Of a stretch of 64,000 nucleotides of DNA, positions 1-64,000 are shown piece by piece. Location of the stretch: the NCBI GenBank assembly GCA_023138975.1, contig JAGLON010000032.1, positions 12,903 through 76,902 on the forward strand. The letters run 5' to 3'. The stretch is from Candidatus Zixiibacteriota bacterium (GTDB lineage Bacteria; Zixibacteria; MSB-5A5; GN15; JAAZOE01). Below the pieces are notes generated by a model. The model did no database searches and was not told the origin of the DNA. It worked only from the letters and a program-made list of their open reading frames with translations. Both the position numbers and the translations under genes were made by a program. How positions within the stretch are numbered: the first letter of the stretch is position 1; every line of letters begins with the position of its first letter.

Positions 1-1298
1 ATATCCCGGATTTTCTTTTTAATTGTATCAAATTTATCAAGAGATAATCGTTCATTGTGGGGGATTGATTCCGCGAAAAGATCCGTGATAGTTAAAATAT
101 TTCCGCCTAATACCTCAATAGGCAAGCGGCGAGTGTATTTACCGCCGAGATTTATATACATTGAACGGAGCATTTCGATAATAATTGGAGAATAACCTAA
201 CGATGATAGAAGTTTTATAGTAAGCGAGATAACTTTTCTATTGTCGGTTGATTCTTCCGAATCATAATAATAACCGGCAATGTCATGTATGTAGGCCGCG
301 GTACTAATCAACATACGGTCTTTAGAGGGCAGTTCGAGACGTTTACAGAGTCTGTCGCTGTATTGTCCCACCCGACCGCTGTGATTGACCGGCCGGTTTT
401 CTTTTGAGGCAATCAAAGATGTAAATATGTCCAGGTTGCTTTTTGTGAGATCGGCGTCGCGGGAAGCCTCACCGGTATTTAACAGCAGGTCGGAAGCCGA
501 CTCATAATACCTTACCGAGGTACTGGGTGAGAGCTTTCTGACCCGGTCGATTAAGTCAATGTAATCGCCGGGAACGGTGTCTTTTATTAAAACAGAATGA
601 TAGTTGTCTTCTCCCAGAAGTCGTATGGCATCGTCTGCTGAATCGGTTACGGTTACGACATAATTGTCTCTTTCCAATAACGATATTATTAACGGTACCG
701 CGTATTGTTCATCGGTAACGACAAGAATAGCCGGTCTGGTATCGCGAGGGGCATCATCCGTTTTTGTGATTTCTTTTGTCGGAATTTTCCCGGTATCGGT
801 CGTTATGTTCGGGATATCAAGTTGGAGACTACTTTCGAGATTTATATTTTTGCCCAGATAGAATTTGTTTATCGCAGTATTGATAGATACTTCGGCGGCG
901 ATATAGAGCTTTATCTCTTTCCCGCGGGCGACGAATTTGAGCTCATCATACAAATCGTTATCGCAGGGGTTATTACAGGCGATTTTTAGAAGATTATTGG
1001 CAGGATCATAATCAAAGGGGATAACATTTCGGGCGATGGCGACTTTTTCCGGAATCATCTTCAACACCATCTCATGTATATCAAGTTTGGATAGAATGAC
1101 GCCTTCCGAGTTTAGCTGAATTGACAGCGCCTTAACCAGTGTTGCTTCATCTATGTATCGGTGGTATAAAAGCTGTGATCCGAATTTGCCGCCATGCGCC
1201 TTTTGGCGCATCAGGGCTTCCTTTATCTGTTCTTCAGAAATGAGTCCCTCACTAATGAGGATTTCATCGAGACGTTTTTTTGGTGGAGTCTGACTCAT
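1..1298 (-). CDS. Partial (C-terminus beyond window edge) signalling protein: MshEN/T2SSE_N-type c-di-GMP-binding domain + receiver-like domain + degenerate HD-GYP-like domain
   Basis: Minus-strand frame is open from ATG at 1296-1298 to the window edge; it is absent from the ORF track because no stop lies inside the window. N-terminus RLDEILISEGLISEEQIKEALMRQ fits the MshEN c-di-GMP motif RLGxxLLxxGLIxxxxLxxxLxxQ. Further on come HSGRVGQYSDRL...AAYIHDIAG (HD-type), but no HHE or GYP motifs. Its start codon directly abuts the pilT stop. Confidence 0.6.
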   Translation of the reverse strand, partial: MSQTPPKKRLDEILISEGLISEEQIKEALMRQKAHGGKFGSQLLYHRYIDEATLVKALSIQLNSEGVILSKLDIHEMVLKMIPEKVAIARNVIPFDYDPANNLLKIACNNPCDNDLYDELKFVARGKEIKLYIAAEVSINTAINKFYLGKNINLESSLQLDIPNITTDTGKIPTKEITKTDDAPRDTRPAILVVTDEQYAVPLIISLLERDNYVVTVTDSADDAIRLLGEDNYHSVLIKDTVPGDYIDLIDRVRKLSPSTSVRYYESASDLLLNTGEASRDADLTKSNLDIFTSLIASKENRPVNHSGRVGQYSDRLCKRLELPSKDRMLISTAAYIHDIAGYYYDSEESTDNRKVISLTIKLLSSLGYSPIIIEMLRSMYINLGGKYTRRLPIEVLGGNILTITDLFAESIPHNERLSLDKFDTIKKKIRD

Positions 1299-2387
1299 TT
1301 AGTGTACTACCTCAATGGTGTCTGATTCATTGCGTTCAATGTTGTCATAAAAGCGCGACGGATCGACCGCCACACGGATTGCCTCTTGCGCTAATATTTG
1401 ACCGCTGTCAACTAACGCATGGAGGTGATTATCAAGCAGTTTCATACCCTGTTTACCGCCGGTTAAGATGGCATTGGGGATTTGGTGCGATTTCCCTTCC
1501 CGAATCAAACTTGATATTGATTGAGTCTGGAGCAATATTTCATAGGCGACTATTCGCCCGCCTCCGGCGGCTTTACGGACCAGTTGCTGAGCGATTATTC
1601 CCCGAAGTGAATTAGCCAGCATTACCCTGATTTGCTGCTGTTGTTCGGGCGGGAAAACATCAATTATTCGATCAATTGTTGCCGCGGCAGTGCAAGTGTG
1701 AAGAGTGCCCATGACTAATAAACCAATTTCAGCGGCGGTAAGAGCCAGAGATATTGTTTCGATGTCTCTCATTTCGCCGACCAAAATTATATTGGGATCT
1801 TCTCGCAATGAAGCCCGGAGCGCCTTGGCGAAAGATTCGGAATGCAGCCCTATTTGTCTTTGAGAGACAAGTGAGTTTTTGTTGTGATGAACGTATTCGA
1901 TAGGATCTTCAAGCGAGATTATATGCTTGGAAAAGTTGGTGTTTATATGATTGGCCAGGGAGGCTAAGGTGGTTGTTTTTCCCGAGTTGGTGGGGCCGGT
2001 TACGAGTACTAATCCTGATTGGCATTCTGCCAAAGACGCTATTGATTTCGGTAAGCCAAGGTCCTGCAGATCAAGGATTTGATCAGGTATCAATCTAATC
2101 GCTGCCGCAATACCAGACTGGGTGCTGTATATGTTGAGCCGAAAGCGGGCCACTCCGTGGATACCATACGCCAAATCAAGATCTCCTGTGCTTTCGAAGG
2201 AGCGAATCTGTTTGTCGGTCAGGATTTCATAAATCAAATGGCGGATTTCCTGATCCGACAGAGTCCGATGCCTTGTTTTTTCCAATAGGCCTCCGATACG
2301 AATCATCGGAACAGAGCCGGCTACCAGATGCAAATCGGACGCATCGGCAGACTTAACAATCTGAAGTAATTCATCTATTTGTGCCAT
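1299..2387 (-). CDS. pilT: Type IV pilus retraction (twitching motility) ATPase PilT
   Basis: 362 aa. Walker A GPTNSGKTTT, Walker B region ILVGEMRD, His box GTLHT, PilT-type LIREGK segment; the length is typical of PilT. Confidence 0.9.
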   Translation of the reverse strand: MAQIDELLQIVKSADASDLHLVAGSVPMIRIGGLLEKTRHRTLSDQEIRHLIYEILTDKQIRSFESTGDLDLAYGIHGVARFRLNIYSTQSGIAAAIRLIPDQILDLQDLGLPKSIASLAECQSGLVLVTGPTNSGKTTTLASLANHINTNFSKHIISLEDPIEYVHHNKNSLVSQRQIGLHSESFAKALRASLREDPNIILVGEMRDIETISLALTAAEIGLLVMGTLHTCTAAATIDRIIDVFPPEQQQQIRVMLANSLRGIIAQQLVRKAAGGGRIVAYEILLQTQSISSLIREGKSHQIPNAILTGGKQGMKLLDNHLHALVDSGQILAQEAIRVAVDPSRFYDNIERNESDTIEVVH

Positions 2388-2698
2388 TATTACTGATCCA
2401 CCTAAGCGTTAGCTTCTAATCTCAATATCGGCTGATATTGAGGCTAACTTTACATGTCTCTCAATAAGGCTATCTTGTTGCAGTCATAATACTTATAGTG
2501 TCCAACTTAGACCATGTTGAAGATTTATCCCAATGTTGTTGCAGGAAGTCCTTCGAATGCGAAATAATAATGAATTTTTCATTCATCTGTTGATATTTAA
2601 TATTACAACTATTAAATTATCTTTTAGTTTAGTATTTGGGGAGAAACCCTGTTCTATCGAAAGAAACACAATTAAATATAAAGAGTCCGGGAGGGGTT

Positions 2699-4636
2699 AT
2701 GAGACGACTTTATCTTTTAAGCTTTTTTTCAATTATGTGCTTCCTTTTACTCTGTAGTTTTCAATCTGCCAGCGCGCAAAAATTTGGAAAAGTACAGAAC
2801 TCAGAATGGGAAATTGGGGCTCCCGTTGGATTCGAAGAAGCCAATGCCGTGATACTTTTTGATAAAGCGACTATAAAAATAAGTCCTGATTATATAGAGA
2901 TAGATTACCATCGGAGAATTAAAGTTCTAAATAGTGCGGGTGTTAAAGATATTGGAGACATCTCGATAGAATATGATGAAGATTACGAGAAGCTAATGGG
3001 ATTCAAAGCCCATACTATTTTACCGGGTGGAAAAAAACACAAAGTTAAAAAAGATGCGATATTTGAGAAAAAAGTAGATGATTTCGTCACAAAAACATTT
3101 TCGTTTCCTCAGGTTGTGCCGGGATGTATAGTCGAGTATAAATATTCAATCAAGACTAAAAACTTTTGGTATGCAAGGCCCTGGTATTTTCAGGGTGAAC
3201 TATATACATATAAATCAACTTTTTCGGTTGAGTTATGGCCCGGATTTTCTTATGCCCCGACCTATAATGCAGTTCCTTTTGATAAACAAGAACCGACGAT
3301 AAAGGAACGTTCGGATCCGGGTATAACAATGGGGTCCCGTTTTATAAAGTGCTTTACCTGGAAATTAGAAAAGCTCCTGCCGGTCACTGATGAACCGTAC
3401 ATGAGCTGCATTAACGATTACCGGGCATCAATTCGCTTTCAGTTAATCTCCTATACCAATCCGTACGGTACTGTTCATATGTATGTTAAAAACTGGTCGG
3501 ATGTAGGTTATGATTTTGCGAAGTATTTTGATGACTATTGCAACCAAAACAAGGAAGTGAAAAAGCTTGCCGAGAGATTAACGGCCGGAATAACTGATGA
3601 GCGCGAGAAGTCGATAGCGCTGTATAACTATGTCCGAGATAAAATAAAATCGGCAGATAAGCTGGGACGATGGTTTTCTCATAAAAAAATGAAAAAGATG
3701 TTTGAAACTGGTTTTGATTCTCCGGAAGCAAAGAATCTCCTTATAGCAGAACTACATAAAGCAATTGGTCTGAAAGCCTGGCCAGTATTAATCAAGACTC
3801 GTAAAAAGGGTAAGTTTGATGCCTCGTTTGCCAGTGGACAGCAGTTCAACACCTTGGTTACATTTGTTCAGATTGGCAATACCTGGGAATTCCTCAATGC
3901 CTCTAATACGTTTTCTCCGTACGGTGTACTTCCTCCGCAGTGTTTGACCGAAGGAGGATTATTGATTGACGGTAAGAACTCCGAACTGGTTCGCATTACG
4001 ATTCAACCGACTGGTTCCTATCGCACTGACATGACGAAGATGATAGTTCATGCTGACGGCAATGTTACTTGTACGACAAAATGTGAATTTGGAGGTTACT
4101 ACGCTTCAAACTACGGTAAAAAATACCATGAGGATTCTCATAGTGATTTCGTCGAAAAATATTACAAAGACCGCCTTGAATACACCTGTAAGTTTGGTAA
4201 GGCTACTTGTAAACTTGACGAGTCCAATCATTTCGTCGTAAACTTGAATTATACATCATCTGATATGATCAAGAAGCTTGACGAGAACATTCAGGTTACA
4301 CCTGTGAAATTTGCCTATACTGATAATCCGTTTGATAATGAAAAGAGATTTTTTCCGGTAGATTTTACTTATCCGTTTACCTATCACAATCAGAACGAAA
4401 TCTTTTTTGAGGGCAGTGTAACAGATTATGTGTTGCCGGAAAGTGTAACAGAACAGATTAATGGGGCTTCGTTTCAACGGCAGTGTGTTAAAACTGATTC
4501 GAGCGTGATAATCATCAGTCAGCTTAAAATTGATACAGCGGAATTTCCACCCTATTGCTATAACAACATCCGATCTATGTTTGACAAATATGTTCGTTTT
4601 AACAGCGAAAAGGTGACCGCAATTATTGAAGAGTAA
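2699..4636 (+). CDS. Secreted DUF3857-like protein with a degenerate (catalytically dead) transglutaminase-like core
   Basis: ORF 2636-4636 trimmed to ATG 2699, which has a GGGAGGGG RBS just upstream and the signal peptide MRRLYLLSFFSIMCFLLLCSFQSASA. It aligns with the downstream paralog, but the Cys/His/Asp positions read GFDSPEAKNLL / FNTLVTF / FLNAS. Confidence 0.55.
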   Translation: MRRLYLLSFFSIMCFLLLCSFQSASAQKFGKVQNSEWEIGAPVGFEEANAVILFDKATIKISPDYIEIDYHRRIKVLNSAGVKDIGDISIEYDEDYEKLMGFKAHTILPGGKKHKVKKDAIFEKKVDDFVTKTFSFPQVVPGCIVEYKYSIKTKNFWYARPWYFQGELYTYKSTFSVELWPGFSYAPTYNAVPFDKQEPTIKERSDPGITMGSRFIKCFTWKLEKLLPVTDEPYMSCINDYRASIRFQLISYTNPYGTVHMYVKNWSDVGYDFAKYFDDYCNQNKEVKKLAERLTAGITDEREKSIALYNYVRDKIKSADKLGRWFSHKKMKKMFETGFDSPEAKNLLIAELHKAIGLKAWPVLIKTRKKGKFDASFASGQQFNTLVTFVQIGNTWEFLNASNTFSPYGVLPPQCLTEGGLLIDGKNSELVRITIQPTGSYRTDMTKMIVHADGNVTCTTKCEFGGYYASNYGKKYHEDSHSDFVEKYYKDRLEYTCKFGKATCKLDESNHFVVNLNYTSSDMIKKLDENIQVTPVKFAYTDNPFDNEKRFFPVDFTYPFTYHNQNEIFFEGSVTDYVLPESVTEQINGASFQRQCVKTDSSVIIISQLKIDTAEFPPYCYNNIRSMFDKYVRFNSEKVTAIIEE

Positions 4637-4689
4637 TGTCAAACCGGGCCGGGAAGTTCTATCCCGGCCCACTATTTGAAAGAATTACT

Positions 4690-6555
4690 ATGATCAAAGT
4701 ATTGGCTTGGATGTTATTAATCTCTCTAGTTTGTTGTGCCGGAATAGGCGCTGATAGTGGTAATGACGAAGAAGCGTATTACGATTATTGTGAATGGGAT
4801 TATAAAGTAACGAGCAAGGGATACACTCTTGTTTTCCGGGCAAAGGTGACTATTACCGGGCGCCGGGGGAATTCATATAATACAATATACATTGGCGAAA
4901 ATAAGTTTGTAAAACTGAAAAGTGCAAAAGTCCGGGTCCTGGATGCTAACGGTAAAGAAATCTATTCGCAGAAGAAGAAGGATTTCATTAAGCAGTGCGG
5001 CTATGGTCAATATTCCGTGTACAATGATCTTTGTTATTATATATTAGAAGGGAATTCGGCATCGTATCCCTATAGTATTGAATATGAATATACCCTTCGG
5101 AGCAGTTCATTGTTTTTCTTGACGGGACGTACTTTTCAAAAGGCGATTCCGGTTCGACGCGCGTTCCTGCAGTTGGAGACAACTCCAGATGTGACCTTTA
5201 CCTATCGTTGTGACGCCGAAAACATTATGCCCATGAGGTCGAGGACCGCTGATGGAAATATTATTACCTATTGGGAGAAAATTGATCTACCCAAATTTGA
5301 GGAAACCGATTATGTGCCGGAGGGTATCCAAAAGCCGATTGGGATTAGGCTGCGTTTTAATAGTATTGAGCTGGATTCTTACAAACTGTACCCAAGCAGC
5401 TGGAGTGGTATCGGCCAATGGTATTATGAGTTAGCTCAGGATAAGTACTTATGTATAGAAGCAATCACCTTAGACAGATATTTCTCACTTAAAGAGAGAA
5501 TTAAAAATATCTACGATGCCGTCAGCCGTGATGTGAGATATGTCGGGGTTCAAATTGGAATCGGAGGTTGGCAGCCTTACGAGGCAAACCAGACACTCAA
5601 ACGAAAATATGGTGACTGCAAGGATATGACAACGCTCCTGATATCTCAATTAGCTAAAATTGGCGTTAAAGCTTATCCTTGTCTGATAATGACTCGTGGA
5701 AGCGGGCTAACAGATCCTGAATACCCGGACTATTCATTCAATCATGTTATCACAATGGCGGTTCTGGGAAAGGATACGCTTTGGATGGATCCCACTCCCG
5801 GCAATTGCCAGTTTGGTGATTTGCCCTCAGGAGACGAAGATAATTATACTGTTGTTGTAAGTCAAAACGGTGGGCGGTTGATTAAAACTCCAGCAAGTTT
5901 ACCGTCTGACAATATCATGACTCGCATGGCAGAAATAAAAATAAACTCGCATCTTGCTTATGAGATAAAATCTACCATTACCGCTACAGGCAATCAAGAG
6001 CGCTACTTAAAAGGACGTTTTGATGGATTAAGGCGCTCAGACGTGGCGATTGCAGTTCAGGCGTATTATCCGGGCGAAGGTGGGGATTTTGAGATTATCA
6101 GTTCAAAGATTTTAAGGGCGGATAAAACCTATTTACCGATTGAAGTATCAATTACGGCTCAGGCTCTTAGGTCCTTTGATAAAATAGGTAAAAAGGTTTA
6201 TGTGCCGCTGCTTCCATTTTGCCGGTTAACCGATCTGGAAGAAACTGAGTTAGACGGGCGAGAGTATCCGTTAAATCTGGTTTATCCCCAAATAGATAAA
6301 GACTCCATAATCTTTAGCTGGGATACCTCGCTTGTGATAGACTCGATTGTTTTACCGGATGATGAGTTCCATGAATACCCTTTTGGGGATATTAGATTAA
6401 CCTGCCAAAGACAGGATTATTCCGTTACAGTCATCTTTGAGAAAACCCGGAAGCAGTATGCCCTGCAACCGGAGCAGTTTGCCGAATTTGAAAATTATCG
6501 AAATCAGCTTAAGGCACTATACAAAAAATACATGAAGCTGTTTGTGTCCAATTAA
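4690..6555 (+). CDS. Secreted DUF3857-like / transglutaminase-like cysteine peptidase superfamily protein (catalytic triad intact)
   Basis: ORF 4636-6555 trimmed to ATG 4690 (N-terminal hydrophobic signal MIKVLAWMLLISLVCCAG). Transglutaminase-like core YGDCKDMTTLL ... FNHVITMAV ... WMDPT supplies Cys-His-Asp. Confidence 0.65.
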   Translation: MIKVLAWMLLISLVCCAGIGADSGNDEEAYYDYCEWDYKVTSKGYTLVFRAKVTITGRRGNSYNTIYIGENKFVKLKSAKVRVLDANGKEIYSQKKKDFIKQCGYGQYSVYNDLCYYILEGNSASYPYSIEYEYTLRSSSLFFLTGRTFQKAIPVRRAFLQLETTPDVTFTYRCDAENIMPMRSRTADGNIITYWEKIDLPKFEETDYVPEGIQKPIGIRLRFNSIELDSYKLYPSSWSGIGQWYYELAQDKYLCIEAITLDRYFSLKERIKNIYDAVSRDVRYVGVQIGIGGWQPYEANQTLKRKYGDCKDMTTLLISQLAKIGVKAYPCLIMTRGSGLTDPEYPDYSFNHVITMAVLGKDTLWMDPTPGNCQFGDLPSGDEDNYTVVVSQNGGRLIKTPASLPSDNIMTRMAEIKINSHLAYEIKSTITATGNQERYLKGRFDGLRRSDVAIAVQAYYPGEGGDFEIISSKILRADKTYLPIEVSITAQALRSFDKIGKKVYVPLLPFCRLTDLEETELDGREYPLNLVYPQIDKDSIIFSWDTSLVIDSIVLPDDEFHEYPFGDIRLTCQRQDYSVTVIFEKTRKQYALQPEQFAEFENYRNQLKALYKKYMKLFVSN

Positions 6556-6662
6556 CAGAGCACTTTATAGAGCTGGTGTCTGCTCCGCACAGATTCTTGA
6601 ATATTAAAATTGCATTCTCGTCAACAATTCATTAATCAATGATGGCAGGAGCATATTAATAC

Positions 6663-7502
6663 ATGAAAAAAGCGCTATCGATAAATGGATTTATCATATT
6701 TCTGGGCGCAGTTATCATACTAATCGCAGGATGCGGAGGGGATGATAACGGTACCAACAGTTCGTCCGGAGCAATTTCTACGGGTAACCTACCCAACGGA
6801 TTGATAGTTGATCATACCTCACCATCAGGATTTGCTGATATTCCCGATACTGTTATTGAACAAGTGGTCGCTTCACAAAAAGTATTCCACGGCTGCACGT
6901 CCTACGGCCGGCAAATATCTTTGGGCATGTTTGTTCTCGGTGAAGAGAACTCCCAATTGTATTATCTCCGAGATGGTCTTTATTATGCCGATTATAATGA
7001 TGATTTGGGTGAAGAGGGTGATACTTCATGGACAATAATCACTCGGATGGGATTAGATAATCCTTCCAACCAGATAAATGTTATCATGTGGTCCTGGGGA
7101 AGCGGTGTCTCCAATAATACCAAAGCCGGGATCTCCAAGTATTTGACCACTATGTCGGCTCTTGAGGCTGAGTATCCACAAATTAGATTTATATATATGA
7201 CCGGTCATTGTGACGGCAGCGGTGATGCCGGTAACTTGAGAGCCCGGAATAATCAGATACGTCAGTATTGTATTGGAAATAAAAAAATACTGTATGATTT
7301 TGCCGATATCGCGAGCTATAATCCTGATAATGTATTTTTCCCTGATGCATCGGATTCATGTGTTTGGTGTGATGATTGGTGCGATCAATATGACTGCAGT
7401 GATTGTGTCTCCTGCTCGCATTCGCATTGCCTCGATTGCTACCTGAAAGGCCAGGCATTTTGGTGGATGCTCGCCCGTATGTCCGGTTGGGATGTCGAAT
7501 AA
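6663..7502 (+). CDS. Lipoprotein of unknown function with a Cys-rich C-terminus
   Basis: Lipobox LIAG|C in MKKALSINGFIIFLGAVIILIAGCGG. C-terminal patch CVWCDDWCDQYDCSDCVSCSHSHCLDC. No family recognised. Confidence 0.5.
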   Translation: MKKALSINGFIIFLGAVIILIAGCGGDDNGTNSSSGAISTGNLPNGLIVDHTSPSGFADIPDTVIEQVVASQKVFHGCTSYGRQISLGMFVLGEENSQLYYLRDGLYYADYNDDLGEEGDTSWTIITRMGLDNPSNQINVIMWSWGSGVSNNTKAGISKYLTTMSALEAEYPQIRFIYMTGHCDGSGDAGNLRARNNQIRQYCIGNKKILYDFADIASYNPDNVFFPDASDSCVWCDDWCDQYDCSDCVSCSHSHCLDCYLKGQAFWWMLARMSGWDVE

Positions 7503-7552
7503 TATTATCTACTGAAGACTCCATCTTATTATCAGATATATCTTTATATTAT

Positions 7553-7581
7553 GTAAAATTCTGGTAGTGGGTCAGTTTGAA
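7553..7581. repeat. Left terminal inverted repeat of the IS1-family element
   Basis: Contains the 17-mer TGGTAGTGGGTCAGTTT (7562-7578), the reverse complement of AAACTGACCCACTACCA at 9912-9928 and 21834-21850. Confidence 0.6.
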
Positions 7582-8423
7582 CTCATATTCCTTTCTTTTT
7601 CTTCTAATAGCTCAACAATATCTCCAATATTCCATAATCTTTTAGTTACTCCGGCTTCCATCGCAGGGGTGACTTTCAATGTGCGGTGAATCCTGACAAA
7701 ATTATAATACATGAAGTGAAGCGCAATAGCATACTCAAGGTTATCAATCTTTTTTGAAAAGCCGTTAGTCAGTCGGGTGAATCGTCTCATACTCATACGC
7801 ATGGTTAAATTCTGTCTTTCGATGTATGACGTTGAGACGTGTTCCGCTTTCGGATTACCTATAAGTGATTGCCGTCTTGCCCCGATGCATTTTGGCGGAC
7901 TGTATTTGCCTGCTTCCGTCTTTTCAAGGCCATAGAGCTTAACGAGCATTGCATAGTCGATATCATTGCCAAACGCTTCGTCAACGGCCTCCATATAGGC
8001 TCTTAGGCCGTCTGTCGTCAACTGCACTTTGTTTGAGAGCCTGCCTTTAATGTCATTCATGAAGACTTTAGCGTGATCGGCATCACGTAATCCCACGAGC
8101 CACGAGAGGGTTAATTTAGTATCTGAATCAATGGCAACCCATGTCCAAACATCACCGTAACCAAATTCGCCCTTCTTATCTTTCGGTACATTTTTCTGCT
8201 TTGAATAACAAAAAGACCAAATTTCGTCGCATTCAATACGCTTACAAGTAAGATTTTTAAGTTTTTTATCCTGATATTCAATACACACTTTACCAATATC
8301 TTCAAGTAATTTAACGACTGTATTTTTGGCAACTCCAGTCATCCTAACCGTTGACCTGATTGAGTTTCCCTCAACTAAAGCGGCTAAGACCCGCACCCGT
8401 TTTTCTTTACTTAGCTTTCTCAT
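7572..8423 (-). CDS. IS1-family DDE transposase (single-ORF type)
   Basis: 283 aa. N-terminal HTH (VLAALVEGNSIRSTVRMTGVAKNTVVKLL). DDE-region blocks IECDEIWSF, LTTDGLRAY and YIERQNLTMRMSMRRFTRLTNGFSKK...YYNF parallel IS1 InsB blocks (MDEQW, [34 protein letters not shown]). Confidence 0.8.
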   Translation of the reverse strand: MRKLSKEKRVRVLAALVEGNSIRSTVRMTGVAKNTVVKLLEDIGKVCIEYQDKKLKNLTCKRIECDEIWSFCYSKQKNVPKDKKGEFGYGDVWTWVAIDSDTKLTLSWLVGLRDADHAKVFMNDIKGRLSNKVQLTTDGLRAYMEAVDEAFGNDIDYAMLVKLYGLEKTEAGKYSPPKCIGARRQSLIGNPKAEHVSTSYIERQNLTMRMSMRRFTRLTNGFSKKIDNLEYAIALHFMYYNFVRIHRTLKVTPAMEAGVTKRLWNIGDIVELLEEKERNMSSN

Positions 8424-8431
8424 ACTGACCT

Positions 8432-8460
8432 AATATACGTAACCGCTCTTGTAATGTCAA
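8432..8460 (-). promoter_or_regulatory. Sigma70-type promoter giving a (near-)leaderless transposase mRNA
   Basis: Minus strand reads TTGACA-N17-TATATT, then 8 nt to the ATG. No Shine-Dalgarno sequence. Similar TTGACA boxes sit 31-36 nt upstream of the ATGs at 9373 (box 9404-9409) and 9852 (box 9883-9888). Confidence 0.5.
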
Positions 8461-8504
8461 GAAAAAAATGTCTTGCAATTCAAAAAATATCCGATATATT
8501 TAAA

Positions 8505-8577
8505 AGCTGGTGATGGGGATCGAACCCGCATTTCATAGGTGGGAAGCCATGAACCTTAACCATTAGGTCACGCCAGC
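8505..8577 (-). tRNA. Aberrant tRNA-like gene (Gly-UCC-like loop CTTCCCA), possibly a pseudogene
   Basis: Minus strand GCTGGCG TG ACCT AATGGTTA AGGT ... GCGGG TTCGATC CCCAT CACCAGC T. The D-arm and T-loop are good, but there are C:A mismatches in the acceptor and T stems, a bulged anticodon stem, and C at position 37. No CCA is encoded. Confidence 0.35.
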
Positions 8578-8590
8578 TATTGTCTTTTTG

Positions 8591-8658
8591 TGGACTCGGC
8601 CGGATTTGAACCGGCTGAATCGGGTGCAAACCCCAATCCAGTCACCCTGACCGAGCCC
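8591..8658 (-). tRNA. Aberrant short tRNA-like gene (68 nt, Gln-UUG-like loop GTTTGCA, truncated D-arm)
   Basis: Minus strand GGGCTCG ... TTGGG GTTTGCA CCCGA TTCA GCCGG TTCAAAT CCGGC CGAGTCC A. The acceptor stem (one G:U) and T-arm are good. The D-arm is reduced to roughly a 3-4 bp stem with a 5-nt loop. Position 37 is C. Confidence 0.35.
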
Positions 8659-8944
8659 TATGTTCTTTGAAAGAGAACGTTTGCTTTACAGGTTAAATGT
8701 TACAGTTTACATTTACCGAGAGTTTTTACACTTACTCGGTTTTGTTCTTTTGTGAGGTTTAACTCTCACGGTTTTAGGTCCGGGTTTATTGCCCGAACGA
8801 ACTTGACGCGGTTTTCGTTTGCACGTCATAATGTAATCCTTTCTTCCGCATAAAGCGGATGTAGTGTTAAGGTTTTGCAAACGCTCTCTTATCGCATCAT
8901 CAAAAGTGTTTTTGACCCGAGTTGCTCCAAACGACTCGGGTCTT

Positions 8945-9373
8945 TTATTTACTTACTATCTGGTTTTTTAAAGCCTTATATTGTCCCTTGTCAATTTTTT
9001 CAATATCGCCGATTTTAATCATCTGGCTAATCATTCCGAAAATAGCTGATTCAAAATTATCCGACTTGGTTTGATAACCACCGTCTAATAATTTTTTCTT
9101 GATCGCAGAAACCCTCATAACCTTAGGATATGATTTGTTTAAAATATCCCCAATCGCTTCTCTTAACGTTTTACCAGAATAGTCACCCGCCCCATTAGGA
9201 GATGTAGGATTTTGATAACGCTGGATAATGCGGTCAAGGGAAGCGATATCCGCCCTAACAATATCAGCCTCTCTTTCTAATTCAGATAGACTCTCGGTAA
9301 GGTCTTGCTTGGCCGAGTTGAGGCTACCCAAGACTTCTTTAGCCATCTTGTTCTCCTTTATTAATCTGCTCAT
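8945..9373 (-). CDS. Hypothetical protein (coiled-coil N-half, winged-helix-like C-half), cargo of the IS element
   Basis: 142-aa ORF. TTGACA box about 31 nt upstream of the ATG and no SD. No family recognised. Confidence 0.45.
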   Translation of the reverse strand: MSRLIKENKMAKEVLGSLNSAKQDLTESLSELEREADIVRADIASLDRIIQRYQNPTSPNGAGDYSGKTLREAIGDILNKSYPKVMRVSAIKKKLLDGGYQTKSDNFESAIFGMISQMIKIGDIEKIDKGQYKALKNQIVSK

Positions 9374-9576
9374 GCTTTAATATCGGAATCACAAGACCCC
9401 CCTGTCAAGAGATATTTTGATTTATTTTAAGAGATGTGTAAAATTCTAAAGATGCAAAATACTGCATGTTGACCCGCTACAGATGTGCAGGTGTTTAAAT
9501 ATCTAAAATATCCAAATTATCAGTAAATTTGAAATTAGCACATTACCAGATTTTGGGTAAAATAAAGAAAAGAGAA

Positions 9577-9852
9577 TTAAGAGTCTTGTTTTTTCTTTTT
9601 GTCCCACCGTGCCTTGACGGCTTTACGTGCCGCCTCAGATCGTTCTTCGGGAGTCATGTTCTTGGCTCTGGCTTTACCGCCCTTGAGTCCACCAAGACGA
9701 CCGAGAGCGACAGCTGCCGGATTCTTGCCTTCATCTTCTGGCTTGGGTTTCTCAAGCTCATCCTCTTCAGGCTCCGGCTCTGTGGCATCATTAACGACTT
9801 GGTTTGCCAGTTCGTTAATATCCAGCCGCTTTTTCTTTTTACGCTCTTGCAT
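9577..9852 (-). CDS. Small charged protein with a KGG-like basic C-terminal motif, cargo of the IS element
   Basis: 91 aa with an acidic N-half. The C-half reads GRLGGLKGGKARAKNMTPEERSEAARKAVKARW, a motif I recall from small phage/plasmid-borne proteins. TTGACA box about 31 nt upstream of the ATG, no SD. Confidence 0.45.
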   Translation of the reverse strand: MQERKKKKRLDINELANQVVNDATEPEPEEDELEKPKPEDEGKNPAAVALGRLGGLKGGKARAKNMTPEERSEAARKAVKARWDKKKKQDS

Positions 9853-9908
9853 ACTATAAAAATATCACAAGAACTGCCAGATGTCAAGAATCAAATTAAT
9901 TGAGAAGT

Positions 9909-9937
9909 TTTAAACTGACCCACTACCAAAATTCTAC
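9909..9937. repeat. Right terminal inverted repeat of the IS1-family element
   Basis: TTTAAACTGACCCACTACCAAAATTCTAC; its reverse complement matches 7553-7581 at 26/29. Confidence 0.6.
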
Positions 9938-10080
9938 TTGGATTGTACCGATTTTAGGCTATTTTAATGTATATTACTCTCAATTGTAATGTAATTGTTA
10001 CTTAAGGAGTAATATACAGATAAAAATATGCAGCGGTACCAGCCGGTTTTTAGATTCAAAGATCTGTTTTAGCGTGGAGA

Positions 10081-13000
10081 ATGAAAATGGGTAAGATGAG
10101 CGGAAGAAACAAATGTGCGTGTCTTTTCACAATATGCCTATTAGCCGCATTGGTGGTTATATACGGAACATCTTCCGTTATGGCGGCAGAAATATCTCAA
10201 ACCTATTCTTTTAACCGCCCCTCATTACAATCTGTTACAATTGATGGTATCGCCTATGATAGGATAAGTATGCCAGATGTTCCCAATGATGGTGAAGCAG
10301 GGTTACCGTCTCTACCGTCTGTCGGGAGTAAGATACTGCTCCCATATCAAAGCAAAATTGAATATATAGAGGTTATTCCAGGTGATCGGGTTTCGCTTGG
10401 CTCCGGTTATCATATTGAACCGGCACAGTATCATGTACCATTATCGGCTGATTTTGGCTCGATCAAAGCAGCTTTACCGAATCCATCCGTGTACGAAATC
10501 AGCGCTTTTTATCCGGCAGAAGACTTTCAATACGCTGGTACATTCAGTTTCCGGGGGTATGATTTTGCGGTCGTAAAACTGCTGCCGGCTGAGTATAATC
10601 CGGTTACCGGAGAGCTTTTTTATTATACCGAAATAACAGTACGGGTATATACTATTGATGCCAAGGAAGAGCCCGAGTTATTCCGGGGACTAACCAAAGA
10701 TGCTGTTGAGGCAAATTCAAAAGTAGATAACGCGGATGCCGTTGAATCCTATCTTACTGCCAATAAAAACGGTTTAGAAAACTATGATCTTTTAATAATC
10801 ACAACGGATGCCTTCAAGGCTTCGTTTGAGCCGCTGAAAAATTACCATAATTCTACCGGGATACTAACAGAAATTCATACTATAAGTGAAGTTGGCAGTA
10901 ATGATCCAGCAACAGTACGGGATTATATTCGTCAGGCTTATTTGAATGATGGGATTTCATATGTTCTTATTGGGGGAGATGATGAATTCATCCCGGCCCG
11001 TGATTTGTACGCGAACTTTCGCTCAAGTAGCGGTCTTGAAGAGGATGCTACGATTCCGGCCGATCTATATTTCGGATGTCTCGATGGAACCTTTGATTAT
11101 ACAGGAAACGGGATATATGGTGAATATGGAGATGGTGATAATGGCGAATCGGTAGATTTGGTCGCTGAAGTTTATGTTGGACGGGCATCGGTAAGCAACA
11201 CTGTTGAGGCTCAGAGGTTTGTGAGTAAGACGATTCGTTATCTGACGCACCAGGCAACGTATTTGAAAAATCTGCTCTTAGTCGGCGAGCAATTGGGTTT
11301 TGGAGGTATATCCGACTATGCGGCGGCAAGTATAGACCAATTGATGGATGTTTGCGAGGATGATGGTTATATGACCTCGGGTTTGCCATCATCTCTTTAT
11401 ACTCCCGACAGACTGTATGATCGTGATTGGGGCGGTAACTACTGGCCGAACGCAGAACTGTTTGATCGTATCAACAGCGGTGTTCATATGGTGCATCACC
11501 TGGGGCATTGCAATTCAAGTTGGGCAATGAAATCATCCAGTACCGAAGCAGTTGAGAAAATGCACAACACAGAACTGTTTTTCCTCTATTCACAAGGCTG
11601 TATGCCGGGTGCTTTTGATTGGGGAGATTGCTGGGCTGAACACGCACATTTGAAAACGGATAATGGACCTTTTGCGATAATAATGAATGCCCGTTTCGGA
11701 CTTGGTCGAGGCTATAGCACCGATGGAGTTTCTAATCGGTACCACCGCCAGTTTGTTGACGCGATTTATAATCCGGATGAGAATAAACCGGAATTGGGCC
11801 GGGCAAACGCCGATTCAAAGGAAGACAATCTTCATCAGGCGGCGAGCGGTGGTATGCGCTGGGTATATTACGAAATAAACCTATTCGGCGATCCGACTAT
11901 TACACTGTGGAAAAAATGGTTGGGACTATATTCTTTCGAATTCTCTGATATTCAAGGCGACAATGATGGTATTCTTGAAGCAGGTGAGACGATTGAGCTT
12001 GTCTGTGAGCTTGAAAATACAGGGATCCCTCAGGCCGACAATATCACCATGGAACTGACAATAAATGATCAAACGATTTCAGTTATCAGCGGCTCAGCCG
12101 CAATATCAAGTATTATGGAAGGAGAGACGGCGGCTAATACGAGTTTGCCGTTTTCTTTCACACTTCCAGTGGACTATATCACCCGCGTCGATACTTTTTT
12201 AGTTGATGTAAGCTGGAGTGAAGGCGGCGAGCAAAAATCTACAGTCTTATCATTCACCGCTCCAATGGGAGCGATTCCCATATTAGTAGTTGATGGTTAT
12301 GAAAATGATTCGATCGAGCGTTACTATTTCGAGTACCTAAACAATGCCAACCTGCCTTATAAAATATGGGAAACAGACTTTTCGACGGGACCATCCGCGG
12401 CTGATCTGAATAAATATGAAATCGTGGTGTGGTTAACAGGCGGTTTACATTCCAATCCTTTAAGCCCTTCTGATATTACCGCTCTTAAAGGTTTTTTGGA
12501 TAATGGAGGAAAACTATTCTTATCCGGCCAGGGGATTGCGGCCAATGTTAACATCACTGACCAAGAGTTCCTGCACAACTATTTGAAGTCCGAATATGAA
12601 TCGGCGCAATTATCGCCGCTTCTATGTTCGCAGCCTGATGGAATTGTTTTACCGGTTTCGGATACATTATTCATTCAGGGCTCAAGCGGAGCCGATAACC
12701 AGACTTTCCCGGATCGGATTTACCCGATCAATGGCGGCATTGGCGAACTAAGGTGGCTGGGAAGTACCACTTATGGCGCCGTTACTTATGGCGGCGACTA
12801 TAAGTTAGTCTATTTCTCCTTTGGCTGGGAAGCAATTACAAGGGGTGATGCTCGTTTTACTGATAGAGATACAGTCTTCGCGTCAATTTTGGAGTTCTTT
12901 AACCTGGAACATGCCGATGGGCCGCCTGAGATTACGTCAATGTCAATGACACCAGATAATTTCACGCATTTAATGAATCATACGCCGGAGTTCTCATGGT

Positions 13001-13761
13001 CGTACTCAGATAATAATGGACATGCGCAAACTCACTTTCAAATCCAGGTCGGAGCTGATTATTACTGGTCACCCGATGATATGTGGGACTCCGGACCAGT
13101 TGCCGGAGGTGGCAGCTCAATTGTCTATGCGGGAAGTCCGTTGATTGATGGTCAGGACTATTGTATTAGAATCAGGGCTCAAAATGGCGAATTATGGTCT
13201 GACTGGGAGCATTTTGTTATTCATCTGAATTCAATCCCTATTCCTCAAGGACTGATACCTTGTGATTTAGAAATCGCATATTTGGGGCATATCAAACTTG
13301 AGCATGATGAAGCCGAGGATATAGAAGGTGATAATATCACATATTCCTATGAATTGTACGAAGATGAGGCTATGACAATCCTGGTCGAGCAGATAGATAA
13401 TGTTCCCAGCGGTAGTAGTGATAAGGCTGGCTGGGTAATACTCTCTAATCTGACTGAAGGGGATGATTATTATTGGCGAGTCAAAACCACTGATGATCTG
13501 GAAACGGGTGAGTGGTCTTCCCTGGAAGCATTTATTGTCGGTCCGGCGTATGTTTGCGGTGACTCCAACGGTGATGGTATCGTGAATGTCGGCGATGCTG
13601 TCAGTACGATTAATTTTGTATTTAAAGGCGGTCCGGCTCCAAATCCTTTGAATGCCGGGGATTCCAACTGTGATGAAACGTGCAATGTAGGCGACGCTGT
13701 TTATACAATTAGTTACGCCTTTCGCGGTGGTCCGGCTCCCTGTGAGAATTGTCCGGATTAA
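10081..13761 (+). CDS. Secreted peptidase C25 (gingipain-like) family protein with a C-terminal dockerin-like module
   Basis: 1226 aa with an N-terminal signal peptide. C25-like catalytic blocks HHLGHCN (His) and LYSQGCMPGAFD (Cys). The last ~70 aa (nt 13549-13758) are CGDSNGDGIVNVGDAV...GGPAP...GDSNCDETCNVGDAV...GGPAPCENCP. Confidence 0.75.
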   Translation: MKMGKMSGRNKCACLFTICLLAALVVIYGTSSVMAAEISQTYSFNRPSLQSVTIDGIAYDRISMPDVPNDGEAGLPSLPSVGSKILLPYQSKIEYIEVIPGDRVSLGSGYHIEPAQYHVPLSADFGSIKAALPNPSVYEISAFYPAEDFQYAGTFSFRGYDFAVVKLLPAEYNPVTGELFYYTEITVRVYTIDAKEEPELFRGLTKDAVEANSKVDNADAVESYLTANKNGLENYDLLIITTDAFKASFEPLKNYHNSTGILTEIHTISEVGSNDPATVRDYIRQAYLNDGISYVLIGGDDEFIPARDLYANFRSSSGLEEDATIPADLYFGCLDGTFDYTGNGIYGEYGDGDNGESVDLVAEVYVGRASVSNTVEAQRFVSKTIRYLTHQATYLKNLLLVGEQLGFGGISDYAAASIDQLMDVCEDDGYMTSGLPSSLYTPDRLYDRDWGGNYWPNAELFDRINSGVHMVHHLGHCNSSWAMKSSSTEAVEKMHNTELFFLYSQGCMPGAFDWGDCWAEHAHLKTDNGPFAIIMNARFGLGRGYSTDGVSNRYHRQFVDAIYNPDENKPELGRANADSKEDNLHQAASGGMRWVYYEINLFGDPTITLWKKWLGLYSFEFSDIQGDNDGILEAGETIELVCELENTGIPQADNITMELTINDQTISVISGSAAISSIMEGETAANTSLPFSFTLPVDYITRVDTFLVDVSWSEGGEQKSTVLSFTAPMGAIPILVVDGYENDSIERYYFEYLNNANLPYKIWETDFSTGPSAADLNKYEIVVWLTGGLHSNPLSPSDITALKGFLDNGGKLFLSGQGIAANVNITDQEFLHNYLKSEYESAQLSPLLCSQPDGIVLPVSDTLFIQGSSGADNQTFPDRIYPINGGIGELRWLGSTTYGAVTYGGDYKLVYFSFGWEAITRGDARFTDRDTVFASILEFFNLEHADGPPEITSMSMTPDNFTHLMNHTPEFSWSYSDNNGHAQTHFQIQVGADYYWSPDDMWDSGPVAGGGSSIVYAGSPLIDGQDYCIRIRAQNGELWSDWEHFVIHLNSIPIPQGLIPCDLEIAYLGHIKLEHDEAEDIEGDNITYSYELYEDEAMTILVEQIDNVPSGSSDKAGWVILSNLTEGDDYYWRVKTTDDLETGEWSSLEAFIVGPAYVCGDSNGDGIVNVGDAVSTINFVFKGGPAPNPLNAGDSNCDETCNVGDAVYTISYAFRGGPAPCENCPD

Positions 13762-13777
13762 TAACTGGTAAAGTATT

Positions 13778-13812
13778 AGCCGCGATTAATAAATCGCGGC
13801 TTCTCTGCTATT
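13778..13812 (+). terminator. Probable intrinsic terminator after the C25 peptidase gene
   Basis: Hairpin GCCGCGATT-AATAA-ATCGCGGC followed by a T-rich tract. Confidence 0.5.
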
Positions 13813-13917
13813 CTTTCTTTCAAGAAATCATTCTCACTATTTCCTCTTAAGTATTGCAATTCTCGTCAAATCTTATTTATTATAGGCTGGTTGTAGGAAG
13901 TAGAGGATTCTCGGTAT

Positions 13918-14658
13918 ATGCTGTTGTTTAAGCGGGATGTGTTTGGTCATTTCTATTTTATTAAATGGCTGTTGACATTTATTGTGGGTGTGTTTACGTA
14001 TCCATTTATCCGTATTTTCAATAAAATTACCCTTGAAGGCATGGAGAATCTCGAAAAGTATGGAGATACCAACGTCCTTTTTGTTTCCAACCATCAGACT
14101 TATTTTGCTGATGCCATAACGCTATATCATGTATTTAGCCGAACAAAAATGGCCTTCGCGAATAATCTTAATCATCCGTTTTATCTGCTTACACCTCGAA
14201 TGAATAGTTTCTATATTGCGGCCGAAGAAACTATGCGCTCCGGTGTCTTTCCTAAACTGCTTGCTTATGCCGGCGCGATACAAACACAAAGAACCTGGCG
14301 GAATAAGGATCAGTCGGTGAACAGGCAGGTAAGGTTTACGGATATTACTAATATCGGTGTTGCCCTTGATGCCGGATGGGTCATAACCTTTCCTCAAGGG
14401 ACAACAAAGCCGCATGCTCCGGTAAGACGCGGGATCGTGCATATCATCAAGAAATACAAACCGATTATTATCCCTCTTGTTATTGATGGATTTTCAGACA
14501 TATTTCCCAAAAAGGGAATCTTTCCAAAAAAATGGGGTTCTAATCTTAGCGTTCGATTCAAGGAAGAACTGCATATAAATCCTTCCGATGATGCAGAAAT
14601 AATACTGCAGCAGATAATGGACGCCATCGAACAGACTCCGCCGAAAAAACCAGAATAA
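13918..14658 (+). CDS. PlsC-like lysophospholipid/glycerolipid acyltransferase family protein
   Basis: 246 aa with an N-terminal hydrophobic segment. Acyltransferase block VSNHQTYFAD (a one-residue-longer variant of HX4D) and FPQGT (the FPEGT-like block). Confidence 0.55.
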   Translation: MLLFKRDVFGHFYFIKWLLTFIVGVFTYPFIRIFNKITLEGMENLEKYGDTNVLFVSNHQTYFADAITLYHVFSRTKMAFANNLNHPFYLLTPRMNSFYIAAEETMRSGVFPKLLAYAGAIQTQRTWRNKDQSVNRQVRFTDITNIGVALDAGWVITFPQGTTKPHAPVRRGIVHIIKKYKPIIIPLVIDGFSDIFPKKGIFPKKWGSNLSVRFKEELHINPSDDAEIILQQIMDAIEQTPPKKPE

Positions 14659-14752
14659 ATTCTTGTCTCTCACTGTTTAATTCTCTTGTGAATATCAGGA
14701 TAGTATCTATCTTAAGTCGGTTCTATAATGGCCTATTTACGTGGTGTTAATA

Positions 14753-15550
14753 ATGCAGGGAATAATATTTGACATTAAGAAATTCGCGATTCATGACGGT
14801 CCCGGTATCCGTACTACGATATTCTTTAAGGGCTGTCCACTGTCCTGTCAGTGGTGTCATAATCCTGAAAGCCGTAATCCCCAGATAGAAACGATTTGCG
14901 TCAAGAATAATTCTGACGAAACTCATGCTTCTGCAATCAGTGAAATATTCGGGGAAAAAGTCTCAGCACAATATATTATTGAAGAGATTGTAAAAGATCG
15001 TATCTTCTATGAAGAATCGGGAGGCGGGGCTACTTTTTCCGGTGGAGAACCGCTTCTTCAGATTGATTTTCTTCTGGAACTGTTACAACTCTGTAAAAAG
15101 CAGGGGATTCATACCGCCGTTGATACCTCTGGATTTGTGCCTTTTGAACAACTTGAGACAATTATTGATTACACAGAGTTATTCCTGTATGACTTGAAAC
15201 TAATTGACGACTCCGTACATAAAAATTATGTTGGCGCCTCAAATCAGCTTATCTTAGAAAACTTCAGAAAATTAGTTAAACGCCATGACAATGTTATCCC
15301 CAGAATTCCACTGATTCCGGGAATTACAGACACCGATGAAGCCCTTTCTGCAATAATTACCTTTCTTGAATCCACAAAATGTGTGACTAAAGTCAGTCTC
15401 CTTCCGTATAATAAATTAGTTGAGGATAAACTGGATCGGTTTCACATCGATAACAAAATAGGCCGACTTCAAAAACAGGACGACCAAAAAATCATTGATA
15501 TTGAGCGGATGTTTTCCGCTTGCGGATTTCACGTTTCTGTCGGAGGGTAA
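14753..15550 (+). CDS. Glycyl-radical enzyme activating protein (radical SAM), short PflA-like form without the ferredoxin-like insert
   Basis: ORF 14741 (GTG) trimmed to ATG 14753. HDGPGIRT, radical SAM CPLSCQWCHNPE (CX3CX2C), GGEPLL. No additional CX2CX2CX3C motifs. Confidence 0.85.
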   Translation: MQGIIFDIKKFAIHDGPGIRTTIFFKGCPLSCQWCHNPESRNPQIETICVKNNSDETHASAISEIFGEKVSAQYIIEEIVKDRIFYEESGGGATFSGGEPLLQIDFLLELLQLCKKQGIHTAVDTSGFVPFEQLETIIDYTELFLYDLKLIDDSVHKNYVGASNQLILENFRKLVKRHDNVIPRIPLIPGITDTDEALSAIITFLESTKCVTKVSLLPYNKLVEDKLDRFHIDNKIGRLQKQDDQKIIDIERMFSACGFHVSVGG

Positions 15551-15556
15551 CAAAGA

Positions 15557-17920
15557 GTGAAGCAACGGATAGAAAAATTACGCTGTCAAAGCCTCGATGC
15601 CATTCCGCATATATCGCTTGAGCGGGCCGAGATTCTGACTGATTTTTACAAAAGCGGGCAGATCGAGAAAGTTTCCACCCCGGTCGGGCGAGCGATGGCC
15701 TTTGAGTACCTGTTAAAGAATAAAGCTTTATGTATAAATGATGGCGAGTTGATTGTCGGTGAACGGGGTCCGGAACCAAAAGCGACTCCGACCTATCCCG
15801 AAATCTGTACCCATACGATAAAAGATTTTGATATTCTCGACAGTCGAGAAAAGATTTCCTTCAAAGTATCTGCTAAGGTCCGTTCTTCACAACAGGAGAA
15901 TATTATACCGGTCTGGTCGGGATGCTCTATTCGAGATAGAATATTATCTTCTGTGGATGACGAATGGAAAGAAGCCTATAGTGCTGGGATCTTTACCGAA
16001 TTTCAGGAACAGCGCGCTCCGGGACATACTGTGCTTGATGATAAGATTTATCACAAGGGATTTCTTGATTTCAAAAAAGAGATTGAAGACAGTCTTCAGA
16101 CTCTCGATTATTTTAATGATTCCGAAGCTTTGTCAAAAAAAGAACAACTCACCGCAATGAGCATCTGCTGTGATGCATTGATTGCTTTTGCCTCTCGCTA
16201 TGCTGATAAACTTGCCGGGCTGGCCGAAGCTGAAACAAATTCTATCCGCAAAGCAGAGTTGGAAAATATGGCCGCCATTTGCCGCAAAGTTCCAGCCCAC
16301 AAACCGGATACATTCTGGGAAGCTTTACAGTATTATTGGTTTGTGCATCTTGGCGTTATAACTGAGCTCAATACCTGGGATTCGTTCAATCCGGGTCGCT
16401 TAGACAGGCATTTGTACCCGTTCTATAAAAAAGATATAGCCGATGGTGTTCTGACCAATGAGCAGGCTCGAGAAATACTCCAATCTTTCTGGATAAAGTT
16501 TAACAATCAGCCAGCTCCTCCAAAAGTTGGTGTTACGGCTCAGGAAAGTAATACCTATACTGATTTTTGCCTGATAAATATTGGCGGTGTTACAGAGACC
16601 GGCGAGGATGCCTCCAATGAAATGACCTATATGATTATGGATACGATTGAGGAGATGAGGCTTCTACAGCCCAGCTCTATGGTTCAGATCAGTAAAAAGA
16701 ATCCTGATCGAATGGTAAAACGGGCACTGGAGATAATTAAGACCGGTTACGGACAGCCATCATTGTTTAATACTGATGCCTTGATACCGGAAATGATCCG
16801 GCAGGGAAAGTCAATTATAGATGCCCGTAACGGAGGCGCTTCGGGCTGTGTTGAAACGGGAGCGTTCGGAAAAGAGAGTTATATCCTTACCGGGTATTTT
16901 AATATTCCGAAGGTTCTGGAAATTACACTTCACAATGGCGTTGACCCTCGCACTGGTAAGCAGATAGGTGTTCAAACCGGTGACCCGGCTGAGTTTTCAT
17001 CTTTTGATGAACTATATGATGCCTTTGATAAACAGCTCATTTATTTTCTGGATATCAAGATTAAAGGTAATAGAATTATTGAACGTCTGTGGGCCGAAAT
17101 TCTTCCGGCGCCGTTTATGTCGCTGTTGATTGACGATTGTATCGCCACCGGAAAAGATTACAATAACGGCGGGGCCAGGTATAATTCATCCTATATTCAG
17201 GGGGTCGGCATGGGGACGATAACCGATTCTCTGACGGCCATAAAATATCATATCTTTGATAAAAAGACGCTTTCAATGCCGGAATATCTCGATGCTTTGA
17301 AAAATAATTTTAAAGGCTTCGATGGTTTTTTCAAGCAGTTACGAGATGGCACACCAAAATACGGCAATGACAATGACTATGCCGATGATGTTCTTCGCCG
17401 TGTTTTTGAGAGTTATTTTAGCGCGATTGACGGGCGCCCTAATACAAAGGGCGGTCATCATCGGATAAATCTGCTGCCGACAACCTGCCATGTCTATTTT
17501 GGGTCAGTCTGCGGAGCGACTCCGGACGGTCGTGAATGTGGTGCACCATTGTCTGAAGGGATTTCTCCGGTCCAGGGTGCTGACCGGCATGGTCCAACGG
17601 CGGTCTTAAAATCGGCGGCTAAGATCGACCATTTAAGGACCGGGGGAACGTTACTAAATCAGAAATTGACGCCCGAACTGCTTGGCAATAGCGATGGAAT
17701 CGAAAAGGTTATGCATCTTATCCGGTCATATTTTAAAATGGATGGGCATCATATTCAGTTTAACGTGGTGACGGCAGAGACGCTTCGTAAGGCACAACAT
17801 GAACCGGAGAAACATCGCGACCTGATCGTTCGGGTGGCCGGATACAGTGATTACTTTGTCGATCTCGGAATTGATTTGCAAAATGAGATAATAAACCGTA
17901 CCGAGCACGGTAATTGTTAA
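15557..17920 (+). CDS. Glycyl-radical enzyme of the eliminase (dehydratase/lyase) type, possibly 4-hydroxyproline-dehydratase-like; substrate not determined
   Basis: 787 aa with a GTG start 7 nt after the activase stop. Glycyl radical motif RVAGYSDYF near the C-terminus. Cys loop GGASGCVETG carries Glu two residues after the Cys, as in eliminase-type GREs. Confidence 0.85.
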   Translation: MKQRIEKLRCQSLDAIPHISLERAEILTDFYKSGQIEKVSTPVGRAMAFEYLLKNKALCINDGELIVGERGPEPKATPTYPEICTHTIKDFDILDSREKISFKVSAKVRSSQQENIIPVWSGCSIRDRILSSVDDEWKEAYSAGIFTEFQEQRAPGHTVLDDKIYHKGFLDFKKEIEDSLQTLDYFNDSEALSKKEQLTAMSICCDALIAFASRYADKLAGLAEAETNSIRKAELENMAAICRKVPAHKPDTFWEALQYYWFVHLGVITELNTWDSFNPGRLDRHLYPFYKKDIADGVLTNEQAREILQSFWIKFNNQPAPPKVGVTAQESNTYTDFCLINIGGVTETGEDASNEMTYMIMDTIEEMRLLQPSSMVQISKKNPDRMVKRALEIIKTGYGQPSLFNTDALIPEMIRQGKSIIDARNGGASGCVETGAFGKESYILTGYFNIPKVLEITLHNGVDPRTGKQIGVQTGDPAEFSSFDELYDAFDKQLIYFLDIKIKGNRIIERLWAEILPAPFMSLLIDDCIATGKDYNNGGARYNSSYIQGVGMGTITDSLTAIKYHIFDKKTLSMPEYLDALKNNFKGFDGFFKQLRDGTPKYGNDNDYADDVLRRVFESYFSAIDGRPNTKGGHHRINLLPTTCHVYFGSVCGATPDGRECGAPLSEGISPVQGADRHGPTAVLKSAAKIDHLRTGGTLLNQKLTPELLGNSDGIEKVMHLIRSYFKMDGHHIQFNVVTAETLRKAQHEPEKHRDLIVRVAGYSDYFVDLGIDLQNEIINRTEHGNC

Positions 17921-17935
17921 TAGAAAGAGTTTTCA

Positions 17936-18691
17936 ATGATATCATTAGCAGGTAAAAGTGCCCTTATCACGGGCGGTTCACGCGGTATTGGCAAGGCTAT
18001 TGTGCTGATGTTTGCCAAAGCCGGATGCGATGTGGTTATAAATTTCAGGTCTGATAGTGACAGCGCGGAAGCAGTCAGGAAACAGGCCGAGTCTTTGGGC
18101 GTTAAAGCCATGATAGCGAAGGCGGATATTAGCGATAAAAAACAGGTCGATGATATGATCTTCGACGCTGTAAATGAGATGGGCAAAATTGATATCCTCG
18201 TTAACAATGCGGGTATTTGGGAGCATAATCCGATTGACGCCATGACCGAGGATAATCTTCGCCGAACTATCGATACGAATCTACTGGGTGTATTCTTTCC
18301 AATAATGGCGGTTGTGAATTATATGAAAGAACACAAGTGGGGCAGTATAATCAATATCTCTTCAACCGCCGGCCAACGGGGAGAGGCTGAGTATTCTCCG
18401 TACTCGGCTACGAAAAGCGCCGTAATCGGTATTACTAAATCATTGGCGCCGGAGCTAATTAGATACAATATTCGTGTCAACTGTGTTGCTCCGGGATGGG
18501 TCGATACAGACATGACCAAGCCGACCATGTCAAGCGGGGAGGCGGCACAAGTGCTGACTTCGATACCTATGGGAAGAGTCGGGAAGCCTGAAGAATTGGC
18601 AGGGCCGGTGTTATTCCTGGCATCCGAACTGTCATCGTTTATTACCGGTGAGGTATTGAATGTCAACGGCGGAGCTGTTCTCTGCGGATAA
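17936..18691 (+). CDS. Short-chain dehydrogenase/reductase (FabG-like)
   Basis: 251 aa. TGGSRGIGKA cofactor motif, NNAG, catalytic YSATK. Confidence 0.85.
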   Translation: MISLAGKSALITGGSRGIGKAIVLMFAKAGCDVVINFRSDSDSAEAVRKQAESLGVKAMIAKADISDKKQVDDMIFDAVNEMGKIDILVNNAGIWEHNPIDAMTEDNLRRTIDTNLLGVFFPIMAVVNYMKEHKWGSIINISSTAGQRGEAEYSPYSATKSAVIGITKSLAPELIRYNIRVNCVAPGWVDTDMTKPTMSSGEAAQVLTSIPMGRVGKPEELAGPVLFLASELSSFITGEVLNVNGGAVLCG

Positions 18692-18696
18692 AACTA

Positions 18697-19929
18697 TTAT
18701 TGTATTTTCTTCTGAACCAGTGATTTGATAGTCAATCCCTGCACCAGAATTGAAAAAATAACGACCACATACGTAATCGAGACGATTAAATCACGAGCGG
18801 CTCCCGCAGACAGTGAGAGCGCCAAGGCGATAGATATTCCACCCCGTAAACCGCCCCATGTCAAAATAATAGTAGCGTTGCGGGTAAATTGACGCCGGAA
18901 CTTTAATGCGGAAATTGCCGACCAGACGCTGATATACCTGGCTCCTAAAGTGAGTGGAATAGCAATGAGCCCGATGATTAAATAGTCGGTTGTAAAGGTT
19001 AGGATAAGCACTTCCATACCTATCCAGACAAATAAAATGGCGTTGAGAATCTCATCTATTAATTCCCAAAATTGATCCAGATGCATGCGGGTTGTTTCAG
19101 ACATTGCCAGACGCCGTCCATAGTTGCCGATTAATAATCCGGCGACAACAATCGCAATCGGACCGGAAGTGTGCAGCTGGGAGGCCAGAGCGTATCCTCC
19201 GCATACCAGAGCCAACGTCAGCAATATTTCAACGGCATAATCATCGACACCCTGGAGCATTTTAAAGGCAAGAAAACCAATACCGATTCCGAAAACAACT
19301 CCGCCGACGGCTTCCTCGACAAAGAGCATTATTATGTTTCCAGCATTAACTTCCCCACTACCAACCGCGATACCGACTAAAACGGTAAAGACTACGACAC
19401 CGACACCGTCGTTGAATAGCGACTCACCGGCTATTTTCGTTTCGAGTGATTTTGGTACCTTTATAGTTTTGATAAGGGCCAAGACCGCAACCGGATCGGT
19501 TGGCGCGATTAAGGCGCCGAATATCAGACAATAAATATAGGCGAATGAAAGTTCGAATAACGGTAAAATATAATAAAGCGCCGTTCCGACGATGAAAGTT
19601 GTCAGTATAACCCCACCGGTTGCCAGGGTGGCGACGACAAATTTCTGTTTGGCTAAATCGTTAATATTTATCTTGATGGCTCCGGCAAAGAGCAGGAAAC
19701 TCAGCATGCCATGCATGAGTGATTCGCCGAAATCAATTCCGTTAAGAAGTTCTTCGATTGGGGTTTTAAAATTGACGCCAAGTGCCGAAAGACCGATTAT
19801 GCCAAGCGACATGGCCAGCCCGATAACCATCAAGCCGATTGTTGACGGTAGTTTAATAAATTTGTAATTGATATAACTGGCCAGTGCGGCAATTGTAATA
19901 AAGATGGCAAAAGCGACAAATATATTCAT
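18697..19929 (-). CDS. Na+/H+ (cation:proton) antiporter, CPA1/NhaP type
   Basis: 410 aa and polytopic. Conserved APTDPVAV and ESLFNDG blocks. Confidence 0.8.
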   Translation of the reverse strand: MNIFVAFAIFITIAALASYINYKFIKLPSTIGLMVIGLAMSLGIIGLSALGVNFKTPIEELLNGIDFGESLMHGMLSFLLFAGAIKININDLAKQKFVVATLATGGVILTTFIVGTALYYILPLFELSFAYIYCLIFGALIAPTDPVAVLALIKTIKVPKSLETKIAGESLFNDGVGVVVFTVLVGIAVGSGEVNAGNIIMLFVEEAVGGVVFGIGIGFLAFKMLQGVDDYAVEILLTLALVCGGYALASQLHTSGPIAIVVAGLLIGNYGRRLAMSETTRMHLDQFWELIDEILNAILFVWIGMEVLILTFTTDYLIIGLIAIPLTLGARYISVWSAISALKFRRQFTRNATIILTWGGLRGGISIALALSLSAGAARDLIVSITYVVVIFSILVQGLTIKSLVQKKIQ

Positions 19930-20045
19930 ACAAAATCTTCTAAATTGATCGGTTTACGATATCAAGTATAGAGAAAGATAGAAGCTATGTAAAGAATAAT
20001 ATATTGCAATATGGTGCCGGGAGGATAATGCTCCCGGCAGATACT

Positions 20046-20402
20046 TTATTCGTTGGATTTAAAAAGACCGATAACGTTTCCGTCAATATCGGAAAACATG
20101 GCAAAACTTCCAACATTAGGGATAGGTGATGGCGGCACAACTGTTTTTCCTCCGAGCGATTCGGCCTTATCCAGATAAGCCTGTAAATCATCGACTTGAA
20201 TATAAAATGTGACCGACGGCGGGGTGTCATCCTTTGTTTCGGTGATACCGCCCCCGATTGAGTTGTCACCTTCGGCGTCAACCAGACCATATGGCATACC
20301 ACCAAATTCCTTGATTGTCCAGCCAAAGAGATTCTGATAAAAATCATGTGCCTTTTTATAGTCTTTTGAGCTGATTTCAAAATGTACGACAGGTTGTCCC
20401 AT
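20046..20402 (-). CDS. VOC (glyoxalase/bleomycin-resistance-like) family protein
   Basis: 118 aa. N-terminal VVHFEI...AHDFYQNLFGW is the pattern typical of small VOC proteins. Confidence 0.7.
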   Translation of the reverse strand: MGQPVVHFEISSKDYKKAHDFYQNLFGWTIKEFGGMPYGLVDAEGDNSIGGGITETKDDTPPSVTFYIQVDDLQAYLDKAESLGGKTVVPPSPIPNVGSFAMFSDIDGNVIGLFKSNE

Positions 20403-20513
20403 TACTCTCTCCTTGTATATCAGTTATAGATGTGTTTGTTTTTGAGTCAGGCCTATTATCTATACGCTGTCGAGGTCAAATTGGTAGCAGGCAGTTGGCA
20501 TATTTATATCACA

Positions 20514-20545
20514 TATTAAAAAAGGGCTCATGGTGAGCCCTTTTT
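20514..20545 (-). terminator. Intrinsic terminator after the aminopeptidase gene
   Basis: Hairpin GGGCTCA-TGG-TGAGCCC flanked by an A-run (a T-run on the minus strand) and TTTT. Confidence 0.6.
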
Positions 20546-20571
20546 CGAGTCATCTTTAATTGAAATTGAAG

Positions 20572-21696
20572 TTATGCCAGAGCCTTTTTTGTGAATTTGC
20601 CCTTGAGCGCTGGAATTACGAACTGACCGTTTTTGCGAATGAGTTTATTGTCGAACCAAATTTCACCGCCGCCGTAATCATTGCGCTGGATGAGAACCAG
20701 ATCCCAATGAATGGCAGAATTATTTCCATTAGGGGCAGAATCGTAGCAGCGTCCCGGGGTCAAATGAAATGAGCCGTCAATTTTCTCATCAAACAGCGTA
20801 TCCTTCATTGGATGCTTTATCAAGGGGTTTACCCCGAGTGCGAATTCTCCCACAAAGCGGGCTCCGGCATCGGTATCAAGTATTTTATTGAGTCTCTCGG
20901 TCTCATTCGAGCAGGTTGCTTTAATTATTTTACCGTTCTTAAACTCAAAACGAATATCTTCAAAGACAGTACCTTCGTAGAGTGAAGGAGTATTATAAGC
21001 GATAACGCCGTTGATGGAATTTTTAACCGGCGCGGTAAAAACTTCTCCATCGGGGATATTGCGGTGCCCGTCGCATTTGATCGCCGTCATACCTTTGATA
21101 GAAAAGGTCAAATCGGTGCCTTTGGCTTTAATTCGAACCTTATCTGTTTTCTCCATCAGTTTTTTCAGAGGATCCATAGCTTTAGACATTTTGGCGTAGT
21201 TGATACAGCATACATCGTAGTAAAATTCTTCAAACACTTCTCTGGGCTGCATCGCCAGTTGAGCCATTGAATCATTAGGGTAGCGCATAGCAACCCAGCG
21301 CGCCTTTTTTATTATCTGATTGAGAATAACAGGCTGTCCGTAAAGCTTTTTGAACATAGCCATTTTTTCCGGCGGGACGTCATTTAGATCAAAGGCGTTA
21401 TTCGATCCCGCAATACTGATATAGCAGTCAGTACGCTTGGTTAGATTCAAGTGAAATGCCGCGAATTTCTTTATCTGTTCCTCGTTATTATAAAGCAGGA
21501 ATTGGCGGAACATGGCATCATCATTATAATACCAGAAGGGAACGCCACCGGCTTTGGTTACCTTTTTAATCAGTGATTTTCCAAGCTCTATAGAATCGGT
21601 TCCTTTGATAGCAAGGTAAACCAGATCGCCTTTTTTTACTTTACAGGAATAGTTTACGAGTAAATCGGCTAATTTGTCATTGCGGGGATCTTTCAT
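20572..21696 (-). CDS. Aminopeptidase, peptidase family M29 (AmpS/PepS-like)
   Basis: 374 aa. Blocks GEFALGVNP, LFDEKIDGSFHLTPG and HWDLV, plus overall length, fit M29. Confidence 0.75.
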   Translation of the reverse strand: MKDPRNDKLADLLVNYSCKVKKGDLVYLAIKGTDSIELGKSLIKKVTKAGGVPFWYYNDDAMFRQFLLYNNEEQIKKFAAFHLNLTKRTDCYISIAGSNNAFDLNDVPPEKMAMFKKLYGQPVILNQIIKKARWVAMRYPNDSMAQLAMQPREVFEEFYYDVCCINYAKMSKAMDPLKKLMEKTDKVRIKAKGTDLTFSIKGMTAIKCDGHRNIPDGEVFTAPVKNSINGVIAYNTPSLYEGTVFEDIRFEFKNGKIIKATCSNETERLNKILDTDAGARFVGEFALGVNPLIKHPMKDTLFDEKIDGSFHLTPGRCYDSAPNGNNSAIHWDLVLIQRNDYGGGEIWFDNKLIRKNGQFVIPALKGKFTKKALA

Positions 21697-21830
21697 ACAT
21701 ATCTCCTAAAGTAATTCCGCAAAAGCGGATAAACCATTTTGTCTCAAGCGACTAATTTACAAAAATATGAAATAATGACAAGGGCGGGACAAAGAAAAGA
21801 TGCTTTCTTTCCACAACATCTCCCACGTTA

Positions 21831-21859
21831 TTTAAACTGACCCACTACCATAATCATCT
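21831..21859. repeat. Solo third copy of the IS terminal repeat
   Basis: The 20-mer TTTAAACTGACCCACTACCA is identical to 9909-9928, in the same orientation as the right IR. No transposase gene is adjacent. Confidence 0.6.
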
Positions 21860-22154
21860 CGGAATAGGCTAAAATAAACTGTTTTTTAGAAAGAGGCTGC
21901 TTTGTTTCCTGATGTTAAGAGTGATGTTCTAAAGGTCGATAATATAAATAGGAATAATCCGGTGTGCTATGCTGGAGAAAAAGGGGTCCTCTACTACATT
22001 ATATAAAGTATACATTACGTGAGTTCGCATTGGAGAACAAATCGAGTGTGTGGGCATATTAATTCTGAGGAAAAACAGTTATTGGATAAATAATTGAGGA
22101 AGTGTATGTTAAATAGCAGTAATGGTCATGTTCGGACAGTTATGAAGTGAGTTT

Positions 22155-23087
22155 ATGTTTACGATGACTGATTATAATATTCTCATAGTTGATGATAATT
22201 CCGAAGATATAGAATTATATCGAAGAATACTTGAGTGCGAATCCGAGTCAGATTTCAATATCCAATCAGCAGAAACAGGGACCAATGCTTTATCTATGTG
22301 CAAGGATAGGCAGCCTGATTGTATTCTGCTGGACTATATGCTTCCGGATATGACCGGTTTGGAATTTATGCAAAAAATAAATATAAAGTTTGGACATAAT
22401 AAATTCCCGGTAATCATGTTAACCAGTCAAGGAGATGAGAATATTGCTGTAGCAGCCATGAAATCCGGCTGTCAGGATTATATCCAAAAAGTAAATATCT
22501 CTACGAAGTCATTAAAACCAGCTATAATAAAAGCGTTAGAGAACATAAATATTTCCAGAAAACAGAATGAATACCGGCGCGAGCTTGAGCGGCTGGTAGA
22601 ATATGATGAATTGACCGGACTGTTCAACCGCCGGGCTATTTTACAAATGTATGAACTGGAATACAATCGGGCGTTGCGGTTCAATCATGAACTGACAGTA
22701 ATCATGCTGGATATTGATTATTTTAAGAGTATAAATGATCGCCATGGTCATTTTATGGGCGATGTCGTATTGCGGAGCTTCGCCAATGCCATATCCAGAA
22801 CAACCCGAAGTATTGATATCTCCGGCCGATTCGGTGGTGAGGAGTTCCTGATTATTCTTCCGGGTACCAATATGCACGGAGGACTAATAATAGCCGAAAA
22901 GATTCGGAGTCGGATAGAACGTCAGACTCATTTTTCTGATTCGGGTTCAATGATCAAAGTTACCTGTAGTCTTGGCGTGGCTTCGATAGACGGAGGACGA
23001 AAATCAAAAGAATCCGTTTTGGAACTATCAGACCGGGCGCTCTATACAGCCAAAAAAAATGGACGTAATCAAGTAGCAAGCAACTAA
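22155..23087 (+). CDS. Response regulator receiver + GGDEF diguanylate cyclase
   Basis: 310 aa. REC domain (ILIVDDN ... ILLDYMLPDMTG), GGDEF domain with GGEEF and RxxD-like context. Confidence 0.9.
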   Translation: MFTMTDYNILIVDDNSEDIELYRRILECESESDFNIQSAETGTNALSMCKDRQPDCILLDYMLPDMTGLEFMQKINIKFGHNKFPVIMLTSQGDENIAVAAMKSGCQDYIQKVNISTKSLKPAIIKALENINISRKQNEYRRELERLVEYDELTGLFNRRAILQMYELEYNRALRFNHELTVIMLDIDYFKSINDRHGHFMGDVVLRSFANAISRTTRSIDISGRFGGEEFLIILPGTNMHGGLIIAEKIRSRIERQTHFSDSGSMIKVTCSLGVASIDGGRKSKESVLELSDRALYTAKKNGRNQVASN

Positions 23088-23121
23088 TTCTTGCCTGGGG
23101 ATACCTGCTGAAATAAAAAAT

Positions 23122-23160
23122 GGCAAAAAAAACGGCGCCAAAAAGGCGCCGTTTTTTTTA
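23122..23160. terminator. Bidirectional intrinsic terminator between convergent genes
   Basis: A-run, hairpin ACGGCGCC-AAAAA-GGCGCCGT, then a T-run. Confidence 0.75.
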
Positions 23161-23168
23161 TAAACTAA

Positions 23169-26030
23169 TTAGAATGTTTGCGAGAGACGCATTATTGTCA
23201 GGCGGCCAATCTCAGGCGCGCCGATAAACTCAATATGACGATTGTCAAGTACATTTTGAATTGTCAACGAGATATGCGTGTTATGGACAAAATCCAATCC
23301 CGCACTGAAATCTACAAGATTGTAAGATGCGATTGAACTTCCAAAAAACGGGCTGTCCATATCAAAGGCATCAATAAATCTGAATCTTAATTGAGCGCTT
23401 AAACTCCTTGCGGGAATCATGTATTGTACATGAAAACCAAATTTATGCTTTGGTGAGTTCAAATTAATGTCGTGGGGTTGATCGTCAGATTTCTCAAAGA
23501 AATTCTTGGTGATATACGAGTAGTTTCCACCAAAATTCAAATTCTGATTCAAGTGATAGTCAAATGACATATCCGCTCCATAAAAAGAGATATCACCAAA
23601 GTTACGATAGGTTACAAAGACGGCCGTCGGATCATAGGCTTCATCCGGAGTGACTGTGCCGAACGGAATACTACCCGCGCCAGAGGTAAACATGGCTGTT
23701 AATTCATCAACGACAGTTCCATTGCCATTGCCGCCCATGGCAGGACTATCAAGAGCCATTAATGTGGTTGCCTCGTCTGCATATGCTGGATCGCCTAAGG
23801 TTGTCGTAAACTGACCTCCCAAGTAAGCCTGCAAAGTAGCCGGGTCGAGAAATACATTTGGCGATTCAACCGAAAGCGGTCCAATGAAATCATTCTTTTT
23901 AGTCCGGTAAACATTGCCGCTGAATTTCAGCCGGTTGCCGATGATACCGTTGTAACCGATCTCAAAAGTCTGGGTAATCGTCGGTTTCAAGCGCTCAATA
24001 TCAGAGATGTCATCCACTGAGGACGATTGATGTAGACCGGTGCTGGTGTTTAAAGTCATTAAGCTATTATTAACGCCGCTCACAAATTCCGTGGTAACCG
24101 TGTCCATCGCTATGGATAAAGCATCAATCATGCCCTGAGGAACATTATTGGCAGCCATTTTAGCTTGAAATCCGGCGATGGTGGCGCCCCGGCCAATGTT
24201 CCACATGACATTAGTGAACATCGGGTCATTGAAGTTAATATAATCTGAAGTACTAAGGCCGGCCGCCGGAGCAAAAGAAGAGCGGAATTGAGGTCCCTGA
24301 TCATTTATACGCCAATGAAAACCGCTTTCAGGGACACCCTGAACTCGGATGTCAATTTCCGGACGGAAGTGGAGGCTCGGTTCGAACAGATCACCGATAC
24401 CACCCATGTCATTTAACTTCAGCAAATCAAGGTAAAGATTATTATTGTCCGGGGTGCTGTAGGCTCGATTATACGTCAGGCGAACACTATGATTTGCCTT
24501 CGGTTGATAAACGAGGGCGGCGCGCGGAGAAATAACATTATCCGTGAGCCGGTTATTATTATCAATTCGAGCCGCTGTAACCAGCTTTAGTTTCTGGTTG
24601 ATTTTTAAGTCCGACTGCAGATAGAGGCCATATTCATCAATATTGTCATCGCCCTCATTACGGCCGTTAATGGTACGGTCGGTATCGGGACGGGTAAGCA
24701 GCATATCAAAGCCGTAGGTCAGCGTTAATGGCTCAACCGGTTTTACAAAATGTTGAATTTGTCCGGCCCAGAGCTTCGAACGATCAACAATCAATTGCCC
24801 GGTTTCCAGTAGGTAGGTATCGCCGGCATCACTACTGTTTACGAAACTTTGCACGAACAAGTCCTTATACCGATATCTTGCTTGTGCAAAAGCATAAGTC
24901 CAGTCTATTGCCTGTGCCGCTCCGAGGCCGGTCAACTCAATACTGCTGGCCCGGCTGAAGCCGCTGTTTAAGATGAGCGAAGAATGTTCTCCTATAAGAA
25001 AATCAATACGTCCTTCACCGGCCATTTTTTCAATACCGTAGTCTCTTTTATTCAGGAAAACATCACCCTCAAATTTCGGTCCGGTTGCCGATGTGCGATA
25101 GAGCCTGATACTATCCGGTTCGGTCGGCTCGGTATGCTTCCAGTCACGCCCCTGATAATACTGTCCTGAGAATTTATAGGCGACTTTATTACTAATAAGC
25201 CCGGCATGGCGGAATGAGCCAAGCATTAACTCCCGCTCACCACCACCGATACTTACTTGAGTGCCTTGTTCCGAAAACGGCGATTTAGTTATTATATGCA
25301 TTACGCCGCCAGCCGAGTTTGGTCCATAAAGGGCCGAACCTGGACCTAATACGATCTCAATTCGCTCAATATCCTCGTTTGTCGTCGCAATAAAATTATA
25401 AGCGTTAAATCGTAGAGAAGGTACCCGGGCAATGCGGTTGTCAGTGAGGACTAACAACGATCCCGAAAATATATTGTTAAACCCTCGGACCACAACATTT
25501 GATTGATTTAGTCCGGTTGTGGCAACATCGACTGCAGGCATACCTTTGATATGCTCGGTCGGAGTTAAAGTAGCGCGGTTTTCTATGTTTTCTGATTCTA
25601 AGACGCTAACCGCCGCTGGCGACTCAAGTATTTTTTCCTGACGCCTTGAAGCGGTTACTGAAACCGCATCAAAATTTATATAGGTCGGTGATAATTCAGA
25701 ATTAAGAGTTTTATTGTCGCGCTCGGCCAGAGTGATATTATCATATGTCTGGGACGCGAAACCCATCGATGAAACAATGACTGTGTAAATTCCGGCAGGA
25801 AGGCTCTCAAGTTTGAAATTTCCCTCCAAGTCAGTTACCGTACCGGTCTTTTTAAAATCACTATTATCGGATGAAATCGCCACAGTGACTCTGTACATGG
25901 CCATTCCATCGGTTTTATCAGTTATCTTGCCGGAAATAGCGCCCGCATACACAAAAGTATGCATTATCATAAATAGTGCTGCGGTAAAAATAACCGCTGT
26001 AAAAAACCCCTTCCGATGGCGTAATTTCAT
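23169..26030 (-). CDS. TonB-dependent outer-membrane receptor with an N-terminal CarboxypepD_reg-like domain
   Basis: ORF 23169-26093 (GTG) trimmed to the ATG at 26030, which has GGAGG 5 nt upstream and the signal peptide MKLRHRKGFFTAVIFTAALFMIMHTFVYA. Plug-domain blocks (VVVRGFN, IEIVLGPGSALYG) and a C-terminal ...LSQTF. Confidence 0.85.
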   Translation of the reverse strand: MKLRHRKGFFTAVIFTAALFMIMHTFVYAGAISGKITDKTDGMAMYRVTVAISSDNSDFKKTGTVTDLEGNFKLESLPAGIYTVIVSSMGFASQTYDNITLAERDNKTLNSELSPTYINFDAVSVTASRRQEKILESPAAVSVLESENIENRATLTPTEHIKGMPAVDVATTGLNQSNVVVRGFNNIFSGSLLVLTDNRIARVPSLRFNAYNFIATTNEDIERIEIVLGPGSALYGPNSAGGVMHIITKSPFSEQGTQVSIGGGERELMLGSFRHAGLISNKVAYKFSGQYYQGRDWKHTEPTEPDSIRLYRTSATGPKFEGDVFLNKRDYGIEKMAGEGRIDFLIGEHSSLILNSGFSRASSIELTGLGAAQAIDWTYAFAQARYRYKDLFVQSFVNSSDAGDTYLLETGQLIVDRSKLWAGQIQHFVKPVEPLTLTYGFDMLLTRPDTDRTINGRNEGDDNIDEYGLYLQSDLKINQKLKLVTAARIDNNNRLTDNVISPRAALVYQPKANHSVRLTYNRAYSTPDNNNLYLDLLKLNDMGGIGDLFEPSLHFRPEIDIRVQGVPESGFHWRINDQGPQFRSSFAPAAGLSTSDYINFNDPMFTNVMWNIGRGATIAGFQAKMAANNVPQGMIDALSIAMDTVTTEFVSGVNNSLMTLNTSTGLHQSSSVDDISDIERLKPTITQTFEIGYNGIIGNRLKFSGNVYRTKKNDFIGPLSVESPNVFLDPATLQAYLGGQFTTTLGDPAYADEATTLMALDSPAMGGNGNGTVVDELTAMFTSGAGSIPFGTVTPDEAYDPTAVFVTYRNFGDISFYGADMSFDYHLNQNLNFGGNYSYITKNFFEKSDDQPHDINLNSPKHKFGFHVQYMIPARSLSAQLRFRFIDAFDMDSPFFGSSIASYNLVDFSAGLDFVHNTHISLTIQNVLDNRHIEFIGAPEIGRLTIMRLSQTF

Positions 26031-26346
26031 GCTAGCCTCCATATAATGGATTTGTTTTATCTTAATTCGATTTAATAAAAAGTATACGACCACAGTGTGT
26101 ACTGCATGGTATAATATTCCATGTTAACTTAAATGGTAGTCCCCTTTGTGAAGCATTAATTATAGTATATTAGGCGATAGAAATCAAGTGAGCAGGGAAG
26201 AATTAACAAATGCGGTAACGCGGTGATCTATCAGCTATGGCTTGCTCTATAATGTTTTTATAGCCTTCGAAAGGTTGTTCAGGTCTCAATTGGCATAATA
26301 GTATGAGTATAATCTGTTGCTGCACAATAAGGAAATAAATTACTTC

Positions 26347-26374
26347 TTGACAAAATCAAGTTTTCTACTATACT
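26347..26374 (+). promoter_or_regulatory. Sigma70-type promoter of the trp leader/operon
   Basis: TTGACA (26347-26352), N16, TATACT (26369-26374), located 25 nt upstream of the leader ATG. Confidence 0.6.
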
Positions 26375-26398
26375 GGCCATAAGGAGTTATGTTTTAAA

Positions 26399-26476
26399 AT
26401 GAAGCTAAATTTGCACACAAAGACCGATAGTTTGACATCGCACCATTGGTGGTGGCACAAGGGGTATATCCGGTAG
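26399..26476 (+). CDS. trp operon leader peptide with three consecutive Trp codons
   Basis: AAGGAG lies 12 nt upstream of the ATG. Translation is MKLNLHTKTDSLTSHHWWWHKGYIR*. An intrinsic terminator starts 42 nt downstream. Confidence 0.7.
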   Translation: MKLNLHTKTDSLTSHHWWWHKGYIR

Positions 26477-26517
26477 TGTGCTTATTTTGACATAAACTCT
26501 GATGAGTAGAAAAATTT

Positions 26518-26552
26518 TAGCCCGCTATCGGAAAATGATGGCGGGTTTTTTT
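26518..26552 (+). terminator. Attenuator terminator 1 of the trp leader
   Basis: CCCGCTATC-GGAAAAT-GATGGCGGG followed by seven Ts. Confidence 0.7.
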
Positions 26553-26638
26553 GTTGCTAGTAAGGATTGATGCTCAAGATGCAGATGACAGATAAAATAG
26601 AAAGTTATTTCAATTCCGATTTAAAAATAAAGTCTCGG

Positions 26639-26725
26639 TTGCTGGTGTTGGGGTGTGTTTGGTCTTGGTGGCGCAACGACAACCAAATGTTGATAGCAAC
26701 CCGCAGAAAACTAGATTTTTATTAG
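26639..26725 (+). promoter_or_regulatory. Possible second Trp-rich leader ORF (non-ATG start, speculative)
   Basis: The frame TTG CTG GTG TTG GGG TGT GTT TGG TCT TGG TGG ... TAG would encode (M)LVLGCVWSWWRNDNQMLIATRRKLDFY*. No clear SD. It ends 24 nt before the second terminator. Confidence 0.25.
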
Positions 26726-26748
26726 TAATCTATAGATGTTTTGAATAA

Positions 26749-26784
26749 AGCCCGCTATCAGCAGAGATAGCGGGCTTTTTTTTT
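26749..26784 (+). terminator. Attenuator terminator 2, immediately upstream of trpE
   Basis: AGCCCGCTATC-AGCAGA-GATAGCGGGCT followed by nine Ts. The stem sequence is nearly the same as in terminator 1. Confidence 0.65.
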
Positions 26785-26795
26785 GAAAGGATAAG

Positions 26796-28256
26796 ATGAA
26801 AACATCACCCTGTTGTATTAAAAGTGAAATTCGGTTTACCAGCATGAAGGTTCTCAAACATGACATGCCTGCTGATTTGGAAACGCCGGTTTCGGCATTT
26901 CTAAAGCTACAGAAAATAGGTGCCAGAATTCTCCTTGAAAGTGTCGAAAGTACCGGGATATTGGGACGATATTCATTTATCGGTATGAAACCGAAATCTC
27001 GGATTGTTTTGTCTGATACTGAATTGAGAATTGAAAACGGTGGTGCGCCTCAGGTCATTCCACTACAAACGGAGTGTAATCCTCTGGATTTAATTCGAGA
27101 ATATCTCCGGCAATATAAAATGGAAACGGCCGAAAATCAACCGGGTCTGTTGGGTGGAGCGGTAGGCTATATCGGATATGATGCGGTCAGGCATTTTGAG
27201 ACAATCCCCAATAACACCCGGGATTACCTGGACCTGCCGCAAGCATTGCTGTATCTCATTGATACTCTTGTCGTTTTTGATCATGTAAGCCGTCAATTAA
27301 GTATTCTGTGCCTCCACTCAGAAGACACCGTAGCAAAAGCAGAAGATAAACAGCAGCAGATTATTCAGGCATTGCAGACTCCGCTTAACGCAACTTCATC
27401 AGAGGCGGTTGACCAAAGTAGTGAAAAAACAACTACGAACTTCGAGGAAGCCGAGTTTTGCAAGGCAGTAAATAAAGTAAAACAGCACATTGTTGACGGT
27501 GAAGTATATCAATTGGTGCTATCCCGCAGAGTGCATGGCCAAACTGAAGCCGAGCCGTTTCAAATATACCGTGCTTTGCGTATGCTCAATCCCTCACCGT
27601 ATATGTTCTTTCTTGATTTCGACGAGGTTATCCTAATTGGCTCCTCCCCGGAAGCGTTAGTAAAACTTGAAGACGGTATTGCGACGGTTCGACCTATTGC
27701 CGGTACTCGTCCCAGAGGCAGGACTCAAGAAGAAGACACCGCCCTTTCAAACGATCTTATTCATGATGAGAAAGAGCGCGCCGAGCATGTCATGTTAGTG
27801 GATCTGGGTAGAAATGATTTGGGTCGGTGCTGTGAATTTGGATCGGTCAATGTTTCTGAGTTCATGACCATCGAAAAATACTCGCATGTTATTCATCTGA
27901 CATCCAATGTGAATGGTAAGCTAAATCCGGGACTCGATCAATTTGATTTGTTCAAAGCGACGTTCCCGGCTGGGACGGTTTCGGGAGCTCCCAAAATCCG
28001 CTCAATGCAACTTATCGAGGAATTGGAAAAAGATAAGCGCGGTCCTTATGCCGGAGCTATTGGCTACTTTAGTCTGACGGGAAATACCGATTGGTGTATA
28101 GGTATCCGGACGATTGTCATGAAAGGTAAAGATTACTTTTTACAGGCCGGAGCTGGGATTGTCGCTGATTCGGTACCACTCAATGAATTTCAAGAGACCA
28201 ATGCGAAACTCGCAGCACTCAGAAAAGCAATTCAAAGCGCAGAGGAGGGATTCTAA
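26796..28256 (+). CDS. trpE: Anthranilate synthase component I
   Basis: 486 aa. LLESVE, GAVGYIGYD, NPSPYMFF, GTRPRG, EHVMLVDLGRND, RGPYAGAIGY, GAGIVADS. Confidence 0.95.
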   Translation: MKTSPCCIKSEIRFTSMKVLKHDMPADLETPVSAFLKLQKIGARILLESVESTGILGRYSFIGMKPKSRIVLSDTELRIENGGAPQVIPLQTECNPLDLIREYLRQYKMETAENQPGLLGGAVGYIGYDAVRHFETIPNNTRDYLDLPQALLYLIDTLVVFDHVSRQLSILCLHSEDTVAKAEDKQQQIIQALQTPLNATSSEAVDQSSEKTTTNFEEAEFCKAVNKVKQHIVDGEVYQLVLSRRVHGQTEAEPFQIYRALRMLNPSPYMFFLDFDEVILIGSSPEALVKLEDGIATVRPIAGTRPRGRTQEEDTALSNDLIHDEKERAEHVMLVDLGRNDLGRCCEFGSVNVSEFMTIEKYSHVIHLTSNVNGKLNPGLDQFDLFKATFPAGTVSGAPKIRSMQLIEELEKDKRGPYAGAIGYFSLTGNTDWCIGIRTIVMKGKDYFLQAGAGIVADSVPLNEFQETNAKLAALRKAIQSAEEGF

Positions 28257-28822
28257 TGTTGATGCTGATAGATAATTATGATTCGTTCACCTATAATTTA
28301 GCGCAATACATCGGAGAGCTTGGATATGAGTTTCAGGTTTTTCGAAATGATGAAATTACAGTTAAAGAAGCCACTGCGTTGAACCCATCACATTTAGTTA
28401 TATCTCCGGGACCGGGCCGACCGGAAAAGGCCGGTATCTCCTGCGACTTAATTGCTCACTTTGCGGATTCAATTCCGATTCTCGGTGTCTGCCTCGGGCA
28501 TCAGTGTATTGGGCATGTCTTTGGTGCGAGTGTCGTTAACGCGGAACGTCTGATGCATGGTAAGACTTCTTCAATTTATCATACCGGAAAAGGGTCCTTT
28601 CAAGGTATTCCCAGCCCGTTCAAGGTCACCCGTTATCATTCATTGATAGTCGAGGGTGATGTTTTTCCTAAAAATATTAGTGTCACCGCTCATACATCAC
28701 GCGGCGAAATTATGGGCATTCAAGTAAACGGACGCCCGATTGAGGGAGTGCAATTTCACCCCGAATCGATCCTCACCGAACATGGGAAACAGTATCTGTC
28801 AAACTTTCTGGGAGGTAGCTGA
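28256..28822 (+). CDS. trpG: Anthranilate synthase component II (glutamine amidotransferase)
   Basis: 188 aa. GVCLGHQ catalytic Cys and QFHPES. The start overlaps the trpE stop (TAATG). Confidence 0.95.
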   Translation: MLMLIDNYDSFTYNLAQYIGELGYEFQVFRNDEITVKEATALNPSHLVISPGPGRPEKAGISCDLIAHFADSIPILGVCLGHQCIGHVFGASVVNAERLMHGKTSSIYHTGKGSFQGIPSPFKVTRYHSLIVEGDVFPKNISVTAHTSRGEIMGIQVNGRPIEGVQFHPESILTEHGKQYLSNFLGGS

Positions 28823-28824
28823 AG

Positions 28825-29850
28825 GTGTTGAAAGCTGAAATAAAAAAGATTACCGAAATGAATAACCTAACTGCGGATGAGTGCAGCCGGGCGGTTGATG
28901 AAATTATGAGCGGCGCTGTTTCTTCGGTTCAGATTGCGGCGTTTCTAACTGCCCTGAGAACAAAAGGTGAAACAGCCGAGGAGATTTTGGGAGCGGCCCG
29001 AGCCATGCGGCGGAAAGTATCGAGGATTAGACATCCCTATGATACGGTCTTTGATAATTGCGGAACCGGCGGAGACGGCGCGTCAACTTTTAATATCTCA
29101 ACCACAGCCGCCTTTGTGATAGCGGGGTGCGGGGTCAAAGTCGCCAAACATGGAAATCGTTCTGTTTCTTCTAAATGCGGCAGCGCGGATGTCTTAACAG
29201 CATTGGGTGTAAATATAAATGTTACGCCAAAGCTAATGAGTGTCTGCCTTGAGCAAGTTGGACTCGGTTTTCTATTTGCTCCTGCATTGCATCCGGCGAT
29301 GAAAGCGGTTGCTCCGGTGCGAAGTGAGTTGGGTGTCAGAACAATATTCAACCTTCTCGGTCCGCTTACAAATCCCGCTTTCGCAACTCATCAGATTATC
29401 GGAGTGTTCGCCGAAGAGTATGTGGAAAAAGTAGCCTATGCGGCCGGTAAATTAGGTATTGAACGAGCTGCTGTTGTTTACAATCGGGAAGGTATCGATG
29501 AATTGATTCCGTTCGGTGATAATATTGTTTGTTTAGTTTCCAGTGATAAGATAGCCACTTCAAAATTTGAGGCATCCGATTGTGGATTATCTTCATGTGA
29601 ACTAAAAGAGCTTGCCGGAGGAACTGCCGAAGAAAACGCGATGATTACGCGAAAGGTACTTGAGGGAGAGCCAGGGGCACGAAGAGATACAACGCTGCTT
29701 AACGCCGGCTACGGATTGTATGTAGCTGAATGCGCTTATAGCGTTCGCGAAGGAATCTCAATTGCCGCCGATGCGCTCGACTCCGGAAAAGCGCTCAATA
29801 TTCTTGACCATCTGATCAAGATGACCGGGGGGAATCAATATGCTGCGTGA
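28825..29850 (+). CDS. trpD: Anthranilate phosphoribosyltransferase
   Basis: 341 aa with a GTG start. CGTGGDG, KHGNRS, NLLGPLTNP. Confidence 0.95.
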   Translation: MLKAEIKKITEMNNLTADECSRAVDEIMSGAVSSVQIAAFLTALRTKGETAEEILGAARAMRRKVSRIRHPYDTVFDNCGTGGDGASTFNISTTAAFVIAGCGVKVAKHGNRSVSSKCGSADVLTALGVNINVTPKLMSVCLEQVGLGFLFAPALHPAMKAVAPVRSELGVRTIFNLLGPLTNPAFATHQIIGVFAEEYVEKVAYAAGKLGIERAAVVYNREGIDELIPFGDNIVCLVSSDKIATSKFEASDCGLSSCELKELAGGTAEENAMITRKVLEGEPGARRDTTLLNAGYGLYVAECAYSVREGISIAADALDSGKALNILDHLIKMTGGNQYAA

Positions 29851-30616
29851 GATTATTCGTTACAAACGCTCATTATATAAAAACAGCGATTTTGAGAAAG
29901 AAATGGATTCGTTTTTATCGAAATCGTGCGCAGAGAAGAGAAGTTGCCGGTTAAAAACGGCCCTGTCATCATCTGATTCAATTTCTCTTATCGCCGAGAT
30001 CAAAAGACATTCACCTTCCAAAGGTACTCTTGCCAAAGACATAAGTGCCCCGGACTACGGCAGATGCTATGAACAGGCAGGAGCCTCGGCAGTATCTATC
30101 TTGACCGACGAGGTATATTTTCATGGCTCACCGGATGATATCATTGAGACCTGGAAGAAAATCAACCTTCCAATTTTACGAAAAGAGTTCATTGTCTGTG
30201 AGCAACAAATTCTCGAAAGTAAAACAATTGGCGCCGATGCTATTCTTCTAATCGCTGCCGTGTTAGCACCCGACGAACTGATTAAATATCATACTCTTGC
30301 AGAAAGTATCGGCCTTGAAGTTCTTACAGAAGTTCACAATGAAGATGACTTGTCAATCGCGCTCGGCTCCGGCGCGAATATCATCGGTGTCAATAACAGA
30401 AACCTCGAAGATTTCTCAGTGTCGCTAAAAACATCTGAACGGATTATTCCTCTAATCCCCGAAGGAATAATAAGAGTTAGTGAAAGCGGTATCCGTAATC
30501 GAGAGGACATGCTATTACTGGAATCTATGGAATTTGATGCGGCCTTAGTCGGTGAGAGCATTGTTACCTCACCTTCTCCTGAATCTCACATTAGAACGCT
30601 GCTAGGACTAAAATGA
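29840..30616 (+). CDS. trpC: Indole-3-glycerol-phosphate synthase
   Basis: 258 aa. EIKRHSPSKG, SILTDEVYFHGS, LRKEFI. Confidence 0.9.
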   Translation: MLREIIRYKRSLYKNSDFEKEMDSFLSKSCAEKRSCRLKTALSSSDSISLIAEIKRHSPSKGTLAKDISAPDYGRCYEQAGASAVSILTDEVYFHGSPDDIIETWKKINLPILRKEFIVCEQQILESKTIGADAILLIAAVLAPDELIKYHTLAESIGLEVLTEVHNEDDLSIALGSGANIIGVNNRNLEDFSVSLKTSERIIPLIPEGIIRVSESGIRNREDMLLLESMEFDAALVGESIVTSPSPESHIRTLLGLK

Positions 30617-31287
30617 AGACACGAATAAAAATATGTGGCATTACTAATATTGAGGATGCTGTAACAGCGGTAGAAGCAGGCGCCGACGCTCTCGGTTTTG
30701 TCTTTGCTAATAGTCCACGAAGAATATCACCGTCTCAGGTGCGAGAAATAATAAGCGCATTGCCTCCCTTCCTTGTTACGGTTGGCGTCTTTGTTGACTC
30801 GCCAAAAGAGGAAATAGAAAGAGTCTGCGCTGTCTCGGGCATTAACGTAGTGCAGTTGCACGGACATGAATCTCAAGAATTTATAGACTCATTATCAAAG
30901 CCGGTGACAAAGGTGTTTCGAGTAAAAGATAATAGCAATGTAAAATCGCTCCTCGCTGACTATCGACTCCGGCACTTTCTCCTCGATACTTATGATGAGA
31001 ACAACTTGGGTGGAACCGGGAAATCGTTCAACTGGACAATCGCACAAATAGCATCAGCTTTTGGCCGGGTAATTCTCTCCGGCGGACTTAACCCTGAAAA
31101 TATCAGGCAGGCGCTTACAGTAGCGAAGCCATATGCGGTCGATGTGTCAAGCGGGGTTGAGCTTTCACCGGGAGTAAAAGACAAATTGAAAATTCAACAG
31201 TTTATAAATGAGGTAAGACAATGGGACAGCCAAATCACTCAGGATACTTTGGTCAATACGGCGGACGATATGTCCCCGAGACAATAG
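30613..31287 (+). CDS. trpF: Phosphoribosylanthranilate isomerase
   Basis: 224 aa. KICGIT and [13 protein letters not shown] overlap with trpC. The C-terminal tail overlaps trpB by 67 nt. Confidence 0.9.
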
Positions 31288-32540
31288 TCGCCGCCCTTGA
31301 CGAGCTGGAGAGGGAATATCGTCGGTCAGTTAATGATGACGAATTCAAACAGGAGTTCACTTCATTGCTGCAAAACTATTCGGGGCGTCCGACTCCGCTA
31401 TATTACGCCAAACGCCTATCTGATAAATGGGACGGTGCGAAAATTTATCTCAAGCGGGAGGATTTGAATCATACCGGTGCGCATAAGATTAACAATTGCC
31501 TCGGTCAGGCATTGCTCGCTTCGAGAATGAATAAAAAAAGGATAATAGCTGAAACCGGTGCGGGACAGCACGGTGTGGCAGTTGCGACCGTTTGTTGTCT
31601 TTTTGGTATGAATTGCACGGTTTATATGGGATCTGAAGATATGGTAAGGCAAGCTCCCAATGTTGACCGGATGAAATTGCTGAAGGCAGAAGTAATCCCT
31701 GTCACATCCGGCACCGGAACTTTGAAAGACGCAACTAACGAAGCTATCCGCGATTGGGTAACCAATATTGAAAACACTCACTATATTATTGGCTCGACGG
31801 TTGGGCCGCATCCGTACCCGCTTATGGTTCGTGATTTCCAATCTGTCATCGGCCGGGAAGCAAGATCTCAGATGCTTGAATTCGAAGACTGCCTCCCTGA
31901 TGCTGTTGTCGCCTGTGTCGGGGGTGGAAGCAATTCGTTAGGTATGTTTCATGATTTCGTGAATGATATTGGTGTTTGTCTCTATGGTGTAGAATCGGCC
32001 GGAGAAGGCTTGGCTACGGAAAATCATGCGGCGACTCTAAATAAAGGCAAACCCGGAATTCTTCATGGAAGTTTAAGTTATTTACTGCAGACCGCCGACG
32101 GACAGATTCTGCCTACCCATTCCATAGCCGCTGGTCTTGATTATCCCGGCGTCGGTCCGGAACACAGCGCTTTTAAAGATTCCGGAAGAGTTAAGTATGA
32201 ATCCATTAGTGACAGCGAAGCCTTGAAGGCTTTTATTGAGTTATCGGAGACCGAAGGAATTATTCCGGCTCTGGAATCATCTTTCGCGCTTGCCTTTGCC
32301 AAAAAACTGGCAGGAAGCATGAATCCGAGTGAGAATATCCTTATATGTCTATCTGGGCGCGGTGATAAAGATCTTGCCAATGAAAACGTTGCCCGACTCA
32401 TCAATCAGCGAACTCAAACCAGGGAGCGGACCACAGATGTCCATAATATCAAAAACATTTGCCGGCTTCACACAAACCGGCCGGAAAGCCTTGATGCCCT
32501 TTCTGACCTCGGGTTATCCGGATCAGGAAACTTTTGTTAA
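31221..32540 (+). CDS. trpB: Tryptophan synthase beta chain (with a C-terminal extension of roughly 45 aa overlapping trpA)
   Basis: 439 aa. [16 protein letters not shown]-Lys block [21 protein letters not shown]. Confidence 0.95.
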
Positions 32541-33255
32541 GCTTCTTTATGAAGTCGAAGCCAACGGAGCTGATTTGGTGGAAATAGGTATTCCTTTTTC
32601 AGACCCGATGGCCGATGGGAAAACTATTCAAGCGGCTTCCCGTGAGGCTCTTAATAATGGTATGACGGTGCGGAAAACGCTTGAGATGATAAAGAGCATG
32701 CCGCGTAAACTGACGATACCGATAATTCTTATGAGTTATTTAAACCCGATTTTTAATTATGGTTTGCGGGATTTTTGCAGACATGCTTCAGATGTCGGAG
32801 TTTCGGGATTGATAGTACCGGATGTAATCCCGGACGAGGGAAGAGAACTTGAACGTGTTGCGGAAGTATTTGGAATCGACGTTGTCTATTTGTTGGCGCC
32901 AACCTCCAGCACTGAGCGGATACATATGATTTTGAATCAATCCCGCGGTTTTGTCTATCTGGTTTCTCTTGCCGGAGTGACCGGTGCCAGGGATTCTCTT
33001 CCCTTGGCTTTGAACCAATGGATACAGGCGATAAAAGAGCAAAGCCAACTCCCGGTTTGTGTCGGCTTTGGTATTTCGAATGTGTCCCAGGCTAAAGAAA
33101 TAGGTAGATCCGCTGACGGCATTATAATCGGAAGCGCGATTATTGATATCATTAAAAAACAAAACTCAACATCACAGATATTAAGTGCTGTCGGAGAGTT
33201 TATTACGGCTATGAGAAAGGGACTGAGCCATGATTCTTGTTACTATGAATGCTGA
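32437..33255 (+). CDS. trpA: Tryptophan synthase alpha chain
   Basis: ORF 32329-33255 trimmed to ATG 32437 (AGGGAG upstream). [47 protein letters not shown]. Confidence 0.9.
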
Positions 33256-34246
33256 AGCCACCGTTAAGCAAACCGGTACGGTCATTCAAAAAATTGAGGA
33301 GCTTGGGTATCGGCCGCATTTATCTTCGGAAGGTACTAAAACGGTCGTTGCTATGATAGGAGCCGGTCAAATGGTGCCTCCCGATATCTTTCTTGATATC
33401 TCCGGTGTTGAGGCATCCGTCTATTTAACTCAACCCTTTAAACTTGTCAGCCGGGCTTTTAAGAAAGATTCTACGGAAATTTCCGTAAACGGTTTAAAAA
33501 TCGGCGGAGACACAATTGTGGTAATGGCCGGACCCTGTGCGGTTGAAAGCCGTGAGCAAATTGAGTCAACCGCGAAATATGTAGCTGCCGCCGGAGCGAA
33601 AATACTGCGGGGAGGAGCGTTCAAACCCCGTACCTCACCTTATAGTTTTCAAGGCCTCGGGGAAGAAGGATTGCGCTACATGAGAGATGCCGCAGACAAG
33701 TATGAACTCAAAGTTGTAACCGAAGTTATGACACCGGATAAAGTTGCCTTGGTTGCAAAATACTCTGATATCCTGCAAATTGGGACCAGGAACATGCAAA
33801 ACTATTCGTTGTTGGAAGCGGTCGGCAAGATTACTAAGCCGGTTTTACTCAAACGCGGAATGATGTCAACGATAGAAGAACTTCTGATGTCAGCCGAATA
33901 TATTATGGCCGGCGGCAATCCGAATGTTATTCTATGCGAACGCGGTATCAGGAGTTTTGAGAAGTATACCCGCAACACGCTTGATATTTCAGCCGTTCCG
34001 ATTATCAAGCAACTCAGCCACTTACCAATTATCGTTGATCCCAGTCATGCTACCGGGAAACGAGAATTGGTCGGCCCGGTTTCCAAAAGTGCTGTGGCAG
34101 TTGGTGCTGATGGCTTGATGATAGAAACACATCCGAATCCGGAAGAAGCATTATCCGATGGGCCGCAGAGTTTATATCCCGACGAGTTTAGTTCTTTAAT
34201 GAATAGCCTGAAAAGGATTGCGGAGGTGGAAAATAGAAATATTTAA
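33230..34246 (+). CDS. 3-deoxy-7-phosphoheptulonate (DAHP) synthase, type I-beta with an N-terminal ferredoxin/ACT-like regulatory domain
   Basis: 338 aa. [42 protein letters not shown] roughly 70-aa N-terminal extension as in the Thermotoga-type enzymes. Overlaps trpA by 26 nt. Confidence 0.9.
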
Positions 34247-34262
34247 GCTTAGGAAGAGAAGA

Positions 34263-34634
34263 TTACTGAGCGAACTTATCGAGTTTATCCCAGTACTCCT
34301 GTGAGAGTTGATAGACGACAAATCCCTCGGGAAGACCTTCAAGGCTCTGAGCTTCCTGAGGAGCTTCGACCAGGATACCTTTTTTTTCTGCGAAATCAAA
34401 AACTTGTGAAATATCGGAGCGTGAAGATAGTCTGACAGCGGGCGAACAGTCTTTACCAAAAGTCCACTTTCCGTCTATTTTACCCAATGCGCCAACATTT
34501 ACTTTACAAATTGTATGCAAATATTGCTGTACGGTGAACTGATCATGCGGATAAAAATCTATTGGCGGCTTAGGCATTGGGATTTCTGCGCCTAATGCGA
34601 TTTCGTATCGGAAATGTTTATAGGTCTCAGTCAT
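34263..34634 (-). CDS. Hypothetical protein
   Basis: ORF 34263-34652 (TTG) trimmed to the ATG at 34634. No family recognised. Confidence 0.4.
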   Translation of the reverse strand: MTETYKHFRYEIALGAEIPMPKPPIDFYPHDQFTVQQYLHTICKVNVGALGKIDGKWTFGKDCSPAVRLSSRSDISQVFDFAEKKGILVEAPQEAQSLEGLPEGFVVYQLSQEYWDKLDKFAQ

Positions 34635-34858
34635 ACTATTTAAAGTCGGCAAAAAATCCTATTTACTTACTCATTTATAATGGTCGTTGCCTTCTAAGTT
34701 CAACTCGCACATAATTTAACATATCCTTTATTGTCAACGCAAGATAAATATGTCCATTTTTTGGAAATAACTTTGTTAGGGTTTTCTTTTATTTAAGTAA
34801 TCAGGCGGTGAATTACTCACTCCTTTGCGCCATTTCAAAAGAGATCACTATTTAAAGC

Positions 34859-34887
34859 TTGACAAAAATATATAATTATTATATTAC
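34859..34887 (+). promoter_or_regulatory. Sigma70-type promoter upstream of the ECF sigma gene
   Basis: TTGACA (34859-34864) followed 15-17 nt later by overlapping TATATT / TATTAC. Confidence 0.4.
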
Positions 34888-34956
34888 CAGTACCCACAAA
34901 TCGCTAATGAATACAGAGTCAGAAAATAGAATGATTAACGTCCGGAATACTGTGTT

Positions 34957-35526
34957 ATGAGCGATTTGCATCAGGGAAATATTACTAACCTAATTGATAA
35001 ATGCAAGATGGGTGACGAGCAGGCTTGGTTTCAGCTTGTTGACCTTATTGCGCCGGTTATATTTTCCATTTGCAAACAGAATAGACTGTCGCGGGATGAG
35101 GGGTTTGATATTTACGGGCAGGTTTGCTACGAACTGGTCAACAATATCAATAAGCTCAAATCTCCTTCAAAAATACTCTATTTTGTCGCCACTATGACTC
35201 GCCGTAAGATATACAGCCTCTATAGAAAAATGCGCGTGAAGGATTATATCGATATTGATATATCTGAGCTGATTCCCGATGAAAAAAGTCCGAATCCTGA
35301 AAAGAACCTGGAAAGTCTACGCCGGAGGGAATGGCTGTTTGAGGCAATGATGAAACTTCCGGAAAAAGAATATCAGTTGTTACACCTTCTATTCTTTGAT
35401 AAAAACGAACCTTCTTACAAAGATATCGCAAAAAAGATGAAGATTCCAGTCTCATCTATTGGTCCAACGAGGGGAAAGGCATTAAATAGCCTAAAAAGAA
35501 TTATAAAATGGAAAAAGATAAAATAA
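34957..35526 (+). CDS. ECF-type (group 4) sigma-70 family RNA polymerase sigma factor
   Basis: 189 aa with only regions 2 and 4: AWFQLVDLIAPVIFSIC...YFVATMTRRKIYSLYRK, and LPEKEYQLLHLLFFDKNEPSYKDIAKKMKIPVSSIGPTRGKALNSLKR. Confidence 0.85.
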   Translation: MSDLHQGNITNLIDKCKMGDEQAWFQLVDLIAPVIFSICKQNRLSRDEGFDIYGQVCYELVNNINKLKSPSKILYFVATMTRRKIYSLYRKMRVKDYIDIDISELIPDEKSPNPEKNLESLRRREWLFEAMMKLPEKEYQLLHLLFFDKNEPSYKDIAKKMKIPVSSIGPTRGKALNSLKRIIKWKKIK

Positions 35527-35572
35527 TGGTATTATTTTATCTTTTTTGTGAGACTTAATCGTAGGTGAAATA

Positions 35573-36163
35573 ATGAGTAAGTCAGAAGAAGACATGAAGA
35601 AAATAGCCGTTTTTTTACATAGCCGGTACAATAATGTCGAATATGAGGAGATCTTGCAGATGATTTCCGGCGACGATGATTTGCGCCGAGTAATCAGGCA
35701 ATTGTCTGCCATTTATGATGAGAATTCCTCAATTGATTGGGAAAAGATAAAATCTCCCGCTCATGAGGTATTTAGAAACCTTCTTAAAGATATTAAAAGT
35801 GCCAAGTCTTCCAGGGATAACAACGTTGCCGTTAGAGTATTTGATTCGAGCTTGTTGCCGCTTCCTGAAGGAGTTAGACCGGCCGGAGTGGACACCCGGC
35901 GAATTAAGTATATTGTAAATGATCAGTTCGTTGAGTTATCTCTATATCCTGTATCTCCCGGTTCATATGAAGTAATCGGCCAAATCACAGGTACTTTTGC
36001 CAATGAGGGCTTTTCAGCCTATATGGAACACACTAATAAGAACTTTTCAGTAATTGTAAATGATTGCGGTGTATTTCGATTTCCCCGCGTTCCTGTAGGT
36101 AAATATTCTCTGACTATAACAAACGAAACCCAAACTATAGCTCGGGTAGAACTTGATCTATGA
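35573..36163 (+). CDS. Cytoplasmic protein of unknown function (candidate soluble anti-sigma/partner); C-terminal CarboxypepD_reg-like beta segment
   Basis: 196 aa with no TM segment, signal peptide or zinc anti-sigma motif. C-terminus reads GVFRFPRVPVGKYSLTITNE. Its stop overlaps the next start (ATGA). Confidence 0.5.
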   Translation: MSKSEEDMKKIAVFLHSRYNNVEYEEILQMISGDDDLRRVIRQLSAIYDENSSIDWEKIKSPAHEVFRNLLKDIKSAKSSRDNNVAVRVFDSSLLPLPEGVRPAGVDTRRIKYIVNDQFVELSLYPVSPGSYEVIGQITGTFANEGFSAYMEHTNKNFSVIVNDCGVFRFPRVPVGKYSLTITNETQTIARVELDL

Positions 36164-38916
36164 TAACTTTCGCTGAAATATCCCGCTTAGGTTCTCGTGA
36201 TTATCTTCAGGAGATACTCACTAGTCGTTATCAGAGTAATACTGAGGCGCTGGTTTCTGAGATTAACAGATCGGTAAATCATCTGTTGCATGCCGATCTC
36301 AAAGAGGCGGAAAAGTATATTGCAAAGTTAAAACCGTTTTTCAAGCATTTACCTTTAAAATTTCGTCCCCGGGGTTTGGCGATGGAAGCCAGGTTTGAGC
36401 ATTGGTCGGGACGAAGTATCTCAGCTTTGAATAAATATCAGAAAGCGGTGAACGACTTAACCAAATATCATGATTTTGAATCTGCGGCGAGAACCCGTCA
36501 GGGTTTGATGGATGTACTTATGTACATCGGCAGGCACGATGATGCGATAAAAACAGGGAAAAAAGCATTACGGTATTTTCGAAGGTCAGGAAATATGGCA
36601 TTATCCGCGAAAATTATGACCAATATCGGCAATGTCTATCATCGTTTGGATAAGAACCATCTGGCGCTGGGATACTATAATAAGGCCCGGGAGCAGTTCG
36701 TGGAGACGGGCGGTTTTCCGCTGGCTTTAGTAGATTACAATCGGGCTAATATCTATTCCAACTATAATGATATCAGGAAAGCAGAAGAGCTCTATAAATC
36801 AGCTTCAAAAATATATCAAGATATCGGTATGGTTCTCGGTGTCGGGAAAGCCGAATACTCATTGGCTTATTTATATTTTTTAGATAATCGCTATAGTACT
36901 TCTTTACGTGCTTTCGAAAAAGTTTATGAAGCATTTATAGATTTAGGTGATATCAAATCAGCTTCGGTCTGCCGTTTGGATATTGCGGAAATTCATATTC
37001 ACTTGAACCAGTACAGTGCTTCGCTTTACTATTGCGAGGAAGCGCTGAAAATGTTGAAAAAATGCGGATTGAGATATGAGCAGGGGAAAGCTCATTATTT
37101 TATGGCCGAATCCTACCGAAAGCTGGGCGATTTGCATAAAGCGGAACAATCTTTGAAAATCGCTGACAGTCTGTTTAAGAAAGAAAAGAATCATCTTTGG
37201 AAGGGAATGATTCAATTGTGCAGGAGTCGAATAAAAACCTCCGATGGAAAAACTAAAGCGGCCTTGATCTCTGCAGACAACGCCAAGAAGCTCTTTACCC
37301 TGAGTGGTGATGAACGTAGGAAAATAGATGCTCAAATTACCATTATAAGAATTTACTTGAATGACTCCAATGCCAAGTCGGCCTTCCAAAGAGCGCATGG
37401 TTTACTTCATCGAGATATGATTTCAAGCCAAAAAAGAGATTTGTATGAAATACTTGGCGATTATCACCTCAAGTACAACCGTCCCGATACAGCGCTCGAC
37501 TATTATAAGCGCGGTATTGATATCACGGAGAAAATGATTGTTAATCTCTATCCCGATGAAATCAGGTTTTTCTTTGCGGCCGATAAGTATCCATTGTATC
37601 TGAATGCGGTTACCTGTCTCTTGCGTTTGGGAAGAGTAGATGAGTCGTTTATTCAGCATTCTCAGGCATTGTCAGTAATGAACAGCCGTCAACTTGCGGA
37701 TAAAGTAATTGAAAAGGAAATTCCCCGGGAGTACCTTGACAATCGGTCGAAACTTCGGGTATCACTTAAAAAGTATAACCAGATGGTTACCGGAACGCGA
37801 CACTTGATCTCTTCCACAAAAGATATTCAGGCTACAGAGCGAAAGCTCTGGTCACAAGAAAGAAAAATCAGAGTTCAGCTGTATGGCCAGGAAAATCAAC
37901 ACAACGAGAGTCTCTGTATTGATGCTGGATTAAACAGGAAGTTAAAGGCCGGTGAGACGCTCATTAGTTTTGTTGCCCACCAAGATTCTATTGGAGCTTT
38001 TGTCGTCAAGAAGAGTAAAATCGACTATATACAGCTCCCGGTATCCGCTGAGAAGCTTCATGCCGCTGTTCGTGAGTTACATTTTCTTATGGAAAAGGAT
38101 GTTTACGCGCCGTCCATAACCGATGGCTCAGAAGCGATTAACAAATATCTCAAAGGCATCTCAGGATGGCTCATAAATCCGATTAGGGAGCTTCTTTCGG
38201 AAAAAATAATTTTTCTGGCCGACGGTCTATTTGCTCAAATACCATTTGCGGCGCTTCCTTTGATTGATGGTAAGCTGCTATCACAGAAATATGATTTTCG
38301 TATAATTGTTAACCCTAAGGATTTATTGCAAAGAAAAACATCATCACAAGGGAAAGTCACCGGACGAAGCGCTGTTTTTGCTCCGGAAAACAAAAACTTG
38401 GCGATGATTGAACTGGAAAACCAAATGATCTCGGAGTTGTTCACCGGAGTTAATTCTTATACCGGTAAAACTGCGGTATCTGAAAATCTGAAACTTGAAC
38501 TTGAAAAATCTAAAGGATTTGTGCATATTGCATCACATGCATCGCGCTCATCTGAAAACCCTTTGTTTTCTAAGATAATGCTCGATGACGGACCGTTTTT
38601 TCCGTTTGATTTGTTCGGTGGAGGAATTAATGCCCGTTTGGTATGTTTGTCGGGTTGCCAGACAGCCGCACCGGGGATATACTTTGGTAATTCATTTAGC
38701 CTCGCCAAAGCATTTTATCAGGCCGGCGCTCAATTTGTTTTGGCGTCTCTCTGGCCGGTTTCAGATAAAGTTAGCCTGGTCTTTATGACGGAGTTTTATA
38801 AAGCGCTCAAGAGAAACAAAAACATTTACTTCGCTTATTCAAAAGCGGTTTCGGAAGTTAGGGCAGTCAATCCGAATCCCGCGTTTTGGAGCCCTTTTAT
38901 ACTAATTGGTTTATAA
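36160..38916 (+). CDS. TPR-repeat + CHAT (caspase-like) protease domain protein
   Basis: 918 aa with no signal peptide. A long TPR-like array (repeated A..Y/L..A..IY.. helices) is followed by a CHAT core with the His/Cys dyad VHIASHA ... LVCLSGCQTA. Confidence 0.85.
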   Translation: MITFAEISRLGSRDYLQEILTSRYQSNTEALVSEINRSVNHLLHADLKEAEKYIAKLKPFFKHLPLKFRPRGLAMEARFEHWSGRSISALNKYQKAVNDLTKYHDFESAARTRQGLMDVLMYIGRHDDAIKTGKKALRYFRRSGNMALSAKIMTNIGNVYHRLDKNHLALGYYNKAREQFVETGGFPLALVDYNRANIYSNYNDIRKAEELYKSASKIYQDIGMVLGVGKAEYSLAYLYFLDNRYSTSLRAFEKVYEAFIDLGDIKSASVCRLDIAEIHIHLNQYSASLYYCEEALKMLKKCGLRYEQGKAHYFMAESYRKLGDLHKAEQSLKIADSLFKKEKNHLWKGMIQLCRSRIKTSDGKTKAALISADNAKKLFTLSGDERRKIDAQITIIRIYLNDSNAKSAFQRAHGLLHRDMISSQKRDLYEILGDYHLKYNRPDTALDYYKRGIDITEKMIVNLYPDEIRFFFAADKYPLYLNAVTCLLRLGRVDESFIQHSQALSVMNSRQLADKVIEKEIPREYLDNRSKLRVSLKKYNQMVTGTRHLISSTKDIQATERKLWSQERKIRVQLYGQENQHNESLCIDAGLNRKLKAGETLISFVAHQDSIGAFVVKKSKIDYIQLPVSAEKLHAAVRELHFLMEKDVYAPSITDGSEAINKYLKGISGWLINPIRELLSEKIIFLADGLFAQIPFAALPLIDGKLLSQKYDFRIIVNPKDLLQRKTSSQGKVTGRSAVFAPENKNLAMIELENQMISELFTGVNSYTGKTAVSENLKLELEKSKGFVHIASHASRSSENPLFSKIMLDDGPFFPFDLFGGGINARLVCLSGCQTAAPGIYFGNSFSLAKAFYQAGAQFVLASLWPVSDKVSLVFMTEFYKALKRNKNIYFAYSKAVSEVRAVNPNPAFWSPFILIGL

Positions 38917-38936
38917 TACCGATTGAGGAAATAGCC

Positions 38937-40808
38937 ATGTACCATAATATTCGAAAAGTGGGAATTGTTATTATTGTGTGTGCTTATGTTTGTGGTAGCA
39001 TACTATCGGCACAGAATATTCCATTCAATAACTGTGGGATTTTGATCGGCGGACCGAATGAATGCGTCCTGTTTTTATCTATGGGCGGTATGCAGAATGT
39101 ATTTGTACTGGAAAATTATGGTGATTTTGTAATAGGTGACGAAGTGTGCGTTTCAGGTATGATTGATTACGGTTGTATATCTTCCTGCAGCGACTCTTTT
39201 CTATGCATAGTAGATAATGATATTGTCAGATTATCGGAAACAGATTTTCCTTATGGCGCTAATGGCGTGCTGGTAACTGCCGAATCTTGTGTGGTCTTTC
39301 AGTCCTTTTGGGACCCGGCCATGTCAATGACCCTTGAATATTATGGCAATTATGAGTCTGGTGATACCGTCTTTGTGATCGGGATGTTCAGCGATTCTTG
39401 TGAAGGAATCTGCCCGGACGCAGTTAGTTGTTTACAGAACAACACGATTGAAGGCATTGATCAACCGCCGATGCCGATGCAGGGAGCTGCGGTTCTTGAA
39501 CTGCAACCTGCAGTAAATCCGGAAGATGTCTTTTTTGATTTCAATTTAACAATGAGTGATAGTATCGATCAGCAGAATTTCTATCTAATACGGTTTGAAG
39601 ATAATTTGGAAATTGGAGATATAATAAGGCATCTGAGTCAGGATCCTCGGATAGTTTTTGCCGAACCGAATGTGGAATTTGGCCTCCCGGGAAATCTGCA
39701 GATGAGTATGTCTTTCCCCGATGAAAGCCGTCCACCATTGATTTTAGGCTCCAGTCCTCCGGGGTACTACCAGCAGGGCGCAACCTATACGATTGGAATT
39801 GATTCAGCCCAGAAGATTGCTAATGGGTTTGAGATAAAAATTGCGGTTATCGACAATGGTGTAGATTTTTCTCATCCGATGCTCTCAGAGATTCTAATCG
39901 AGGGTGGTTATGATTATCTGGATGATGATAATTATCCGGAGTATGAAGAAGGGACAGCAGCGAGTCATGGTACCTTTGTCACTGGGTTAATTGCGTTGAC
40001 AGCTCCAAAATGTAAAGTTTTACCAATACGCGCATTTGATGGAGACGGTATCGGGAACAGTTTTGCGATTGCAAAATCCATCTATCATGCCATTGATATG
40101 AATGTTGATGTTATCAATATGAGCTTCGGCATGAACGAGTATAATACTTTAGTTGAGATTGCCTGCAGCACGGCAATCGCTGCGGGAATAACTATTGTTG
40201 CCGCCGGAGGCAACGATGGGTCTATTTCGCCGGTATATCCAGCCGCATTTAATAATGTAATTGCCGTTTCGGCCGTGGATTCGAATGACGTTTTAGCGAC
40301 GTTTTCTAACTTTGGCAGCTATATTGATATTTGTGCCCCAGGAGTCAAATTGTACAGTTCTCTAGCTGGTGAGTATAATTGGGGGACCTGGAGCGGTACT
40401 TCCTTTGCCTCCGCCTTAGTTTCGGCGACCTGTGTATTAGCTCTTGATCTTGATAAGGATATGAGTGCGGCTGCGATGGAAAAACATATCCGAAATACAG
40501 CTGAGACTAAACTTATGAGCGGGAATATAACGCCGCATGATTTCACATATGGCTATGGTCGATTGAATACAGCTAATGCGGTTTGGTCGTTAAAGCCTGG
40601 TTCTGTAAACTGCGGTGATTGTAATGATGACAAAACTGTTAATCTTGCTGATGCGGTATATTTAGTCAGCTATATATTCCATAATGGTCCCCAGCCAGTT
40701 AATATGAGCATTGCAGATGCCAATTGCGATTCGGTAATAAACCTCGGCGACGCCATTTATATCATTAATTACGTGTTTAAATCCGGCGCCTCTCCCTGCT
40801 GTAATTAG
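38937..40808 (+). CDS. Secreted subtilisin-like S8 peptidase with two N-terminal Cys-rich modules and a C-terminal dockerin-like module
   Basis: ORF 38886 (TTG) trimmed to ATG 38937 (GAGGAA upstream; signal MYHNIRKVGIVIIVCAYVCGSILSA). Catalytic blocks IAVIDNGVD, HGTFVTG, GTSFASA. Dockerin-like tail at nt 40611-40805. Confidence 0.9.
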   Translation: MYHNIRKVGIVIIVCAYVCGSILSAQNIPFNNCGILIGGPNECVLFLSMGGMQNVFVLENYGDFVIGDEVCVSGMIDYGCISSCSDSFLCIVDNDIVRLSETDFPYGANGVLVTAESCVVFQSFWDPAMSMTLEYYGNYESGDTVFVIGMFSDSCEGICPDAVSCLQNNTIEGIDQPPMPMQGAAVLELQPAVNPEDVFFDFNLTMSDSIDQQNFYLIRFEDNLEIGDIIRHLSQDPRIVFAEPNVEFGLPGNLQMSMSFPDESRPPLILGSSPPGYYQQGATYTIGIDSAQKIANGFEIKIAVIDNGVDFSHPMLSEILIEGGYDYLDDDNYPEYEEGTAASHGTFVTGLIALTAPKCKVLPIRAFDGDGIGNSFAIAKSIYHAIDMNVDVINMSFGMNEYNTLVEIACSTAIAAGITIVAAGGNDGSISPVYPAAFNNVIAVSAVDSNDVLATFSNFGSYIDICAPGVKLYSSLAGEYNWGTWSGTSFASALVSATCVLALDLDKDMSAAAMEKHIRNTAETKLMSGNITPHDFTYGYGRLNTANAVWSLKPGSVNCGDCNDDKTVNLADAVYLVSYIFHNGPQPVNMSIADANCDSVINLGDAIYIINYVFKSGASPCCN

Positions 40809-41003
40809 GCATACATGTGACACCTGTCGAAACCGGTGAAGATGCAATAGTTTGTTTCACAAGTATTTAAGGCTATGGTGGTCACAGTAGAGTGGGGCAG
40901 TAGAAAAACGACCTCTTCTAATTGGAATTTCTTCATTATTAATCCCCATAAAAATTGAAAAAACAGCTATTTTTTTATCAATCTAAGCCCACTTAGAAAT
41001 AAC

Positions 41004-41018
41004 TGGCATATGGGTTGT
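41004..41018 (+). promoter_or_regulatory. Sigma54-like -24/-12 element
   Basis: TGGCAT-ATGGG-TTGT against the consensus TGGCAC-N5-TTGC. Located about 50 nt upstream of ATG 41069, with AGGAGGA in between. Confidence 0.35.
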
Positions 41019-41068
41019 GGTAATGAATGCCTTGAGATAAAAAATATATTACTGCATCAGGAGGATGT

Positions 41069-43294
41069 ATGAGAAAACTTACACTAACAATGTTCCTGTG
41101 TCTGGCATTTATCATGATGTCGGCAACTGCTTGGTCAGGCGAAGGGATTCCGGTTGATAAAAAACAAATGCTGGGAGATATTCTTCAGAGCGTATCATTT
41201 GAAAAACAAAGCCTTGAAGTTCCGTCAATGACCGGAGGCAATGGTACCGGATGTGTTGATGTTGATATTGAACTTCCAGATTCAATTATGGTTGAGAACT
41301 TTTTTGAGCCGGTTTTTGCTGAAGGCTATTTCGAAGTTATTAATTGTGGTGATGAGACTGGACAAGTAGAATTAAGTCTTTCGGCCGCCATTAATATTGC
41401 CGGCTTCATTGATACCACTATTTATCTTCCCGGTTTTCCGATTGTTCTCGGTGCCGGAGAAACACTATTCCAGGATTTAGTTTTTCCAGTACCACCATTT
41501 GCTGGTAGTTATACATTTTGTATATATGCGGTAACCGGTGATGTTGCCGATACTGCTTGTGCGACAATGATTGTAACGGTAGGCGATATGCCCGGTTTCC
41601 CGATTGACGTTTGTGGTATCCTTATGCAGGGCGAAAACTGCGTTTTGTTTGCTCCGGCCTGCAATGAAAGGGATATCTTTGTATTGTCGGATTATGGCGA
41701 ATTCCAGGTTGGCGATACAGTTAGAGTCGTTGGCGAAATGGATATGGACTGTCAAACCGAATGTGTCGGCGCAATGGGTTGTATAACGACGGAAACGATT
41801 GAATCCTGCGGCGGTTGGATGCCCGATATTCCTTTCGAAGACTGCGGTGTGTTGGTTCAAGGAACCGACTGTGTGCTCTTCTCTCCATTTATTCAGCAGC
41901 ATTATCCTGCGGACTCCACCGGCTTTGAAAGTCTATTAGTTGTCCTTGATGAGTATGGTACCTTTGTTGTCGGAGACACGGTCTTTGTTTCGGGCCAATT
42001 CCATCCAAATTGTGAAACGACATGCTCCGACGCAATGGGGTGCATTAAAGATAACGACATTGAAACTTGTGAAGGGGAAGATCCGGAATACCCATTTGGC
42101 GCGATTGGTATTCTTATCCAGGGAACCGATTGTGTTGTGTTTGTCCCCAAAGGGCATGACGGAGCGTTTGTCCTCGATAATTATGGGAATGCGGTCGTGG
42201 GCGATACCGTCTTTGTCGGAGGTATCCTTGATATTAATTGCGATACCGAATGTTCCGATGTTGATGGCTGTATCACAGACAATATTATAGAAATCGTTAA
42301 TAATCCCGGCGGCGGTAATGACTGGGATATACCGTTCTTTGCATTTGGTGTGATTATTCAGGGCGAGAATTGTGTCTTATTTGAAGAGGGAATGACCGGT
42401 GATCGTTTGCTTTTGGATAACTATGGCACATTTATAGTAGGCGATTCCGTCTGTGTCGAGGGTACCCTTGAACTTGATTGTGAGAGTGACTGCATCGATA
42501 TCATTGGCTGTGTCGAAGTTAATGAAATTATTGACTGCAGCAATAATCAGCCGGATTCGACTTATTATCAGGGTAGAGGAGTATTAACTCAGGCTACCGA
42601 CTGTGTGCTTTTCTGTGAAGCGCAGACAGGTGCTCTTCTATATCTTGACGATTTAGGAAACTTTGGTGACGGCGATACGGTCTGTGTTGATGGTATCCTT
42701 GATATGTCCTGCGAAACGAGCTGCAGTGATGCCCAAGGCTGTATCACCGTTAACCTTATCGTAAGTTGTGGATCTAATCCTCAGGATTATATTGAACTGC
42801 CGGGTGTCTTGGTACAGGTTGAAAACTGTCTCCTGTTCGCTCCGGGCGGAATGAATACCAATGGGTTTGTTCTTGATAACTATGGTGATTTTGTAGAAGG
42901 TGATGAAGTTTATGTGACTGGAATGGTTGATTTGGACTGTCAAACAGATTGTGTCGGTGCCTTCGGATGCATTAACGATAATACGATCGAAGCCTTAAAT
43001 CCGCCCGCGGTAAATATGGTTGATTTAAATGCTCATAACTATCCGAATCCGTTCAACCCGGCAACAACGATTTCGTTTGATCTTCCTTCGGCTATGACCG
43101 TGACGGTTAGCGTTCATAATATCCTGGGGCAGACTGTTTCTACTCTCATTGATGGTGAAACCCGTCAGGGACGGCAGAATATTCGCTGGGATGGAAATGA
43201 TTCGTATAACCAGAAAGTAGCCAGCGGTATTTACTTCTATCGGATTATTACAGATGACAAGGTTGTAACCAAGAAAATGGTTTTGACCAAATAA
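41069..43294 (+). CDS. Secreted protein with six tandem ~70-aa four-Cys modules and a T9SS C-terminal sorting domain
   Basis: 741 aa with signal peptide MRKLTLTMFLCLAFIMMSATAWS. Six repeats lie at about nt 41603-43010. The C-terminus NYPNPFNPATTISFDLP...SGIYFYRI...KKMVLTK is the Por/T9SS CTD pattern. Confidence 0.8.
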   Translation: MRKLTLTMFLCLAFIMMSATAWSGEGIPVDKKQMLGDILQSVSFEKQSLEVPSMTGGNGTGCVDVDIELPDSIMVENFFEPVFAEGYFEVINCGDETGQVELSLSAAINIAGFIDTTIYLPGFPIVLGAGETLFQDLVFPVPPFAGSYTFCIYAVTGDVADTACATMIVTVGDMPGFPIDVCGILMQGENCVLFAPACNERDIFVLSDYGEFQVGDTVRVVGEMDMDCQTECVGAMGCITTETIESCGGWMPDIPFEDCGVLVQGTDCVLFSPFIQQHYPADSTGFESLLVVLDEYGTFVVGDTVFVSGQFHPNCETTCSDAMGCIKDNDIETCEGEDPEYPFGAIGILIQGTDCVVFVPKGHDGAFVLDNYGNAVVGDTVFVGGILDINCDTECSDVDGCITDNIIEIVNNPGGGNDWDIPFFAFGVIIQGENCVLFEEGMTGDRLLLDNYGTFIVGDSVCVEGTLELDCESDCIDIIGCVEVNEIIDCSNNQPDSTYYQGRGVLTQATDCVLFCEAQTGALLYLDDLGNFGDGDTVCVDGILDMSCETSCSDAQGCITVNLIVSCGSNPQDYIELPGVLVQVENCLLFAPGGMNTNGFVLDNYGDFVEGDEVYVTGMVDLDCQTDCVGAFGCINDNTIEALNPPAVNMVDLNAHNYPNPFNPATTISFDLPSAMTVTVSVHNILGQTVSTLIDGETRQGRQNIRWDGNDSYNQKVASGIYFYRIITDDKVVTKKMVLTK

Positions 43295-43363
43295 GAAGAT
43301 ACCTCTCTTACTTAAGGGTGATGAATTGACTTCCCGACTTATCATCTAAAGTGAGTTGCATGA

Positions 43364-43402
43364 ATGGAGATGGGTGATTACACATCCATCTCCATATTTT
43401 AC
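43364..43402 (+). terminator. Probable terminator hairpin
   Basis: Perfect 10-bp stem ATGGAGATGG / CCATCTCCAT followed by ATTTTA. Confidence 0.45.
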
Positions 43403-43416
43403 TTACAGGTGTTGCC

Positions 43417-43554
43417 ATGAGAACCTTTTTCATTTTAATAATCTGTCTTCTTGCCGCCGGTTCAGCCTTCGGATATGATTATTTGGGAATATTGCCCGGA
43501 GAAAACGTTGGCGATCAATTTGGAAGCGCATTTTGTACAAACTCCACAAGCTAA
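43417..43554 (+). pseudogene. 45-codon ORF resembling the signal peptide plus first FG-GAP-like repeat of a larger secreted protein (possible gene remnant)
   Basis: MRTFFILIICLLAAGSAFGYDYLGILPGENVGDQFGSAFCTNSTS*. GDQFGSA is the FG-GAP-type core. The ORF is too short for the ORF track. Confidence 0.3.
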
Positions 43555-43591
43555 AAGCAGTCTTCCAGTCTGAAATATAAATAAATCATCG

Positions 43592-44224
43592 CTAGCGCGG
43601 TTGTTTTGTGTCCAGCGATATATGCTTTATATCAGACAAGCTTATTCGCTTATCATCTTTATCGTGGTCGTCATACACATACCATTGATCTTTGAAAACG
43701 AGCTTAGGCAAAATCAACGGCCGATAAGAAACCCTGCCTCCGTTTCCGTTGCCATTACTATTCTCATAGAATTTGATATGCACTTTAATCTTTAGCAGTA
43801 CCGCAGCCCAAATAAATATCTGAGTAATCGATTGAGGGTCGTTTAAATTCTCGGCACTACAGACAATGTCCCACAAGCTGGATAGCCCGGAGGGCAGGCG
43901 GGCTATGAGCTTATGAAGTAGAAGATTAACCGCTTCATGATATTCCCTGTTATTATCGTTTAATAGCTGACTCAAGCCGCCCAGTAAAAGTAGAATATCA
44001 TTCTCGGATAGATTTCGGAATGATGTGCTTTGTCTATGGAGAAGCCGATATGTCCTGGAAAAAGCGTCATAATATACTGGGATATTCGCTTGTGTCAGGG
44101 TCGAGATATATCGATATGCTGTTCTTGACGATATGTTACATTGCTTGACAATATCGCGAATTTTTAACTCACCCTTTTCATGCAGCATATAGGCGATATA
44201 AAGTATATTCTCGGTCTTGTTCAT
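43592..44224 (-). CDS. HTH (DeoR/YafY-like N-terminus) transcriptional regulator with a WYL-like C-terminal segment
   Basis: 210 aa. IRDIVKQCNISSRTAYRYISTLTQANIPVYYD forms the HTH. The C-terminus LVFKDQWYVYDDHDKDDKRISLSDI resembles the WYL core. Confidence 0.55.
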   Translation of the reverse strand: MNKTENILYIAYMLHEKGELKIRDIVKQCNISSRTAYRYISTLTQANIPVYYDAFSRTYRLLHRQSTSFRNLSENDILLLLGGLSQLLNDNNREYHEAVNLLLHKLIARLPSGLSSLWDIVCSAENLNDPQSITQIFIWAAVLLKIKVHIKFYENSNGNGNGGRVSYRPLILPKLVFKDQWYVYDDHDKDDKRISLSDIKHISLDTKQPR

Positions 44225-44241
44225 TCCGGTAATCCTTGGTT

Positions 44242-44478
44242 TTAATACAGAATCTCTACTATGGTAAGAACTACCTCTGTAACAAGGGGTAAAGGCTCTT
44301 CCATTGGTTCTGCACTTTGACTTCCACCGCCGCCACTGACAGTGTCAACAATTGTATCAAGGCCAGGATTGGGGGGGCCTCCTCCGCCATCAGCAATAAT
44401 CGTCTGGGGACTAAATGCGAAAAATACAAATGCTAAGCAAAGAAACGTAATGAATACATTGAAACTTCTGGAAAACAT
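44242..44478 (-). CDS. Small secreted Gly/Pro-rich protein
   Basis: 78 aa. AGGAGG RBS, signal peptide MFSRSFNVFITFLCLAFVFFAFSPQTIIA, then DGGGGPPNPG...SGGGGS and a hydrophobic tail. Confidence 0.45.
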   Translation of the reverse strand: MFSRSFNVFITFLCLAFVFFAFSPQTIIADGGGGPPNPGLDTIVDTVSGGGGSQSAEPMEEPLPLVTEVVLTIVEILY

Positions 44479-44516
44479 GTAAACCTCCTATTTTTTCAGT
44501 TTCCAAAAATATAGAA

Positions 44517-44532
44517 ATCAAATTTCATGCCG
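44517..44532 (-). promoter_or_regulatory. Sigma54-like -24/-12 element
   Basis: The minus strand reads CGGCAT-GAAAT-TTGAT. Located about 40 nt upstream of ATG 44478, with TAGGAGG in between. Confidence 0.3.
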
Positions 44533-44722
44533 AATCGAAGTGTTTAGCGCAAGCGCCTGTAAGGCTATGTGTTATGGCGGTAGTAATGAGTTTGGTATGG
44601 GGGTGGATTTACCGCTCACCATGCCGAATTGGTTATGTGATTAACGTAAATAACAATATTCTAATAAGTTATATGTACCGCGAAATGGTAAATTATCTGG
44701 TAATGTGGTAAAATCTTAAAAA

Positions 44723-47700
44723 TTAATTTCTTGTAATGCCATATTTTATTATTCGGCGTCTGAATGTTGATAGTGGCATCCCTATAGATTTCGATGCTTT
44801 TGATTGATTCCAATTATATTTTTGCAATGCCTCAATAATCATCGCTTTTTCTGTATCCGATGAAATTTTAACTGAATCCTTATCAGTTTTTTCGGTGTTA
44901 ACGATACTGGCATCCAAGTCCGCTCTCTTAATTAATCGCTGACCATGAAGAATACACAGCCGTTCAACAACATTTTTTACTTCTCGTACATTCCCCGGCC
45001 AAGAATATTGAAGCAGGCATTGTAAAGCGTTTTGAGAAATATTCAGATTCTTATCTTCACCCAGAAATACTCGAGCAAAATATTTGATTAATAAGGGGAT
45101 GTCGCCTCTGCGTTCTCGGAGCGGGCTAATTTCAATAATAATAGTGTTGATTCGATAGTAGAGATCTTCACGGAAATTATTATCATCGATAAGTTCTCTT
45201 AGATTCTTATTAGTAGCGAAGACTAATCGTACATCCGTAGAGATAGTATGGTTGCTTCCAACCATTTCAAATTTTTGTCCGTCTATTACACGGAGTACTT
45301 TGGCTTGATACTCAAGAGGCATATCGCCTATTTCGTCAAGAAGCAGAGTTCCGCCATCGGCTAATTGAAATTTTCCGATTCGTTTTTGCACTCCGGTGGC
45401 AACTCCTTTGTCAACTCCGAATAATTCAGATTCAAATAAACTGCTTTGAAGTGCCGCGCAGTTAATCTTGACCAATGTCTTATCGGATCGAAGACTATAA
45501 TCATGAATCATCTGACACAATATCTCTTTACCTGTTCCGCTTTCTCCCAAAATCAAGACGCTCGCGTTCGACCGGGCAATCTCCGGTAGCTTTTCGAAAA
45601 TCCTCAGCATAGGTTCATCTTTAGTGACAAATGATCTTTGTACTCCGACCGAAGATAAATCCTGGATTAATTGATCGTTGGTTACCTGTATGATATTAAA
45701 CTTCTGCGCCAAAGTTATCATTAGACCAATAAAATTGGTCAAGGCGGAAACAAATGAAATATCGGATTTCTCAAATAGGGCCGGTATTGTGTTGTGATCC
45801 AGATAAAGGACTCCGAGAACCTTTTGATTATATGAAATAGGGACGCACAGAACCGACAAAATATTATACATTATCACACTTTTGAAATGTTTAGTGCGCT
45901 CATCCTTTAAGGCATCTGTGACAATCAAAGGATCAAAATTAATAGTCGCCATTTCAGAGATGCTTTTGCTCAGCGCGGTTATATCATGCAGACTCTTATT
46001 ATCACAATTATAAAAAGCCTTAACGTGTAATGATTCTTTGTCATTGGAGTAGAGCAGCAATGCGCCTCGTTCGGCACCCGATTCATTGATAGCGAACCGT
46101 AATATCTTCAATACAGCATTGTGATAATCCGTCACATCAGATAAGATATCGGAGATTTTGTAAAAAACATCGATTCTTTCGTCGGTAACCGAATTACTCC
46201 TTTTAAGGTCATCCACTTCCTTTTTTAATTGCGTCATTAATGTTTTGTTAGAAAGCTGTTTTAGTAATTTTAGACTTTGTTCCAAATATTTCAGAGCCAG
46301 TCGATTTTGCTGTTTGTCTTTGTACCGGTTGGAAATCTTCCGGCAAACTATCGCGGCAATGAATATAAACCCCTTCTCGTTGAGCAATTGGTAGAGTATT
46401 TTTAATTCATCCAGATACTCATTATCTGATGAATCATTTTTGTAAAGATTATATATGACGTTTAATGATTTAAATATCGGGACCGACGATTTGGAAAATC
46501 CTTTTATCCTTGTCAGGACTTCATCTGGAATAATTCCGAATATTTCAAACTTTTTAGATAGAGCCAGGTGCAAAATTCCAAGAAAATACGAATAATAACA
46601 ATGGTGACTGTTAAGTGATTCCAGTATGTCCTGAAAATTATTCAGATCATACTCATCCTGATAATAAAAATTGCAAAAGGCTCTTAGTAATCTTAGTTCC
46701 TCCAATGAATTCACATTACCCATTTCTCTAAAAATGCTCTCAGCTCGATTAAAATACTCGGTGTATCTATACTTATTTCCTCTATAAAAGGCAATCTCAG
46801 CCAGTTTATGAAGCACTTCTCCACGAATCCTTTTTGCCCCTATTGAACTGACAATATTATTACATTCGTCATAAGTCTTTTCAGCGTTATCTAAATCACC
46901 GGTTATAAGATATAAATGGGCTTCCAATATCTTGTATAAACTAAGCTTAGAAATGGTCGTATTACAATAAGCGCGATACTCCTGCAGCCAGTATCTGGCC
47001 TTTGAGTAATTGCCCAAGCGGGCATTACTAAATGCTATTACATGGTAGAGAGAACTCAAACGGGAATCATCTTGTAAAGCAGCCGCTCGTTTTTTCGCGT
47101 TCTTGCACAATGATATTGCGGTTTTATACTGAGCCATCTCATTATAGATAGATGCAAGATTTATCATGGAGTTGACAGTATGAAACTTATCCTTTAACAA
47201 TTCACCGGCTTTAATCGCTTTTAGGTAGTTATCTCGAGGTTTTAATAAATTGCCGGTTAGCCAGTAATGAGCTCCAATATCATTGTAATAACCGACTTTC
47301 TCCTCAGCCGAAAGTTTGTCCTCATGCTGCTCAAGAATATCTTGCAGCCTTTTTAGCCCTTTGGTCTCACCCTGATATGTCCAGGTTCGTAATCGCTTGA
47401 GCGAAAACTCAAAATTGCTTCTGAATTTTAGCGCCGTGTCAATAATTTTACGGGCATCCTTAGTTTTACCGATAAGTAAACATTGTTTTATAAGGCATAG
47501 TATGAATTCACGCTGTAAATATATATTTTTTGGAGATATTCGAAGAGCTTCTTTACCAATATCAATTGCGTTTTGAGTCCTTCCATTTCCAGCCAGACTG
47601 AAACAAAGCCTCTGTAATACCTCCCCACGGGCTTCATTGTGACCTTTTAAGTGGGCTAATGATTGATTAGTATTGTATAGTAATAGCAGGTTTTTAAGTT

Positions 47701-48856
47701 TACCGCCGTTTCTTTGAAGCTTTTCCGAATTGTTATATATTGTCTTAAGATTGCTATAAGTTTCATCTGGTAGTGGTGATGAGTTTAGCGGCAGATGGCG
47801 ATGATTAATCCGCTTGTAAATATCAATCAGTACCTCCGGTGATGCGTCTATCTCCCAGTAATGGTCGTGGCGGTTTATGTTCGCATTATTGATAAGACTT
47901 TTTATCATCTGGAAGCAGGCTAAGCGATTGTCACTTAAATCAACCTCCAGATCCTGAAGTAGTTCCTCGGGAATTCCCACAATCCGCGAAGTATCTGTAA
48001 AGAACCGTGCCAGAGTTTCAGGTTCTTTTTGTAGTTTGCCGATATTTGATAAAAACTGAGAAAGCAATTGCGACGACAGTAACCTGCAGCTATAAACTTC
48101 AAAATTCTTTAGGGTAATTAGCTTACACCTCAATAATTCATCTAAAAGTACCATCGGTCGGTTTCGATGATTCTTCTGACAAAGAGAAGTGATCATCTTA
48201 TTAATCGCGGATGCTTTACCCTGTATTTTTGCCGACTGCATGAGAACTTTCAACATAATTCCTACAGAGTAATTATCAGATACCGCTGTAGCCGGACAAT
48301 CCTCGAATATTTCAGGAGCTATATGCATCGGAGTTCCTGATATTATTCCTTTTAAGGGGGTGTCCGCAGACCTGAGACTATCGAGATCAGTGAGGATTAT
48401 TTTACCTGATGTTCGATGTATAAGGAAATTTTCAAGCTTTATATCGCAATGAACTAAATTCAGAAAATGCAAATAGTCTATTATTGAGCAAATTTCATAA
48501 AATGACTCTGGAAAACGCTTGACAAAACTAGATGGCGTCAATACTTGCCAGTCTTTCGACTGTAAGTAAGGATACTCAATAATTGGTAAACGATTTACTC
48601 TCTGAATGGCCCTCGCGGTTAACACTAAACCGGATTTGATTGTTTTCTGAAGATGAAATGAGTTTACGAGAGCGTCCGCCAAAATGGATTCTTCAATAGA
48701 AGATTTTTGATTTGTAATTTTCAGAAAACAAGTTTTGCCATCCTTTTTACTTTCTGCTTCCCATGAAGTAGTAAAGTCATTTTCTGACAATAGTGTCTTC
48801 AACTTGTATCTGTCTCTCACAGAAGACATTAGTTTACTAGCCGGCTTTTTATTCAT
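44723..48856 (-). CDS. Multidomain regulator: Ser/Thr-kinase-like domain + TPR array + GAF + sigma54-interaction AAA+ domain + Fis-type HTH
   Basis: 1377 aa. Kinase blocks CFLKI (Lys), HCDIKLENF, LTDLDS, GTPMHIAPE, with no Gly-rich loop. AAA+ blocks GESGTGKE, ELFGVDKGVATGV (GAFTGA variant), GGTLLLDEIGDM, RLVFATN, FREDLYYRIN. C-terminal HTH NQSKASKSIGMPLSTFRRRI. Confidence 0.85.
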   Translation of the reverse strand: MNKKPASKLMSSVRDRYKLKTLLSENDFTTSWEAESKKDGKTCFLKITNQKSSIEESILADALVNSFHLQKTIKSGLVLTARAIQRVNRLPIIEYPYLQSKDWQVLTPSSFVKRFPESFYEICSIIDYLHFLNLVHCDIKLENFLIHRTSGKIILTDLDSLRSADTPLKGIISGTPMHIAPEIFEDCPATAVSDNYSVGIMLKVLMQSAKIQGKASAINKMITSLCQKNHRNRPMVLLDELLRCKLITLKNFEVYSCRLLSSQLLSQFLSNIGKLQKEPETLARFFTDTSRIVGIPEELLQDLEVDLSDNRLACFQMIKSLINNANINRHDHYWEIDASPEVLIDIYKRINHRHLPLNSSPLPDETYSNLKTIYNNSEKLQRNGGKLKNLLLLYNTNQSLAHLKGHNEARGEVLQRLCFSLAGNGRTQNAIDIGKEALRISPKNIYLQREFILCLIKQCLLIGKTKDARKIIDTALKFRSNFEFSLKRLRTWTYQGETKGLKRLQDILEQHEDKLSAEEKVGYYNDIGAHYWLTGNLLKPRDNYLKAIKAGELLKDKFHTVNSMINLASIYNEMAQYKTAISLCKNAKKRAAALQDDSRLSSLYHVIAFSNARLGNYSKARYWLQEYRAYCNTTISKLSLYKILEAHLYLITGDLDNAEKTYDECNNIVSSIGAKRIRGEVLHKLAEIAFYRGNKYRYTEYFNRAESIFREMGNVNSLEELRLLRAFCNFYYQDEYDLNNFQDILESLNSHHCYYSYFLGILHLALSKKFEIFGIIPDEVLTRIKGFSKSSVPIFKSLNVIYNLYKNDSSDNEYLDELKILYQLLNEKGFIFIAAIVCRKISNRYKDKQQNRLALKYLEQSLKLLKQLSNKTLMTQLKKEVDDLKRSNSVTDERIDVFYKISDILSDVTDYHNAVLKILRFAINESGAERGALLLYSNDKESLHVKAFYNCDNKSLHDITALSKSISEMATINFDPLIVTDALKDERTKHFKSVIMYNILSVLCVPISYNQKVLGVLYLDHNTIPALFEKSDISFVSALTNFIGLMITLAQKFNIIQVTNDQLIQDLSSVGVQRSFVTKDEPMLRIFEKLPEIARSNASVLILGESGTGKEILCQMIHDYSLRSDKTLVKINCAALQSSLFESELFGVDKGVATGVQKRIGKFQLADGGTLLLDEIGDMPLEYQAKVLRVIDGQKFEMVGSNHTISTDVRLVFATNKNLRELIDDNNFREDLYYRINTIIIEISPLRERRGDIPLLIKYFARVFLGEDKNLNISQNALQCLLQYSWPGNVREVKNVVERLCILHGQRLIKRADLDASIVNTEKTDKDSVKISSDTEKAMIIEALQKYNWNQSKASKSIGMPLSTFRRRIIKYGITRN

Positions 48857-49051
48857 AAATCAGATTCCTTTATAATAAGATAATAAATCGTTTCGACTAC
48901 GTAAATAGGTAAAATATATATTAGTAATATAGTACTGACAGAAATTGTCATAATGGGGAGAATAATGCTATTGCCGAAAGACGAACTATATCTTAACTTC
49001 AATATATCCAAGTTTTCTTTGTGTGAAAGCCTACAGCCAGGGGGTACTATT

Positions 49052-49966
49052 ATGAGTGAAGCTAGACTTCAAAGGCTAACAAAACGCATCAATGAGCTCG
49101 AAAGTATAGTCGCTGTTTTAACAGATTCGAAACAAGTGCTCGATGCTATTACCAATACGGCTGAAGATTCAATCTTTATAAAAGACATTCATTTTAGATA
49201 TACATTTATTAATCCGGCGATGGAGCGCACATTGGGTTTACCTGCATCTGAATTGATAGGAAAAACTCCCGAAGAGCTGTTTGGAAAAGAGGAAGCAAAG
49301 ATAATCGCATCTGTGGATAGGCCTGTTTTTAAGGGCAAAATTGTTAATGCAAAAAGGACGCTCAAGATCAACGGAATTGAGAGGGTGTTTCATACGGTAC
49401 AAACACCGGTCTTAGACTCGGATGGAAATGTAAAGGCTATCTGCGGTATTGTTCGGGATGTCACTGATCTAAAACGAACTGAAGAAGCCCTTAGGGAGAG
49501 TGAAGAAAAACTTCGATCCTACAATGAAGAATTGCGAGTTGAGAGGCAGGCGCTACATCAGAAAAACATTGCCCTCCAGGAAGTGCTCAGTCAAATCGAG
49601 TCAGGCAAGGAACAATTAGCGTCACAAATAAAATCTAATATTGATCGGGTCGTGATGCCGATAATTAAAGGCCTGGCCGATAAGTCGTCAAACGAGACAC
49701 TCGGTTATATTACACTATTAGAAAGTAGTCTAAAGGATGTTACATCCCCATTTATTAGTCACCTCGAATCTGATTATTCCTGCCTGACTTCACGCCAAAT
49801 AGAAATTTGCAACATGGTAAGAAGCGGGATGAGCTGTAAAGAGATTTCTACCTCATTAAACATTTCAGTTCAGACTGTCCTAAAGCAACGTACGCTTATT
49901 CGCAAAAACCTGGGAATATCCAATAAAAAAATAAATTTAGCGTCTTATTTACAGTCAATGAGCTAA
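49052..49966 (+). CDS. PAS domain + coiled coil + LuxR/GerE-type HTH regulator
   Basis: ORF 48953 trimmed to ATG 49052 (AGGGGG upstream). PAS region (ITNTAEDSIFIKD...FHTVQTPVLDSDGNVKAICGIVRDVT). LuxR HTH LTSRQIEICNMVRSGMSCKEISTSLNISVQTVLKQRTLIRKNLGI. Confidence 0.8.
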   Translation: MSEARLQRLTKRINELESIVAVLTDSKQVLDAITNTAEDSIFIKDIHFRYTFINPAMERTLGLPASELIGKTPEELFGKEEAKIIASVDRPVFKGKIVNAKRTLKINGIERVFHTVQTPVLDSDGNVKAICGIVRDVTDLKRTEEALRESEEKLRSYNEELRVERQALHQKNIALQEVLSQIESGKEQLASQIKSNIDRVVMPIIKGLADKSSNETLGYITLLESSLKDVTSPFISHLESDYSCLTSRQIEICNMVRSGMSCKEISTSLNISVQTVLKQRTLIRKNLGISNKKINLASYLQSMS

Positions 49967-49987
49967 GTACTTTTAGCGTCCTTTGAT

Positions 49988-50003
49988 TGGCCATTATTTT
50001 GCA
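49988..50003 (+). promoter_or_regulatory. Sigma54-like -24/-12 element (best match in the window)
   Basis: TGGCCA-TTATT-TTGCA, but about 400 nt upstream of ATG 50400. Confidence 0.35.
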
Positions 50004-50399
50004 ATAGTTTCTTGTTTCCGAGAGTCAAGCTATAGCTGTTAAGTTATTTAAGTCAGAGCCTGTTATCTTTATTTGGAGTAGTGGCTGATGCGAATCACAA
50101 TGTCTCATTAATAGCGCAGAAAACTATTGGCGCAAAAACCGAGTTTTTTAGTAAGAAACTTCTTTTAATTCTTGTAAAAGTAGACGTGTATACTTATCTT
50201 GTCGTATTGTAAAGAAGCATGCGGGCTTACAACTCAAAGCAAACTATACTGACGAATACCTCACGTCGTTCAGGTCATATTAAGTGGTTATAGGGACAAC
50301 TACATATTCAGTACCTCATTGCTCCATCGCCGAGTTAAATAAATTCGGATGAGTGGATTGCCGATAATCGCTCATAATCTCAACATTGGAGGCCCTTCC

Positions 50400-53300
50400 A
50401 TGAAAAAAGTGCTCACTATTCTGGCAGTCATTTGTTTTACCATTTTGATTGGCTCATTGCCTGCTTTGGCTGACTGGGATCCGGGGGACGGACACAAAAT
50501 GCACTTCCCTCAGCTTCCCAATGAAACAGGCTGGAATGTAAATGCTACATATCCGAGAACTTTAGCGGACGACTGGGAATGTTCAGAGAGCGGACCCGTA
50601 AATGAAATACATTTCTGGGGCTCCTGGCTTGGTGGAGAAGTCGGGACACTCCTAGGCTTTAATTTAGCCATTTACTCCGATGTTCCGGATCCTGACGGTC
50701 CTGGTCCCGAGTATAGCAGGCCGGGTGCAGAATTGTGGTCTCGACATTTCCCCATTGAAGAGGTGGTTGTTCGGCATATCATACCGGACCCCCAACTTTG
50801 GGAAGGGTGGTACGATCCTGAAACAGAAACTTATATCTATCCGGACCACGATAACTATTGGCAATACAATCTCTTTAATATCCCGGATCCTTTCGTCCAG
50901 ACTGTGGGAGACACCTTCTGGCTGGTCATTTCTGCAGTAGTTGAGGAAGAGGTCCCTGAGAAGTTATGGGGGTGGAAATCCGCACTCGATCACTGGAATG
51001 ATGATGGCGTCTGGTCAGCATCGGGACCTCCTTTTAATTGGGCGGAACTATACGAACCACCAGATTTCCTGGTCTCTATGGATCTGTCGTTTGTGATCAA
51101 CTATCAGGAAGGAGAGACTGGTGCCTGTTGCTTGAATGGAGGTGTAAACTGCATAGACACTAACCAAGTTGACTGCGTTGCCATAGGAGGGGTATTCCAG
51201 GGGGGCGGTTCAGTTTGTTTGGGTGACAATAACGGTAACGGTATTGATGATGCCTGTGAGAGTGGCTCAGATCCCGACGGCGATGGAATCGATGATGATG
51301 GCGACGGAAGCGGTATTCCCGGCGATAATCCTTGTACCGGCGGTAATACTGTTGGTTGCGATGACAATTGTCCCACCATGCCTAACCCCAATCAGGAGGA
51401 CGGGGACTCAGATGGTGTCGGTGATATTTGTGATAATTGTCCTGGCATGCCTAATCCACCTCAGATGAATACGGATACTGACAGTCATGGAGATGCTTGC
51501 GACAACTGTCCTGCCACGGACAATGAAGATCAGGCCAACTCGGACACTGATAGTTTCGGTGATGTTTGCGATAACTGTCCAACCGACGACAACCAGAATC
51601 AAGCTAATGCCGACTCAGATAGTCTCGGTAATGTTTGTGATAATTGTCCAACGGTAAGTAATGATAATCAAGCAAATTCTGATGCCGATAGTCATGGCGA
51701 TGTCTGCGACAACTGCATTAACGACGACAATGAAGATCAAGCGGATCTGGACGGTGACAGCGTTGGTGATGCGTGTGACTCGGACGACGATGGTGACGGT
51801 ATCAACGACGGCAGCGATAATTGTCCGATGGTTGCCAACCCGGCCCAGACGAATTCTGACGCTGATAGTCATGGTGATGCCTGTGATAACTGCATTAACG
51901 ATGACAACGAAGATCAGTCAGATATAGACTCTGATGGTATCGGCGATGTCTGTGATTCGGATGATGATGGTGACGGTATAAACGACGGTAGCGACAATTG
52001 TCCGACAGTTGCTAACCCAGCTCAGACGAACTCTGACGCTGACAGTCATGGTGATGCCTGTGATAACTGCGTTAACGATGACAATGAAGATCAGTCAGAC
52101 ATAGATGCTGATGGTATCGGCGATGTCTGTGATTCGGACGATGATGGTGATGGTGTCGGAGATGCCAGCGACAATTGTCCGACGGTTGCCAACTCGGCCC
52201 AGACGAACTCCGATACTGACAGTCACGGTGATGCCTGCGATAACTGCATTAACGATGACAACGAAGATCAATCGGATATTGACGGTGACGGAGCCGGTGA
52301 TGTCTGTGATTCGGACGATGATGGCGACGGTGTCGATGACACCAGCGATAATTGCCCGGGAGTTGCCAACGCCGCACAGACTAACTCCGATACTGACAGT
52401 CACGGTGATGCCTGCGATAACTGCATTAACGATGACAATGAAGATCAGGCGGATATTGATGACGACGGAATTGGTGATGTCTGTGATTCGGACGACGATG
52501 GTGACGGCATAGACGATACCAGCGATAACTGTCCCGATGTCTATAATCCGACTCAGACAAACTCTGATGCGGATAGCCACGGCGATGCCTGTGATAACTG
52601 TCCCAATGATACAAACGAGGACCAATCTGATCTGGATGCCGACGGAATTGGTGATGTTTGTGATTCGGACGACGATGGCGACGGTGTCGGCGATACCAGT
52701 GACAATTGTCCGACGGTTGCCAATCCCGCTCAGACGAACTCTGATGCTGACAGTCACGGTGATGCCTGTGATAACTGTCCCAATGATACTAACGAGGATC
52801 AATCTGATCTGGACGCTGACGGCGTAGGGGATGTCTGTGATTCTGACGCTGACGGCGACGGAGTAGATGACGCCAGCGATAACTGTCCCGGTGTTTATAA
52901 CCCAGATCAGGCCGATGCGGATAGTGACGGTACCGGCGATGCCTGTGATTCTGATATAGATGGCGATGGTCATAACAACGACAGTGATAATTGTCCTTAT
53001 GACGACAACGCGGATCAGGCTGATAATGACAGCGACGGTCAGGGCGATGTTTGTGATACAGACGATGATAACGATGGTGTCTTGGACGCCATTGACAATT
53101 GTCCGTTTGTCCATAACAGCGGTCAGCAAGACGCTGACAGCGATGATGATGGCGATGCCTGTGACACCGATGATGATAATGACGGTGTTCTTGACGATGG
53201 TGACAACAGTGGAACAGTCGGTGATGCACCATGTACCGGAGGACAGACGACTAATTGTGATGACAATTGCCAGTTTACGGATAACCCGAATCAAGAAGAT

Positions 53301-54425
53301 GCCAACAGTAATGGCGTTGGTGATGCTTGTGAAGGTGATTCCGATGGTGATGGTGTTGCTGATGGCATTGATAACTGCCCCGGGATTTATAATCCCGATC
53401 AAGCTGACGCGGATAGTGACGGTGTCGGCGACGCCTGTGATACCGATGATGACGATGATGGTGTCGACGATGCGGACGACAATTGTCCGAATATCTCTAA
53501 TCCAGGTCAGGAAGACAACGATAGCGATGGTGTAGGTGATGCTTGTGATCCTGACGACGACAATGATGGCGTCGCGGACGGCAGTGACAACTGTGCCTTT
53601 GTCTACAATCCGGGCCAGCTGGATGCCGATAGTGATGGCGTTGGCAATGCCTGCGATGCTGACGACGACGACGATGGAATCCTTGATGACGGCGATGGTA
53701 ATGGGGTTCCGGGTGATAACCCGTGCACCGGCGGGCAGACGACCAACTGTGACGACAACTGTCCGACTATCAGCAACCCGGACCAGGCCGATTCTGACGG
53801 CGATGGTGTCGGTGATGTCTGTCAGGGAGATTCTGACGGTGACGCTGTTGGCGACGATAGCGATAACTGTCCGGATGTTTACAATCCTGACCAGGCCGAT
53901 CGAGATAGTGATGGCGTTGGCGATGCGTGTGATCCTGATGATGACAATGATGCCGTACTCGATGGCACCGATAATTGTCCCTTTGTCTACAATCCCTCTC
54001 AGCTGGATACTGACAACGACGGCATTGGAAACGCCTGCGATTCCGATGACGATAATGACGGTATATATGATGACGGTGATGGCAGTGGAATGGCTGGTGA
54101 CAACCCGTGTTCGGGAGGCCAGACGACCAATTGTGATGACAATTGTCCGCTTACGCCCAATTCTAATCAAGCCGACGATGATGACAACGGTATCGGCAAT
54201 GTCTGCGAAGCTGATTTCCTTTGCGGTGATGCCAATGGCGATGGCCAGATAAACGTTGGTGATGCTGTATTTGTTATCAACTACGCCTTCAAGGGAGGGC
54301 CAGCCCCTGATCCGGTTGAAGCCGGTGACTCTAATTGTGATGACCAAACCAATGTTGGTGATGCGGTGTATATTATTAATTACGCCTTCAAAGGTGGTCC
54401 GGCTCCTTGTGCCAATTGTCCATAA
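50400..54425 (+). CDS. Secreted thrombospondin type-3 (Ca-binding) repeat protein with an N-terminal globular domain and a C-terminal dockerin-like module
   Basis: ORF 50349 trimmed to ATG 50400 (GGAGG 7 nt upstream; signal [24 protein letters not shown]). About 29 DxDxDGxGDxCDNCP-type repeats. Dockerin-like tail at nt 54222-54422. Confidence 0.85.
51687..52925 (+). repeat. Seven tandem copies of a 177-nt (59-aa) unit inside the TSP3 gene
   Basis: Unit starts (GA[TC]AG[TC]CA[TC]GG) fall at 51687, 51864, 52041, 52218, 52395, 52572 and 52749, exactly 177 nt apart. Confidence 0.85.
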
Positions 54426-54450
54426 TTCAATAAACTAACATCCACAATAA

Positions 54451-54478
54451 AAAGGCCGGTTTTTCACCGGCCTTTTTA
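54451..54478 (+). terminator. Intrinsic terminator after the TSP3 gene
   Basis: GGCCGGT-TTTTC-ACCGGCC followed by TTTTT. Confidence 0.75.
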
Positions 54479-54697
54479 TGTATACACTATAGGTGATGCT
54501 GTTATTACGGACCTCTTATTTATGGTAAGCAAGAGACAGGTATGCTAATGTGCTCTGTTTAACCCTGTAAAAATGCCAAAATTCAGTCTATGAAAGTGCA
54601 AATAACATCAAATTAACCCGTATCTCACTTCGTTTTAATTCTGTAGTAACAGTGCCATGCGGTAGTCACTTTGTATACAACGCTTCAACTCGGAGTA

Positions 54698-56719
54698 ATG
54701 AACGTGAAACTTCTCGTGACAACTATGTTGACAGTATTATTAATTCTTGGTGTTCAAGCGGATGCCGTTAATTGGCAGCATGCCGATGGACCTTACGGAG
54801 GCATAGTATTTTCAATGTTTGTCACTTCAGAAGGCACTCTCCTGTCTGGTATCTGGGAAGCCGGATCATTTCGCAGTACCGATAACGGTCAGAATTGGTC
54901 GGAGACAAAGCTCGGCCTATGCCAATGCTTCGGTTCCGTGTTTGCCGAAAGCGATGACGGGTATATCTTTGCAGGCAATCCCTTCGGGGCTTTTCGCTCA
55001 ATTGATGATGGCCAAACCTGGGAACTGGTCAACGACGGTATCACCCAGCCGATAATATTCTCAATAGCTATCAATTCTGAGGGAGTTGTCTTTGCAGGAA
55101 CTGCTACTGACGGGATATTCAGCTCCATAGACAATGCCGCTACTTGGCAACCTGCCAATAATGGTCTTCCCGTAACAGGATACCCGGTTCTGTTTGTTAC
55201 TCATAGTGATGTCATTCTTACCGCCTCCGCTGCCGGTGATCTTTTCCGATCTCTGGATAGCGGCTCAAGCTGGCATCCGGTCGGGGACGAAATAAACGCA
55301 AACAGCATCACAGCCATTATTTCACATCCCGGCGGTCGTGTACTTGCTGGAACCAATAATGCAGGCCTGTTTTATTCCGATGATGAAGGAGCTTCCTGGT
55401 TTCCGATGTCCGGCGGCCCGGCCGATGGCTTTATTCGCTCCCTGGCAATTGCGTATAATGACATTCTATATATGGGTTCGAAAACTGAAGGACTTTTTCG
55501 CTCCGACGATACTGGAAGCACATGGTTAGCTATAAGTTCAGAGCTGTACTATAAAGACATCCAATCTGTGGCAGTAAATTTAGCCGAGGATACTTTTATC
55601 GGTACCGGCGGTGGTGGTATCTATGGCTCCACTGATCAGGGAGCTAACTGGGACCAAGTGAACACCGGTCTATTCAAGACTTACCTGCAGGATATGGCCC
55701 ATGCTCAAACAGGTGATATCTTTGCCGCATCATTATTCTCCGGCCTCCACAGATCAACCGACAACGCATCATCATGGGAACAGGTAACGAATGGATTGAG
55801 TAGTACACATTTACGGGTAATTGTTCAATCAGCATCGGGAGTTGTCTATCTTGGTTCTCGTGATAAAGGTCTCTTTCGGTCATACGACAACGGTCTGACT
55901 TGGTCGCCGGCGAACAATAACATAACTGACACTGCCGTATATGCCATTGATATTAGCCCAAATGGCGGAATAATAATCGGGTCCGATGCCGGGCGACTCT
56001 ATTACAGTGATAATGATGGCGACAATTGGTCACTTATCACCATTGGGTTGACTACCAAATTTATTCGTGCTGTCGCTATTGATTCCTCCGGGACTTTTTT
56101 TGCAGGTAACGAAGAAGGGCTCTTTCGTTCCACAGATAACGGTCAATCATGGCTGGAAATCAACAACGGCCTGAGCAGTACCTATGCCTATTGTCTGGAA
56201 TTCGATGAACAGGGAATTCTTTACACAGGAACGCAGGGAGGTATTTTCAAAACCGTCGACACTGGAAACAGTTGGATTAGTCTCGTTGATGATAATTTAC
56301 TTTATCATCAGGTTGAAGATATTATTTTTACTCCGTTCGGTAAAACCTTAGTAGCCACTCAAAGTGGTGTTTTCCAATCTTCCGACTTTGGGGAATCATG
56401 GGTATTTCTCGGCAGTGGAGCTATCAATTTTCATATAACTTCTGTGTTGTACCTTGATGATGAAACTATCATTGCCGGTACTTACGGATCCGGAGTCTAC
56501 CTTGGTCGTGCGCTGTGTGGTGACGCTAATTCCGATACATCTGTCAACATCGGTGATGCGGTATTTATTATAAATTATGCCTTCAAGGGAGGCCCAGCTC
56601 CTGTTCCAATAGAGGCCGGTGACGCCAACTGCGATGTTCAAACCAACGTTGGCGATGCAGTTTTTATAATTAACTATGCCTTCAAAGGTGGCCCGGCTCC
56701 TTGTGCAAACTGTCTTTAA
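54698..56719 (+). CDS. Secreted BNR/Asp-box repeat beta-propeller protein with a C-terminal dockerin-like module
   Basis: ORF 54671 trimmed to ATG 54698 (signal MNVKLLVTTMLTVLLILGVQADA). Thirteen SxDxGxxW boxes (STDNGQNWS, SIDDGQTWE, SDDEGASWF ...). Dockerin-like tail at nt 56515-56716. Confidence 0.8.
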   Translation: MNVKLLVTTMLTVLLILGVQADAVNWQHADGPYGGIVFSMFVTSEGTLLSGIWEAGSFRSTDNGQNWSETKLGLCQCFGSVFAESDDGYIFAGNPFGAFRSIDDGQTWELVNDGITQPIIFSIAINSEGVVFAGTATDGIFSSIDNAATWQPANNGLPVTGYPVLFVTHSDVILTASAAGDLFRSLDSGSSWHPVGDEINANSITAIISHPGGRVLAGTNNAGLFYSDDEGASWFPMSGGPADGFIRSLAIAYNDILYMGSKTEGLFRSDDTGSTWLAISSELYYKDIQSVAVNLAEDTFIGTGGGGIYGSTDQGANWDQVNTGLFKTYLQDMAHAQTGDIFAASLFSGLHRSTDNASSWEQVTNGLSSTHLRVIVQSASGVVYLGSRDKGLFRSYDNGLTWSPANNNITDTAVYAIDISPNGGIIIGSDAGRLYYSDNDGDNWSLITIGLTTKFIRAVAIDSSGTFFAGNEEGLFRSTDNGQSWLEINNGLSSTYAYCLEFDEQGILYTGTQGGIFKTVDTGNSWISLVDDNLLYHQVEDIIFTPFGKTLVATQSGVFQSSDFGESWVFLGSGAINFHITSVLYLDDETIIAGTYGSGVYLGRALCGDANSDTSVNIGDAVFIINYAFKGGPAPVPIEAGDANCDVQTNVGDAVFIINYAFKGGPAPCANCL

Positions 56720-56729
56720 ACTTCTTCTC

Positions 56730-57185
56730 TTATTTTCGGCCGGGTGGACTGGGCTGAATTGTCTTTCTATCGCTGCTTCTTAAGGCTGACGATGCTTTCT
56801 CATAATCGGCGGGATTGACCCAGATAATATATCCGAACCGGCCAGTTCCGTCAACAACAGCATTGGATGCATGAATATTTATACCGGCATTGGACAGTTT
56901 GAGATGGAACTCATATAAAGCTCCAATACTGTCATCTCCCTGGATCAGGAATGCTTTCTTTGGTCCGATAAGAGTTAGGTTAGCATCCTCAACCGCCTCT
57001 TTTAGCAGTACGGCATCATCAGGGAAGAAATCAACCTGACTCTGGCCATCACCTGTTGGAAAAACAGTTAAGGCATTTAAATTGACCTTTTTCTCACTCA
57101 GAAATTCCATCAGCTTTCTGGCTTCGCCCGGTTTGTCAGGAACCAGTGAATAATAATATTCCACTTCTTTGACAACTGAAGACAT
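56730..57185 (-). CDS. Small tandem ACT-like domain protein (tentative)
   Basis: 151 aa. Two similar halves with the pattern Y.SLVPDKPGEARKLMEFLSEKKVNLNAL and IQGDDSIGALYEFHLKLSNAGINIHA. Confidence 0.45.
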   Translation of the reverse strand: MSSVVKEVEYYYSLVPDKPGEARKLMEFLSEKKVNLNALTVFPTGDGQSQVDFFPDDAVLLKEAVEDANLTLIGPKKAFLIQGDDSIGALYEFHLKLSNAGINIHASNAVVDGTGRFGYIIWVNPADYEKASSALRSSDRKTIQPSPPGRK

Positions 57186-57817
57186 GCAGGCCTCCTTTGT
57201 TTCGTAATTATAACTTGCGCCAAATAAATATTATCGATAATGATTGCGCTTAATGACCTCTATATTATATACGATTTATAATCCTGTAAATTGGCTATCC
57301 AAAGCGAATATTATGGTGTCGTTTTTCGATACAAATTTACCATGCCTTAATAAATTGATCGCATCCAGCATGATTACATGAATATTTTACTTGACACATG
57401 ACGGTATTTTATTCATTTTATAAATAGTACGTGAGAACGTCTTACATCATTACGGTTTTCATCTCATGTACGTTCCAACTGGATTATGCACGACAACTTA
57501 ATTGATTATCAGGTGGGTGTTACGGTTCCTCATCTTTTGGTTTTGGCCTGAAAAACTGCTTTTCTTCGGCCCGATTGAATATTTGGATCGGCATTGCCGA
57601 CATGAGTTGTTCAGTCTGTTAGAGAATATGTCGATTCTCGAGACCAGTGGTACTGCGACCGGGGCTGAAATACCTGACTTATCTATAGATGCAAAAGACT
57701 CTTGATGTAGTCTGCCGTCTATAATTATGACAAAAATTTAATATATATATATCCAGACTATGAGTGGGGCCGATGAAGAACTCTGGCAGAACTCACCATC
57801 AATCGGGGGAATAATTA

Positions 57818-59080
57818 ATGATAAATACAAATATGCCTATTCTGGTAATTGGCGGAGGAATCGCAGGGATAACTGCCGCGGTAGATGCCGCCGAAGTCGG
57901 GTACCGAGTAATTCTCGTGGAAAAAGAGGCTTATCTTGGTGGACGGGTTCTGCGTATGTATCGATATTTTCCTAAAATGTGTCCTCCCACATGCGGTTTC
58001 GAAATTAACAGTCGGCGAATACGGCAAAATCCAAGAATCACCGTGCATACTCTGGCAACGGTCGATGAAATTACCGGTGTGGCCGGGAGCTATACGGCCA
58101 AAATAAAACTCCAGCCGCGATACGTTACTGGTGAACACGCCATCAAAGATACCATCATAAATAAACTTACGTCTGAAAGAGCTAATGATTTCAACTATGG
58201 TTTGGATACGACTAAGGCGCTTTATATGCCGCATGATATGGCCTATCCTCCATCATATGTACTTGATCGCACAGCATTGAGTGAGGATGATGAGCAGATG
58301 CTAAAGGCCGAGTGCCCTCCCGGAGCAATTGATTTCAATATGACTGAAAAAGAAATCACTGTTAAGGCGGGCGCTATTATAGTCGCCACCGGATGGCGTC
58401 CATACGACGCCAATAATCTGGATAATCTTGGTTATGGAATTTGTAAAAACGTTATTACCAATGTTATGATGGAGCGGCTGGCGGCAAAAAGCGGCTCTGC
58501 TGGCGGTGAAATCACCCGGCCTTCAGACGGTAAAAAAATCGAAAACATTGCCTTCGTTCAATGCGCTGGTTCCCGCGATAAAAACCATCTTCCGTATTGC
58601 TCAGCAGTATGCTGCATGGCATCACTTAAACAGGCCCGGTATATCAGAGAGAAAAATCCTGATGCCACAGTCACTATATTCTATATCGATATCCGTACTA
58701 TCGGGCGGGAGGAAAAATTCTATTACGAGATGCTGGAAGACTCAAATGTCCAGTTTATAAAAGGTAAAGTTGCCAAAATAACTCAAGCCTCTGATGACCA
58801 CAGTCTGGTATTGGATGTTGAGGACACTCTCTCTCGGGAAAAACTGCATTCAGGATTTGACATGGCTGTTCTGGCTACCGGTATGGTTCCCAATACGGCC
58901 GATGCCAAACTACCGTATAAAACTGCTTATGATGAGTACGGGTTCATTGACGCCGCCAAAAATACTGATGGTATCTATGCCGTCGGGTGTGCCAGCCGTC
59001 CTTGCGATGTCTCCCGTGCCTCAAAAGCAGGTACCGGTGCCGCTCTAAAAGCAATTCAATGCATGATGGGGGGGGAGTAA
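57818..59080 (+). CDS. qmoA: HdrA-like flavoprotein, QmoA-type
   Basis: 420 aa. ILVIGGGIAGITAA FAD motif, YLGGR...YFPKMCPPTC, and the HdrA Fe-S block CAGSRD...YCSAVCCM. Size matches QmoA. Confidence 0.75.
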   Translation: MINTNMPILVIGGGIAGITAAVDAAEVGYRVILVEKEAYLGGRVLRMYRYFPKMCPPTCGFEINSRRIRQNPRITVHTLATVDEITGVAGSYTAKIKLQPRYVTGEHAIKDTIINKLTSERANDFNYGLDTTKALYMPHDMAYPPSYVLDRTALSEDDEQMLKAECPPGAIDFNMTEKEITVKAGAIIVATGWRPYDANNLDNLGYGICKNVITNVMMERLAAKSGSAGGEITRPSDGKKIENIAFVQCAGSRDKNHLPYCSAVCCMASLKQARYIREKNPDATVTIFYIDIRTIGREEKFYYEMLEDSNVQFIKGKVAKITQASDDHSLVLDVEDTLSREKLHSGFDMAVLATGMVPNTADAKLPYKTAYDEYGFIDAAKNTDGIYAVGCASRPCDVSRASKAGTGAALKAIQCMMGGE

Positions 59081-59084
59081 AGTC

Positions 59085-61355
59085 ATGGAAGATATAATTG
59101 GTGTCTTTATTTGTACCGGATACGGCATTGCCGATGCACTTGACATAGAAGCTCTGAAAAAAGTTGTTTCCGATGAATGCAATGTCCCGTTCTGTCAAAC
59201 TATTGAATCATGCGAGCCATCCGATTTGAATAAAGTTATTGAGGAGATTAGTAACGCCAACTTAAATAAAGTTGTTATTGCCGGAGTGTCTGCCCGCCAT
59301 TACGATGATAAGCTCTTTCCCAAAAACGTACAGGTTGAAAAAGTATCACTTCGGGAACATGTTATTTGCTGCCAGCCGCCTAATGATGAAGACACTCAAA
59401 TGATGGCTGAAGATTACCTTCGTATGTACATCGCCAAAATTAAAGAAGTAGAGCGTCCTGAACCGATTCAGCTGGATGAGGTAATAGATAAAAGTATCCT
59501 GGTTGTTGGCGGAGGTATTACTGGTTTGACGGCCGCCATAGATTCGGCTAAAGCCGGATACCATGTCAGGCTGGTAGAAAAATCGGACCGATTCGGAGGG
59601 TGGCTCGCCAAGCAACACAAATCAATACCGACAAAACCTCCGTATCGGGAGCTTGAGGAGACTGGTGTCGAGGCACTGGTTGAAGAAGTCACATCGCATC
59701 CTCGTATTAAAACCTATATCTCCGCAAAAACCGCAAAGATAGATGGGGCGCCAGGTCTGTTTGATGTAACGTTACAATCCTCAAACGGCTCTTCCAATGG
59801 CGATACGCTGGATACCTTTCGGGTCGGGGCGATAATTCAGGCAACAGGTTGGGAATCAGTTGATCCACGAGGATCGCTATCCTACGGTAGCATGGACAAT
59901 GTCATTCGAAACATTGATTTGGAAGAAATGGTTAAAAAACAGGGAAGAATCACAAGACCATCGGATGGTAGGGAAGTTTCACGCATCGCCTTTATTCAAT
60001 GTGGCGGTTCCCGCGCCAAAGAACACCATTCGTACTGCTCATCGATTTGCTGTCTGACATCATTGAAACAGGCGATGTATTTACGCGAGATGAATACCGA
60101 TGCCAAGGCATATATCTTTTATGAATTTATGCGAACTCCGGGTCATTATGAGGATTTTTACCTGCGGGTTCAGGATGATCCTGGAGTCTTTTTGACTAAA
60201 GGCGATGTGGTCGATGTTGCCAGTCAGGAAAACGGAGATTTACTCCTGACAGTCGATAACACTATGCCTGGGAAAAAGATTCAGGTTAAAGTTGATTTAA
60301 TAGTACTGGCCGCGGGCATGAAACCTAATTCTGCCGACGGCGAGGCTATCAGGCAATTAGAGGATGCGAAGGTAGCGAGTGAAAAAGGCGATTCGGAAAT
60401 CCAGCGTACAGAGGCGGCTGCAAAAGTTGAAACATTAAAACAGCATAACGGCACAGAAATCCTCAACCTCAATTACCGTCAGGGACCTGATCTGCCCAGC
60501 CTGCAATATGGATTCCCGGACTCCCATTTCATTTGTTTCCCGTATGAAACGCGCCGGACAGGAATATATACCGCAGGATCTGTCCGACAGCCAATGGATG
60601 GTATCAGTAGTCGAGAAGATGCGGCCGGGGCTGCTCTCAAGGCCATACAATGCATGGAGATGACAAGTCGGGGCGAGGCCGTGCATCCTCGGGCCGGTGA
60701 CATCTCGTATCCTGAATTCTTTTTACAAAAGTGCACACAATGCAAGCGTTGCACTGAGGAGTGCCCGTTTGGAGTATTAAACGAAGATGAAAAAGGGACG
60801 CCGCTTTTGCAGGCTTCACGATGCCGCAGATGCGGTGTTTGTCTGGGCGCTTGTCCCGAGAGAATCGTTTCTTTCAAGGACTACTCAATCAATATCATCA
60901 CGGCCATGATTAAGGCTGTCGAAATTCCTGACGAGTTCGATGAAAAACCGCGCATCCTGGCATTTTTATGTGAAAATGACGCTTTCCCGGCGATGGATCT
61001 TATGGGGCAACATGGGCTTTCCTATAACCCCTATGTTCGGGTAATACCGGTTCGTTGTCTGGGATCGATTAATACTGTTTGGGTTACCGAAGCGATTTCG
61101 GCCGGTTACGATGGCATTATTCTGATCGGGTGTAAATACGGTGACGACTATCAATGTCATTTTATAACAGGAAGTGAATTAGCCAATTCCCGCGGCGAAA
61201 ATATCCGGGAGAAATTAGAACAAATGGCGATGGAAAATCAGCGCGTGGAAATCCATCAGCTACAAATCTCGGACTATGATAAACTTCCGGAAATATTCAA
61301 CAAATTCCAGGAGGTTATCGAGGAATTCGGCATGAATCCATTTAAGGGAATGTAA
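59085..61355 (+). CDS. qmoB: HdrA-like flavoprotein with 2x[4Fe-4S] ferredoxin and MvhD-like C-terminal domains, QmoB-type
   Basis: 756 aa. VVGGGITGLTAA, CGGSRAKEHHSYCSSICC, CTQCKRCTEECP and CRRCGVCLGACP. MvhD-like LAFLCENDAFPAMD...RCLGSIN...GILLIGC-type block. Confidence 0.75.
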   Translation: MEDIIGVFICTGYGIADALDIEALKKVVSDECNVPFCQTIESCEPSDLNKVIEEISNANLNKVVIAGVSARHYDDKLFPKNVQVEKVSLREHVICCQPPNDEDTQMMAEDYLRMYIAKIKEVERPEPIQLDEVIDKSILVVGGGITGLTAAIDSAKAGYHVRLVEKSDRFGGWLAKQHKSIPTKPPYRELEETGVEALVEEVTSHPRIKTYISAKTAKIDGAPGLFDVTLQSSNGSSNGDTLDTFRVGAIIQATGWESVDPRGSLSYGSMDNVIRNIDLEEMVKKQGRITRPSDGREVSRIAFIQCGGSRAKEHHSYCSSICCLTSLKQAMYLREMNTDAKAYIFYEFMRTPGHYEDFYLRVQDDPGVFLTKGDVVDVASQENGDLLLTVDNTMPGKKIQVKVDLIVLAAGMKPNSADGEAIRQLEDAKVASEKGDSEIQRTEAAAKVETLKQHNGTEILNLNYRQGPDLPSLQYGFPDSHFICFPYETRRTGIYTAGSVRQPMDGISSREDAAGAALKAIQCMEMTSRGEAVHPRAGDISYPEFFLQKCTQCKRCTEECPFGVLNEDEKGTPLLQASRCRRCGVCLGACPERIVSFKDYSINIITAMIKAVEIPDEFDEKPRILAFLCENDAFPAMDLMGQHGLSYNPYVRVIPVRCLGSINTVWVTEAISAGYDGIILIGCKYGDDYQCHFITGSELANSRGENIREKLEQMAMENQRVEIHQLQISDYDKLPEIFNKFQEVIEEFGMNPFKGM

Positions 61356-61402
61356 ATGATGAGTCAAGGGCCAGCGACTGTCTGAGCCCGGAGGAAAAAA
61401 CT

Positions 61403-62641
61403 GTGGATACATCTGAGAGAACTGAGCAGAAAGCAATTGAAACGACTCAAAAAGAACCCGATTCTTCCGTCATCGAAGAGGAGGCTGTTTACATTGAGCC
61501 GGATGTTGATTTCATCATTGCCCTGAGAAAGCAGGGGGGAGATACTCTCAAAAAGTGTATGCAATGTGGTACTTGTTCAGCAACCTGTGGATTGTCTCCT
61601 GATACAGCGCCATTCCCCGGAAAGGAAATGGCCTGGGCTTCATGGGGTATGAAAGAACGTCTTCTCAATGATCCCGATGTCTGGCTTTGTTATCATTGCA
61701 ATGACTGTTCCACCAGATGTCCTCGGGGAGCCAAGCCGGCCGATGTGCTGGCCGTCGTCAGGCAGGAGAGTGTTATCAATAATGCCTTTCCACGGTTTTT
61801 TGCTCGTTGGATAAATCAGCCTCAATGTATTCCATTGCTCCTTGGTATCCCTACTCTTCTGCTTACACTGGCTCTTTATTTCAAAGATTCCCTCGGTGAG
61901 GCTCTGGGTATGTCTATACCAACAGGCGATGGTATTATCTATTCGTATTCCCATGTTTTTCCTCATTGGTTATTGAATAGTTTCTTCTTCTTTTTCAGCG
62001 CTCTGGCTCTGATTGTTACTATTATTGGCGGAGTCCGCTTTTGGAAAATTCTCGATTCTTCTGTCGCGTACCGAATTGATAAATCCCAGCCAAGAAGTCT
62101 GTTAAAGAGCTGTCTGAAAGTACTCGGCAATATTATTACCCATGATGACTTCAGTACTTGTGTGGCATCAAGATCCCGGTTCTACTCTCACATGTGTGTG
62201 CTATTTGGGTTCGGTGCGTTGACTTTTGTCACCATATGGGTCATAACTTCAAGCATTAATCCCCTCGCCGCAGGCGACTTTATATATCCTTTCAACTTCT
62301 TTAGCCCTTGGAAAATCTTGGCTAATATCGGCGGTGTTTCCCTGCTTACGGGAGTTTTCATCATGATTTGGGAGCGAGGCAAGGAAAATGAACAAATTGG
62401 TACCGGAGTTTACTTTGACTGGGCGTTTCTTTTTGCTTTAATATTGGTCGTCGTCACCGGATTTGCGACAGAAATATTGCACTATATCAGGTTGGAACCG
62501 CATCGGCATATTGCCTACTTCATTCATCTGGTCTTTGTCTTTACCCTGCTGATGTATCTGCCGTACTCCAAATTCGCACACATGATTTATAGGACAATCG
62601 CCAAGGTGTACGCTGAATATTCTGGGCGAAAGGTAAAATAA
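61403..62641 (+). CDS. qmoC: HdrC-like Fe-S domain fused to an HdrE/NarI-like membrane cytochrome b domain, QmoC-type
   Basis: 412 aa with a GTG start after GGAGGA. CMQCGTCSATC and CYHCNDCSTRCP motifs followed by multiple TM helices with conserved His. Confidence 0.7.
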   Translation: MDTSERTEQKAIETTQKEPDSSVIEEEAVYIEPDVDFIIALRKQGGDTLKKCMQCGTCSATCGLSPDTAPFPGKEMAWASWGMKERLLNDPDVWLCYHCNDCSTRCPRGAKPADVLAVVRQESVINNAFPRFFARWINQPQCIPLLLGIPTLLLTLALYFKDSLGEALGMSIPTGDGIIYSYSHVFPHWLLNSFFFFFSALALIVTIIGGVRFWKILDSSVAYRIDKSQPRSLLKSCLKVLGNIITHDDFSTCVASRSRFYSHMCVLFGFGALTFVTIWVITSSINPLAAGDFIYPFNFFSPWKILANIGGVSLLTGVFIMIWERGKENEQIGTGVYFDWAFLFALILVVVTGFATEILHYIRLEPHRHIAYFIHLVFVFTLLMYLPYSKFAHMIYRTIAKVYAEYSGRKVK

Positions 62642-62642
62642 A

Positions 62643-63017
62643 ATGAATATTAAAAATATAATACAATGCCGGATCGGTTTCTTCGCGGCATTATTGGCAA
62701 TCATTATTATTATTTATCCCCTCGGGTACAGTCTCACCGATTATGCGATCGCTAATGATAGGGCCGAGGCTCAGCCGTTTCTGGAGCGGACTGCGCCGGA
62801 AATCACAGATTGTGTGGAGGATACGATTTACATGCGCTATCACCATTGGGAACTTCTCGGAAAAATACGGGAAGAAATCGTGCGCTATGGAAAGCGTGGT
62901 GATGTTAGCCTCGATACATGTAAGAAATGCCATACCAGTAGAGTGAAGTTTTGCAACAAGTGCCATGATGCTATTAGCATGACTCCCGATTGTTTCGGGT
63001 GCCATTATTATCCTTAA
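62643..63017 (+). CDS. Membrane-anchored triheme cytochrome c, DsrJ-like
   Basis: 124 aa with one N-terminal TM helix and three CXXCH motifs (CKKCH, CNKCH, CFGCH). It starts 1 nt after the qmoC stop. Confidence 0.6.
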   Translation: MNIKNIIQCRIGFFAALLAIIIIIYPLGYSLTDYAIANDRAEAQPFLERTAPEITDCVEDTIYMRYHHWELLGKIREEIVRYGKRGDVSLDTCKKCHTSRVKFCNKCHDAISMTPDCFGCHYYP

Positions 63018-63075
63018 GAATGAACGCAGGACAGGTTGTCGTCAAATATTTTAATATTCGGAAGGAAAGGTTGAC

Positions 63076-63816
63076 ATGGATAGACGGGACTTTATGAAAA
63101 TGACGGGAGGAACAATTCTGGCCGTTTCCTCGGGTACATATGCGTTCCAATTCCTGGTTGCATCCGGGCGTTCTGTGTCAGGTGATAATATCGCTGCTGG
63201 TACAGTTAGATGGGGAATGGTTATTGATTTAAATAAATGTATCGAAGGCTGCACCGCCTGTCTGGATGCCTGTCGGACTGAGAATAATGTGGCTTTTCAC
63301 GGTGATAACCGTTGGGATGTCCACTGGATACGAAAAGTCAAAGCTGAGCAAAAAATCGGAACTGAGTCTAAGGAAAAGTCAATCCTCCTCCTCTGTAATC
63401 ATTGCGATAAACCACCATGCGCTCAGGTCTGCCCGGTACAGGCAACATATAAGCGAAATGATGGTATCGTAATTGTCGATCACCATCGTTGCATTGGATG
63501 CCGCTACTGCATGATTGCCTGTCCCTATAACGCCCGCTATTTTAATATGAAGGATAGCGAACACTGGCAAAACGAGGAGCGTCCGAAACGTTCGCACGGG
63601 GTCGCCGAAGCTTGTACTCTCTGTGCCCACCGACTTGACACCGGAAGACAACCGGCCTGTGTTGAGGCCTGTAACAATACCGGAGCCGGAGTATTGTTTG
63701 TTGGCAACTTAAATGACAGCGACAGTGAAGTTTCTCAGTTGATTGCAGACCGTCCCACAAAACGTCTGCGGGAAGAATTGGGAACAGAGCCAAAAGTCCA
63801 TTATATCGGCCTTTAA
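63076..63816 (+). CDS. Periplasmic (Tat-exported) 4x[4Fe-4S] ferredoxin-type subunit, DsrO/PsrB/NrfC-like
   Basis: 246 aa. Twin-arginine signal MDRRDFMKM. Four Cys clusters (CIEGCTACLDAC, CNHCDKPPCAQVCP, CIGCRYCMIACP, CTLCAHR...CVEAC). Confidence 0.8.
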   Translation: MDRRDFMKMTGGTILAVSSGTYAFQFLVASGRSVSGDNIAAGTVRWGMVIDLNKCIEGCTACLDACRTENNVAFHGDNRWDVHWIRKVKAEQKIGTESKEKSILLLCNHCDKPPCAQVCPVQATYKRNDGIVIVDHHRCIGCRYCMIACPYNARYFNMKDSEHWQNEERPKRSHGVAEACTLCAHRLDTGRQPACVEACNNTGAGVLFVGNLNDSDSEVSQLIADRPTKRLREELGTEPKVHYIGL

Positions 63817-63836
63817 TTAAGTCGCTAGGAGTAAAT

Positions 63837-64000
63837 ATGGAAATCATATTTGAAAAACTAGAGGGAAAATCACTCGCCTATCGCATGGCGATGCTGGTGT
63901 TTGCGGCCTTTGCAGTTGGGGGGTTGATTTCCACTTGGATAGTCATTGAAAAAGGCATCTGTGTTACCGGTATGACCAACCGAGTTCCCTGGGGACTACA
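63837..64000 (+). CDS. NrfD/PsrC-family integral membrane quinone-interacting subunit, DsrP-like (partial, runs off window)
   Basis: AGGAG RBS and ATG at 63837. MEIIFEKLEGKS...GMTNRVPWGL is the typical NrfD-family N-terminus. No stop before the window end. Confidence 0.65.
   Translation, partial: MEIIFEKLEGKSLAYRMAMLVFAAFAVGGLISTWIVIEKGICVTGMTNRVPWGL

Follow-up and report, generated by a model that had tools for sequence, protein, structure and literature searches.

A conserved cassette of ECF sigma factor, anti-sigma homologue, TPR-CHAT protease and secreted subtilase in Zixibacteria-type genomes: a candidate CRISPR-free sigma switch

Gene content of the locus

Mapping the open reading frames of a 64,000-nucleotide stretch of a Candidatus Zixiibacteriota contig (the window), we re-found on the + strand the four genes that a preliminary description had placed there: an ECF-type sigma factor (34957-35526, 189 aa), a 196-aa protein, here termed p196 (35573-36163), a 918-aa TPR-CHAT protease (36160-38916), and a secreted S8 subtilase of 623 aa (38937..40808). 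The sigma factor matches TIGR02937 sigma70-ECF (1e-16; 61 bits, cut-off 42.9) and, weakly, Sigma70_r4. The p196 and protease genes share an ATGA stop/start overlap (36160..36163), and 20 nt separate the protease from the subtilase gene, both as described before and both seen in the sequence. By 19-residue hydropathy the sigma factor, p196 and the CHAT protein have neither a TM segment nor a signal peptide, which bears out the earlier claim that p196 lacks a TM helix.

Within p196, an N-terminal helical domain (aa 1-85, 35573..35827), in which four helices are predicted, is joined by a linker loop (aa 90-113, FDSSLLPLPEGVRPAGVDTRRIKY, 35840..35911) to a CarboxypepD_reg-like C-terminal beta-sandwich of eight strands, modelled at a pLDDT of about 90 (aa 114-196 plus the stop codon, 35912..36163). 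The 918-aa protein matches many TPR families and the CHAT domain (2.5e-37); its TPR superhelix spans roughly aa 66-510 (nt 36355-37689) and its CHAT domain occupies aa 663-917 (nt 38146-38910), all on the + strand. The motifs HIASHA (aa 789-794) and LSGCQTA (aa 830-836) are intact, as had been claimed, and hold the candidate catalytic residues H793 (nt 38536-38538, +) and C833 (nt 38656-38658, +).

The subtilase (Peptidase_S8, 1.8e-44) consists of a signal peptide, a Cys-rich N-terminal module, a prodomain with a weak Fervidolysin prodomain match, a catalytic domain, and a C-terminal dockerin (Dockerin_1, 1e-6). With the ATG at 38937 as start, the protein has a classic signal peptide and the gap to the protease gene is 20 nt; an in-frame TTG farther upstream, at 38886, is a less likely start. 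Residues D306, H344, S489, and N426 do not vary among 23 orthologues, nearly all of which have an N-terminal hydrophobic signal. Farther downstream, the + strand encodes a Cys-rich repeat protein of 741 aa whose C-terminus bears a T9SS sorting domain (41069..43294; Por_Secre_tail and TIGR04183 matches). This protein is conserved only in the closest relative (locus L001), and other loci have different secreted proteins in its place. A scan found no terminator-like site between the subtilase and this gene, and the best-scoring site of the scanned region follows it (43364-43395). The 741-aa protein is a variable neighbour outside the conserved core and is possibly co-transcribed with it or a regulon member.

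A weakly called sigma-70-like element, TTGACA-N17-TATTAC (34859..34887, +), precedes the sigma gene by about 70-98 nt and is not among the results of a stricter consensus scan. Related loci carry a TTGwyA-N16-18-TAyww(t/c) element upstream of the sigma gene in 5 of 27 cases (shuffle mean 0.3, maximum 3), and these weak promoter calls suggest a housekeeping-type operon promoter in the closest relatives. An ECF-type promoter motif, for which the preliminary description had proposed a search ahead of the operon itself and of downstream genes, was found neither in front of the operon nor after the subtilase gene. Since that motif was not found and the promoter of the closest relatives appears housekeeping-type, autoregulation and a regulon are unsupported.

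Conservation of the four genes and of the p196 loop

Co-conservation of sigma factor, p196, and TPR-CHAT had been proposed beforehand as the main test, and by tblastn we found the trio, together with the subtilase, with order and orientation unchanged as far as each contig extends, both in 22 loci, each a Zixibacteria-type species representative, and in 5 further contigs. The same four genes accompany distant p196 relatives in two contigs where these relatives are Acidobacteria-named, in one unassigned contig, and in one Anaerolineales contig; identity to the window proteins in loci L033-L035 is 30-34% for sigma, 22-25% for CHAT, and 31-33% for S8. The four-gene operon recurs complete in Zixibacteria, in Acidobacteria-type contigs, and in Chloroflexota, and the genes flanking it vary from locus to locus. 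The ATGA overlap is present in 23/23 Zixibacteria-type loci with a resolved p196/CHAT junction, and the Anaerolineales locus (L038) has a 4-nt overlap too. In all loci examined, the gene directly upstream of the p196 homologue is a sigma orthologue. The subtilase gene, previously regarded merely as a candidate regulon member, directly follows CHAT in every complete locus, with a gap of 12-29 nt in most, and is instead a fixed fourth gene of the operon. Two loci (L036 and L037) have a sigma factor paired with a p196-like protein and no adjacent CHAT or S8 gene. Gene tables of 11 related loci, five from Zixibacteria-type MAGs and six more distant, contain no cas genes.

The sequence of p196 itself contains no His/Cys ligands and gives no Pfam match above threshold, so the earlier statement that it carries no recognisable anti-sigma motif stands for that sequence, but it does not hold by homology. 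Aligned with hhalign, the p196 family matches 11 relatives of about 200 aa that bear an H-x3/4-C-x2-C zinc motif over the full length (99.9%, E 7e-33), and the H, C, and C of these relatives correspond column for column to M, D, and L in p196. None of the 26 Zixibacteria-type family members keeps the zinc motif. The best PDB match of the family's N-terminal profile is the DdvA anti-sigma domain (8RLZ, E 2.9e-6), followed by RslA, RsiW, and ChrR, and full-length DdvA (8ROT) matches at 2e-5. Weak zf-HC2 matches occur in 6/26 members, and one relative bears the JGI name "anti-sigma factor RsiW". Judged by these profile alignments, the soluble p196 is a diverged anti-sigma homologue that, though itself without zinc ligands, belongs to a ZAS-type family, and in this respect its proposed identity as a soluble anti-sigma factor is borne out. 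The beta-sandwich is less telling, with weak PF13620 (CarboxypepD_reg) matches in 6/26 members and only generic Ig/FN3-like sandwiches among the Foldseek results.

The most conserved segment of p196 is the loop between the putative sigma-binding helices and the sandwich, with the consensus FDSxLLPLPEGVRPAxVDTRR and a mean top-residue frequency of 0.89, whereas the N-terminal helices reach 0.42 and the sandwich 0.54. All 26 sequences share D91, S92, P96, P98, E99, G100, R102, R109, and R110, and in the wider family the D, the S, and the Arg that corresponds to R102 are invariant or nearly so. Residues 92-108 are predicted to have no secondary structure, with pLDDT values under 50 at 103-105, and this predicted-flexible loop is a candidate CHAT cleavage or docking motif. 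However, the FDS..GVR motif is also kept in at least one of the sigma-p196 pairs without an adjacent CHAT or S8 gene (P0155), and therefore it may serve another or a structural role.

The His and Cys of the TPR-CHAT dyad are conserved in 22/22 full-length orthologues, distant ones included, and H789 is conserved as well. The AF2 model (pLDDT 86.5, pTM 0.83) matches separase (Foldseek E 1.3e-16), Csx29 (8EEY_B, 2.5e-16), and DdvA (8ROT, 1.5e-12). Catalytic residues being intact, as first described, we predict the protein to be an active cytoplasmic caspase-like protease. Its TPR array is conserved to the same degree as its CHAT domain, which fits a conserved partner and is silent on any signal.

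Relation to known systems

In Myxococcus xanthus, DdvS/DdvA couples an ECF sigma factor to a TM anti-sigma factor bearing a periplasmic TPR-CHAT (PMC11506125, PMC6061681), and the reported distribution of DdvA-like proteins is limited to Myxococcota and one Comamonas species (PMC11506125). Beyond the anti-sigma domain and the fold match, the window CHAT resembles DdvA at the profile level (E 3e-6), both have a conserved His/Cys dyad, and both operons close with a peptidase gene, putatively C25-type in the Ddv operon (PMC11506125) and S8 here. The DdvA CHAT site faces the linker beside its own anti-sigma domain (PMC11506125), and a CHAT cut of a flexible linker beside an anti-sigma domain is the mechanism proposed for both. 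DdvA is one polypeptide that has a TM helix, carries its TPR-CHAT in the periplasm, and needs RseP. The window, in contrast, encodes anti-sigma homologue and TPR-CHAT as two separate soluble proteins of the cytoplasm whose only link is translational coupling; p196 is without the zinc ligands and has a beta-sandwich in addition, and no CBASS or CRISPR genes are nearby.

The preliminary description had drawn its analogy with Craspase instead. Csx30 is a soluble two-domain inhibitor whose N-terminal domain binds the ECF-like CASP-sigma, whose C-terminal domain docks on CHAT, and whose flexible loop is cut by Csx29 (PMC10028731), a precedent for a CHAT switch to which p196 can be likened. The analogy holds for the cytoplasmic TPR-CHAT, which also gives a profile match to 7ZOQ (2.7e-9), and for the encoding of sigma, inhibitor, and TPR-CHAT roles side by side. 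It weakens at p196: the 196-aa ZAS-type protein has no similarity found to the 565-aa Csx30, and DdvA is, by profile comparison, its better analogue. Moreover, the window CHAT scores 23 bits against the Csx29 family model (cut-off 300), Csx31 is missing from the window, and a secreted S8 is added as a fixed member. As claimed earlier, the 64 kb contain neither Cas7-11 nor any other cas gene or array (no array by TRF, no cas gene among the large ORFs). Target RNA held by Cas7-11 cannot serve as the activator here.

The gene association itself has been noted before, for actinobacterial ECF54, for which a review mentions carboxypeptidase, subtilase, and CHAT domains among the neighbours and a proposed proteolytic control (PMC8999054, citing Huang 2015 and Casas-Pastor 2021). 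All three neighbour domains are present in the window (PF13620, weakly, in p196; PF12770; PF00082). However, ECF54 is described there as actinobacterial and without an anti-sigma factor, whereas this locus is from a Zixibacteria-type MAG and its "carboxypeptidase-like" protein is the anti-sigma homologue. CalpL/CalpT/CalpS, as outlined in a preprint (bioRxiv 10.1101/2024.05.08.593097), is a type III CRISPR set of SAVED-Lon protease, anti-sigma factor, and ECF-like sigma; it differs in its Lon-family rather than CHAT protease, its activation by cyclic oligoadenylate, and its CRISPR linkage. Separase is the best structural match of the full-length TPR-CHAT model (9HN0_B, TM-score on query 0.58), despite about 11% sequence identity and unrelated biology. 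It is said to cut after the Arg of an ExxR motif (PMC11506125), and the p196 loop has E99-G-V-R102, a four-residue resemblance that we record as an observation only.

A proposed protease-operated switch and its alternatives

We propose, with about even confidence, that the cassette is a self-contained four-gene signalling operon in which CHAT operates a sigma switch. The operon would probably act as a protease-operated gene switch with no need of CRISPR, and is probably a variant of the TPR-CHAT-linked anti-sigma switches that is soluble, split, and free of CRISPR. The N-terminal helical domain of p196 would keep the ECF sigma inactive, and the ATGA overlap would set a fixed ratio of p196 to cytoplasmic TPR-CHAT, on which p196 would dock, probably via its beta-sandwich, the invariant loop, or both. 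When a cytoplasmic cue reached the TPR superhelix, the CHAT His/Cys site would cut p196 in the FDS..LPLPEGVR-PA..VDTRR loop, most likely after an Arg; degradation of the fragments would free the sigma factor and raise transcription of its targets, with the co-encoded secreted S8 as the fixed output and locus-specific secreted or surface proteins added to it.

Sigma and p196 could instead form an ordinary switch under other control, such as redox or zinc in the ZAS-motif relatives, or a partner switch, with TPR-CHAT and S8 as co-transcribed outputs. We consider this appreciably less likely than CHAT control, though it is the strongest competitor: sigma-p196 pairs do exist without CHAT or S8, distant relatives retain zinc ligands of the kind that characterises redox-sensing ZAS proteins, and Casas-Pastor et al., authors of the ECF classification, caution that conserved ECF neighbours may be targets rather than regulators. 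However, the Zixibacteria-type clade has lost all three zinc ligands and therefore needs another input. The invariant ATGA coupling of p196 to CHAT also argues against this reading, as does the conservation within p196, which is highest in an exposed loop and not in the sigma-binding helices, and a 918-aa cytoplasmic TPR-CHAT has no obvious output role beside a secreted subtilase.

It is unlikely that CHAT degrades or processes the sigma factor directly, with p196 as a protease adaptor or inhibitor. The ECF54 statement of the review (PMC8999054) proposes such an action, and the weakly CarboxypepD_reg-like sandwich could be a protease-regulatory module, but p196 has a bona fide anti-sigma domain, and in a paired alignment the sigma2-sigma4 linker, where only P114 is nearly invariant, lacks a conserved block comparable to the p196 loop.

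Equally improbable is an anti-phage or conflict module in which TPR senses an invader protein and CHAT, S8, or both are abortive-infection-like effectors. Craspase and DdvA do act in defence, and there are weak domain-level PADLOC matches (BovA CHAT region, 1.7e-6; subtilase model, 7e-15). However, none of the PADLOC system models fits, the genes on either side have housekeeping roles (such as trpBA and DAHP synthase, iPGM, cytochromes, and a glycosyltransferase) and do not form defence islands, and the TPR region is well conserved, not diversifying. Moreover, S8 is exported and so cannot be an intracellular suicide effector.

Finally, a chance or lineage-specific juxtaposition of genes with no joint function is effectively refuted by synteny, since order, orientation, and spacing are the same in more than 25 independent Zixibacteria-type, Acidobacteria-type, and Chloroflexota loci with unrelated flanks.

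Conservation of a four-gene cassette

The four open reading frames, all on the forward strand, lie exactly where the preliminary description had placed them: an ECF-type sigma factor (34957-35526), a 196-aa protein (p196; 35573-36163), a 918-aa TPR-CHAT protease (36160-38916) and an S8 subtilase with dockerin (38937, its ATG, to 40808). The sigma factor matches the TIGR02937 sigma70-ECF model (1e-16; 61 bits against a cut-off of 42.9) over residues 25-181, which places it in the ECF superfamily, and contains sigma2 and sigma4 domains only, as for sigma-70 group 4 (ECF). The protease has a CHAT match (2.5e-37) and many TPR family matches. By the names of its homologues, the window belongs to a Zixibacteria-type MAG. 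As had also been described, an ATGA overlap joins the p196 and CHAT genes, and 20 nt separate the CHAT stop codon from the S8 start. Hydropathy revealed no hydrophobic segment fit for a signal peptide or TM helix in sigma, p196 (maximum KD19 of 0.82) or CHAT, and a clear signal at the N-terminus of S8. The earlier statement that the window holds neither array nor cas gene was borne out, with no CRISPR-like array detected by TRF and no cas gene among the large ORFs, which besides the cassette encode a C25 peptidase, a thrombospondin-repeat (TSP3) protein, a TonB-dependent receptor, a pyruvate formate-lyase-like enzyme and others. PADLOC returned domain-level matches and no defence-system model.

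Scanning one genome per GTDB species with a p196 profile, we found 22 true loci, all of them in Zixibacteria, GN15 or "uncultured Ignavibacteriales" MAGs. In tblastn searches with the window proteins, the order and orientation sigma, p196, CHAT, S8 are identical in every locus as far as the contig extends; all four genes are found in the 16 loci whose contig reaches S8, and the remaining six contigs stop within or ahead of CHAT. The co-conservation of sigma, p196 and TPR-CHAT, whose failure the preliminary description had named as a refutation of its reading, thus holds strongly across these species representatives. The ATGA overlap recurs in all 23 loci with a resolved junction, and the CHAT-to-S8 spacing is 12-29 nt in most loci. 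Because the flanking genes differ among loci, including a trp operon, a sigma-54 activator, cytochromes, iPGM and a helicase, the four genes represent a conserved unit.

Three loci depart from this pattern, with a truncated CHAT ORF in L028, a short sigma ORF in L030 and a p196-CHAT junction masked by N in L022. The CHAT ORF of L028 (8471-10456) ends after 661 aa, leaving a 798-nt gap ahead of S8, and the sigma ORF of L030 (7516-8001) encodes only 131 aa, of which just 30 align; these could be cases of cassette decay, as frameshifts or pseudogenes, or assembly errors. An apparent natural p196-CHAT fusion of 1058 aa in L022 proved to be an artefact, its junction being the masked N run translated as X, and a Curtobacterium locus (L032) from the pattern scan was discarded as a spurious 36-residue match. 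Directly upstream of the cassette in the window are trpB, trpA and a DAHP synthase gene (31221-34246). In the closest relative, L001 (1-2139), this trio also precedes the cassette but is separated from sigma by inserted genes for a TonB-dependent receptor, a DUF4154 protein and a hybrid histidine kinase.

The same arrangement is found around distant p196 relatives: in two metagenomic contigs, L033 and L034, with p196 relatives that cluster with Blastocatellia- and Acidobacteria-named proteins; in one taxonomically unassigned contig, L035; and in an Anaerolineales MAG, L038, where the overlap of CHAT with the p196 relative (204 aa) is again 4 nt. Identities to the window proteins across L033-L035 are 30-34% for sigma, 22-25% for CHAT and 31-33% for S8; judged by sequence, at least these three proteins are detectably related to those of the window, and the anti-sigma of the distant loci is tied to p196 through profile searches. 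Sequences of Zixibacteria type, Acidobacteria type and Chloroflexota thus have the cassette in common. The gene tables available for 11 related loci, with up to ~7-9 kb of flank each, list no cas gene, and a tblastn search of PLSDB plasmids with one high-GC family member as the query gave no match.

The 196-aa protein and its partner protease

On its own, p196 gives just a weak CarboxypepD_reg match at its C-terminus and no NCBIfam match. An HMM search run exhaustively over 1.84 billion cluster representatives recovered 431 relatives, including 98 below 1e-30, nearly all of ~190-200 aa, and an outer shell of 200-217-aa proteins that match along their whole length. The canonical H-x3/4-C-x2-C zinc motif near the N-terminus is present in 11 of ~35 sampled distant members compared to none of the 26 Zixibacteria-type members, and in hhalign the Zixibacteria-type family matched these eleven proteins, which bear the ZAS motif, over the full length (99.9%, E 7e-33). 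At the alignment columns of the zinc ligands H, C and C, the window protein has M, D and L. When searched against PDB, a profile of the N-terminal domain gave as its top two matches the anti-sigma domain of DdvA (8RLZ, E 2.9e-6), a transmembrane anti-sigma factor of Myxococcus xanthus, and full-length DdvA (8ROT, 2.1e-5), followed by RslA (3HUG), RsiW (5WUQ), ChrR and RskA. The DdvA match is mainly owed to the ZAS-bearing relatives, and the DdvA, RslA and RsiW matches arise only with the N-terminal profile that includes them, the window protein being linked to these relatives by hhalign. A whole-protein p196 profile returned nothing significant from PDB, and Foldseek with the p196 model, whose helical half is of low confidence, returned generic Ig/FN3 sandwiches only and no anti-sigma match.

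Several features of the family and its gene context point in the same direction as the profile matches. Six of the 26 close members have a weak zf-HC2 match, one relative carries the JGI annotation "anti-sigma factor RsiW", and a sigma gene is immediately upstream of the p196 homologue in all loci. Of the features of the ZAS family, p196 has the helical domain encoded directly downstream of an ECF sigma but not the H-x3-C-x2-C ligands. We conclude that p196 is probably a soluble anti-sigma factor whose zinc ligands have been lost, with sigma binding predicted from homology. The preliminary description had likewise proposed a soluble anti-sigma role, which the profile matches and the lack of a TM segment support; its remark that no anti-sigma motif can be recognised holds to the letter but misleads as to the protein's ancestry, given the homology to ZAS proteins.

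The best-conserved part of p196 is a loop between its two halves. In an alignment of 26 members, the N-terminal region is variable (L..L.GRL...E......I..DP.L) and the C-terminal half moderately conserved, with a nearly invariant central stretch, F-D-S-x-L-L-P-L-P-E-G-V-R-P-A-x-V-D-T-R-R-(L/I)-K-Y, that includes E99-G-V-R102 and R109-R110. The mean top-residue frequency is 0.89 in the loop versus 0.42 in the helices and 0.54 in the sandwich. An AlphaFold model made from the same alignment has four N-terminal helices (pLDDT 55-68), no predicted secondary structure at residues 92-108, where pLDDT falls below 50 at 103-105, and a confident beta-sandwich (pLDDT ~90).

The His and Cys of the protease dyad, which had been read as intact from the HIASHA and LSGCQTA motifs, are kept in all 22 full-length CHAT orthologues, distant ones included. 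The TPR-CHAT model (pLDDT 86.5, pTM 0.83) has an array of ~25 TPR-type helices and, after it, the alpha/beta CHAT domain, and Foldseek matched it in PDB with human separase (E 1.3e-16), Csx29 in Craspase (8EEY_B, 2.5e-16) and DdvA (8ROT, 1.5e-12). By sequence profile, the only CHAT proteins reached were Csx29 (7ZOQ, 2.7e-9) and DdvA (3.2e-6), and the Csx29 family model NF041237 scored 23.2 bits against a curated cut-off of 300, with only the active-site core aligned. The protease therefore has the architecture of separase, Craspase and DdvA, yet is not a member of the Csx29 family.

A similar mixture of likeness and difference is seen for the cassette as a whole. Like Craspase, it encodes a TPR-CHAT protease with a His/Cys dyad, but Craspase is encoded beside Cas7-11/gRAMP and an array, and neither was found in the window. 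Furthermore, p196 is not a homologue of the Craspase substrate Csx30, which appeared in no result, its relatives being ~200-aa ZAS-type proteins; the anatomy of Csx30, with a sigma-binding N-terminal domain and a cut in a loop, would have a parallel in p196. The N-terminal anti-sigma domain of p196 is homologous to that of DdvA, but in DdvA one chain unites this domain with a TM helix and a periplasmic TPR-CHAT, in contrast to the two separate ORFs for soluble proteins in the window. Since defining features of both systems were tested and not found, the cassette belongs to neither the Craspase module nor the DdvA family and is a variant of TPR-CHAT-linked anti-sigma switches.

The gene association is not wholly new in light of what one review sentence says of the ECF54 group, whose neighbours are given there as carboxypeptidase, subtilase and CHAT domains, with control by proteolysis proposed (PMC8999054, citing Huang 2015 and Casas-Pastor 2021). 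PF13620 (a weak match), PF12770 and PF00082 occur in this order in all complete loci and correspond to ECF54-type neighbours as described in that sentence. According to Casas-Pastor et al. (2021), ECF54 is actinobacterial and has no putative anti-sigma factor. What is new here is that the "carboxypeptidase-like" neighbour is an anti-sigma homologue, with DdvA as its closest solved relative; that it carries an invariant loop, exposed in the model; that the cassette is spread over three groups of sequences; that sigma, p196 and CHAT are all predicted to be cytoplasmic; and that a CRISPR component is absent nearby, both in the window and in the gene tables of the related loci.

A proposed protease-gated sigma switch, or co-transcribed outputs

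The best-supported model is a protease-gated sigma switch with predicted binding and cleavage steps. In this model, the N-terminal domain of p196 would hold sigma, CHAT and p196 would be made in a fixed ratio, and the TPR array would receive a signal upon which CHAT cuts the exposed invariant loop, freeing sigma. The co-conservation and the anti-sigma identity of p196 are the strong elements of the model, and CHAT cleavage, the signal and the regulon are the parts that we infer. Clan CD proteases often accept Arg at P1. Separase cleaves after ExxR (as quoted in PMC11506125), and E99-G-V-R102 and R109-R110 are only a lead as candidate CHAT cut sites. The model parallels two known systems: the CHAT site of DdvA faces the linker adjoining its own anti-sigma domain (PMC11506125), and Csx30 binds sigma with its N-terminal domain, docks on CHAT with its C-terminal domain and is cut in a flexible loop (PMC10028731). 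A more specific version, which we offer tentatively and consider somewhat less than probable, is a free-standing cytoplasmic form of the TPR-CHAT signalling arm of which type III-E CRISPR systems (Csx29, Csx30, sigma) and DdvA would be specialised uses. In it, the separase-like protease would gate a widespread sigma/anti-sigma pair, cutting the invariant Arg-containing loop of the anti-sigma when TPR binds an endogenous cytoplasmic cue, with the secreted subtilase as hard-wired output.

In the main rival explanation, the sigma/anti-sigma pair is otherwise ordinary, and CHAT and S8 are outputs co-transcribed with it. Two loci have the pair only, neither CHAT nor S8 being encoded close by. L036 (1663-2849) is a second pair in the Zixibacteria-type MAG assembly that also contains L031, and its loop motif is degenerate; L037 (6120-7597), from Chloroflexi bacterium OHK40, keeps the FDS..GVR motif. 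These loci confirm that sigma and the p196 relative form an obligatory pair and show that CHAT and S8 are dispensable to some members, and the retention of the motif in OHK40 counts against the switch model. Promoter searches count against it as well. In 23 loci, a search for a conserved bipartite ECF-type element (a 5-mer, a 14-19 nt spacer and a 4-mer) within the 250 nt preceding sigma and the 450 nt following S8 gave nothing meaningfully above shuffled controls, the top matches being A/T-rich noise, so an ECF-type motif, which the preliminary description had suggested looking for, did not emerge in these regions. A housekeeping-type element, TTGACA-N17-TATATT, shows enrichment upstream of sigma, though in no more than 5 of 27 close relatives, and its presence in these closest relatives also speaks against the switch; a consensus promoter scan found 24 promoter-like sites versus 24.2 expected, with no excess. 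The stand-alone protease-gated switch put forward earlier is thus partly supported, by co-conservation and by the anti-sigma homology of p196, but not by an ECF-type promoter. Two other possibilities were rejected, a pseudo-protease by the conserved dyad and a periplasmic CHAT as in DdvA by the absence of a signal peptide or TM segment.

For prokaryotic TPR-CHAT proteases that work apart from CRISPR complexes, we know of no account of their activation, and the trigger of DdvA was not found (PMC11506125). The four-gene, all-soluble cassette offers a minimal system in which sigma binding, cleavage and the cleavage site could each be addressed with three purified proteins. If true, the protease-gated switch would be a new class of ECF regulation, in which a dedicated caspase-like protease removes a soluble anti-sigma without a membrane step, CRISPR or a nucleotide signal, and a simple system in which to learn how TPR-CHAT proteases switch on. 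It would also give a mechanism to an ECF group listed as having no anti-sigma, suggest an origin of the Csx29/Csx30/sigma and DdvA arrangements, and provide synthetic biology with an orthogonal sigma switch gated by a protease. If CHAT and S8 are mere outputs, the finding is a well-conserved but ordinary sigma/anti-sigma operon.

The exported subtilase and other genes of the window

The subtilase is present in the cassette in every lineage with the full cassette, and its Asp/His/Ser triad and oxyanion Asn are invariant in 23 S8 orthologues, with a signal peptide in nearly all. The gene 3' of S8 varies, encoding a 741-aa T9SS repeat protein in the window and L001 and an S8-PKD protein, an FG-GAP protein or another secreted protein elsewhere. 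Since S8 is fixed and the next gene variable, S8 is a hard-wired exported component of the module, and the repeat-protein gene at 41069 is no more than a local addition. At its N-terminus, S8 has an extension (approximately residues 29-180; window 38937-39480) with a Cys-rich module, CG.L..G..C.LF...G....L.N.G.F..GD.V.V.G, that occurs in ~8 copies in the 741-aa protein (41069-43294) and is missing from shorter S8 orthologues (~470-500 aa). As a tblastn query, the repeat protein cross-matches the S8 genes of L008, L014 and L030. S8 and the 741-aa protein may share an extracellular target.

Convergent to the cassette and ~1.4 kb past the repeat-protein gene, a minus-strand gene (44723-48856) encodes a 1377-aa protein in which an N-terminal Ser/Thr kinase is combined with TPR, GAF, sigma-54 interaction AAA+ and Fis-type HTH domains; fusion of a kinase with a bacterial enhancer-binding protein is unusual. 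Between these two genes, also on the minus strand (43592-44224), is a gene for a 210-aa protein with HTH and WYL-like domains (PADLOC WYL, 6e-13; also Pfam HTH_11), and WYL regulators are often associated with defence or stress loci. A 1358-aa protein (50349-54425) contains DUF7901 and matches the thrombospondin type 3 repeat model in 14 stretches. Its gene includes a 177-bp tandem repeat at 51492-52888 (~6.8 copies, 81% identity), and long ORFs overlap this region, both antisense (52095-54347) and in alternative frames of the coding strand (52960-53535 and 53536-54252). The DdvS/DdvA operon ends in a C25-type peptidase gene (PMC11506125); in the window, a plus-strand gene for a 1226-aa gingipain-like C25 cysteine peptidase with propeptide (10081-13761; Peptidase_C25, 1.4e-51) lies 21 kb from the cassette and is unlinked to it.

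Follow-up and report, generated by a model that had tools for sequence, protein, structure and literature searches.

Sigma54 activators are generally defined by one signature regarded as invariant, the GAFTGA loop, and a 2025 regulon survey discards enhancer-binding protein (EBP) candidates that lack it (PMC12316311). We analyze a locus that raises a simple question: can a regulator replace this loop and still act through sigma54? The window, the whole 64,000-nucleotide stretch of DNA analyzed, comes from a Candidatus Zixiibacteriota bacterium and encodes a megaprotein in which the loop reads GVATGV. We place at roughly 0.6 the probability that this protein and its relatives are sigma54-dependent activators, with contact loop and -12 promoter element both non-canonical, whose target is an enhancer-fed operon encoding a small peptide and an HTH-WYL regulator. 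The reading draws on domain architecture, conservation, synteny, and motif enrichment.

Features of the megaprotein gene and its downstream cassette (window positions)
Feature	Position	Strand	Remarks
Megaprotein CDS	44723..48856	-	1377 aa: kinase-like, helical linker, TPR, GAF, sigma54 AAA+, HTH_8
Atypical Hanks-type kinase domain, aa 12-262	48071..48823	-	K46, D138, K140, N143, D157, E182 conserved
S24-E-N-D-F-T replacing Gly-rich loop	48770..48787	-	S24 in 76, N26 in 76 of 115 family rows (15 gaps)
D157-L-D159 replacing DFG	48380..48388	-	D157 115/115; D159 position D101/E14
TPR-like solenoid, aa ~372-890	46187..47743	-	Least conserved region across the family
GAF domain, aa 914-1047	45716..46117	-	Pfam; strongly conserved across the family
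sigma54-type AAA+ and lid, aa 1077-1328	44873..45628	-	Walker A/B, R-finger, sensor II invariant
L1 loop G1151-V-A-T-G-V1156 replacing GAFTGA	45389..45406	-	Structure-based alignment
Fis-type HTH_8 DNA-binding domain, aa 1334-1372	44741..44857	-	Pfam
Three tandem TTACCA half-sites, putative enhancer (UAS)	44686..44711	-	Directly past stop codon; variant here of the TTGCCA(C) repeats seen in the family
Inverted half-site CGGTAA	44609..44614	-	~80 nt upstream of promoter, where the family carries its GTGGCAA copies; identified by eye, uncounted by the strict pattern
-24/-12-type promoter CGGCAT-gaaat-TTGAT	44517..44532	-	190 nt past megaprotein stop, 38 nt before small-ORF ATG
Small ORF, 78 aa	44242..44478	-	Signal peptide ending ..IIA|DG, acidic Gly/Pro-rich linker, hydrophobic C-terminal helix
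HTH-WYL regulator, 210 aa	43592..44224	-	HTH_11; PADLOC WYL model E=6e-13, residues 3-193

An undescribed family with a variant contact loop

The open reading frame and a Pfam search bear out the multidomain architecture proposed in the initial annotation. Matches comprise Pkinase (aa 114-224, 55 bits), TPR models, TPR_12 among them (aa ~412-760), GAF (aa 914-1047), Sigma54_activat (PF00158; aa 1077-1241, 197 bits), AAA_lid_14 (aa 1247-1328), and HTH_8 (aa 1334-1372). The fusion of a kinase module to an EBP had been thought rare; an exhaustive search instead returned 161 cluster representatives from metagenomes at E<1e-30, mostly of ~1390 aa (1370-1420 aa) and colinear with the megaprotein. 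Genome matches are confined to metagenome-assembled genomes of Zixibacteria/GN15 and Ignavibacteriales. Complete genomes bearing the family include CP070674.1, CP070756.1, OY760907.1, and OY969724.1. Members carry automated names only, and no NCBIfam family matches the megaprotein above its curated cut-off; the best, NifA, scores 349 bits against a cut-off of 529. The architecture does not belong to an already characterized family: the kinase-TPR-GAF-sigma54 AAA+-HTH_8 proteins of Zixibacteria and Ignavibacteria are undescribed.

All residue counts below rest on 115 full-length members, which share 24-37% overall identity. The GAF domain retains E929, S963, A982, S993, P1006, and Y1018 in 100% of these and R930 and D1020 in 99%. 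The AAA+ domain carries the ATPase features of a bacterial EBP (bEBP), namely Walker A/B, arginine fingers, and sensor II; across the family, the Walker A motif GxxGxGK (115/115), the Walker B DE (115/115), R1235 (115/115), and sensor II R1291 (114/114) are without exception.

The departure lies at the tip of L1, where GAFTGA is absent. Alignment to the FleQ, NtrC1, and PspF structures sets GAFTGAITSRAGRF against GVATG-VQKRIGKF in the megaprotein, so the GVATGV reading does not stem from an overlooked canonical motif. Relative to GAFTGA, Phe is replaced by Ala and the last Ala by Val, and the loop is shorter by one residue; the remainder of the domain is conserved and scores 235 bits against the FleQ AAA+ structure. 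The anomaly is thus real, and it is not peculiar to this protein: the Phe position is Ala in 99 members, Phe in 8, Val in 6, and Tyr in 2, while other L1 positions hold Thr in 107 (Ser in 8), Gly in 94, and, at the last-Ala position, Val in 108, giving the consensus xVATGV. Conservation of this kind (A99, T107, G94, V108) indicates that purifying selection, and not drift, has shaped this different loop. As judged from the alignment, xVATGV is a family trait and not decay. According to PMC2941729 (citing Zhang 2009), in PspF Tyr alone is tolerated in place of the GAFTGA Phe, and on that precedent Phe to Ala would be expected to abolish sigma54 engagement.

An atypical kinase module

The N-terminal domain poses a related question: is it an enzyme or a relic? 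A phmmer alignment to solved kinases (DCLK1, AKT, CaMK) spans residues 9-206 and agrees with the motifs named in the initial annotation: CFLK(46)I corresponds to VAIK, HCDIKLEN to the catalytic loop, and DLD to DFG, with APE present and the Gly-rich loop missing. It adds a further substitution, absent from that list: the alphaC Glu aligns to Ser66. An AF2 model of the domain is bilobal (pLDDT 93.3, pTM 0.90), and its Foldseek matches include DCLK1, CaMKII, DAPK1, and PknB, with TM scores of 0.6-0.72 to CAMK-like kinases and PknB. The Hanks-type bilobal fold is therefore supported by phmmer, AF2, and Foldseek alike. The corresponding residues are near-invariant across the family: K46 in 104/105 members, D138 in 114/114, K140 in 107/115, N143 in 112/115, D157 in 115/115, and the APE Glu, E182, in 110/115.

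Two elements of a Hanks-type kinase are lost family-wide, the GxGxxG loop (S24-E-N-D-F-T in the megaprotein) and the alphaC Glu that pairs with the VAIK Lys (S66). Because both are missing, kinase activity is doubtful. A catalytically dead pseudokinase, serving only as a scaffold or nucleotide sensor, is a possibility of some weight that we nonetheless consider the lesser one; it is compatible with every reading of the sigma54 question discussed below. The family-wide replacement of the Gly-rich loop by S-x-N (S-E-N in the megaprotein), of the alphaC Glu by Ser, and of DFG by DLD speaks for it, as does a Pfam match confined to the C-lobe (profile 99-209 of 263). A pseudokinase is usually called when at least one of the VAIK Lys, HRD Asp, and DFG Asp is lost, but here all three are present and conserved, and the acidic residue that ends DLD (D101/E14) appears to be a conserved compensation. 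Near-invariance of these three residues and of the catalytic Lys and Asn at 24-37% identity, together with a confident bilobal model, points to an atypical kinase under selection. The earlier suggestion of a pseudokinase is thus poorly supported by the 115 members and the pLDDT 93 model. We read the domain as no decayed relic but a module under selection that at the least depends on nucleotide and is probably an atypical enzyme; any phosphotransfer by it is putative.

A conserved cassette with sigma54 geometry

Downstream of the megaprotein gene, a small ORF with a strong Shine-Dalgarno sequence (aggagg) precedes an HTH-WYL gene with which it is apparently co-transcribed. Almost all family loci have this cassette, in which a small secreted peptide and an HTH-WYL regulator accompany the megaprotein. 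In 22 of 37 loci the exact motif GGCA[CT]-N5-TTG is no more than 110 nt from the ATG of the peptide gene, compared with a background expectation of 0.004 per scanned window and a mean of 0.09 loci (maximum 3) in shuffles. A relaxed pattern, YGGCAY-N5-TTG, matches in 39 of 43 loci, where the site falls 187-224 nt past the stop codon, and its GG-N10-G spacing is exactly the geometry of a sigma54 promoter. Enhancer-like repeats are likewise in excess (62 observed versus 11 +/- 3.5 in shuffles, maximum 24), with forward copies clustered at -195 to -160 and inverted copies at -112 to -84. A bEBP is expected to have a C-terminal DNA-binding HTH and, close to a -24/-12 promoter, upstream activator sequences; HTH_8, the repeats, and YGGCAY-N5-TTG correspond to these, the repeats being putative binding sites. 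The window's intergenic region contains no terminator and no sigma70-type promoter above chance. A TTGACA-N16-TAAACA sequence is also readable downstream in a few loci (L019, L022, L023).

The -12 element is the exception. The window promoter has GA, not the canonical GC, at this dinucleotide (TTGAT), and the -12 base across 39 cassette promoters is A in 17, T in 17, C in 5, and G in none. Since the normally very conserved -12 C is found in only 5 of 39, the element is no textbook sigma54 promoter. The lineages themselves probably use sigma54, as indicated by canonical GAFTGA EBPs encoded on the same contigs as family members in some genomes and by canonical TGGCAC-N5-TTGCA sites before other genes on the same contigs. 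No rpoN gene or RpoN box was seen within the window or within ~1 Mb of related loci.

On whether the megaprotein still acts through sigma54, which the initial annotation had left as a question, the genomic evidence leans toward yes, with a conserved putative enhancer and a -24/-12 promoter directly downstream in 39 of 43 loci. The same locus layout in two distant relatives that keep GAFTGA, P0004 and P0005 (see below), adds to this. We propose that the megaprotein is a cytoplasmic one-component signal integrator. Its HTH_8 domain would bind the TTGCCA-type repeats (TTACCA in the window) that start right past its own stop codon; a presumed signal at the N-terminal sensors (atypical kinase, TPR, and GAF) would release the AAA+ domain for assembly and ATP hydrolysis; and the AAA+ ring would remodel sigma54-RNA polymerase at the YGGCAY-N5-TTGW promoter ~200 nt downstream. 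The two-gene operon would then be switched on, yielding the small secreted acidic peptide and the HTH-WYL regulator, which presumably passes the signal to further genes. Under this proposal, xVATGV would be a conserved functional replacement of GAFTGA, not its loss, paired with promoters having mostly GA or GT at -12. That the megaprotein, and not another EBP, acts at the cassette promoter is suggested by adjacency and conserved synteny.

A more ambitious version, to which we give only a modest chance, holds that xVATGV is a working contact loop that co-evolved with GA/GT -12 promoters, possibly via a dedicated or altered sigma54 (Region I), and adds a possible autoinduction circuit in which the secreted acidic peptide, or its processed C-terminal helix, would feed back via the variable TPR sensor. 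If so, the "invariant" GAFTGA Phe would be dispensable in a natural system, and an RRNPP-like logic would be wired to sigma54 in FCB-group bacteria.

Sigma54-independent action is unlikely. In this reading the altered L1 would make no contact with sigma54. The protein would instead bind the TTGCCA repeats to turn a sigma70/sigmaA-type promoter on or off, and ATP binding or hydrolysis would serve oligomerization only. Known bEBPs lacking GAFTGA do work at sigma70 promoters (bioRxiv 10.1101/2023.06.06.543975), but the sigma70-dependent ones have L1 deleted, whereas this loop is one residue shorter and otherwise kept. Against the loss of sigma54 activation expected for Phe to Ala from PMC2941729 stand the strong conservation of L1, including the sigma54-contacting Thr (T107/S8), and the invariance of all ATP-hydrolysis residues. 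The canonical -12 C is missing in 34 of 39 loci, yet the motif retains exact sigma54 geometry (TGGCAC-like -24, TTG at -14 to -12) at a fixed position in 39 of 43; and while TTGACA-N16-TAAACA can be read in L019, L022, and L023, the window holds no sigma70 consensus above chance. Very unlikely is a real sigma54 promoter activated by another, canonical GAFTGA EBP, with the megaprotein as a brake or anti-activator, on the repeats or in inactive mixed rings, whose VATGV cannot engage sigma54: canonical EBPs do share contigs with the family in some genomes, and PspF F85 variants keep ATPase activity without activating (PMC3467059, Table 1), but family loci share no second EBP in the vicinity of the cassette, the repeats begin right at the stop codon of the megaprotein gene itself, with the spacing of a classical enhancer, and a mere blocker would hardly account for ATGV and the entire ATPase site being so strictly conserved.

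A large natural family that departs from GAFTGA and keeps every ATPase residue provides a natural experiment on how the loop of the activator is matched to Region I of sigma54 and to the fork-junction element at -12. Proteins with xVATGV-type loops would escape motif-filtered surveys. In addition, the family would couple sigma54 transcription, as well as a small secreted peptide, directly to a Ser/Thr-kinase-like sensor; the two phyla concerned have been little studied and are uncultivated or barely cultivated.

Relation to known systems

The C-terminal 480 residues (GAF, sigma54 AAA+, HTH_8) resemble the GAF-containing bEBPs NifA, NorR, and FhlA. The GAF domain of NorR exerts repression through the GAFTGA surface, which it targets (PMC2941729), a plausible model, by analogy, for the megaprotein. 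Unlike these proteins, it adds 900 N-terminal residues (kinase, linker, TPR), the xVATGV loop, and a non-canonical -12 element at its presumed target promoter.

PknK/MalT-like kinase-STAND-TPR regulators couple a cytoplasmic kinase and a TPR sensor to transcription, and RRNPP systems pair the gene of a TPR receptor with an immediately adjacent gene for a small secreted peptide, which binds the TPR. Both are functional analogies and not memberships: their output is LuxR or HTH, that of the megaprotein a sigma54 AAA+ domain, and the phyla differ. In the megaprotein family the adjacent secreted-peptide gene is conserved, while the TPR region and the peptide are both highly variable; the host phyla differ from those of RRNPP systems, and there is no sequence relationship to them.

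Natural EBP-family proteins without a canonical sigma54-contact motif include R. capsulatus NtrC, Caulobacter NtrC, NtrX, VpsR, and TyrR. Those acting with sigma70 delete L1 or at least 8 of its residues, whereas the megaprotein loop is only one residue shorter, with conserved substitutions. We do not class it with the sigma70-type, GAFTGA-less bEBPs (TyrR, R. capsulatus NtrC, VpsR): L1 is kept, no sigma70 site exceeds chance, and the adjacent promoter has sigma54 geometry.

The RpoN-cognate EBPs of Cereibacter sphaeroides are not known to depart from GAFTGA. RpoN1-4 of this species and their EBPs form dedicated triads, in which the base at -11, beside the -12 element, discriminates promoters, according to PMC11999139 (citing Poggio 2006). 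These triads are a precedent for a possible matching of activator, sigma54 paralogue, and promoter in the megaprotein family.

A further comparison is with larger kinase-STAND(AAA_16)-TPR-GAF-EBP proteins, P0003, P0004 (from a WOR-3 MAG), and P0005, none of them characterized. Their TPR region and everything C-terminal to it are colinear with the megaprotein, at 27% identity across 1075 columns; they differ in having a canonical kinase, with Gly-loop and DFG, and a STAND NTPase module of ~300 aa, both of which the megaprotein family lacks. P0003 shares the VATGV loop. The P0004 and P0005 loci have the same layout, in that a sigma54-type promoter ~250-300 nt downstream precedes a small peptide gene; these two proteins retain GAFTGA, with TTGCT-type promoters.

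The regulator family and its L1 loop

The megaprotein is a single ORF, as first described, and the domain models proposed for it (Pkinase, TPR, GAF, Sigma54_activat, and HTH_8) were all matched by Pfam (see table). NCBIfam returned generic EBP equivalogs only, every score under its cut-off; the top match was NifA, at 349 bits against a cut-off of 529. No transmembrane segment is evident in the protein, where 19-residue hydropathy peaks at 1.57. Alignment to the structures of FleQ, NtrC1, and PspF confirms that the unusual loop in the initial annotation was not a misread GAFTGA: in L1, GAFTGAITSRAGRF stands against GVATG-VQKRIGKF of the megaprotein, with Phe changed to Ala, the last Ala changed to Val, and the loop shorter by one residue. 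The rest of the AAA+ domain is very conserved.

A first word-indexed search returned few relatives, two of them with GAATGV and SVATGV. An exhaustive HMMER search, with residues 1-1075 as query and 50%-identity clusters as representatives, found 161 representatives with E<1e-30, nearly all 1370-1420 aa long, colinear with the megaprotein, and 24-37% identical. The fusion, first thought rare, is thus no one-off. Surveying GAFTGA variants in an alignment of 115 full-length members gave the L1 consensus ESELFG[VI]xKx[VAT]-A-T-G-V: the Phe position is A99/F8/V6/Y2, the Thr position T107/S8, and the last position V108. The ATPase residues are invariant: Walker A and the Walker B DE in 115/115, R1235 in 115/115, and sensor II R1291 in 114/114. 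The GAF domain is highly conserved within the family, and the TPR region varies most.

The kinase-like module shows the same pattern. Alignment to solved kinases covers both lobes (residues 9-206) and identifies CFLK46I (VAIK), H136-C-D-I-K-L-E-N143, D157-L-D (DFG), and A-P-E182. The Gly-rich loop is absent, as had been noted, with S24-E-N-D-F-T at its place, and the alphaC Glu position (NEV in DCLK1) reads N-S66-F. Across the 115-member alignment, the catalytic residues are conserved (K46 104/105, D138 114/114, K140 107, N143 112, D157 115/115, E182 110), and so are the deviations at S24/N26 in the former Gly-loop and S66/Q70 in alphaC; residue 159, after the DFG Asp, is D101/E14. An AlphaFold2 model of the domain is bilobal and confident (pLDDT 93.3, pTM 0.90), and Foldseek matches it to CAMK-like kinases and PknB at TM 0.6-0.72. 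By the usual K/D/D criterion, the module is not the pseudokinase once suggested, since K46, D138, and D157 are conserved. It is an atypical kinase-like module under purifying selection, with putative activity. The motif anomalies are traits of the whole family, and the megaprotein gene is not decayed.

A kinase motif specific to the family, scanned against GTDB at one genome per species, yielded about 50 loci, in Candidatus Zixiibacteriota/GN15, in Ignavibacteriales MAGs, or in MAGs labelled just "bacterium"; weak leftover matches were unrelated kinases. Three larger relatives, P0003, P0004 (WOR-3), and P0005, carry a canonical kinase and a STAND NTPase module; of these, P0004 aligns colinearly with the megaprotein from the TPR region to the C-terminus. 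Public database names of family members are automated domain labels, and searches of the accessible papers on sigma-54/rpoN in Zixibacteria or Ignavibacterium and on kinase-EBP fusions turned up no account of the family. It is a sizeable, uncharacterised variation on the bEBP theme.

The cassette and its putative promoter

Both the window and nearly all related loci have the gene order megaprotein, 250-270 nt or so, a small ORF, and a gene of about 204 codons; no conserved genes lie upstream of the megaprotein gene across these loci. The small ORFs (66-99 aa in most loci) have no match in Pfam or NCBIfam. Their products share a predicted signal peptide with an AxA-like site followed by D/E-G, an acidic linker rich in Pro/Gly/Thr/Asp (net charge -3 to -12 in most loci), and a hydrophobic, often acid-punctuated C-terminal helix. 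The last gene encodes an HTH-WYL protein: Pfam finds an HTH_11/PafC-type winged helix in 11 of 13 members and no WYL domain, which is detected by a PADLOC model (E=6e-13, residues 3-193).

Some loci depart from this layout or add to it. Two complete Zixibacteria genomes also have a -24/-12 site of TTGA type (L013:8894 and L020:8824, both minus strand) ahead of a lipoprotein gene (product about 142 aa) that is divergent from the megaprotein gene and lies about 1.1 kb upstream of it. At the P0003 locus, L004, the place of the HTH-WYL gene is taken at 15652-16377 by a gene for a free-standing Sigma54_activat-like protein of 241 aa, whose L1 region is degenerate and has no recognisable GAFTGA-like loop. 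In the P0005 locus, at 4554-12459 of L064, an inserted DDE transposase separates the kinase domain from the regulator. Genes for a 64-aa peptide that lacks a signal peptide and for a radical-SAM/Fer4_12 enzyme follow downstream; with a perfect sigma54 promoter in front of them, they look like a RiPP precursor/maturase pair.

Of 37 loci, 22 have an exact GGCA[CT]-N5-TTG ahead of the small ORF (background 0.004 per 110-nt window; shuffles, mean 0.09 loci and maximum 3), at 42-57 nt from the ATG in most of these. A slightly relaxed pattern finds the element in 39 of 43 loci, between +187 and +224 nt relative to the stop codon of the megaprotein. Its GG-N10-G spacing exactly matches that of sigma54 promoters (TGGCAC-N5-TTGCW), and its -12 base is A17/T17/C5/G0 (39 loci). 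In the 190 nt from stop codon to promoter, TTGCCA(C)-type half-sites number 62, against 11 +/- 3.5 in shuffles (maximum 24), with forward copies clustered between -195 and -160 and inverted ones between -112 and -84. These putative sites have the layout of a classical enhancer-plus-promoter arrangement of a bEBP target. Between 44150 and 44800 of the window, no terminator was found and nothing resembling a sigma70 promoter exceeded chance, and an Rfam search of 43500-49200 gave no match. Comparison by eye of the half-sites with the HTH recognition helix revealed no clear co-variation. Over the whole window, TGGCAC-N5-TTGCW, the exact sigma54 consensus, is matched 0 times; allowing 2 mismatches gives 18 matches where 25.5 are expected, hence no enrichment across the window.

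In several loci (e.g., L012, L024, L032, and L046), a CCTCC-like C-rich box lies about 6-12 nt downstream of the promoter TTG, near the predicted transcript start. Because it is complementary to the small-ORF Shine-Dalgarno GGAGG, a 5'-UTR hairpin controlling translation of the small ORF is possible; the window lacks the box.

Positions of the regulator, its cassette, and promoter-type sites (nt in the window unless marked aa)
Feature	Position	Strand	Remark
Megaprotein gene	44723-48856	-	1377 aa
Pkinase	aa 114-224		Pfam, 55 bits, C-lobe only
TPR	aa about 412-760		Pfam, several models
GAF	aa 914-1047		Pfam
Sigma54_activat	aa 1077-1241		Pfam, 197 bits
AAA_lid_14 and HTH_8			Pfam, C-terminal to Sigma54_activat
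TTACCA, three copies	44686-44711		putative enhancer half-sites
CGGTAA	44609-44614		inverted half-site, read by eye
CGGCAT-gaaat-TTGAT	44517-44532	-	-24/-12-type, 38 nt before small-ORF ATG
Small peptide gene	44242-44478	-	
HTH-WYL gene	43592-44224	-	
TGGCAC-acata-TTGCT			L064, outgroup, GAFTGA
TGACAC-gcaat-TTGCT			L062, outgroup, GAFTGA
Sigma factor to T9SS-tailed gene row	34957-43294	+	
TGGCAT-atggg-TTGTG	41004-41019	+	-24/-12-type, non-canonical -12
T9SS-tailed gene	41069-43294	+	741 aa, FlgD_ig/Por_Secre_tail
TGGCCA-ttatt-TTGCA	49988-50003	+	canonical -12
TSP3-repeat and propeller genes	50349-56719	+	
C25 peptidase, glycyl-radical, and trp genes	10081-17920 and 26796-34246		

Sigma54 and the surroundings of the cassette

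An RpoN-box scan of the window and of related loci totalling about 1 Mb found no rpoN. The contigs of L010, L039, and L040/L045 also encode canonical GAFTGA EBPs. Canonical sites precede other genes: CGGCAC-gctca-TTGCA at L039:7059, beside a canonical EBP gene, and CGGCAC-acgat-TTGCT at L053:19930. Together, these lend indirect support to the use of sigma54 in this lineage.

The window derives from a cold-seep metagenome, no RNA run was found to contain it, and the T9SS-tailed and dockerin proteins near the megaprotein fit an FCB-group anaerobe. A second -24/-12-type site lies 49 nt upstream of the T9SS-tailed gene, which is convergent with the downstream end of the cassette (the gap 43294-43592 holds both gene ends); the megaprotein may have this site, too, among its targets. 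The row that this gene closes also encodes an ECF-type sigma factor of 189 aa, a 196-aa protein of unknown kind, a TPR-CHAT protease of 918 aa, and an S8 subtilase with dockerin (640 aa); it resembles a surface or secreted-protease module equipped with a sigma factor of its own. The site with a canonical -12, 22 nt after a PAS-LuxR gene and 346 nt before a 1358-aa TSP3-repeat/DUF7901 gene, could be either a sigma54 promoter or the product of chance. The latter gene encodes a giant thrombospondin type-3 repeat protein with 14 TSP_3 stretches, and after it comes the gene for a 682-aa BNR/sortilin-like propeller with dockerin; such dockerin- and TSP3-bearing surface proteins are unusual in a T9SS organism. 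The housekeeping context elsewhere is consistent with an anaerobic bacterium of the FCB group: it includes a gingipain-like C25 peptidase of 1226 aa, a glycyl-radical enzyme plus the radical-SAM activase that serves it, and the whole of a trp biosynthesis operon.

Readings of the regulator

The most economical reading is that the family consists of sigma54-dependent activators with a conserved non-GAFTGA contact loop, serving a cassette promoter with a non-canonical -12; we give it a probability of roughly 0.6. The main argument against it is experimental precedent in PspF, where the GAFTGA Phe is replaceable by Tyr alone, according to PMC2941729, and where changing F85 to pBpa abolishes sigma54 interaction and spares ATPase activity (PMC3467059). 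The chief rival, in which the megaprotein would regulate independently of sigma54, as the GAFTGA-less NtrC, NtrX, VpsR, and TyrR do, seems unlikely: those proteins have deleted the loop, whereas this family keeps and conserves it, one residue shorter. That another EBP serves the promoter and the megaprotein acts there as a brake, we judge quite improbable.

Loop type may also vary with the -12 base of the promoter. The two distant relatives bearing GAFTGA have TTGCT promoters ahead of small peptide genes (L064 and L062), and among family members still with F or Y, the -12 base is C in L065 and L029, T in L067 and L033, and A in L066. A -12 C accompanies 4/7 F/Y-type loops versus 4/35 non-aromatic ones when the two outgroup loci are counted (Fisher p=0.017), and 2/5 versus 4/35 inside the family alone (p=0.15); since the loci are not phylogenetically independent, we take this co-variation as no more than a hint. 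The variable TPR sensor adjoins a variable secreted peptide gene, an arrangement that invites, without establishing, the idea of autoinduction.

The family makes directly testable the long-standing assumption that GAFTGA is invariant and essential. Cereibacter sphaeroides offers a precedent for dedicated triads of sigma54 paralogue, EBP, and promoter, with discrimination next to the -12 element (PMC11999139). These triads motivate a more novel reading, by analogy, in which loop, promoter, and possibly sigma54 itself would have co-evolved.
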